The position numbers and the translations under genes are program-made. A model generated the notes under the pieces. The model searched no databases and was not told the origin of the DNA. It was given only the letters and a program-made list of their open reading frames with translations. Below are positions 1-32,000 of a stretch of 32,000 nt of DNA, piece after piece (positions within the stretch are counted from its first letter, which is position 1; each line of letters opens with the position of its first letter). Source of the DNA: Candidatus Lokiarchaeum ossiferum (GTDB lineage Archaea > Asgardarchaeota > Lokiarchaeia > Sigyniarchaeales > Promethearchaeaceae); contig CP104013.1 in NCBI GenBank assembly GCA_025839675.1, positions 3,240,001 through 3,272,000 of the forward strand, given 5' to 3'.

Positions 1-318
1 TCATTCAAACATCACAAAATTAAACGTGATATTTATGAACAATTGAAAATGGAATATTCTACCGCCTTTAGAAAATATGAAGATGAAGTCCAAGGGTTGC
101 GAGTTAATATTATTCGATGGCTCTCCCAAGAAAAAACAGAAAAAAACAAACTAGAAGGCCGTATCAGATTACTCCAGGCACGATTTAAAACCCATGAAAT
201 TGATCAGGACGATTTTGATTCACAAAAATCCGATTTATCCAAGGAAATTGAACAAATCACTCAGAAAATTAAGATTCTTGAACTTTATTCTAGACCCAAA
301 AGATCAAAATGGTTTTAA
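1..318 (+). CDS. C-terminal part of a coiled-coil hypothetical protein (open at the window edge)
   Basis: Frame 1 has no stop from base 1 to the TAA at 316-318, so the track ATG at 43 may be internal. The sequence is charged and heptad-like (KNKLEGRIRLLQARFK, SKEIEQITQKIKILE). No family recognised. Confidence 0.4.
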   Translation, partial: SFKHHKIKRDIYEQLKMEYSTAFRKYEDEVQGLRVNIIRWLSQEKTEKNKLEGRIRLLQARFKTHEIDQDDFDSQKSDLSKEIEQITQKIKILELYSRPKRSKWF

Positions 319-384
319 CAAAAAAATTGAAATCAAGGGATCGTCACGAAATTTTTTAAAATTTTTTTTGCTTATCAAACTTGT

Positions 385-511
385 TATGCGCAAAGTAATG
401 ATCTCAATTATAGCTTTATTGGCAGTTTTGACCCTTGTTGCTGTAGGTTTAAATTTAAATCAACATGAATCGATCTCATCTTTCTTTTCACAAATGTCTT
501 ATTCATCATAA
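385..511 (+). CDS. possible small membrane protein (41 aa)
   Basis: ATG at 385 lies inside track ORF 194..511. MRKVMISIIALLAVLTLVAVGLNL is a basic N-terminus plus one hydrophobic helix. The upstream part of the track ORF overlaps the 1..318 gene in another frame. Confidence 0.25.
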
Positions 512-567
512 TCGAACTATTTGAGATTTAAGGATTTTTAAAAACTGTATAAAAAAAGATTTTTTAT

Positions 568-894
568 TTATTCTAAGAAATTATGTGATTTTTCTCGTTT
601 GGGTGCACTTTTATTTCCGAAATCTCGAAACTTCGTGTATTTTTCATCTTTATTTTTCAATTTCTTATATTCTTTATAATGTTTTTTACACAAAGCTGCA
701 CGTTTTGACTTTTTTTTATCAATGTCTAAGGTCCATTTTAGTTTTGTCATATAACCATCTAGATTAGATGCTGCTAAATGATGGGACCCTTCTAGTGAAC
801 ATCCACTAACTGAACACGAATCGTTAGTTTTTTTTATTCCCATGTCTCTCGATTGAGTAATTTTTTTTCGATGTTTAGGATTCGAACTTGGCAT
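568..894 (-). CDS. small basic Cys/His-containing protein, possible zinc-binding nucleic-acid binder
   Basis: 108-aa ORF, very lysine/arginine rich, with CSVSGC...HH...C..H spacing. It is divergent from the Nudix gene with a 53-bp AT-rich spacer. Family not recognised. Confidence 0.5.
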   Translation of the reverse strand: MPSSNPKHRKKITQSRDMGIKKTNDSCSVSGCSLEGSHHLAASNLDGYMTKLKWTLDIDKKKSKRAALCKKHYKEYKKLKNKDEKYTKFRDFGNKSAPKREKSHNFLE

Positions 895-947
895 TTATAA
901 TCAATTACAATAAATCAAATAAGGTAAAATATTTTTTGTTGCTATAT

Positions 948-1661
948 ATGAAAGAAAGAAAAAATGTTCTAAATAAAAAAGTAATTATTAAAAAAATAAC
1001 TCAGAATTTGAAAATTGATCCCCCTGATGAATTTGAAAGTCCTTATCTTAAAAAATCCGCCATTCTAATTTTATTGGTTGAGAAAGATTCTCAGCTTAAG
1101 ATAATCATGACTTCACGATCATCCAAATTAAACAATCATACGGGTGAAATGAGTTTTCCAGGTGGAAAATTTGATGTTTATCTTGATTACGACTTGAAGC
1201 ATACTGCAATACGTGAAACTGTCGAGGAAATTGGAATAGAAAAAAATAAAATTTCTATTTTGGGAAGGTTAAACGATCTACCTACAATAACAGGATATTT
1301 AATAAGACCCTTTATTGGAATATTGGACTGGAATGATTCAGATAATTTCGCGATTAATCATCAAGAAGTGGCCCATTTGGTAGAAATTCCATTAAACTAT
1401 CTGTTAAGAAAAAACTTATTCACTGAAACTCCAATGAAAATTTTTGAAGGGACAACAATTCCATTATTAAGCTTCGATTTTAAAGATCCTAATATTAACA
1501 AAATATTCCATATTTGGGGTGCTTCAGCTCACATACTTGCAGAATTCTTAAAAAAAATTTTTGAAATTGATAATATTAGCAATAAGTATAAACGCCCAAA
1601 CATTTCTGAAATAAATGACTATTTTAAAAAAAAATTAAAGGGTAAAAACTTGCCCCATTAA
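948..1661 (+). CDS. Nudix hydrolase, CoA pyrophosphatase subfamily (NUDT7/NudL-like)
   Basis: Nudix box FPGGKFDVYLDYDLKHTAIRETVEEIGI. The PGGK.D form with REt.EEiG is typical of CoA pyrophosphatases. ATG at 948 is preferred over the track TTG at 888, which would overlap the divergent gene start. Confidence 0.8.
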   Translation: MKERKNVLNKKVIIKKITQNLKIDPPDEFESPYLKKSAILILLVEKDSQLKIIMTSRSSKLNNHTGEMSFPGGKFDVYLDYDLKHTAIRETVEEIGIEKNKISILGRLNDLPTITGYLIRPFIGILDWNDSDNFAINHQEVAHLVEIPLNYLLRKNLFTETPMKIFEGTTIPLLSFDFKDPNINKIFHIWGASAHILAEFLKKIFEIDNISNKYKRPNISEINDYFKKKLKGKNLPH

Positions 1662-2927
1662 TGGAGTCTCAGTAGTGTAACCTAACTCTTGAATTTCTTT
1701 GGCAAAAGCCAATAGAACCTCGGATTCTCCATGAACACAAAATACTTTTTTCTCACCAGTAAATTTCAACTGATTTAAATAGGCTATCAAATCTGATTTT
1801 CCAGAATGAGAACTAAAATCAAAATGATTCACTTTGGCTTGCACATCTATTGCATCTTCGGGTGAATTTTTGATAAATTTACCATGATCTAATAGATATC
1901 TTCCAGGAGTATCTTCAGCTTGATATGATACAAGATTGAAAGAATTTTTTGGATCCTCGATAATATTTTCCGCATAATAACGGGCAGTTCCACCTTTTAA
2001 CATTCCGGAAGGAGCTACAATCACACCAGGAGAAGTTGCTGCTTTTTTCCTTTCAAAATCTCTTCTTCGTTGATTAATCATATGAGATGCTCGAATAGCT
2101 TGATCTAAAGCAGTTCCATCACGGAACATTTTTTGATGACGCTGATAAATCGTGGCGATTTTTCTTGCCATTCCATCAACAGTGACATGGAATGAAGAAG
2201 AACCATCTCTATTTAACACCATTAACATTTCTTGAGATCTAGATACCCCAAAAGCTGGAACAAGAGCAATACCTTTAATTTCCATCACCCGATGAATTTC
2301 TTCCATAAATTTATCTTCAATTTCAGCTCTGGAAGAATGATCCGTAGTTCCATAAGTCGTTTCAGTAATAATTGCATCAAGAGGTGGAATTTCTTCGGGA
2401 TTCGCTGGATTCAATAATTGAGTTTTTATTGTGTTAATATCTCCAGTATACAAGATTTTCTTTCCATCCATCTCTATCAAAATCAAAGCACTTCCAGGAA
2501 TATGACCAGCATTAAAAAGAGTGATAAATGACTTCTTCCCAACTCGACGACGTTTTCCATAATCCAAATAATTTACATATTTGCGCATTTTATACAATTC
2601 ATTTCTTCCGAAAGGAAGATAATCTTGACTGATTTTAAACATATCTTGCAAGAGAATTTCCGATACTTGATAAGTTAGCTCGGTGCAAAATAGAGGAACT
2701 GAGCCAGAAATATAAAATAGTGGAATACCACCACAATGATCTATGTGAGAATGCGTTAATACAATTGCAGACAAATCTTTTCCACTTACATGTTCGGGGA
2801 AAAGTTGAGTATAATCAGTTTTGGTCCCATAATCACAGAGAATAGAATCGCCGGTTTCTTCAGATTCAATTAAGACACCACTCCGCCCGACTTCTTGACA
2901 AGCCCCTAAAAATCTTATTTTTACCAT
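1635..2927 (-). CDS. metallo-beta-lactamase / beta-CASP family RNA-processing nuclease (short archaeal aCPSF2-like form)
   Basis: Motifs seen: HSHIDHCGG (HxHxDH), YTGDI, ETTYG (beta-CASP motif A), FSSHSG (motif B His), CVHGE (motif C). 430 aa with no KH domains. The 3' end overlaps the Nudix gene tail-to-tail by 27 nt. Confidence 0.85.
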   Translation of the reverse strand: MVKIRFLGACQEVGRSGVLIESEETGDSILCDYGTKTDYTQLFPEHVSGKDLSAIVLTHSHIDHCGGIPLFYISGSVPLFCTELTYQVSEILLQDMFKISQDYLPFGRNELYKMRKYVNYLDYGKRRRVGKKSFITLFNAGHIPGSALILIEMDGKKILYTGDINTIKTQLLNPANPEEIPPLDAIITETTYGTTDHSSRAEIEDKFMEEIHRVMEIKGIALVPAFGVSRSQEMLMVLNRDGSSSFHVTVDGMARKIATIYQRHQKMFRDGTALDQAIRASHMINQRRRDFERKKAATSPGVIVAPSGMLKGGTARYYAENIIEDPKNSFNLVSYQAEDTPGRYLLDHGKFIKNSPEDAIDVQAKVNHFDFSSHSGKSDLIAYLNQLKFTGEKKVFCVHGESEVLLAFAKEIQELGYTTETPLMGQVFTL

Positions 2928-3089
2928 TTATTGTTCGACCAGATTTATATATACAATAAATCAATCTCACAAAATTTAAGATTTTTTTGAATTATTGAAG
3001 TATACAAAATTTTTTTTGGGAACAAAAGTAAAAATAAAACGTTGTTGAAATAAATTCAAACATTTAGCTTTAGTGGGAAAGAATGAAAT

Positions 3090-3953
3090 ATGACATATGA
3101 GAAAAAAGATGTAGAAATTGGAATAATTGGAGGTACTGGCGCAGATATAGCCTTAGAAAATGTTGAATCATATAAAATATATACACCTTATGGAGCACCT
3201 TCAGATGAGGTAAAGATCGGAACATTTAATGGAAAAAAAGTGGCATTTTTAGAACGACATGGTCCAGGGCATTCACAGCCACCTCATGCATTAAACTATC
3301 GAGCAAATATATGGGCTATGAAAGAAATTGGAGTAAAAAGGATCTTTTCACCATGTGCTGTTGGCGGATTAACTCCTAAGACGGGTAAAGGAGTATTTGT
3401 AATTGTTGATCAATATATCGACCGCACGAAGGGGCGAAAAGAAACATTTTATGATGGAGGGCAAGTGTGTCACTTGGCTCAAGCTGATCCTTTCTGCCCT
3501 GAAATGAATAAGGTCTTCTATGAAACTGGAAAAGAATTAGGATTGAACATTATTAAAGGTGGAACTTATGTTTGTATCAATGGACCACGCTTTTCAACAC
3601 GTGCTGAATCTCGTATGTATGCAAATTGGGGGGGAGATGTGATAGGAATGACCGTTTATCCTGAAATTGTGCTTGCCGGTGAATTGAATATGTGCTATAG
3701 CTCTATTGCCACGGTCACGGATCTGGACGCTTGGGCGTGTGAATGTAAGAAATGTGGAATCGTGATGTATGGAGAAAAATGCCCTTCTTGTGGAGGAAAA
3801 ATTATACCTTTGTCAGTGTCTGTTGAAGAAATACTGGAAACTATGGCAAAAAATACTGATAACTTAAGAAAATTATTAGAAACCGCTATTCCTAAAATCC
3901 CATCTGATCAGGAATGTCCATGCCCACACGCTCGTGATGGTGCAGTTATGTAA
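3090..3953 (+). CDS. mtnP: S-methyl-5'-thioadenosine phosphorylase (MTAP) with an internal Cys-rich insertion
   Basis: Seen: GIIGGTG, FLERHG.GH...PH..NYRANIWA, INGPRFST.AES, GMT..PE..LA.E, ATVTDLDAW, C-terminal CPCPH. Collinear with MTAP/PNP family members remembered from human and archaeal enzymes. Confidence 0.9.
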   Translation: MTYEKKDVEIGIIGGTGADIALENVESYKIYTPYGAPSDEVKIGTFNGKKVAFLERHGPGHSQPPHALNYRANIWAMKEIGVKRIFSPCAVGGLTPKTGKGVFVIVDQYIDRTKGRKETFYDGGQVCHLAQADPFCPEMNKVFYETGKELGLNIIKGGTYVCINGPRFSTRAESRMYANWGGDVIGMTVYPEIVLAGELNMCYSSIATVTDLDAWACECKKCGIVMYGEKCPSCGGKIIPLSVSVEEILETMAKNTDNLRKLLETAIPKIPSDQECPCPHARDGAVM

Positions 3954-3993
3954 AATGATCTTTTTTTTTATGAACTCAGAAGTGAAAAATAAA

Positions 3994-4530
3994 ATGGTAG
4001 ACCTATTAAAACTTATAAGAAATGTGCCAGATTTTCCAATCCCTGGAATACAATTTAAAGATATTACAACTTTAGTCCATGATAAAGAGGGTTTCAAAGA
4101 ATCTTGTGATAAACTTGCAGAAATATATAAAAATCGGGGAATCACAAAAGTAGTTGGAATCGAAGCCCGAGGTTATATATTTGGATCCGTCGTGGCATAC
4201 TTGATTGGAGCGGGATTTGTATTAATTCGCAAACCGGGCAAATTACCAGCAGAGACGTATGAAATGGAATATTCTTTAGAATACGGCACGAATAAAATTG
4301 AAATTCATAAAGATTCTATAGCAAAAGGAGAAAAGGTACTCATCGTGGACGATCTTTTAGCTACAGGTGGAACTGCTATCGCTTCAGCACGCTTAATTGA
4401 AAAAGCAGGGGGGATTGTTGAAGAAATGGCCTTTGTTATTGAATTATCTGGATCTCTTAAAGGTCGAGAAGCGATTACTAAAGCAGGGTATAAATTCTCA
4501 AGTTTGCTTGAAATTCCTGTCGATGAATAA
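3994..4530 (+). CDS. apt: adenine phosphoribosyltransferase
   Basis: Seen: IRNVPDFPIPGIQFKDIT, GIEARGYIFG, EYSLEYG, and the PRPP loop VLIVDDLLATGGTA. ATG at 3994 gives a typical ~178-aa APRT. The track start at 3934 overlaps the MTAP 3' end. Confidence 0.9.
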   Translation: MVDLLKLIRNVPDFPIPGIQFKDITTLVHDKEGFKESCDKLAEIYKNRGITKVVGIEARGYIFGSVVAYLIGAGFVLIRKPGKLPAETYEMEYSLEYGTNKIEIHKDSIAKGEKVLIVDDLLATGGTAIASARLIEKAGGIVEEMAFVIELSGSLKGREAITKAGYKFSSLLEIPVDE

Positions 4531-4570
4531 TTGTAATTATAAATTCTTAAAATGAATCGGAGAGAAAACA

Positions 4571-5152
4571 ATGAGCAAAGATGAAAAAAAACCATCAAGT
4601 ATAAGTGATTCTGAAGAAATTTTCTTAAGAAAATTAGCACGAAGGACAGTATTACGACGAACTGGTATTCAAATACATGGAACAGCATATGTTTTCGTCA
4701 ATGTAATTCTACTGATAATAAATTATTTGACACCCCCAACATATTTATGGAGTTTATGGGCAATTGTAGGTTGGGGCGCAGGATTAGCATTTCACGGCTT
4801 TGCATATTTCAATCCTAAAGGTAGTGGAATGTCATGGCATGCATTTTCATTTGTAGTTGTTAATTGTTTGCTCTTTTTCATCTTCGTTTTCACTAAAGCT
4901 ACGACTTACCCATGGTTTCTATGGCCTTTCGGAGCATGGTCGGTTGGATTATTGAGTCACTTTATTGTATGGAAAGTACGAAAACCACGAGATGGAGAAG
5001 ATCCTTCTAAATCTTGGATCGAACGGAAAATCGATAAAGAACTAAGAAAAGTATCACACACGGATGAAATTCATGGTCGAAAGTGTTCAAAATGTGGAAC
5101 TGAAGATTTAGAAGGAGCGTCTTTTTGTGCTCGTTGCGGAAATCAACTTTAA
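4571..5152 (+). CDS. membrane protein with two 2TM-type repeats and a C-terminal zinc ribbon
   Basis: Two copies of the pattern basic-H..aY..vN...(TM)...W..W...GW..gl..H. C-terminal CSKCG...(11)...CARCG. Confidence 0.6.
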   Translation: MSKDEKKPSSISDSEEIFLRKLARRTVLRRTGIQIHGTAYVFVNVILLIINYLTPPTYLWSLWAIVGWGAGLAFHGFAYFNPKGSGMSWHAFSFVVVNCLLFFIFVFTKATTYPWFLWPFGAWSVGLLSHFIVWKVRKPRDGEDPSKSWIERKIDKELRKVSHTDEIHGRKCSKCGTEDLEGASFCARCGNQL

Positions 5153-5213
5153 GTTTCATATATCATCCTTTTTTTTGCTTAAATTTTAAAGATCTATCAT
5201 ATTTTATTAAAGT

Positions 5214-5795
5214 ATGTTTGAAAATATTGAGCATGTAGCAGATACGATTACTGAAAAAGAGCTTAAAAACCTTCTTCTACACAGAAATCGACAGTGGATA
5301 TATAAAAAAGATGGATCTTCTTCGGTGAATGGTTCACTAAAAACTGTGGTACTCTCTTGTATAGATTCGCGAGTTCCAGTGGAAAAAATATTTCAGGCTA
5401 AGCCAGGAGAATTATTGGTTTTAAAAAATGCAGGAAATTTGATGACTGATGACATGTTTCGATCCGCCCTTGTTGCTTCGGTTGAATTAGGTGCAAAATT
5501 TTTCATTGTATTGGGCCATACTCGATGTGGAATGGCCATTAAAAATAATCCTGCAAAAATCGATCACATAGCAACCAAAATAAGTCAAGAGTCGCTTAAC
5601 AAACTCGCTTCGCGGTCAAAAAAGGATGTAATAGAGTGGTTTGGATTCTTCAACCAAAATGAATGGAATGAAAATGCAACAACTCAAGCCGAAAAACTTC
5701 AAAAGCTGCTAGACGAAACAGTTTCAAAAGATTTACAGCCCACAATTCTAAAAGCTATTTATGATTTGGACTCTGGAGAAGTAACTTTCATATAG
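5214..5795 (+). CDS. beta-class carbonic anhydrase-like protein
   Basis: Zinc ligand motifs SCIDSR (CxDxR) and GHTRCG (HxxC), with KPGELLVLKNAGN between them. Confidence 0.75.
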   Translation: MFENIEHVADTITEKELKNLLLHRNRQWIYKKDGSSSVNGSLKTVVLSCIDSRVPVEKIFQAKPGELLVLKNAGNLMTDDMFRSALVASVELGAKFFIVLGHTRCGMAIKNNPAKIDHIATKISQESLNKLASRSKKDVIEWFGFFNQNEWNENATTQAEKLQKLLDETVSKDLQPTILKAIYDLDSGEVTFI

Positions 5796-5807
5796 AATTG
5801 AAACTTG

Positions 5808-5823
5808 TTTTGGTTTTTTTTTT
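5808..5823 (+). terminator. T-rich tract after the carbonic anhydrase gene (archaeal-type terminator candidate)
   Basis: GTTTTGG followed by a run of 10 T at 5814-5823, 13-28 nt after the stop codon. Confidence 0.3.
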
Positions 5824-5964
5824 CTAAATTTTAAAACTCTTTTGATAAGTATAACAGCTTTACCTTATGGCAGTACTTGTGACGATTAATCATGCAGATG
5901 GTTATATTGGATTTACTATAATTGAATTGTTGTATTATTGTAAATTATTGAAGAAGTGAATGAA

Positions 5965-6078
5965 ATGAATGAAAAAACCAGAAATAAAGTAATAATCACC
6001 ACCATTTTTGTGTTGAGTTTTGCAGTTGGGTTGCTTTTTGCATTCGCTAACGGCCACATCCGATCAATAACTGGTTAA
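5965..6078 (+). CDS. possible 37-aa single-pass membrane peptide upstream of the ABC cluster
   Basis: Hand-translated as MNEKTRNKVIITTIFVLSFAVGLLFAFANGHIRSITG, a basic N-terminus plus one TM helix. It ends 14 nt before the binding-protein ATG and is below the track length cut-off. Confidence 0.2.
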   Translation: MNEKTRNKVIITTIFVLSFAVGLLFAFANGHIRSITG

Positions 6079-6092
6079 GGAAGTTTTAAGAA

Positions 6093-7271
6093 ATGACTCA
6101 AAAAAAAGGTTCTAAAAACTATTTAAAACAAAAAATCAGTGCTACCATTTTTTTAGCATGGATTTTATTCGGATTTTTTAGTGGATCCGCTCTTGGATAC
6201 TTAATATTTCAAAATTCTGATGATGATGTAATAAAACTTTCAATGGTTTATTCCAGCGAAAAATCAACTTGGATTTCGGAAACTGCAATACTTTTTCAAG
6301 AATTTTGGGAAGAAAAACGCGTGCAGGACAGTTCTTTAAAGAAAATTTCTTTGGATTTTCAGCCATATGGCTCGGGTGATTCATTAATTGCTTTATTGAA
6401 TGGAGAAACAAAACCCACGATCTGGTCCCCTGCATCTAACATATGGGTTCCATTACTGAACACCAAATGGAGCCAATATACATTAACTGATGATTTAATA
6501 GTACCAAATTTCACCCGTTTAATATATTCTCCTGTTGTAATTGCGACATGGGAAGATTTTTATGCAGAGCATTCATTTAATGGCCTAAATGATTTACACG
6601 ATTTGATTGTGGATAACCCCGGTCTTATAAACATGGCTCATACTGATCCTCGATCATCAAATAGTGGTTTTATGGCAACCACCATGATGGTTAGTAGCTT
6701 TTTAAATATGGATCCTGAGCTAATGTCTGTTAATAACTTAACTCAAGAACCTTTACAAACTTGGATGTCAGAATTAGAGAGCGCCGCCATTTTTTATGGA
6801 AAATCTACAGGATTTTTAGGGAAATATATGCGAGATCAAGGGCCTGAAGCTCTTCAGGTTGCAATTCTTTATGAAAATCTTGTTCAAGATTATGGTCAGG
6901 AAGCCGAAGAACGATATGGACAAAAAATTGTAGCGGTTTATCCTGAAGAAGGGGCTTTATTTAGCGATCATCCTTTTTGCATTCTGAATGCTGAATGGGT
7001 CTCGGAAGATCAAAGAATGGTTGCAGAAGAATATCTAAAGTTCATTAGTCAAAAAGAAATAATCACGAAAGCAATTGCCACTGGATTTCGTCCAATTAAC
7101 ACTGAATTTTTGAATGATCCAATCGTTCAAGAAGTATATAGCCAGTCTTTTAATGCAAACCATGGGGTAACCGCAGATCCAAGTATTATTATTGAATTAC
7201 AACCCCCTGCTGATGGAACCGTAATTGGAAGAATTCCAGATTTATGGCTTTTAACTCGGAATTCAGTGTGA
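6093..7271 (+). CDS. ABC transporter substrate-binding protein, N-terminally membrane anchored; substrate unknown
   Basis: N-terminal TM helix (ISATIFLAWILFGFFSGSALGYLIF), then a periplasmic-binding-protein-like sequence (YGSGDSL, TIWSPAS, DPRSSNSG). It sits directly upstream of the permease and ATPases. Confidence 0.7.
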   Translation: MTQKKGSKNYLKQKISATIFLAWILFGFFSGSALGYLIFQNSDDDVIKLSMVYSSEKSTWISETAILFQEFWEEKRVQDSSLKKISLDFQPYGSGDSLIALLNGETKPTIWSPASNIWVPLLNTKWSQYTLTDDLIVPNFTRLIYSPVVIATWEDFYAEHSFNGLNDLHDLIVDNPGLINMAHTDPRSSNSGFMATTMMVSSFLNMDPELMSVNNLTQEPLQTWMSELESAAIFYGKSTGFLGKYMRDQGPEALQVAILYENLVQDYGQEAEERYGQKIVAVYPEEGALFSDHPFCILNAEWVSEDQRMVAEEYLKFISQKEIITKAIATGFRPINTEFLNDPIVQEVYSQSFNANHGVTADPSIIIELQPPADGTVIGRIPDLWLLTRNSV

Positions 7272-7276
7272 TTATT

Positions 7277-8950
7277 ATGGGAGAAAGAGAAAAAATGGAG
7301 AAAATTTTAATTAAACCAGAAAAATCTAATTCCTTATTATTGAAAACAGAAACAGAACTTTCGAAAAAGAAGTATAAAATTTTGTTAGAAGTTCTGGTTA
7401 TCGGCTTTTTTATGATGATCATTGCGGCCCCCATCATCAATATCATCAGCAATGTCATTGATAATATTGGTGAGATTCGGATCCGTTTATTTACCGACGA
7501 GTTACTCGGAGATTCTCAATGGCAAATGATGAAATCAGCACTATGGGAATCGTTTTCAATAGCTTTTATCGCAGTCGGAATTGATCTTATAATAGGTTTC
7601 CCCATAGCAGTAATATTAACCAGAGGAGAATTCAAAGGGAAAAAAATAGTTGATTTTCTCGTCGATTTACCAATGGCGGTTCCGACCTCAGCTCTTGGAT
7701 TCTCAGTGATGCTTTTTTGGACTATTTTTAATATCTTACCCGGAAGGACCCTAATTATTTTTGTTCATGTTGCCTTTACATATCCCTATATTGTTCGTAA
7801 TCTAAAAATTGCAATTGAAAAAGTAAATCCTCTATTAGAAAAGGCAGCCATGACATTATCGGCTTCAAAATTAACCGTGCTGCGTACAATTTCGTTTCCG
7901 CTCATTCGAGAAGGGCTTATTGCTGGCTCGATTCTTGCATTTACCCGTTCTTTAGGTGAAACGGGAGCGACCATGATTTGTGCAGGATTAGTTGAAACAG
8001 CCCCTATTTTGGTGGTAGGATTACGCAAGCAATTGCAATTACCAACGGCATCCTTTTTATCTTTAGTACTTATTATAATTTCGTTGAGTTTGCTCTTAAT
8101 TGTGAAATTGATTGCTCGTCGAGATACCACTACCAGAAAATTCTGGCAAATTCATTTTGATTGGGAAAAATATCTTTCCAAACCGGTTTTTTCACGAGGG
8201 GTCAAAATATTAGCAGTTATTCTCATGATCATATTTGTATTAGTCCCTTCCTTCTATATCGTGTCCCAAATCAATCTAGCTAAAGTTCACGAAGAGTTAT
8301 TTGATGTAGATAATAAATGGGCCTATCTTTGGGAATCGGTGGTAAATTCATTTCAAGTTGGATTTATAGTCATTGCGATTGATGTAGTCTTTGCAATTGC
8401 TTTTGCTTTCATTTTAACGCGCGAAAAATGGGGAAAAGCGAATGAAATCCTTGATGCAATTTTAGATATTCCATTAACCATACCAAGTGCAGCCTTAGGA
8501 TTTGCAGTATTTATGTTTTGGGGTCCCGCAGGTATTAATATCGCAGAACCGGGACTTGGAATGATAATCTTTACACATCTTACATTTACTTTCCCTTATG
8601 TTGTTCGACCAATTGCGGCTCAGATTAAAAATGTAGATGTAGGACACGAAGAAGCCAGTGCAACTCTTGGAGCGGCCCCTTTGACAACTTTTAGAAGAAT
8701 AACATTTCCAGCCATTAAAAATGGAGTTATTGCGGGTATGATTGCGGCCTTTACCCGTTCTCTTGGTGAAACAGGTGCCACCCTCATTGTAATGGGAGCT
8801 GATCGGACAGTACCGGTCTTGATTGTTGATTGGGTTGAAGAGAATGCGTTTATTTCAGCCGCTTTCGCAAGTGTATTGGTAATCATTATCAGTGCCTTCT
8901 TACTTGCTCTCGTTCGGATGTTCACTCCCACCATAAAACAACGATTATAA
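7277..8950 (+). CDS. fused two-domain ABC permease (CysTW/ModB-type transmembrane domains, duplicated)
   Basis: Two homologous halves each carry the EAA-loop region: EKAAMTLSAS...FTRSLGETGATMI and EEASATLGAA...FTRSLGETGATLI. There are about 12 hydrophobic segments. ATG at 7277 avoids overlap with the binding-protein gene. Confidence 0.85.
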   Translation: MGEREKMEKILIKPEKSNSLLLKTETELSKKKYKILLEVLVIGFFMMIIAAPIINIISNVIDNIGEIRIRLFTDELLGDSQWQMMKSALWESFSIAFIAVGIDLIIGFPIAVILTRGEFKGKKIVDFLVDLPMAVPTSALGFSVMLFWTIFNILPGRTLIIFVHVAFTYPYIVRNLKIAIEKVNPLLEKAAMTLSASKLTVLRTISFPLIREGLIAGSILAFTRSLGETGATMICAGLVETAPILVVGLRKQLQLPTASFLSLVLIIISLSLLLIVKLIARRDTTTRKFWQIHFDWEKYLSKPVFSRGVKILAVILMIIFVLVPSFYIVSQINLAKVHEELFDVDNKWAYLWESVVNSFQVGFIVIAIDVVFAIAFAFILTREKWGKANEILDAILDIPLTIPSAALGFAVFMFWGPAGINIAEPGLGMIIFTHLTFTFPYVVRPIAAQIKNVDVGHEEASATLGAAPLTTFRRITFPAIKNGVIAGMIAAFTRSLGETGATLIVMGADRTVPVLIVDWVEENAFISAAFASVLVIIISAFLLALVRMFTPTIKQRL

Positions 8951-8971
8951 TTAAAATAAAAATGATATAAC

Positions 8972-10111
8972 ATGCCAGATATAGTATTAGAAAAAGTCAG
9001 AAAAACCTTTGATCACGGGAAAGTAGTAGCCGTATCGGATGTGGATTTAGTGATTCATGAAGGGGATTTTGTATTCTTATTGGGTCCTAGCGGTTGTGGT
9101 AAAACAACCTTACTCCGGACGATATCAGGACTAATTCAACCTACCATTGGAAATGTCCTAATAGATGGACAAGATGTAACCTTAGCCCCTCCTCAAACGC
9201 GAGGAATTGCATTTGTTTTTCAAAATTTCAACATTTTCCCCATTTCAGTCTTTGATAATTGTACTTATGCTTTAAATGTTCAAGGTTTTTCTAGAGAGTA
9301 TATTATTCAACAAGGAGAAAAAGCATTACGTGTAGTTGGTTTAGAAGAACGTGGTGATGAAATCCCCATTGGATGGGGAAATGGAGATTTACAAAGATTA
9401 GGCATTGCTCGGGCAATTTGTAGCGGCGCAAAAATTTTAATTATGGATGAGCCATTGGGATCGTTAGATCCCAAAATAGGGGCAGAATTTCGCTGGGAAC
9501 TTCGAAATATTATTAAAGATCAACACTTAACTGCGATTCAAGTTACACACAATCAAGAAGAAGCCATGGCTATAGGTGATAATATTATTATTATGCGTGA
9601 TGGTAAACTATTACAACAGGATACCCCCGAACGTCTGTATAAATTTCCATCATCGATCTTTGTTGGCAACTTTTTGGGTGGACTTAATATTTTGGAAGGA
9701 TATGTATCCCATATAGAGGGGAATAACTACTCAGTGAAAGTTCGATTAGGGGGTCCAAAATACATAGTATTTTCAAAAAACACGCAATTTCGATTGGATG
9801 AAAATGTGGTAATAGCAAGCCGTCCTGAAGATATTTACCTTTTTTCAGAAGACTATGACTATAAGGCATCCCAAGCCAATTGGGAGGGTATTTTTCTGGC
9901 GGATGCTGTCATAATAGAAAAATACTTGACTGGAAAGGAACGCCGATTTATCGTAGAATTAGATAATAGCGACACTTTGGATGTTGCTAAACCAGAAGTA
10001 TTCAAATATGATTTTGAAATCGGTGATGAAGTTAAAGTTGGAATTTTTGGTGAAGATCTTCGTATTTTCAAGTATCCTAAAAATCTCCAAAAAGAAATGG
10101 ATTTACAATAG
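8972..10111 (+). CDS. ABC transporter ATP-binding protein 1 (degenerate signature motif), C-terminal TOBE-like extension
   Basis: Walker A GPSGCGKTT, Q-loop FVFQNF, Walker B ILIMDEP, H-loop QVTHNQ. WGNGDLQRLGIARA stands in place of LSGGQ. Confidence 0.9.
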   Translation: MPDIVLEKVRKTFDHGKVVAVSDVDLVIHEGDFVFLLGPSGCGKTTLLRTISGLIQPTIGNVLIDGQDVTLAPPQTRGIAFVFQNFNIFPISVFDNCTYALNVQGFSREYIIQQGEKALRVVGLEERGDEIPIGWGNGDLQRLGIARAICSGAKILIMDEPLGSLDPKIGAEFRWELRNIIKDQHLTAIQVTHNQEEAMAIGDNIIIMRDGKLLQQDTPERLYKFPSSIFVGNFLGGLNILEGYVSHIEGNNYSVKVRLGGPKYIVFSKNTQFRLDENVVIASRPEDIYLFSEDYDYKASQANWEGIFLADAVIIEKYLTGKERRFIVELDNSDTLDVAKPEVFKYDFEIGDEVKVGIFGEDLRIFKYPKNLQKEMDLQ

Positions 10112-10126
10112 GCTGATGAGAAAATC

Positions 10127-11368
10127 ATGGTAAAAATACGACTCGAAAATTTAAATTTCAAGAAGGATGGTGTCCAGATCCTTTCTAATGTAAATCTTAC
10201 AATTGAAGATAAAGAATATGCAATTTTAGTTGGTCCCACAGGCGCAGGAAAAACGAGTTTGATTGGGCTTATCAGTGGTCTTTATACTCCAACATCGGGA
10301 AAGATTTATTTTGATGAAAAAGATGTGACTAAATTACCATCGAGTGAACGTCATTGCGGAGTAATGTTTGAATCATACGCGTTATTTCCTCATCTTCATA
10401 TTTTGGATAATGTGAGCTATGCTCGCCATATGCACGAATCGAATCACCAAGAGACTTATTCAATTTCCCAGGCAGTGTTGAACTTGGTTAGGTTATCAGA
10501 CCGCGATTTTGCTTTGCCGAAGGAATGTTCGGGAGGTATGCAACAGAGAGTGGCACTAGCTCGAGCTATAATGGCATTGGAAGAAGGAGGAGTACTCATT
10601 TTGGATGAACCCTTCAAAGCTTTGGACGCGGGACTTCGTCTAAACCTTCGAAGAGAAGTAAAATCTATTGCAAAAAGCACTCAACTCAATCTTACCACGA
10701 TCCATGTCACCAACGACATGCAAGAAGCGATGTTAGCAGATAAAATTATAGTTCTTGATCACGGTAAGATTCGCCAAATTGGGGCTCCAATGGAAATTAT
10801 GTATTCTCCCATTGACCTCTTCGTTACCAATTTCTTTAGCACGGAATTAAATCACTTCTCAGGTAAAATTATCCAGAAAGAACCTGTACTTGAAAAAGGT
10901 TTTAAAAATGTTTCTCTGGAGAAGATCATTATCCAATCCGAAGAGGGGTATTTTCTCTATGCTAAAACAGAAAAAAATTTCGAGGTGGGAGATGAAGTCA
11001 CTTTTCTTATCCGATCTCAATATTTCAAATCGCGCCATAAAAGGCGAGATGACAAAGCGAATAAAATTGTCGGTAAAGTCAAACGAGCCAAATTTATGGG
11101 TGCTTGGCTTCGATTGGAGATCGAAGCAAAATTTAAATATGAAAATTTCCCAGAATATGAAAAATCTTCTTCCCAAGCAGTTGTTTCAGCCAAAATAAAA
11201 CTTGAAGCACCCAAGAAATTGATCAAAGTTGAAGTACCCACAACTCGGGTCGCCATACATAATTTTAAGGTAAATGAAACAGTCACGATTTACTTCCCAA
11301 GCGAGTATGTGATAGTATTCCCCCGAATTGCTTCGACCATTCTTGACTCCACACTCCGAATAAATTAA
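10127..11368 (+). CDS. ABC transporter ATP-binding protein 2 (degenerate Q-loop and H-loop), long C-terminal extension
   Basis: Walker A GPTGAGKTS, signature CSGGMQQRVALARA, Walker B LILDEP. The Q-loop position reads MFESY (E for Q) and the H-loop reads HVTNDM (N for H). Confidence 0.9.
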   Translation: MVKIRLENLNFKKDGVQILSNVNLTIEDKEYAILVGPTGAGKTSLIGLISGLYTPTSGKIYFDEKDVTKLPSSERHCGVMFESYALFPHLHILDNVSYARHMHESNHQETYSISQAVLNLVRLSDRDFALPKECSGGMQQRVALARAIMALEEGGVLILDEPFKALDAGLRLNLRREVKSIAKSTQLNLTTIHVTNDMQEAMLADKIIVLDHGKIRQIGAPMEIMYSPIDLFVTNFFSTELNHFSGKIIQKEPVLEKGFKNVSLEKIIIQSEEGYFLYAKTEKNFEVGDEVTFLIRSQYFKSRHKRRDDKANKIVGKVKRAKFMGAWLRLEIEAKFKYENFPEYEKSSSQAVVSAKIKLEAPKKLIKVEVPTTRVAIHNFKVNETVTIYFPSEYVIVFPRIASTILDSTLRIN

Positions 11369-11481
11369 CCCAAGATGTCAACTTTTTTAAAATTTAATTA
11401 TATTATAAAATAAACTACCAGGTGATATGAATTTCACTCAAAAATTTCCTACAAGACCGAAATAATGCAAATACTTTAGAA

Positions 11482-12111
11482 ATGGCTATTGCCCATATGC
11501 AAAAAACCCTTGAAACCGTGGTTGAATTTGAACGTGGATTTACCATTTATGTCGAAGAAAAAAACCCGACACTTGCCTTAGAGATTTTTCAACGAGTAGA
11601 CCAATTAGAAAATGAAGCAGACACTTTGCGTCGGGATATTTTAATGCATATTGCACAAAGTGAACTTTCTCCTCAAATGCGAGAGGATTTATCTCATTTA
11701 GTAAAACGTATTGATCGAATTGCAAATACAACGGATGGAGCGGCACGAAGAATATCTGGAATAAATCATGAACACTTTGCAGCTCTTGGAGATAATATAT
11801 TAGCTAAGATGGTTGAAATCATCCGCTTATCGGTTGAAGCCACAAAAATTCTGTTCAATCTAATTAAGAAAATGGATGATATGTTGAATCGCGAAACCTT
11901 TCGTGTGTGCGAAAAAATTCAACACATCGAACATAAATGCGATCAGTTGCATTCCACTATCTATGAAATGTTAAATAAACTTGAACTCGCGCCATTCAAT
12001 CACTTTGTAGCGATTCAAATTTCCAATTTCGTCGATATGATCGAAACAATTTCCGACAAAGTAGAAGATGTCTCCGATTATATTGAAGTTTTAAAAACAG
12101 CTAAACGGTAA
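11482..12111 (+). CDS. DUF47 / PhoU-like (TIGR00153-type) protein
   Basis: Two helical repeats with the DUF47-like pattern: VDQLENEADTLRRDI...REDLSHLVKRIDRIAN and IEHKCDQLHSTIYE...FVDMIETISDKVEDVSD. Confidence 0.7.
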   Translation: MAIAHMQKTLETVVEFERGFTIYVEEKNPTLALEIFQRVDQLENEADTLRRDILMHIAQSELSPQMREDLSHLVKRIDRIANTTDGAARRISGINHEHFAALGDNILAKMVEIIRLSVEATKILFNLIKKMDDMLNRETFRVCEKIQHIEHKCDQLHSTIYEMLNKLELAPFNHFVAIQISNFVDMIETISDKVEDVSDYIEVLKTAKR

Positions 12112-12128
12112 CAAAGGTTAGTTCATCA

Positions 12129-13058
12129 ATGGTCAAGCGCAGCAACAAGATTTTTTCTTTTTTCCTTATATTCATTTTTGTTCTATCAACAACAGGTTTG
12201 GGTTATTATTACTTCATCTATGAAGCGGAACCAAATACAATATCGAAGCCTAAGCAATATTTTGGATTGGGTGGATGGAGCTATGAGTTTGATGAAAATA
12301 CGTCGCAAGAAATCATTAGTTCCTGCTTGGCGAAGAATTGGACATTTCTACTAATATCTATCAATACTCATGAATTAAACCAATCTCACTCCCAATATTC
12401 CTCGCAATCAGAAACTAAAGCGCTTGATCTTATTAAACAAGCTCATGAGGAAAATATTTCCATTCATATCATGACTTTAGAAGACCCGGTCTTTTGTGAA
12501 CGCGCTTTTCATGATAATGCCCTTCAACGTATTAGTGAAATTTTGGCCTTCAACACAAAATATCCGCGCACGCCCTTTGATGGGATCCATCTTGATGTGG
12601 AACCCCATGGTCATCCAAACTGGAATAGTACCGCGTCTTGGACTGAAAAAAATTTAATTTTTGAGCACTGGTTGGAATTACTTTCAAAAATTCGAGTTTT
12701 ACTAGATGATTATAAAGCGGATTATGAATGTGTGCCAGTATTGTCTGCTGCTGTCGCCTATTGGTACAATGAACGAACTATAAATAATTCCCTTGAACGA
12801 GGAGACCCCACAACATTGCACTCTTACTTAGACGTTATTATCCCAATGGTCTACGGAGGAATTGGAAAGACTGCTGAAGATATTTATGCCAAGATTGAGG
12901 ATGAACTTCCTTATTCACCCATGGTCATTGGTATTGGGTATGAGGAATTTTCTTCGCACTCCGCTATGTTGGAGACCATTGCAGCATTTTCGTTGAAATG
13001 CGAAAATTCCACGAATTTTATAGGAATTTCAATCTATCACGCATCTTTGATTGAATAG
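12129..13058 (+). CDS. membrane-anchored hypothetical protein, possibly glycoside-hydrolase-like TIM barrel
   Basis: N-terminal TM helix (IFSFFLIFIFVLSTTGLGYYYFI). The DGIHLDVEPHGHPNW motif is reminiscent of GH-like hypothetical families. The function call is weak. Confidence 0.5.
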   Translation: MVKRSNKIFSFFLIFIFVLSTTGLGYYYFIYEAEPNTISKPKQYFGLGGWSYEFDENTSQEIISSCLAKNWTFLLISINTHELNQSHSQYSSQSETKALDLIKQAHEENISIHIMTLEDPVFCERAFHDNALQRISEILAFNTKYPRTPFDGIHLDVEPHGHPNWNSTASWTEKNLIFEHWLELLSKIRVLLDDYKADYECVPVLSAAVAYWYNERTINNSLERGDPTTLHSYLDVIIPMVYGGIGKTAEDIYAKIEDELPYSPMVIGIGYEEFSSHSAMLETIAAFSLKCENSTNFIGISIYHASLIE

Positions 13059-13168
13059 TCGTTAAAATGAAATTATCAGATGAAAATGCCTCCTTAATAG
13101 ATTTAATTCCCTAAAACCGTCAATAAAACCATCTGTAAAATATGCAGTCAAAATAAATGAAAGAGACC

Positions 13169-13231
13169 ATTTCCGACAAGGCTGAAGATGTCTCAGATAA
13201 TGGTGAAGATTTTTAAACTGCTATAAGGTAA
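13169..13231 (+). repeat. degenerate second copy of the 3' end of the DUF47 gene (compare 12049-12111)
   Basis: Hand alignment gives about 51 matches over about 65 columns with two 2-nt indels. ETISDKVEDVSDYIEVLKTAKR-stop corresponds to ETISDKAEDVSDNGEDF-stop. Confidence 0.55.
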
Positions 13232-13322
13232 TAACAGAGAATAATAAGAATGCAACAAAAAACTGAATCTGATCTAGTGAATCCTTATTATCAAAGCTCA
13301 TCTAATGTATTCATATTTTTCA

Positions 13323-16300
13323 TTATTTTTTTCCATTCAAAATTTTCCAGAGATTTTTATAATCTTCTCCTTTCATTTTACTTTTTTTCTTGGGATCTAT
13401 CCACTTAGAAGATTCTAGATCACTTAACCAATTTACTACCTCGTATGAATTAACATCATATATTTTTTTATTGCTCTTACAATATATTTTACCTATTCTA
13501 TTTGCAATAGTTCGCGGTACATTATTAATTCTCATCAGTATTCCTTCGTCAGTATTCACACCATAGTATATCATTGCTGGTAAATTGCTAAGTTTTCTTT
13601 GCTCATCGATAGACATCAACTGCCTATCTTTATCATTATAGGTTAACTTTTGAATTGAGGATAAACCCCAAGTTGATAAATTAATAATCTTACTATATAT
13701 TACAGAAATACATTTTGTTATTGAATTTATATCTATACCACTGAAATGTAAATTAGAAATCTCATCAATTTTTTTACCACCTACCCAATCATTTATTATA
13801 CTTGCAATATATGAGCCTTGTCGAAACTCATCAGCTTTTATAGAGTTCAAATCTTGACTAATTTCAGGAATTTTATCAATCATTATACCAACCATATCTG
13901 CTAAAACTCCACTCTCACTTGAAAAAATATGACTACTTGTCCAGTCTATCTCCTTTAGGTTTTTATCTTTTACTGATTTTAATGTCTTCTTAATTGTTTC
14001 TGGACAAAAACCTGTTAAATCCGATAATTTTGCTATTCCTTTGTTTTTATCTAATTTCATTACATATTTTTCAACTGCTTCTAATAATACTTCTTTTTTC
14101 TCTTCCTCAAGTTGTCTATATCCATACGTAGAATTTAAAGTAATTTCAAGATTTGAAAGAAAATTGCTTAAAGAATCAGCTTGATTATACATATGGGAAA
14201 TATATTGAGCAAATGTTGACCATTCCGGAAGGTAAGTAAAATCTTGTAATTCTTTGTTTTCGCCTAAAGCAATGAATTCATTTACCATTTTTACCAAAAT
14301 GGATATTATTGCTTTGATGGATTCATGAATAAATTTTGATGCTTTAATTTTCTCCTTATCATTTGTTACTATTATACCGACTGTACCTATAATACTTTGA
14401 TATATTCGACCAACTCTACCAGTTAAATTCATGAAATCTGACGCAGGCATTGTTTTATATGGGTAAGAATAAGATGCCATGATTATGGATGAAACAGGAA
14501 AATTTATTCCTGCTACTATTGTCGTGGTTGATATGAGTATACTCAAATCATTATTTTTCATTAACCATTCCATTAAATATCTTATTTCATCTGGAAGACC
14601 AGCATGATGAATCCCAATCCCTTTTTCAAGAAGTTTTATTAATGGAAATTTTTCACTTATCTCATCACTTATATAGTTCATTACAAGAGATGTGTTCGCG
14701 GAATTTTTTTTCTTTTTAGGTAAAACTTGATAAAGCTCTTCAGCAAGCTTCCATGTACTATCTTTAGTTTTTACCGTAATTATAATATTCTCATTGTTTT
14801 TCTTCTTCTCTATGACTTTCTGAGCGATATATGAACTCAAAATATATTTTGTATTTTTATATTTTGAAAAAGGGTATTTTGAATGAGTTTCTTCACTTAA
14901 TTTTATTTTACTCTTTATTTTTATCTTTTTATCGCTAGTTATTTTTGGTTCAAAATAGCTACTTACATTACGTTTTGATCCTTCAATACTATATAAACCA
15001 ATTATACTCTGATTTGGTTGCCAATCCATTTGAATTTTTATTGAACGAGGGTTTTGTGGATCAAGCCATTCGGCAATCTGATGATTATTTGGGATAAAAG
15101 GTGTTAGAAGTAGAAATCTATTTTTTGGGCAATCCCTCATTATCACAGATAAGAGTAACTCCAAGTTCAGCCCCCTTGTTTCATCTCCAATATTATGAGC
15201 TTCATCGATAATAGTTAATACAAGATTTCTCTGTAGATTTTTCTCAATATCCTGTCTTACCAACAAACTAAATTTTTCTGGGGTTGTCACTAAAATATCA
15301 AAGAAATTTCTTTGATTGATTAAATTATCTTCAAAAGAATCAATTTCCAAAGCCCCACTCATCTTTTCAACCTTTATTGAGAGTGGTTCAATACTTAAAT
15401 CTCGTCTTAAATCATTTGTTACTTGATTAACGAGAGTTCTTGTAGGTACAATATATGCAATCCAGCCCTTTTCTTCCGCAAATTGATTTAAAGCTTGGAG
15501 AATTCTAAACTTCGCAATTAAAGTTTTTCCACTCGAAGTTGGCAGATTAACAACAATTGCTTTGCTAACTGGGTTTAATAGTCCTTGTTCTAATAATGCA
15601 ATTCTCTGAGGATACATGAATTCATAAATTGGTTTAGAGGATTCTGGATTTGTTAGGATATTCGCATATTTTGAAAAACGTGAATTAATTCTATTTGCTG
15701 TATACCAAATTGAATTGAAAATCATTTTTTTATATGTTAAATGGATTAACCTTTGAAGATAATTAAGATCTTGAAGTTGTCCTTTTTCACTATGAATTAG
15801 AGAATTTTTTTTATGAAACTCTAGTGTTTCGATAATATTTGGAGGTTTACCATGTGTCAAATATAAGGAAATTAATTCCGTTGATTTAGCAAGATGATAT
15901 AGTGATGCTAGCTCATGCGCAGATTGGAATTTTTGATTTTCTGGCTTGTTATCAAGATAATTTCTTTCAAACTCGTGTTGATTTTTTCTGAGTTCAACTA
16001 TCATATCAATTGATTTGCTTAAATCTTCCCATGTGTTTTTTTTAATTAAATAAAAAAAAGAATGAAAAATAGTATAAAATAATTTTTTATCCCATTTCTC
16101 CTCTTCATCTAAGTTAAAAATAATTTTTGATTCATTTTTTGTTAGGTATCTTTGAATATCTTCCCATTTTTCCCCTAAATATGCGTATGAGGCAAGTTTA
16201 ATAATAAATTTAATCTTTCTTAATGGTTTTTCTGGTATTGGCAATGTTTCCATTAATTTAAATTGATCAAAACATAATTTGGAGAATTTCTCTTTTTCAA

Positions 16301-16538
16301 CATTTCTCTCATCTTTAGTTTCAAAAGCAAAATTCCAATTTTCTATAATGGCAAATTCATTTATAAAGATTAAGTTCTCAATTGATTTCAATTCTGATAT
16401 GGAAAGTTGTTTTTGTTCATTAAAATTATTGTAAATTTGCTTTTCTTTAATTATCTGGAACATTTTTATTTCTTCAGACTCATTTTTCAAATTTAAAATT
16501 TTAAAATTTTCAGCTTCCATCTGGATTTTCTCCATCAT
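13323..16538 (-). CDS. superfamily-2 DEAH-box helicase, Ski2/Hel308-like core with ~320-aa N-terminal and ~360-aa C-terminal extensions; HamB-like
   Basis: Motif I NLPTSSGKT, Ia IVPTRTL, Ib VTTPEK, II IIDEAHNIGD, HHAGLP, V ISTTTIVAGINFP, VI LTGRVGR. It overlaps the upstream 280-aa gene by 29 nt. Confidence 0.9.
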   Translation of the reverse strand: MMEKIQMEAENFKILNLKNESEEIKMFQIIKEKQIYNNFNEQKQLSISELKSIENLIFINEFAIIENWNFAFETKDERNVEKEKFSKLCFDQFKLMETLPIPEKPLRKIKFIIKLASYAYLGEKWEDIQRYLTKNESKIIFNLDEEEKWDKKLFYTIFHSFFYLIKKNTWEDLSKSIDMIVELRKNQHEFERNYLDNKPENQKFQSAHELASLYHLAKSTELISLYLTHGKPPNIIETLEFHKKNSLIHSEKGQLQDLNYLQRLIHLTYKKMIFNSIWYTANRINSRFSKYANILTNPESSKPIYEFMYPQRIALLEQGLLNPVSKAIVVNLPTSSGKTLIAKFRILQALNQFAEEKGWIAYIVPTRTLVNQVTNDLRRDLSIEPLSIKVEKMSGALEIDSFEDNLINQRNFFDILVTTPEKFSLLVRQDIEKNLQRNLVLTIIDEAHNIGDETRGLNLELLLSVIMRDCPKNRFLLLTPFIPNNHQIAEWLDPQNPRSIKIQMDWQPNQSIIGLYSIEGSKRNVSSYFEPKITSDKKIKIKSKIKLSEETHSKYPFSKYKNTKYILSSYIAQKVIEKKKNNENIIITVKTKDSTWKLAEELYQVLPKKKKNSANTSLVMNYISDEISEKFPLIKLLEKGIGIHHAGLPDEIRYLMEWLMKNNDLSILISTTTIVAGINFPVSSIIMASYSYPYKTMPASDFMNLTGRVGRIYQSIIGTVGIIVTNDKEKIKASKFIHESIKAIISILVKMVNEFIALGENKELQDFTYLPEWSTFAQYISHMYNQADSLSNFLSNLEITLNSTYGYRQLEEEKKEVLLEAVEKYVMKLDKNKGIAKLSDLTGFCPETIKKTLKSVKDKNLKEIDWTSSHIFSSESGVLADMVGIMIDKIPEISQDLNSIKADEFRQGSYIASIINDWVGGKKIDEISNLHFSGIDINSITKCISVIYSKIINLSTWGLSSIQKLTYNDKDRQLMSIDEQRKLSNLPAMIYYGVNTDEGILMRINNVPRTIANRIGKIYCKSNKKIYDVNSYEVVNWLSDLESSKWIDPKKKSKMKGEDYKNLWKILNGKK

Positions 16539-17352
16539 CCATTATTATTTGTTCTAGGCTTTTAATACTAAAAGGCAAGTAACAACCAATTAATTCAAGA
16601 ACCATTTTTTTTTTTATAATGCTATTTAATTTTTTAAATCGTTTTTCCAAATCCATTTTATTTGGATTGACATCTCTTATTAAAATTCCGACTATTTTAT
16701 ATCCACATTTGTCTGTTTCTAAGAAATATTTTAAAGCTCGAAAATAATTTTTTTTTAACTCATTATTAATGTTCAAATTAGTTGTTTTTATCGCTATGGT
16801 TCTAATTAAGTTATTTACAACTTCTTTTTCCTCTATCAAATCTGTAAGCTGACCTTCCAATCCAGATTTTCCATAAACTACATTAGGAGGATATTTATCT
16901 GAAGAAGATGTTTTAACTTCACCAAATAGAAACATAATAGATGATTTACCATGATTATGAAAGCCTACAATATCTGCACCTTGAATATTTGCATTTATAT
17001 TCCTTGCATCATCTATATTGTCATAATAGAACTTGGCATTTCTTTCCTCTTCTAAAAAGCATTTTGCCAATGTTTCACCAATTTTCCAGTCTTTAGGTTT
17101 AAGATTGCTTGTAAATATATCGGAAAGATTATTAACAGAAAAACCTGTTGAATCTAGCCCAAATTCAATCCAATTTTCTTCATGATCTTGTATAATTTCA
17201 TTAGTACTTTCCACCGAAAAATATTTTTCTTTTACGGTTGTTTTAACATAATCTAAAATATCATTCTCTTCAAATTCTACTCCAAAATATAATGAATCAT
17301 TATTCTTTTCTTGATATACAATCTTATAATTATTTAATCCATTAGTTACCAT
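16510..17352 (-). CDS. 280-aa protein with PD-(D/E)xK-type nuclease motif; HamA (DUF1837)-like candidate
   Basis: GETLAKCFLEEE (E93), GADIVGF (D127) and FLFGEVKTS (E145, K147) give the E...D...ExK arrangement of restriction-endonuclease-fold proteins. It is first in the operon and translationally coupled to the helicase. The DUF1837 assignment is not verifiable by eye. Confidence 0.6.
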   Translation of the reverse strand: MVTNGLNNYKIVYQEKNNDSLYFGVEFEENDILDYVKTTVKEKYFSVESTNEIIQDHEENWIEFGLDSTGFSVNNLSDIFTSNLKPKDWKIGETLAKCFLEEERNAKFYYDNIDDARNINANIQGADIVGFHNHGKSSIMFLFGEVKTSSSDKYPPNVVYGKSGLEGQLTDLIEEKEVVNNLIRTIAIKTTNLNINNELKKNYFRALKYFLETDKCGYKIVGILIRDVNPNKMDLEKRFKKLNSIIKKKMVLELIGCYLPFSIKSLEQIIMDDGENPDGS

Positions 17353-17703
17353 AATAATTCCACATTTTTCTGCCTTTTCTAATAAATAATCTTAGAGTTA
17401 TCTTTAATTAAAAGAACTTTTTCGTTTTTAGTAAAAAGATATTTATCTAAACTTTGAGTCAATTTAATATATATTCATATCTTGATACTTATAAACATAC
17501 ATGTAAGTATGAGAATTCAACTTTTTTCTTGAAATACTGTATAATCATTTTTTATTCGGATGATTATCGATTGATTTAAGGATTCTATCTTATGAATTGT
17601 AATTGATCTGAAATTCCTGTTTTATTTTTAAAATTTGATACTAACTTAATTTAAATTTTCTATAAGATGGTAAGGCTCAATTTTGGTTTATTTTAATAAA
17701 TGA

Positions 17704-17910
17704 AAAAAAAATAAGATTTATAGTTTCCTAAATGCTCAATTTAAGAGTTTTAGCGAAGAAAAAACCTATTTGGAACAATTTAAAAAAATATTAGCAATTT
17801 CAAATAAGATCTCTCAAACACAAATAGCAGATATGATGAATATATCTGAAAAACAATTGTTGTCTCTGCTAATGAACTGGAGTGATACCATTTCGTTCAA
17901 AAGTAAGTGA
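17704..17910 (+). pseudogene. start-less fragment encoding a helix-turn-helix/winged-helix-like C-terminus
   Basis: The frame is open from 17704 with no ATG before ...ADMMN. It encodes EEKTYLEQFKKILAISNKISQTQIADMMNISEKQLLSLLMNWSDTISFKSK-stop. The first 39 nt from 17755 are identical to 22255-22293. Confidence 0.5.
17755..17793. repeat. left copy of perfect 39-bp direct repeat
   Basis: gaagaaaaaacctatttggaacaatttaaaaaaatatta is identical to 22255-22293. The flanks on both sides are unrelated. Confidence 0.9.
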
Positions 17911-18009
17911 AAGAAAATTTTTTCAATATATTTTGAAAGGAAGGATGGCAAGATGAATTTCAACTCTCACTTCGAAAATTATTTATAGGTATTCATTAGA
18001 TACTCTCCC

Positions 18010-18879
18010 ATGAAACCCATTAAAAAAATATGGGGAATTGCATTTCTCGTACTGGGGATTGCTTCTGGAATCCCATTGGGAGAGTGCGAGGTAACCGAAG
18101 TTCCTTTGATTGCTGACACATTTATTTCCATATCTAGCTCCTCTGGAACGGATGTTATTGCCAACTATGGCCTTTCCGAATATTTATACATAGGAGATGG
18201 ATTTAACGGAGTGAGTATCACTGCCTTACGCTTTGGTTTTTCAGGCATTAGCACCCAAGATTTGAAGTTCTCTTTTTCTGCGAAGTGCACTGTTTATGGG
18301 GATCATACTCGGAAAGTGAAGGTGTTTCAAATCCAAGATGTGTCTTGGGATGAAATTAATGTTACAGGAATCGAGAACCCTTGGGATCTTGTGGATTTAT
18401 GGACAGCTAATGAAACTCAAGCAAATTTGACCTCACTTGTGGTGGGGGGAAGTACGGATTCTTTAGAATTTAATTTCACCACTGCTTTTCGCGGGGAATT
18501 AACTTTGATCCTCTGCACAGATCCATTAGATACGAGCTGGATCACATTGAATGCTAAGGAGAATGAATATTCTTGGATGTCCCCTGCAAGCATCACCTAT
18601 GAAGCATCGGCATCTACATCAACAACTTCAAGTAGTTCCCCAAATGGTTCTTCAGATGATGATTTCTCCTGGAGTGTTTTATTAGTCCCTGCTGTGATTA
18701 TAGGAGGGGTGGTTCTGATTGTAAAGCTAGGAAAGAAAAAAACTGTTTCTGCCCCGAAGGCGCGCAATTTTCCCTCAAGCCCAACAGCTGCAACCTATTC
18801 AAGTAAGACGTGTATCCATTGCGGGAAATTTCTCGAAGGGACCAGTAGATTTTGTAAATATTGCGGGAAAGAATCTTAA
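18010..18879 (+). CDS. type-I membrane protein: signal peptide, extracellular beta-rich domain (DNRLRE/CBM-like resemblance), S/T linker, TM helix, cytoplasmic zinc ribbon
   Basis: Signal-like IWGIAFLVLGIASGIPLG. ADTFISI...ALRFGF...VKVFQIQDVSWDEINVTGIENPW resembles DNRLRE-type domains. Also seen: SASTSTTSSSSPNGSS linker, TM helix VLLVPAVIIGGVVLIV, and CIHCG...(10)...CKYCG. Confidence 0.7.
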   Translation: MKPIKKIWGIAFLVLGIASGIPLGECEVTEVPLIADTFISISSSSGTDVIANYGLSEYLYIGDGFNGVSITALRFGFSGISTQDLKFSFSAKCTVYGDHTRKVKVFQIQDVSWDEINVTGIENPWDLVDLWTANETQANLTSLVVGGSTDSLEFNFTTAFRGELTLILCTDPLDTSWITLNAKENEYSWMSPASITYEASASTSTTSSSSPNGSSDDDFSWSVLLVPAVIIGGVVLIVKLGKKKTVSAPKARNFPSSPTAATYSSKTCIHCGKFLEGTSRFCKYCGKES

Positions 18880-18974
18880 ACCCCTTTTTTATCAAAAGAA
18901 AAACTTAATCAATTTGCCCAAAAATATCAAAACAAGTACTCAGATAAAAATGCAAATTTAGAGAGTGATAACCT

Positions 18975-20048
18975 ATGAACATCTTCGAACAATATATTCA
19001 GTTTTATACCATGCATCAAACTTGTGAACCCTTGGGATTGAACATTTGTCGCCAGTTCAGTAAATTCAGACCAGAAACCATATATCCGTTTCTAGAAGAC
19101 AGTATCAAATTGTTCATCCAAATGACTCGAGATTCTAAAGAAAATTTGGTCCGATTCCGCAAATTATACAACACGTTTACTAAAAAAAATAAAATTAATG
19201 ATTTAATCTATAATAATGACTTATTACGGGCGATCTCCGAAGACATCAAATATCACCACACTCAAGTGGGCAAGATTCTTAACGCAGATATTGATTTATC
19301 CAAAGAAATGAAATATGTCGGTGTTTCAGATGATGAAATATCGATCAAAGTTAAAAAAATGCAATCCTTAGTAGAAAAAACCATACAAATGGGGAAACAA
19401 GGAGATCAAATCCCTGCAGAACAGAATAAAAAATTCAAGGAATTAGTTTTCGAGGCCCGAGAAGATCCCCTTCATATTGAGAGAGATGTGGATCAGGTTA
19501 TGCAAGACATTAAGAATCGCTATGAAAGTTTTCGGTATATTATTGGTTTTTATTTGGCTGTGTTTGATACCATCGATTCCAAATTCAAAAAAAATATTAA
19601 TAAATGCTATTTCAACCCCAAACTTTCGGGATTTAGTAATATGTATCGGTATCCTGATAAATACAAATATAGTAAGTATAATCCGAGACGTGAATTACCG
19701 TGTTTAAGAACATATTTAAGAAATCCGCATAATCCCTATCCAAATATTGAACAAATTTTCAATTGGGTGTATCACAAGCAAAAAGTCAAGATGTTTCGTT
19801 TAACTGAAGCCCATAATATGCGAGATGTCAAGCAAGATCGATTGGATGAAAAGTTGTATGCAATCTATACTGGAAAAACTTTCAAGTATATTCATTTTGA
19901 GGAGATCTATACCATTCAAAATGATCTGAGCGTGCTTTCTCAACTCATAAATTGGAATATCTTGATGGTGGGGTTGAAAATGAATTTGAGAGCGTTACAT
20001 AAAGCTATTTTTGGGGTTGATGTTTTGAAGAAAGAAAAAAAGGACTAA
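18975..20048 (+). CDS. hypothetical protein (357 aa), family B of this window
   Basis: Long ORF with an ATG start. No recognisable motifs. Its first ~50 nt and upstream leader recur in degraded form at 24270-24345. Confidence 0.65.
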   Translation: MNIFEQYIQFYTMHQTCEPLGLNICRQFSKFRPETIYPFLEDSIKLFIQMTRDSKENLVRFRKLYNTFTKKNKINDLIYNNDLLRAISEDIKYHHTQVGKILNADIDLSKEMKYVGVSDDEISIKVKKMQSLVEKTIQMGKQGDQIPAEQNKKFKELVFEAREDPLHIERDVDQVMQDIKNRYESFRYIIGFYLAVFDTIDSKFKKNINKCYFNPKLSGFSNMYRYPDKYKYSKYNPRRELPCLRTYLRNPHNPYPNIEQIFNWVYHKQKVKMFRLTEAHNMRDVKQDRLDEKLYAIYTGKTFKYIHFEEIYTIQNDLSVLSQLINWNILMVGLKMNLRALHKAIFGVDVLKKEKKD

Positions 20049-20088
20049 ATTCTCTTTGCTATAGTTCATCGGAACCACAATCAATAGT

Positions 20089-20964
20089 TTATTTGATATT
20101 CTTAATGAACGATGAAGAGAAGTCTAAGATTATTCCTATGAGTGCTCCGATAATAAAAACGATGACTTCCAACCAGATTTTCTCCCATAATGATCGTATT
20201 TTTCCTGAGGGATTCACCTTTCGATGAGGCGGGAATTGATCAAAAAAAGGATCTCGGGAATATTTTTTTGGTAAATCATAATCATGGAGAACTTGATTTC
20301 CGAGTGTTTTATCCATGTCAAAACTAAACACACGAGACCGTCTACGGATTCCATGGGCCCCAATATAGATATCCTTCCATTTATCATCTGGTTGCTTCTC
20401 TTCTTTACCCTCTGGTTCAATTTGAACCTGAAGTAAATGCGCAGTTTTTGATATCAGGAACCCTATTTGCTTGAGGTAACCGGAGGGAATTTTAATATAT
20501 GGCGCCCATTTACGATTATTAACATATGGATTTATATCAGCGGCATCGAATCGTGCTTGAATAGTTTTTGGGAGATAGTTGGCTATAAAGAGATCATGCC
20601 CAAATTTTTGCTTCAACCTCCACTCTTTCTTCTTTTTTCGTGGAAACTTTGAAACCATATTCCCTTTTACTTTGGTGCTATCAGCATTAGTGTCAATCAA
20701 TAAAATACGTTTATCAGGCGAATCTGTTGGAAAAAGTGTTTGATCCGATTTGTCGTCCAATTTTATTTGGATATTTGATTTCATATCTTGAATTTCAAAC
20801 TCAGAAAACGATTTAGATTCCTCTTCTGTAATTTGCAGTTTTGATGATTGGGGTATAGTAAATTTTAGTTGGTTATTTTTATCACAAATCTTTAAATCCC
20901 ACTTTGAAAAATTGAAGATCCAAAAATGAGAGGCATTCGTTTTATTTTCGTTTTTTCTTAACAT
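20089..20964 (-). CDS. hypothetical tail-anchored membrane protein (291 aa)
   Basis: Long ORF with a single C-terminal hydrophobic helix (IWLEVIVFIIGALIGIILDF). No recognisable catalytic motif. Confidence 0.65.
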   Translation of the reverse strand: MLRKNENKTNASHFWIFNFSKWDLKICDKNNQLKFTIPQSSKLQITEEESKSFSEFEIQDMKSNIQIKLDDKSDQTLFPTDSPDKRILLIDTNADSTKVKGNMVSKFPRKKKKEWRLKQKFGHDLFIANYLPKTIQARFDAADINPYVNNRKWAPYIKIPSGYLKQIGFLISKTAHLLQVQIEPEGKEEKQPDDKWKDIYIGAHGIRRRSRVFSFDMDKTLGNQVLHDYDLPKKYSRDPFFDQFPPHRKVNPSGKIRSLWEKIWLEVIVFIIGALIGIILDFSSSFIKNIK

Positions 20965-21309
20965 CAGAAAGTCTCCTTGCAGTATAAATTTGGATATTTA
21001 GTTATTTTTGAGATATAGTATTTAAACTTTTATTATTAGGGAGATAAGAAAAGAACTCGGGAGAGGGACCAATATCATTTCTGGCTATAATTTAATAGAC
21101 AAGACACAATGCAAAATGAAATCATGATAGGTTTTAAGGGGTATTACCCCCGTAACATCTGTATTTGCCCTTCATGAGGGCAAACCATATAGACATAAAC
21201 TTTAACCAGCGATATGAGTAAATTTATCATTATACTAAAATTAACATGAGAATTATTCCTATATCTTCATACTCTCTCTAATAATATTTTATCAAAAACT
21301 CCGAATTTT

Positions 21310-21516
21310 TTACTGCTGAATATATCCAATATCATTTTCATTAATTTCTTTATTATACTTGTATTTGGAGTGAACATACCATGATAGTCCCGTTTGAGCG
21401 AGATCCCAAAAAAAAATCTCGCATTAGGCGATACTAAGGCCCAGTATCCCTCATCTGGCCAATTGGCATATATTTTAGCTTCAGTATCAGCATCATTTTT
21501 TTTTCCAAATATTCAT
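21310..21516 (-). pseudogene. small ORF broken twice at 9-nt homopolymer runs
   Basis: Hand translation: MNIWKKK / NDADTEAKIYANWPDEGYWALVSPNARFFF / WDLAQTGLSWYVHSKYKYNKEINENDIGYIQQ-stop. The frame changes at the T9 run (21496-21504) and the A9 run (about 21410-21418) on the plus strand. Confidence 0.3.
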
Positions 21517-21626
21517 TATTCACCTAGAAGAATAGGGCTGTTTACACTTTAAAACGGGAAAGGCTAAAATTTTTTATGGGAAGTAGAAGATAACTTCAAA
21601 AGGAGTTAACCGAGCAAATAGGAAAA

Positions 21627-22247
21627 ATGACAATGGAAAAAAAATTCGGAGAAGTATTCGGGAAATATAGAATTACAGACAAAGAATTTTGGTTTAAAAC
21701 CAATGAGAAGGAATATCGATTTCCCGTAAAGGATGTGAGGATTGAAATTCAAAGACCCAAATATTCAGGACCCTTCTATTTTGTTCAATATAACGACAAA
21801 TCCATTGATTTGGAGGATCTGAGGACTTATTGCTCAGAAATAAACAAAAGTCTTTTGAAATATCATGTATTCATGAAAAAAAAGAAGTATATCCGGATCA
21901 TCAAAGAATTAGTCTCTGAATTAAAAGAAGGGGATGAAGTAAAACTCGAGGAAGCCCTTAGTGTGGTTAAGGAAGAATATAAAATTTTACATGCAAAGGA
22001 GATTCGGGGAGTGTCCAAAAAAGTTTGGTCTAAACATCCTCAACGAACAATCTTAATTCCCGATTCCTTTCTTGAAAATTTCTTTCGTTTAATAGGGGAA
22101 CATATTTCAGGGTTTGAATTCGTGAGGTTGAAAAAAACTATTCGCATGAAGTCTGATATCTCCACTTCCCTCGATCAGATCGATGTGTTATTTGCAGACT
22201 GGGATTCGAATCCCCAAAAATATAAAAAAAGAACACTGGTTGATTGA
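21627..22247 (+). CDS. hypothetical protein, family A (paralogue of 25224..25976)
   Basis: The C-terminal ~110 aa align by eye with the 250-aa paralogue: ELKEGDEVKLEEA / ELMPGDEIPLVQA; SGFEFVRLKKTIR / NGFQYIRLKESIR; LDQIDVLFADWD / LAQLDNLFIEWD. Confidence 0.7.
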   Translation: MTMEKKFGEVFGKYRITDKEFWFKTNEKEYRFPVKDVRIEIQRPKYSGPFYFVQYNDKSIDLEDLRTYCSEINKSLLKYHVFMKKKKYIRIIKELVSELKEGDEVKLEEALSVVKEEYKILHAKEIRGVSKKVWSKHPQRTILIPDSFLENFFRLIGEHISGFEFVRLKKTIRMKSDISTSLDQIDVLFADWDSNPQKYKKRTLVD

Positions 22248-22293
22248 AACGGAAGAAGAAAAAACCTATTTGGAACAATTTAAAAAAATATTA
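22183..22293 (+). pseudogene. 5' part of a small ORF that ends its recognisable sequence at the right 39-bp repeat
   Basis: The frame overlapping the family-A 3' end reads MCYLQTGIRIPKNIKKEHWLIETEEEKTYLEQFKKIL, then diverges. The matching continuation (AISNKISQ...) lies after the left repeat at 17794. Confidence 0.3.
22255..22293. repeat. right copy of perfect 39-bp direct repeat
   Basis: Identical to 17755-17793, with an offset of exactly 4,500 bp. Confidence 0.9.
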
Positions 22294-22376
22294 ATCTCTT
22301 TCTGTTTTTCCCACAATCTCTCTTCTAATTCTTCATATATATCTTTACTCAGTTTTAAGTTCAACTTCTCCGACAC
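22266..22376 (-). pseudogene. short ribbon-helix-helix-like ORF or remnant running into the repeat
   Basis: The GTG-start frame reads VSEKLNLKLSKDIYEELEERLWEKQKEI, a beta-strand plus helix pattern typical of CopG/RHH N-termini. It is followed by NIFLNCSK-stop encoded inside the repeat, which is too short for a complete RHH domain. Confidence 0.25.
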
Positions 22377-22821
22377 ATTCTTGTTGTGCCGAAGGGTTTA
22401 AAAAAAATAAGTAAGTCCCATTATTTATTTTTGATGTAAATAGAAAAGTTCAATATCTAAAGATTAAAGTGAAATTAAGTGAATTAACTTAGCTGAAAAG
22501 TAAACATTAAAATAGGGAGGTTTCCTTATTATTGTTTCGGGTAATTTTAGCATAGTTTTAAATAGGCGTCGTGTTTTTAGTAACTTGTAAAAATGATTTC
22601 TATAGATTATGTCCAAATCACGTAAATTCTGGAAGAGATGTGCCTCATGGGTGAAGGAGAACATCTTTGATTTGATATTTTTATCTCTTGTAATCTACGA
22701 ACTCTTCATTAAGTAGGTTTTCTAAGAGATTAGTCACCCACCATTTTTTTTCTCTTTAGACTAATTTATTGGTCCACCAACATCATTGCTTTTAAATAAT
22801 TATTCTCTCTGGAAGTGTACG

Positions 22822-23130
22822 ATGACTCCTAAAAGAGTGAAAGCTGGTGCTGGTCCTTTTTCCTTTGAATGGGAAAATTGGATGAAAGATGATAATGCAG
22901 ATATCAAACGAATTAAAAGAATCGTTGATTCGTGGATTATCGCAATTGATATGGGTGGAGCAAGTATAACTGATGCAGAAATGACAAGTTTTTTTAAAAT
23001 AATGCGTAGTTATGGACATCTTGTGAAATTGAAGGATGATAAGGATTACTTAGAAAAATACAAAAAACTAAATGATTACTATAAAGAAAATTTCGAGTTC
23101 GGTGCGATTACCGTACGTAGAAGGCGGTAG
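22822..23130 (+). CDS. hypothetical protein (102 aa)
   Basis: ATG at 22822 within track ORF 22786..23130, which has a TTG start. No motif recognised. Confidence 0.4.
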   Translation: MTPKRVKAGAGPFSFEWENWMKDDNADIKRIKRIVDSWIIAIDMGGASITDAEMTSFFKIMRSYGHLVKLKDDKDYLEKYKKLNDYYKENFEFGAITVRRRR

Positions 23131-23286
23131 TTATTTAAGATATTGTTTGTTTCGCCTTCCAGCAATTACTATACCATTTTTACAGTAATTACAAATACAC
23201 TGCTTATGGTATTCATGTCCCACTGTAGTATAACATCCACAGGCATCACATATTACAGGGTCATCATAGTGTTTTTCTTCAATCAT
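23131..23286 (-). CDS. 51-aa cysteine-rich (zinc-ribbon-like) protein, not in the ORF track
   Basis: Hand translation: MIEEKHYDDPVICDACGCYTTVGHEYHKQCICNYCKNGIVIAGRRNKQYLK. It has CxxCxC...CxCxxC spacing. Its stop abuts the stop of the convergent 22822..23130 gene. Confidence 0.45.
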   Translation of the reverse strand: MIEEKHYDDPVICDACGCYTTVGHEYHKQCICNYCKNGIVIAGRRNKQYLK

Positions 23287-23410
23287 ATTTCCATAGGCAA
23301 AGGGGAAAACATATGCAAGGAAATGACAGCGTTTACAGAGGCGTTCAAAATAAATGGAGATTTCATTGTTGTATCAGATATTGAAGAATTTACAAAAAAT
23401 TTAGACTCGA

Positions 23411-23812
23411 TTGAGGAAATTGTTCGATTGGTTTCGAATTGATTCTAAAAGTACTAAAAAAGAAAATGAACATCCAAATGTTGCCAAGATCTTTCAAACT
23501 CCTTCAATCGATCTAAATGTAATTCTTTTCAAGTGGTTCTATTACATGACTCAACATGATTGGAAAAATGTGATTAAATTTTGTAGAAATTTGACATACA
23601 AAAATATTATTCTAAATTTCTTTGAGGGAAATTCACACAATCCAGGGATTGCTACTGGTGCTGATAGAGTTCGGTTTTATTCTGGAACTTTCAATTTTAT
23701 TTGTAACATGAAAAATTCCACAACTTTGCTACCAAATTCTATGGGGAGAGAGATTGACGAGGTGAGAGATATCAAAAGCTTCAATATTGTACTACAAGAA
23801 AAATTAAGTTAA
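23411..23812 (+). CDS. hypothetical protein (133 aa from a TTG start; first ATG much later)
   Basis: Open frame with no motif. A short upstream ORF (23323-23442, MTAFTEAFKINGDF...) overlaps it in another frame, so a frameshifted longer gene is possible. Confidence 0.3.
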   Translation: MRKLFDWFRIDSKSTKKENEHPNVAKIFQTPSIDLNVILFKWFYYMTQHDWKNVIKFCRNLTYKNIILNFFEGNSHNPGIATGADRVRFYSGTFNFICNMKNSTTLLPNSMGREIDEVRDIKSFNIVLQEKLS

Positions 23813-23833
23813 TTTAAGGAAATTTATTCTCCT

Positions 23834-24163
23834 TTGCATCTTGTCGATCTAATTAAAGAAATTGAAGAATTTCGGGACAATTTGATTCTAAATAACTATC
23901 ACTATGCTTTTATACCCGAAAATCGTTCTAAATTAGAAACAATTTGCAAATTAATCGATTTTACATGCGTAATAAAAAAAAATAGAATAAATATTGATCA
24001 AGGAAGAAGTCATATACATATCTCTAGAAATGAATTGAATGAATTTGATCTTCATTTAATTTTCTTTTCAAGAGAAATAAACGTTGTATGTGTGAGAAAA
24101 TTAAATTTAGACACTGGAAACTATTTGATCATAATGCAGCTTCTGCTCCTTCTCAAAAAATAA
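23834..24163 (+). pseudogene. start-less ORF (TTG only), probable 5'-truncated gene remnant
   Basis: 109 codons open, but the only ATG is 8 codons from the end. No motif recognised. Confidence 0.25.
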
Positions 24164-24269
24164 TCGCTTCCTTTTGTAATTTGATGATAAATAAAATCAA
24201 GGAACTTTTTTTTTCTGATTAAGGAAATACAAAATAATAAAGAGCAAAATTATTAATTTAAAATGTCTG

Positions 24270-24345
24270 TAGATAAAAAACGTGATAATTTATGAACATC
24301 TTTGAACAATAAATTCAGTTCTATACTATATTTAACTATGATCAT
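24270..24345 (+). pseudogene. degraded copy of the leader and first codons of the family-B gene (18975..20048)
   Basis: gtgataatttATGaacatctttgaacaataaattcagttctatac compares with gtgataacctATGaacatcttcgaacaatatattcagttttatac. A TAT to TAA change gives a stop at codon 7. Confidence 0.55.
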
Positions 24346-24442
24346 AAGTCTGAATTCATAAACTAGGACATTTTTGGGAGAATTACAAAAAAATTAGCTG
24401 AAATAATCTAAACAAGACAGAACAAGATGAAAAAAGAATTTT

Positions 24443-24661
24443 TTAAAAAGTATTATTATTGACTATCATAAAAAAAATGAAAATGACAATTATTATCACA
24501 CAAATGCTAGTGTATGTCGACTTAATTCCAGGCGAGGATGAATCGTCACTATCTTCATCTGGGCCATGTTCCCAAAAATCAAAAAGATCACCGTCATCAT
24601 GATCAACGTCATTATCAAAACTATCTGGGATACCATCCCCATCTCTGTCCCAACTTGTCAT
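24443..24661 (-). CDS. 72-aa acidic protein with thrombospondin-type-3-like Ca-binding motif and C-terminal TM helix (possible remnant of a surface-protein C-terminus)
   Basis: Seen: DRDGDGIPDSFDNDVDHDDGD, then an acidic linker, then ICVIIIVIFIFFMIV. An in-frame stop lies 10 codons upstream of the ATG. Confidence 0.4.
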   Translation of the reverse strand: MTSWDRDGDGIPDSFDNDVDHDDGDLFDFWEHGPDEDSDDSSSPGIKSTYTSICVIIIVIFIFFMIVNNNTF

Positions 24662-24813
24662 TACTTCTTTCCCTTGTGGTATTTTGATTTAATTAAAATA
24701 TAAATTAGTATTACATTTCAGTATATACTAGGTGGACTAAATGGCCATCGATCAAATCGCTTATTGTGATTTAGATACTTAATATTCCAATTCCTTTTTT
24801 TTAGTCATTATGT

Positions 24814-24912
24814 TTATTCCAAGGAAAAGACCAATGTGGTAGGATGATGAGCCAAAGGTTCCAGTATGGAACAATGCTCAAGGTAGAAGGGGAAATAGGA
24901 GGGATTGGGCAT
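24814..24912 (-). pseudogene. truncated copy (32 codons) of the N-terminal module of the 29494..30222 gene
   Basis: Hand translation MPNPSYFPFYLEHCSILEPLAHHPTTLVFSLE-stop compares with MPPFAEFPFCLENCHVLEPLPHHPKVVDFLRG. It is preceded by the same upstream element. Confidence 0.55.
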
Positions 24913-24937
24913 GAATCACCACTTTATTTTAAAGGAT

Positions 24938-24962
24938 TATAAAAAGATCACCATTGTGACAG
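24938..24962 (-). promoter_or_regulatory. conserved upstream element: TATA-like box plus TCACNATTGTGA palindrome (copy at the truncated module)
   Basis: tataaaaagatcaccattgtgacag matches 30249-30273 at 24 of 25 positions. On the minus strand the TTTTTATA lies about 26 nt upstream of the ATG at 24912. Confidence 0.4.
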
Positions 24963-25223
24963 TTATTCTTCCATTTTGAGATCCTTAAATGAGCAACAGT
25001 TATTCTTCCATTTTGAGCATCATTATATTGAGAGTCAGTTGACTCGTACCATCCCACCTTCGGCTATTTTATCGATCACTTCGCAAGGGATTGAGTTTTT
25101 GCAAATTCATGAAATTAATTTTGATCGAATTAGGGACTTTTTTATCCTAATTGATAAAGAAAAATCTGACTGTCGATTATTAATTCACAACTTTTATTTT
25201 CTTCTTCAACAGAGTTAATTTTC

Positions 25224-25976
25224 ATGGGAAAAAATGCACTCTTTGATGCTCTTCACACCTACTGGAAAACAGAAAGTAAAAAATATAACGGAAATGTACA
25301 AAGTAGGCAAAGTTTTGAAGATTATCAAAAAGAAACTTTTTCTCGAATTTTAGGAGTTAACATGTTGCAAGAAAACATTTTTACGTCCGATGGAGTAAAT
25401 CTTGCATGGGAAAAACGGAGTTCTAAAGAGTTGATGGAATATCAGTATCGATATCAGCCCATCCAAATTAAGAAAGGGCCAAATGTTAAAATATGGCAAG
25501 ACCAACTGACTTTTTCTGGAGAAAGAGGAACTCATACCCATCCTTTACTGGGTTTAAATAAAATCCCCGAGATAATTCAGAATGGTGCATTTGATCGTAT
25601 TCCAGATCATTATATGAAGAAAATTCAAAACTTTCTAACACCCAAATTATTAGCTGCTGAAAAACAAAAACTAATCAAGTTAATAAGTGAATTATTTGGA
25701 GAACTCATGCCGGGCGATGAAATTCCGCTCGTTCAAGCTGAAAAAATCATAAGACAAGAATTTTCATTCAATACTCTGACATCCAAGGATATTCTTGGAT
25801 TTTTAAAAGAAATCGGAACAAAACTCAATGGATTTCAGTATATACGATTGAAAGAATCTATTCGGTATAGCAAAGAAATCCTTCCATTATCAGCCAATCT
25901 TGCTCAATTGGATAATTTGTTCATTGAATGGGATCAAGCAATACAAACTAACAATCACAATAAGAAGAAGAAATAG
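25224..25976 (+). CDS. hypothetical protein, family A (paralogue of 21627..22247)
   Basis: C-terminal domain is shared with the 206-aa paralogue; the N-terminal 130 aa are unrelated. It ends 5 nt before the next ORF. Confidence 0.7.
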   Translation: MGKNALFDALHTYWKTESKKYNGNVQSRQSFEDYQKETFSRILGVNMLQENIFTSDGVNLAWEKRSSKELMEYQYRYQPIQIKKGPNVKIWQDQLTFSGERGTHTHPLLGLNKIPEIIQNGAFDRIPDHYMKKIQNFLTPKLLAAEKQKLIKLISELFGELMPGDEIPLVQAEKIIRQEFSFNTLTSKDILGFLKEIGTKLNGFQYIRLKESIRYSKEILPLSANLAQLDNLFIEWDQAIQTNNHNKKKK

Positions 25977-25981
25977 TTGAA

Positions 25982-26650
25982 TTGGAAACATTCACCCCAA
26001 GTTGGGAAAATTATTACTATCGATTTTTCGATGGCTTAGGATATGATGTTGTTCATGTATATACAGGATATACTCGAAATCAGTTTTATAATGAACTTTA
26101 TCAATGGACACCTCTCATTCAATGGGATGATGAATTGTTTATTATGATCCAAGGGCACGGGCTTGTGATGGATGATGAAGAAGAGACACCTTTACCGTAT
26201 TTTACTCTCTATGATGGAGATACTTTATATAATGGAGATAATGGTGAAATTTCAGGACAAGACTTCATAAATCGATTGATGTTATTTAGTGCTTTGAGGA
26301 AATGTGTATTTTTTGATACTTGCTATGCTGGAAAAGTGTTAGAAAGTTTTAATTCCGAAATTACCAAAGTTTTTCAAACTACTGATGCTACTCATGCAGC
26401 TGTGATGACATGCACTTATTATGATGAAGCAATCGAAAATGCAAAATGGGAGAAAAGAAATACTCGGTTGGCAATTTTTTTTTTCCAAACTTTGAGTGCA
26501 ACAACTTTAAGTGAGGATGGAATCTTCAATTATTTTCAGTTAGAACTAGCTTTAGAATCGTTATTACCATGGAATGATTTTTGTTACCAAGGAGGCACAA
26601 TTCTGAATCCAGGTTGGAATTTTTTGACTAAATATGGAATGTTATCATAA
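25982..26650 (+). CDS. clan-CD cysteine-peptidase-like protein (caspase/legumain/clostripain fold candidate), TTG start, possibly N-terminally truncated
   Basis: A hydrophobic strand plus His-Gly (ELFIMIQGHG, H59) and a hydrophobic strand plus D-x-Cys (KCVFFDTCYAG, C114). The spacing is 55 aa, within the clan-CD range. There is no ATG, and the expected first beta-strand appears to be missing. Confidence 0.5.
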   Translation: METFTPSWENYYYRFFDGLGYDVVHVYTGYTRNQFYNELYQWTPLIQWDDELFIMIQGHGLVMDDEEETPLPYFTLYDGDTLYNGDNGEISGQDFINRLMLFSALRKCVFFDTCYAGKVLESFNSEITKVFQTTDATHAAVMTCTYYDEAIENAKWEKRNTRLAIFFFQTLSATTLSEDGIFNYFQLELALESLLPWNDFCYQGGTILNPGWNFLTKYGMLS

Positions 26651-26678
26651 TATTTGGGATATTAAACAATATTTCCCT

Positions 26679-27307
26679 CTATTTTTTTTTTTTAATAGCA
26701 TTTTTTAATTCCCCAAAGGAGGTTTCTTTTCGCTTGTTATCATACCAACGTAAACTCCCAGTAAATCTTGACCCATGGTACCAAGTATCTAATAACTTTT
26801 TTCCTCCCAGTAAGTGGTCCCATGATTTTAGTATTTTTAATTCTTTTACGGTTCTTTTAGCAATGCATGAGTTACAGAAATAGATAGGAAGCGAAAAATA
26901 AGGGGTGTTTTCCGATGTTTGTTCGTTTACCGTGATAAATGGGTCCATATCAGTATACCATCTATGGCAAAAGTAGCATAGATTTTTGGAAGGTTCCTCA
27001 TTTTTGACCATCAATACTAATAAGATGGGTTGACAATTGAATTTTTTGGAGAATTTAGGATGCTCAAATAGGCATGAACCTAAAAGATGTTGTTCATGAA
27101 ACACCCGTAGTGTTGTTCATCGAGAGCAAACTTCGCCGACGGGACCGAAAGGGTAAAAAGTTCCTGGAATGTGGATGGGAGGACATTCAATCCATGAAGA
27201 AAATCCACGGTGGTCGGATGGTGATCTAAGGATTCCAGCATGTGACAATTCTCGCTGTCCGTTAAATGTTCTGTGGGGCAGGAGCCACCGTGATCTACCT
27301 GTGGCAA
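26679..27307 (-). pseudogene. paralogue of the 29494..30222 N-terminal module joined to a different Cys-rich C-terminus; split into two track ORFs by a 1-nt difference in a G-run
   Basis: ENCHMLESLDHHPTTVDFLHGLNVLPSTFQELFTLSVPSAKFALDEQHYG has 38 of 56 identities to the full copy when the frame is corrected. The minus-strand GGG (plus 27104-27106) corresponds to GGGG in the full copy (30039-30042). Downstream: CYFC...(31)...CNSC. Confidence 0.5.
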
Positions 27308-27653
27308 GCCGATTTCTTCATGTAGTGGTATCCGACGATGCCGATCTTGATCGAAAGAAATCGTTTCCCTATCATCGCATCAAGAGTCCTTCTTCTCTTC
27401 AAGCGAGAAATACTATGAAAGCGGTTTCATTACCCCGATCGACCCTTATTGGTTTTTTTGAATCCGTCCACAATCGATCAATCAAACTTCCGTTTCCCTT
27501 ATCGGTAAGCTATCTTCCGTGATTGCAATAATGCCATCATGGGAGCAGTTTTTTTTATTTTATAATTCAATGTATTTTTTATACAGAAAATTCTGGTTAA
27601 TTGTATTTTTGATTCAGTTAATTTAAATATTTAGTGTATAATATAGTCATAAG

Positions 27654-27685
27654 AAAGGGGTTGAAGGGAATCTCCCCCTTTTTTT
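27654..27685 (+). terminator. stem-loop (AAAGGGG / CCCCTTT) followed by a T7 run
   Basis: A 7-bp stem at 27654-27660 pairs with 27675-27681. The loop is about 14 nt and T-run 27679-27685 partly overlaps the 3' arm. It lies 14 nt upstream of the ATG at 27699. Confidence 0.35.
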
Positions 27686-27698
27686 GAAGGTATACAAA

Positions 27699-28562
27699 AT
27701 GAACGAAAACCGATTGAAAACTAAAAATACAATAACGCCTTTGCTAGGCTTTGTATTTTTATTTCTCCTGCTTGCAGGACAATTTTCCGAAGGAAATGCC
27801 GCCTATCAACCTCCGGTGGAACCTCCTGAAGTAAATTTGAATGCGCCGTCTACCGTCATCGCGGGAACCTCCTTTACTGCCTCTATCTATATCCAAAATT
27901 ATCCCGGAAGCAGTTATGGGTATGTTCAATGTTATGAAAATGGTGTATGGCAAAATGTCAAACGAGTTACGATCTCCTCGTCCCATGTGAGTGTGAGTCT
28001 TCCGACGAGCCCATACTATGAAAGATCAGTTTTATATCGCGTAAGGTATCGGGCTCCTTCTCGTTGGATTTACAGTAATACGGATAGCGTCAAAATTAAT
28101 TTTGGTAGAACAATGTATCTTGAAGGACGAACTTGGGAAAAACAAATTCGTGATCAAAGCGGATTAAATGATTATTATGCGAGTGAATCCCATCACTACA
28201 CTTGGGCTGCAAATACCAATGAAATTTCGGTGAGTACTACTGGGATAAATTATAACAGGTTTATTGGAATGTCCACAACTTTTGTCGCTCAAAGCACGAG
28301 TATTCGAATTGACTTCGATTCCAAAGAATCGACGAACAAATATAGCGGAGTAGGCCAATATTCAATTATTTATGATCTCGATTGGGAAGTTGTTGGTTGG
28401 CTCTACTTTAGCGATTCCACTTCCTATACTCATCACACTCACTTGTTTACAGAATTAGATGTAGGACAATCCTACTACTATTTTCATGCAAGTCGCGATA
28501 ATTCCGTTTATCAAGGGTTCACAATTACTTCCAAGAATTTTGTGTTGGATTTAACCCCTTAA
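27699..28562 (+). CDS. secreted/anchored protein, tandem paralogue 1 (Ig-like CARDB-type N-domain plus beta-rich C-domain)
   Basis: Signal/anchor LLGFVFLFLLLAG, then AAYQPPVEPPEVNLNAPSTVIAGTSFTASIYIQNYPGSSYG. About 50% identical by eye to the next gene. GAAGG lies 8 nt upstream of the ATG. Confidence 0.8.
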   Translation: MNENRLKTKNTITPLLGFVFLFLLLAGQFSEGNAAYQPPVEPPEVNLNAPSTVIAGTSFTASIYIQNYPGSSYGYVQCYENGVWQNVKRVTISSSHVSVSLPTSPYYERSVLYRVRYRAPSRWIYSNTDSVKINFGRTMYLEGRTWEKQIRDQSGLNDYYASESHHYTWAANTNEISVSTTGINYNRFIGMSTTFVAQSTSIRIDFDSKESTNKYSGVGQYSIIYDLDWEVVGWLYFSDSTSYTHHTHLFTELDVGQSYYYFHASRDNSVYQGFTITSKNFVLDLTP

Positions 28563-28581
28563 ATAATTGGAGGAACAAACA

Positions 28582-29469
28582 ATGACAAAAACAAATTTAA
28601 GCAAATCAAAAACGATGATTCGTGTCCTAGGAACTTTAGTGGTGTTCATGACTCTATTTGGGGAAATGTCGGGGGTTTTAGCTGCCTACCAACCTCCCGA
28701 AGAACCTCCGGAAGTGAATTTTAATGCTGCATCCTCCGTCGAAGCGGGAAAGACTTTTTCCGCAACCGTAGCAATTCAGAATTATCCTGGAAGTAGTTAT
28801 GGAAATGTTCAACGATATGAGAGTGGGACCTGGCGAAATGTAAAAAGTGTGAGTTTTTCATCCTCCTACATGACTATCAGTGGAATCCCAAGTCATACTT
28901 TTCAAGGATCCGCTTCCTATCGATTAAAATATCGTCATAATGGACGATGGATTTATAGTAATTCTGACAGTGTGAATGCCTATTTCGGAAGAATTATGTA
29001 TGTGGATGGAATTGCTTGGACCAAAGAAGTACGGGATCTTTGGGGTTGTTTTGATTATTATGCGACTGATGCTTCCAAGGTAGATTGGACCGTGTCGGGG
29101 AATGAAATACGAGTCGAACAAGTCTCCTATTCTGGTAGAACTTTTGGAATGTCCACGAATTTTGTTGCCCAAAGTACAAGTGTCAAAATCAGCGTTGATG
29201 AGCGAAGTACCTGCTATCCAGGGTATGCATTGACCCCGGCGGTTCGTGTATATAAATCAAATTGGGGCTATCCCATCGTTAACAATGAACATCCTATTAT
29301 CGATAAAGAATATTTCACCCAGTCAAGTAATTACGTCTACTCAGAAAAAATCCTTTCAGGTTTAACAGTAGGTGAAACATACAATATCTATCTTTGTTAT
29401 CAAGATACTCATGGGTACGTGGATTTTACCATGTATTTCAAGAACATAGTGATTGACACTACGCCCTAA
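28582..29469 (+). CDS. secreted/anchored protein, tandem paralogue 2
   Basis: LGTLVVFMTLFG, then AAYQPPEEPPEVNFNAASSVEAGKTFSATVAIQNYPGSSYG. GGAGG lies 8 nt upstream of the ATG at 28582. Confidence 0.8.
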   Translation: MTKTNLSKSKTMIRVLGTLVVFMTLFGEMSGVLAAYQPPEEPPEVNFNAASSVEAGKTFSATVAIQNYPGSSYGNVQRYESGTWRNVKSVSFSSSYMTISGIPSHTFQGSASYRLKYRHNGRWIYSNSDSVNAYFGRIMYVDGIAWTKEVRDLWGCFDYYATDASKVDWTVSGNEIRVEQVSYSGRTFGMSTNFVAQSTSVKISVDERSTCYPGYALTPAVRVYKSNWGYPIVNNEHPIIDKEYFTQSSNYVYSEKILSGLTVGETYNIYLCYQDTHGYVDFTMYFKNIVIDTTP

Positions 29470-29493
29470 GAGAAATTCTTACTTTCCCTTTTT

Positions 29494-30222
29494 TTAATAA
29501 TTTTCGACCATGCGTTCCCACTTCGTTTTCCTAGGATATTTGGATTGTATTAGAGTCTTTTGGCGCGCTTTTCGTTTCCGACGTGCCTTTCCACTTTCAA
29601 AACGACCAAAATCTTCCACAAACACGGCGATGTCCGTTTCCTTTACCTGATAGGAAGGAGTTTTAAGCGAGGACGGAAGAGCCGATCGATCAAATTTCCG
29701 ATGATAGACCCGCCCCATCTCCTCTAAAATATTCGCTGAGAGAATGAAGGTCACACTCGGATTGGATGTAAACATCTGTCGAATCCGCTCCCGTTGTGAT
29801 CGCTGGTGATCACAAAAATGCAGCAGGATATTGGAATCGATCAAAACCATTGCATCCGCGGGTAAGTTGGCAATGTCTTCGGGCCAATAGGCTTCATAGT
29901 CCAAAAATTCCCGGAGGTTGATCAACAGATGATGATCCAAAGACGCCACCCCCCATTGGTTTTCGGCGGCCAGATAGGCCACGATCCAATCATCCACCCC
30001 AAAGGCCAAGGGACGATAAGGATGTTGTTCTTGAATAACCCCGTAATGTTGCTCATAGAGGGCTAACTTTGCGGCAGGCACCGAGAGCGTATAGAGGTCA
30101 GGAAGAATTCGTGGAGGTACATTTAAACCTCGGAGAAAATCTACAACCTTCGGATGATGGGGGAGAGGCTCCAACACATGACAATTTTCGAGACAGAAGG
30201 GAAACTCGGCAAAGGGGGGCAT
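29494..30222 (-). CDS. 242-aa protein: conserved N-terminal module plus PIN-like C-terminal domain; GC-rich
   Basis: AMVLIDSNILLHF is a PIN-type first acidic motif, ILEEMGR lies about 40 aa later, and the tail is basic. The N-terminal 60 aa recur at 27082-27253 and 24814-24912. Hand-counted lines give 47-62% G+C. Confidence 0.65.
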   Translation of the reverse strand: MPPFAEFPFCLENCHVLEPLPHHPKVVDFLRGLNVPPRILPDLYTLSVPAAKLALYEQHYGVIQEQHPYRPLAFGVDDWIVAYLAAENQWGVASLDHHLLINLREFLDYEAYWPEDIANLPADAMVLIDSNILLHFCDHQRSQRERIRQMFTSNPSVTFILSANILEEMGRVYHRKFDRSALPSSLKTPSYQVKETDIAVFVEDFGRFESGKARRKRKARQKTLIQSKYPRKTKWERMVENY

Positions 30223-30248
30223 GAATCATCTTTTGGTTTCTAAGAAAC

Positions 30249-30273
30249 TATAAAAAGATCACGATTGTGACAG
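30249..30273 (-). promoter_or_regulatory. conserved upstream element: TATA-like box plus TCACGATTGTGA palindrome (copy at the full-length gene)
   Basis: On the minus strand CTGTCACAATCGTGATCTTTTTATA ends 26 nt upstream of the ATG at 30222. It matches the copy at 24938-24962 at 24 of 25 positions. Confidence 0.45.
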
Positions 30274-30475
30274 AATTGAGATTTGCGAGTGGTTTTTATA
30301 GATCAAAAGCAGTAGTATGGATGTAACCATTTGAATACAAAAGGATGAAATGACAAAAGTGGCATTCAAACTTTAGTCCACATCTCTTTAAGACCTAAGG
30401 ATAATTTTCAGAAAATGTATTCGAAACTGGAAACATGAAATTACTAATAACGCAAAACCAAAAAGTGAAAAAAAT

Positions 30476-32000
30476 ATGAAACCAAAAAAATTAATCTTCA
30501 TCTTTTTTGTAGGAATCCTCATGGTCCCCATCTTCCCCCAAGCGCAACTTTCCTTCGCAAGTGCAACGGTGGGTCAAAGTAATGGAGTCTGGGAAATAAC
30601 CTATAATACTGATGATAGTGCAAATGTTGGTCCACTCTATGATGCCAACGGATATACTGCAATTTCCGAGTTAGATCCTGCAAGTTCAACCAATACATGG
30701 TACGATTATTCCCCATTAGAAGCAGGACATCAAGAATTAGACTTTGAATGCAATATCAAATTTGAAAATGGAGGTCGGAAACACATTTATCTGTATTTGG
30801 ATAACGATCCCTCCCAATATTTCCTACTGCAATATGAAAATGGGGATGTGTTTTCATACACTACAGATAATTGGGTAAAACAAAGCCAAAATATGGATTA
30901 TAGTTATAATACTTGGCTGTCGTTTCAGTTAGAACTGATTCAAACCAGCTCCACCACAAAATTATTAACCGTAACTTTAGGAACCGATTCTTTTTCGATC
31001 GAACTGGATAGTGACAGTACTGTTGACGCACTCAAAATGCGCACAATGACGGCCGGAAGTTCCGTCTTCTTTTCTGACGTCGAAGTGTCTTATTTGGAGG
31101 AATCCTGGCAAAGAATTTATCCTGCGGAAAGCTCTGCATCTGCAATACCCCTTAATGATGAAACGGACGATGGACAGCTGTATTCAGATATTTATGAATT
31201 GGAGATGGACGTGGGACTGAATACGTGGTATGAATATACCAAATCGGGAATTGAATACAATTTCTTGCATTTTGATTGCAATTTGAAATTTCTGGATGGA
31301 GGAGCTAGAAAATGGTATTTTTATTTTGATGATGGGGCTTATTTCATTATCAACTTCGAAAATCAATGGATCAGATCATATGTTTCGAATGCTGACGTGC
31401 CAAACTGGGTTTCTCAGAGGTCTTACGGCTATGGGGATTGGAATCATATCGAATTTGATATCGTTCAAAAGAATTCTGTAACGAAAGAATTAAAAATGAG
31501 CATAAATGGGCTCCCATTTACTTATCCTGTCCTTATGTCTAGTGGATTCAATGTGAAAATTGAATACTTAAGAGTGCGTCTTCAAACTAGCGGAAGTCTT
31601 TTGATTTCCGATATGGCAGTCGATAATGATCAGGATGGATTGGATGAGGTTGAGGAAGCTATGCTAGGGTCTGATCCTCTCCTTAAAGATACTGATGGCG
31701 ATTTTGCTTATGATGGGGAAGAAGCCTCTATCTATGGAACGGATCCAACGGTTCCCGATGAGGCAAATGGTTTTACACTGATCTATCCAGAAGGTGGTCC
31801 AGGCAGAGTTGATATTTCCACAGATTCATCTACCGGTTCAAAGATATATCAGCTAAATTCGGAAGGTTCATCTAATACTTGGTTTCAACATCGATTGAAT
31901 GGCCTAAGAGCTCAATCTGTCGGATTTCATTGTAAAATAAAAGTGCATGATTCTCAAGAAAAATACTTGTACTTCTATTTTGACGATGGTGATTATTTCA
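30476..32000 (+). CDS. large secreted surface protein with repeated jelly-roll/LamG-like domains and thrombospondin-type-3-like acidic linker (5' part; runs off the window)
   Basis: Hand translation from the ATG at 30476 has no stop to base 32000 (508 codons). Signal peptide LIFIFFVGILMVPIFPQAQ. Three copies of NTW(Y/F)...F.C(N/K)(I/L)K...Y(L/F)Y(L/F)D(N/D). Linker DNDQDGLDEVEE...DTDGDFAYDGEE. It is absent from the supplied ORF track. Confidence 0.8.
   Translation, partial: MKPKKLIFIFFVGILMVPIFPQAQLSFASATVGQSNGVWEITYNTDDSANVGPLYDANGYTAISELDPASSTNTWYDYSPLEAGHQELDFECNIKFENGGRKHIYLYLDNDPSQYFLLQYENGDVFSYTTDNWVKQSQNMDYSYNTWLSFQLELIQTSSTTKLLTVTLGTDSFSIELDSDSTVDALKMRTMTAGSSVFFSDVEVSYLEESWQRIYPAESSASAIPLNDETDDGQLYSDIYELEMDVGLNTWYEYTKSGIEYNFLHFDCNLKFLDGGARKWYFYFDDGAYFIINFENQWIRSYVSNADVPNWVSQRSYGYGDWNHIEFDIVQKNSVTKELKMSINGLPFTYPVLMSSGFNVKIEYLRVRLQTSGSLLISDMAVDNDQDGLDEVEEAMLGSDPLLKDTDGDFAYDGEEASIYGTDPTVPDEANGFTLIYPEGGPGRVDISTDSSTGSKIYQLNSEGSSNTWFQHRLNGLRAQSVGFHCKIKVHDSQEKYLYFYFDDGDYF

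Follow-up and report, generated by a model that had tools for sequence, protein, structure and literature searches.

A probable Hachiman-type nuclease-helicase operon of the candidate defence family PDC-M23 in the Asgard archaeon Candidatus Lokiarchaeum ossiferum

Two overlapping minus-strand genes were studied in a 32,000-nt stretch of contig CP104013.1 of Ca. Lokiarchaeum ossiferum B35, hereafter the window. Gene A (NEF87_002761, positions 16510..17352) encodes a predicted HamA-like PD-(D/E)xK nuclease of 280 amino acids, and gene B (NEF87_002760, positions 13323..16538) a HamB-like SF2 helicase of the Ski2/Hel308 type, 1071 amino acids long from its longest start. Both ORFs lie exactly where an earlier sequence-only reading had placed them, with an overlap of 29 nt in ORF coordinates when the longest B start is used. 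GenBank starts B at M7, which gives 1065 amino acids and an overlap of 11 nt, and RefSeq lists a protein of 1022 amino acids. Since the alignment of homologues from several loci begins at B residues 3-9, the long N-terminus is favoured. An AT-rich spacer of 657 nt (17353..18009, no strand assigned, 23.7% GC) lies 5' of A and is presumed to be the promoter region of the A-B operon; neither an Rfam family nor a tRNA was found in it.

Comparison with the PADLOC models assigned the two proteins, end to end at the profile level, to a single candidate system, PDC-M23. Protein A matched the PDC-M23A model PDLC04527 (E = 5.3e-70, residues 9-272 on profile positions 6-260 of 263) and protein B the PDC-M23B model PDLC04531 (1167 bits, residues 19-1069 on profile positions 12-1059 of 1060). 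PDC-M23 is one of 145 "guilt-by-embedding" phage defence candidates, which were defined by their embedding in, or adjacency to, type I restriction-modification systems (Payne et al., bioRxiv 10.1101/2024.01.29.577857), and it was not mentioned in the literature searched. The sequence-only reading had allowed for an undescribed pairing should A fail to belong to DUF1837. This fallback finds no support, as the pair already stands in PADLOC-DB v2 and A is named in UniProt 'Anti-bacteriophage protein A/HamA C-terminal domain-containing protein'. Because the family has been catalogued, the find is not a new kind of system, and it brings no new principle.

The predicted active site of A is formed by three motifs, GETLAKCF from residue 92 (E93), GADIVGF from residue 125 (D127) and FLFGEVKTS from residue 141 (E145 and K147). 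Their codons lie on the minus strand at 17074..17076 for E93, the helix glutamate of the PD-(D/E)xK core, at 16972..16974 for D127, the predicted first catalytic aspartate, and at 16912..16920 for E145-V-K147, the (D/E)xK motif. These four residues are invariant in the 62 PDC-M23A family members, so that the motif is no chance match. In the AF2 model of A (pLDDT 90.7) they are positioned on the expected helix and strands, D127 being at the start of a predicted strand (residues 128-134). Conservation and predicted structure both indicate that the D-E(x)K site of a metal-dependent nuclease is intact in A, as in the HamA of Hachiman subtype I-A, which is a stand-alone active nuclease. Defence by E. 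coli HamA requires the counterparts of E145/K147 (E138/K140 and E150/K152; PMC12278908, PMC11914072).

When the model of A was searched with Foldseek against solved structures, the sole significant PDB match was HamA (8vx9_A, E = 5.9e-6, probability 1.0, TM 0.52/0.55), other restriction endonucleases being found at E > 0.1. The structural alignment covers the whole length of the protein, beyond a generic PD-(D/E)xK core, at about 12% identity. Alignment of the A family with 50 canonical HamA sequences by hhalign (E = 9.4e-4, probability 22%) brought E93, D127, E145 and K147 into register with the invariant HamA residues E89, D123, E142 and K144. As to the suspected membership of DUF1837, the window protein gave no match to Pfam PF08878.16 at E<=1. 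Ten of the 62 family members matched this HamA model weakly and below its threshold (best E = 6.6e-5, 23.3 bits for a cut-off of 25), and these ten matched no other nuclease family in Pfam. The PADLOC HamA1 model also recognised A weakly (E = 0.027, residues 74-149, a segment that covers E93 to K147), and PF08878.17 is assigned to it in precomputed annotation. A search of PDB sequences with the A-family HMM did not retrieve HamA.

Such distant similarity could also be expected if PDC-M23 were an independent system, in which a helicase akin to HamB had been joined by a separately recruited PD-(D/E)xK nuclease, with another trigger or output. We consider this improbable. The sub-threshold Pfam score, the failure to retrieve HamA from the PDB and the low hhalign probability are in its favour, as are the separate listing of PDC-M23 and Hachiman by the PADLOC curators and the C-terminal barrel of HamB that is not evident in B; however, A has no significant fold match other than HamA, which it matches over the whole length, the four invariant residues are in register with those of HamA, the Pfam matches within the family are to HamA and to no other nuclease, and B possesses the HamB-specific N-terminal bundle described below.

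Protein B displays the motifs PTSSGKT (motif I, residue 333, 15522-15542), DEAH (residue 445, 15195-15206), HHAGLP (residue 644, 14592-14609) and GRVGR (residue 707, 14406-14420), all encoded on the minus strand; like those of A, the last three had been named in the sequence-only reading. Motifs I, II (DEAH) and VI being present, B can be classified from its sequence as a Ski2-like SF2 helicase. It matched DEAD, ResIII and Helicase_C in Pfam and more than 20 HamB models in PADLOC, with E values down to 2e-63 for HamB1 (residues 187-998), and was 26% identical to an annotated canonical HamB from Cytobacillus over residues 301-720 (E = 7e-41).

In the predicted structure of B (pLDDT 85.4), a RecA1/RecA2 core at about residues 305-725 is flanked by all-helical regions on the N-terminal side (about 1-300) and the C-terminal side (727-1071), in agreement with the helical extension and C-terminal region already proposed from the letters. 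The N-terminal alpha-helical bundle is encoded at 15639..16538 on the minus strand and appears to correspond to the NAH domain of HamB, whose role here we infer. The core, supported by Pfam, the motifs and the identity with Cytobacillus HamB, is encoded at 14364..15626, and the all-helical C-terminal region at 13323..14363 (residues 726-1071 and the stop codon), also on the minus strand; the latter would correspond to two regions of HamB, the winged-helix-like one and the C-terminal helical one. Foldseek retrieved HamB 8vx9_B as the top match of the B model, at full length (E = 7.5e-27, TM 0.74/0.68, 1175 columns). The two proteins, searched singly, had thus retrieved 8vx9_A and 8vx9_B, which are subunits of one and the same complex. 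The N-terminal bundle of B falls within the alignment with 8vx9_B, whereas matches to Hel308, Pol-theta and Brr2 were confined to the core (TMq about 0.45). The model therefore suggests that B has a HamB-type N-terminal bundle, which is lacking in other Ski2 helicases; in HamB, the NAH domain binds and restrains HamA (PMC12278908). DSSP predicted no beta strands past residue 723 of the model, so that B has no evident counterpart of the OB-like barrel at the C-terminus of E. coli HamB; its DNA handling may consequently differ from that of the E. coli protein.

Ski2-like core motifs are common to B and to a wide set of helicases including Hel308/Hjm, ASCC3, Slh1, Brr2 and Pol-theta, and sequence matches were obtained with ASCC3 (E = 2.5e-42) and Hel308 (about 1e-23). 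These helicases cover less than half of B and have neither the N-terminal HamA-binding bundle nor a paired nuclease gene. Identity of B with the Hel308 equivalog was rejected on NCBIfam scores of 111 bits for NF040935, where the cut-off is 1200, and 127 for PRK02362, where it is 887.

The A-B operon is strictly conserved. Of 80 homologous loci, drawn from very diverse bacteria and archaea, 77 have B directly 3' of A and in the same orientation, and two of the three exceptions are contig ends. The pair was found in 439 of about 185,600 species genomes (about 0.24%), scattered over many bacterial and archaeal phyla. Structurally, the L. ossiferum pair does not differ from PDC-M23, of which it is an archaeal (Asgard) member, with 37-49% identity to its nearest relatives; no Asgard archaeon is among the named ones. 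The homologous operons often adjoin or sit inside type I restriction-modification systems. The 136 flanking ORFs at these loci included 12-13 HsdS and 10-12 HsdM proteins, Eco57I, SIR2/ThsA-like, AbiEii-like and Schlafen/AlbA_2 proteins, integrases and an IS66 transposase.

In L. ossiferum itself, a beta-carbonic anhydrase gene (5214-5795) and an ABC permease gene are found to the left of the cassette, as had been recognised from the sequence, and the genes to its right gave no Pfam, PADLOC or PHROG match. No further recognisable defence gene was detected within the window, and neither insertion scars nor a tRNA delimit the cassette as an island. The low G+C content noted by eye was verified: it amounts to 26.7% in A and 28.3% in B, against 36.2 +/- 4.6% in the other 26 ORFs of the window, and at third codon positions (GC3) to 16.4% and 21.0%, against 30.4 +/- 6.0%. 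This skew is real but amounts to merely about 1.6-2.3 SD. Horizontal transfer into the L. ossiferum lineage is the probable origin of the cassette.

One may ask whether the pair is rather an archaeal housekeeping module for DNA repair or recombination, made of a Hel308-like helicase and a partner nuclease. The resemblance of B to Hel308, Pol-theta and Brr2, the reported response of HamB itself to DNA damage (PMC12278908), the adjoining housekeeping genes and the lack of another defence gene in the window would fit, but the Hel308 score is far below its cut-off, the pair is rare and scattered over unrelated phyla, its nearest named relatives are non-Asgard and distant, homologous loci are flanked by restriction-modification, other defence or mobile genes, and the composition of A and B is unlike that of their neighbours. 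Such a role is therefore highly unlikely. Equally slight is the chance that the cassette, once transferred horizontally, is now a relic that is neither expressed nor functional in L. ossiferum. Its very low GC and its omission from the published defence and proteome discussion of strain B35, including the defence inventory (2026 preprint), could be read in this way; both ORFs are nevertheless full length with respect to the family profiles, all invariant residues of A and the helicase motifs of B are kept, and the overlapping operon structure is intact.

Taken as a whole, the gene pair, the catalytic motifs that are intact and conserved, the likeness of both proteins to the HamAB subunits in structure and profile, the strict operon conservation and the patchy spread with defence-gene association make it probable that the A-B cassette is a two-gene Hachiman-type antiviral operon, I-A-like, in the divergent clade PDC-M23. 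The Hachiman-like, possibly divergent pair proposed from the sequence alone is upheld in this form.

The closest known arrangement is that of Hachiman type I-A, composed of a HamA with DUF1837 only and of HamB (E. coli ECOR31 and DEC14B; PDB 8vx9; PMC12278908, PMC11914072), in which a small nuclease gene is likewise followed by a large Ski2-like helicase gene. The nuclease has about 260-280 amino acids in both cases and carries E...D...ExK at equivalent positions; an N-terminal helical bundle, a RecA1/RecA2 core and a helical C-terminal region follow one another in both helicases; and the best solved-structure matches of A and B are the two HamAB subunits. The differences lie in the low identity of A to HamA, under the Pfam threshold, and in B, which in the structural alignment is 16% identical to ECOR31 HamB, about 100 amino acids shorter and without an evident OB-like barrel. 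Motif II of ECOR31 HamB has been reported as DEGH, whereas B has DEAH, and the host is an Asgard archaeon. AbpAB, or Hachiman type I-B (E. coli K-12 YfjL-YfjK; PDB 8zue), is also an operon of a nuclease and a Ski2-like helicase. In AbpA the nuclease is an N-terminal Cap4 domain and the DUF1837 has lost its catalytic activity; in contrast, A has 280 residues, no extra domain and an intact ExK. No relation of the A family to AbpA was detectable by hhalign (probability 0.4%), and the match of B to AbpB was confined to RecA2 (E = 5e-8). The lack of a Cap4 fusion, the intact ExK and the hhalign result rule out a type I-B identity.

By homology with E. coli HamAB (PMC12278908, PMC11914072), a mode of action can be proposed. 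The N-terminal helical bundle of B would bind A and hold it inactive while the A-B complex surveys intact dsDNA. A free or damaged DNA end, arising for instance from viral replication, would enter B, and ATP hydrolysis would ratchet the helical bundle along with the RecA domains. This movement would activate A for metal-dependent DNA cleavage by E93, D127, E145 and K147, and degradation of both viral and host DNA might lead to an abortive-infection-like outcome. Complex formation, trigger, substrate and activity in Lokiarchaeum are all transferred here by analogy from the E. coli system. A bolder reading, which we regard as rather unlikely, is that PDC-M23 is a distinct deep-branching type of Hachiman whose nuclease has diverged past Pfam detection, and that it constitutes in L. 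ossiferum an active antiviral system, acquired across domains and missed by current inventories of the strain, which would operate on an archaeal genome. Under that reading, the divergence of the nuclease and the apparent lack of the barrel imply that the system might sense another nucleic-acid cue, or be regulated otherwise than E. coli HamAB.

As a probable Hachiman-type operon, the cassette would add such a system to the defence repertoire of L. ossiferum, which is among the very few cultured Asgard archaea. It would also tie PDC-M23, so far a candidate, to a family whose mechanism is understood, so that specific predictions become possible. HamA could then diverge as far as about 12% identity, below the Pfam threshold, and still keep its catalytic geometry and its partner, which is relevant to counts of Hachiman systems that are based on HMM thresholds.

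The cassette consists of two minus-strand ORFs, A (16510..17352, 280 aa, NEF87_002761), a candidate HamA-like PD-(D/E)xK nuclease, and B (13323..16538, 1071 aa for the longest ORF, NEF87_002760), a HamB-like SF2 helicase of the Ski2/Hel308 type, which overlap by 29 nt. By exact sequence match both belong to the cultured Asgard archaeon Candidatus Lokiarchaeum ossiferum B35. The sequence-only reading had placed both ORFs exactly, and every motif quoted in it was found again: GETLAKCF (E93), GADIVGF (D127) and FLFGEVKTS (E145, K147) in A, and PTSSGKT (333), DEAH (445), HHAGLP (644) and GRVGR (707) in B. Since the ORFs and motifs of both genes are intact, it is very improbable that the pair is a dead relic. 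Three starts are on record for B, giving 1071 aa (longest ORF), 1065 aa (GenBank, M7) and 1022 aa (RefSeq). In several genomes the alignment with B homologues begins at residues 3-9 of the long form; the long N-terminus is therefore probably real, and the RefSeq model probably truncates conserved N-terminal sequence.

No match to A was found in Pfam or NCBIfam. In PADLOC-DB v2, A corresponds end to end to the phage defence candidate family PDC-M23A (E 5.3e-70), and the HamA1 model reached E 0.027 at best. A word-indexed search returned about 80 relatives, the top ones being 37-40% identical, and an exhaustive profile search with a limit of E<=1e-3 returned 642 clusters, formed at 50% identity. 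Alignment of 62 relatives revealed as invariant G92, E93, D115, G125, D127, G144, E145, K147, T148, S149, P155 and P156. As to membership of DUF1837 (PF08878), which the sequence-only reading could not confirm by eye, A itself gives no Pfam match, and the Pfam HamA model (PF08878.16) matches 10 of its 62 relatives, each under the curated threshold (top score 23.3 bits, cut-off 25). Neither phmmer with A nor the A-family HMM retrieved HamA from the PDB sequences, both giving noise only.

The proposed resemblance to HamA is supported by structure and by profile comparison. Against solved structures, the confident AlphaFold model of A (pLDDT 90.7, pTM 0.88) gave a single significant match, aligned over the full length: the HamA chain of E. 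coli HamAB (8vx9_A; TM 0.52/0.55, E 5.9e-6, probability 1.0, 12% identity). Generic restriction endonucleases gave E > 0.1. As a canonical reference, a 50-sequence HamA alignment was built from a PGAP-annotated HamA-HamB pair on a Cytobacillus firmus plasmid, in which E89, G121, D123, E142 and K144 are invariant. Compared with this HamA profile, the A-family profile reached E 9.4e-4 and a probability of 22% across 103 columns, and in this comparison E93/D127/E145/K147 coincide exactly with E89/D123/E142/K144. The equivalent E/K pair of E. coli HamA, given as E138/K140 (PMC12278908) or E150/K152 (PMC11914072), is required for defence and nuclease activity. In UniProt, A bears the name 'Anti-bacteriophage protein A/HamA C-terminal domain-containing protein'. 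We read A as a genuine homologue of HamA that has diverged strongly, to the edge of the Pfam model or slightly past it, and whose active site is intact as judged by its residues.

Over its whole length B likewise corresponds to PDC-M23B (1167 bits), and it matches more than 20 HamB models of PADLOC-DB v2, the top one with E 2.1e-63 across residues 187-998. In its predicted structure (pLDDT 85.4, pTM 0.85), a RecA1/RecA2 core (~305-725) is flanked by two all-helical parts, one N-terminal (about 300 residues) and one C-terminal. The top solved match is HamB (8vx9_B; E 7.5e-27, TM 0.74/0.68 across 1175 aligned columns), which in that structure is the partner of the chain matched by A. Hel308, Hjm, Pol-theta and Brr2 rank below HamB and match the core only (TMq ~0.45), and the HamA-binding domain is an N-terminal bundle specific to HamB (PMC12278908). 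Identity to the Cytobacillus HamB is 26% over residues 301-720 (E 7e-41). In phmmer searches the scores of B against the eukaryotic proteins ASCC3, Slh1 and Brr2 exceeded that against HamB; these higher scores reflect three or four matched stretches per 1,700-2,100-aa protein together with conservation of the core, and structural comparison ranks HamB first, so that a special Asgard-eukaryote link of this helicase was rejected. An OB-like C-terminal barrel has been described in E. coli HamB, whereas none is evident in the model of B, in which no beta strands are predicted beyond residue 723. The Pfam match to DUF5601 at residues 776-828 (E 2.9e-6; 27.7 bits, above the cut-off of 23) lies in a helical C-terminal stretch; it may be a helical-repeat artefact and was taken as uninformative.

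Taken together, the HamA fold with residues in register, the full-length HamB fold and the PDC-M23 assignment favour the reading of the cassette as a divergent variant of Hachiman. A nuclease-helicase system assembled independently and merely resembling Hachiman appears unlikely, because the HamA match of A spans its full length, the catalytic residues are in register and B carries the HamA-binding bundle. The fallback proposal of an undescribed nuclease-helicase pairing is not supported, as the pair is already present in PADLOC. PDC systems, 145 in number, were picked out as phage defence candidates by their position inside BREX, DISARM or type I restriction-modification loci (10.1101/2024.01.29.577857); no mention of PDC-M23 was found in the literature searched. 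Comparison of the A family with AbpA by hhalign showed no relation, and the AbpAB (type I-B) branch was therefore rejected. The pair fits a type I-A-like Hachiman system of a divergent clade, PADLOC's PDC-M23, and has in common with type I-A a stand-alone HamA-like nuclease with intact catalytic residues, accompanied by a HamB-like helicase.

Relatives of A were detected in 439 genomes (0.24%) of a scan with one genome per species, in a patchy distribution. Among the best 80 of these 439, the bacterial ones include Desulfobacterales, Bacillota, Bacteroidota, Planctomycetota, Verrucomicrobiota, Pseudomonadota and others, and the archaeal ones Woesearchaeota, Aenigmatarchaeota, Nitrosopumilaceae, ANME-1, Methanomicrobiales and Methanosarcinales; no Asgard genome is found among these 80. 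The source genome is also absent from the best 80 loci, though a 100% match should come first. Either the collection masks this stretch, or it represents the species by a strain that lacks the cassette. A homologue of B directly follows A on the same strand in 77/80 loci, and two of the three exceptions stop at a contig edge. The 136 ORFs flanking about 45 A-B operons comprise 12-13 type I specificity subunits, 10-12 type I methyltransferases, HsdR N-termini, Eco57I, RhuM, SIR2/ThsA-like, AbiEii-like and Schlafen/AlbA_2 proteins, as well as integrases and an IS66 transposase, a gene content characteristic of defence islands and mobile DNA. A role as a housekeeping repair module is hard to reconcile with the patchy distribution, these defence-gene neighbourhoods and the failure of B to reach the Hel308 thresholds (NCBIfam equivalog models scored about ten-fold under their cut-offs), and we give it very little credence. 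Carriage of A on plasmids or phages is unsupported, since tblastn gave no match in plasmid or phage collections and one in IMG/VR. Conserved motifs, folds, gene pairing and defence-associated neighbourhoods are what this analysis itself shows.

Two other loci were met during the searches. On Rhizobium etli plasmid pRetMIM1e (NC_021909.1 595502-599474), ThiF-family and MPN/JAB genes are closely followed downstream by two overlapping genes, one for a 284-aa hypothetical protein and one for a 1041-aa helicase, which resembles B across 90% of its length (24% identity). The 284-aa protein has no detectable relation to the A family and contains 'QVKGTDDERRPPGE', recalling 'GEVKTSS..PP'; the pair may be a further Hachiman-like branch. 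Plasmid pn3 of Nostoc sp. UHCC 0926 (NZ_CP117771.1 43942-48171) carries a single 1409-aa ORF, annotated 'HamA', which includes a region matching the helicase core of B, suggesting a fused HamA-HamB protein.

In the window, one side of the cassette is occupied by housekeeping genes (NUDIX, beta-CASP nuclease, nucleoside phosphorylase, phosphoribosyltransferase, beta-carbonic anhydrase, an ABC transporter operon and a PhoU-like gene, the last with matches of 27-33% identity only, none close, in a metagenome scan). The other side, to the right, is a block of about 12 kb (18010-30222) with at least 13 ORFans lacking Pfam, PADLOC or PHROG matches above threshold. Its first ORF (18010-18879), putatively coding for a membrane protein that has a zinc ribbon in its C-terminal part, gave weak, sub-threshold Pfam matches, and the GC content of the block dips to 26% around 23500-24500. 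The block may be lineage-specific or mobile; given the lack of matches in the three collections, it was not identifiable as a provirus or island. A 46-aa plus-strand ORF (MEQFKKILAISNKISQTQIADMMNISEKQLLSLLMNWSDTISFKSK, 17770-17910), lying within the AT-rich spacer and divergent from A, has a helix-turn-helix-like stretch and may represent either a small regulator or the remnant of a gene.

The separate ancestry hinted at earlier from composition agrees with the values for A and B, which lie under those of the other window ORFs in GC (26.7% and 28.3% against 36.2 ± 4.6%) and GC3 (16% and 21% against 30 ± 6%). Together with closest relatives that are at most 49% identical and belong to unrelated lineages, this composition points to horizontal acquisition. 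At the cassette borders no tRNA, integrase, att-like repeat or Rfam family was found, and the repeats are short and resemble chance matches. A sigma-70 promoter scan, a model not applicable to archaea, gave background and zero terminators.

By homology with HamAB (PMC12278908, PMC11914072), from which we infer complex formation, trigger, substrate and any activity in Lokiarchaeum, B would most likely hold A on its N-terminal bundle and restrain it during dsDNA scanning. Once a free or damaged DNA end entered the helicase, ATP hydrolysis and a conformational ratchet would be triggered and would activate the nuclease; A would then degrade DNA indiscriminately, as an abortive-infection-type defence.

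[quoted passage not shown] Hachiman enrichment in Asgard genomes has already been reported (PMC11291487); this, and the assignment to type I-A-like Hachiman/PDC-M23, make the pair an archaeal addition to a known kind and not a new kind. It connects a candidate family, PDC-M23, with an established mechanism, and gives a cultured Asgard archaeon one more system, which had been overlooked.
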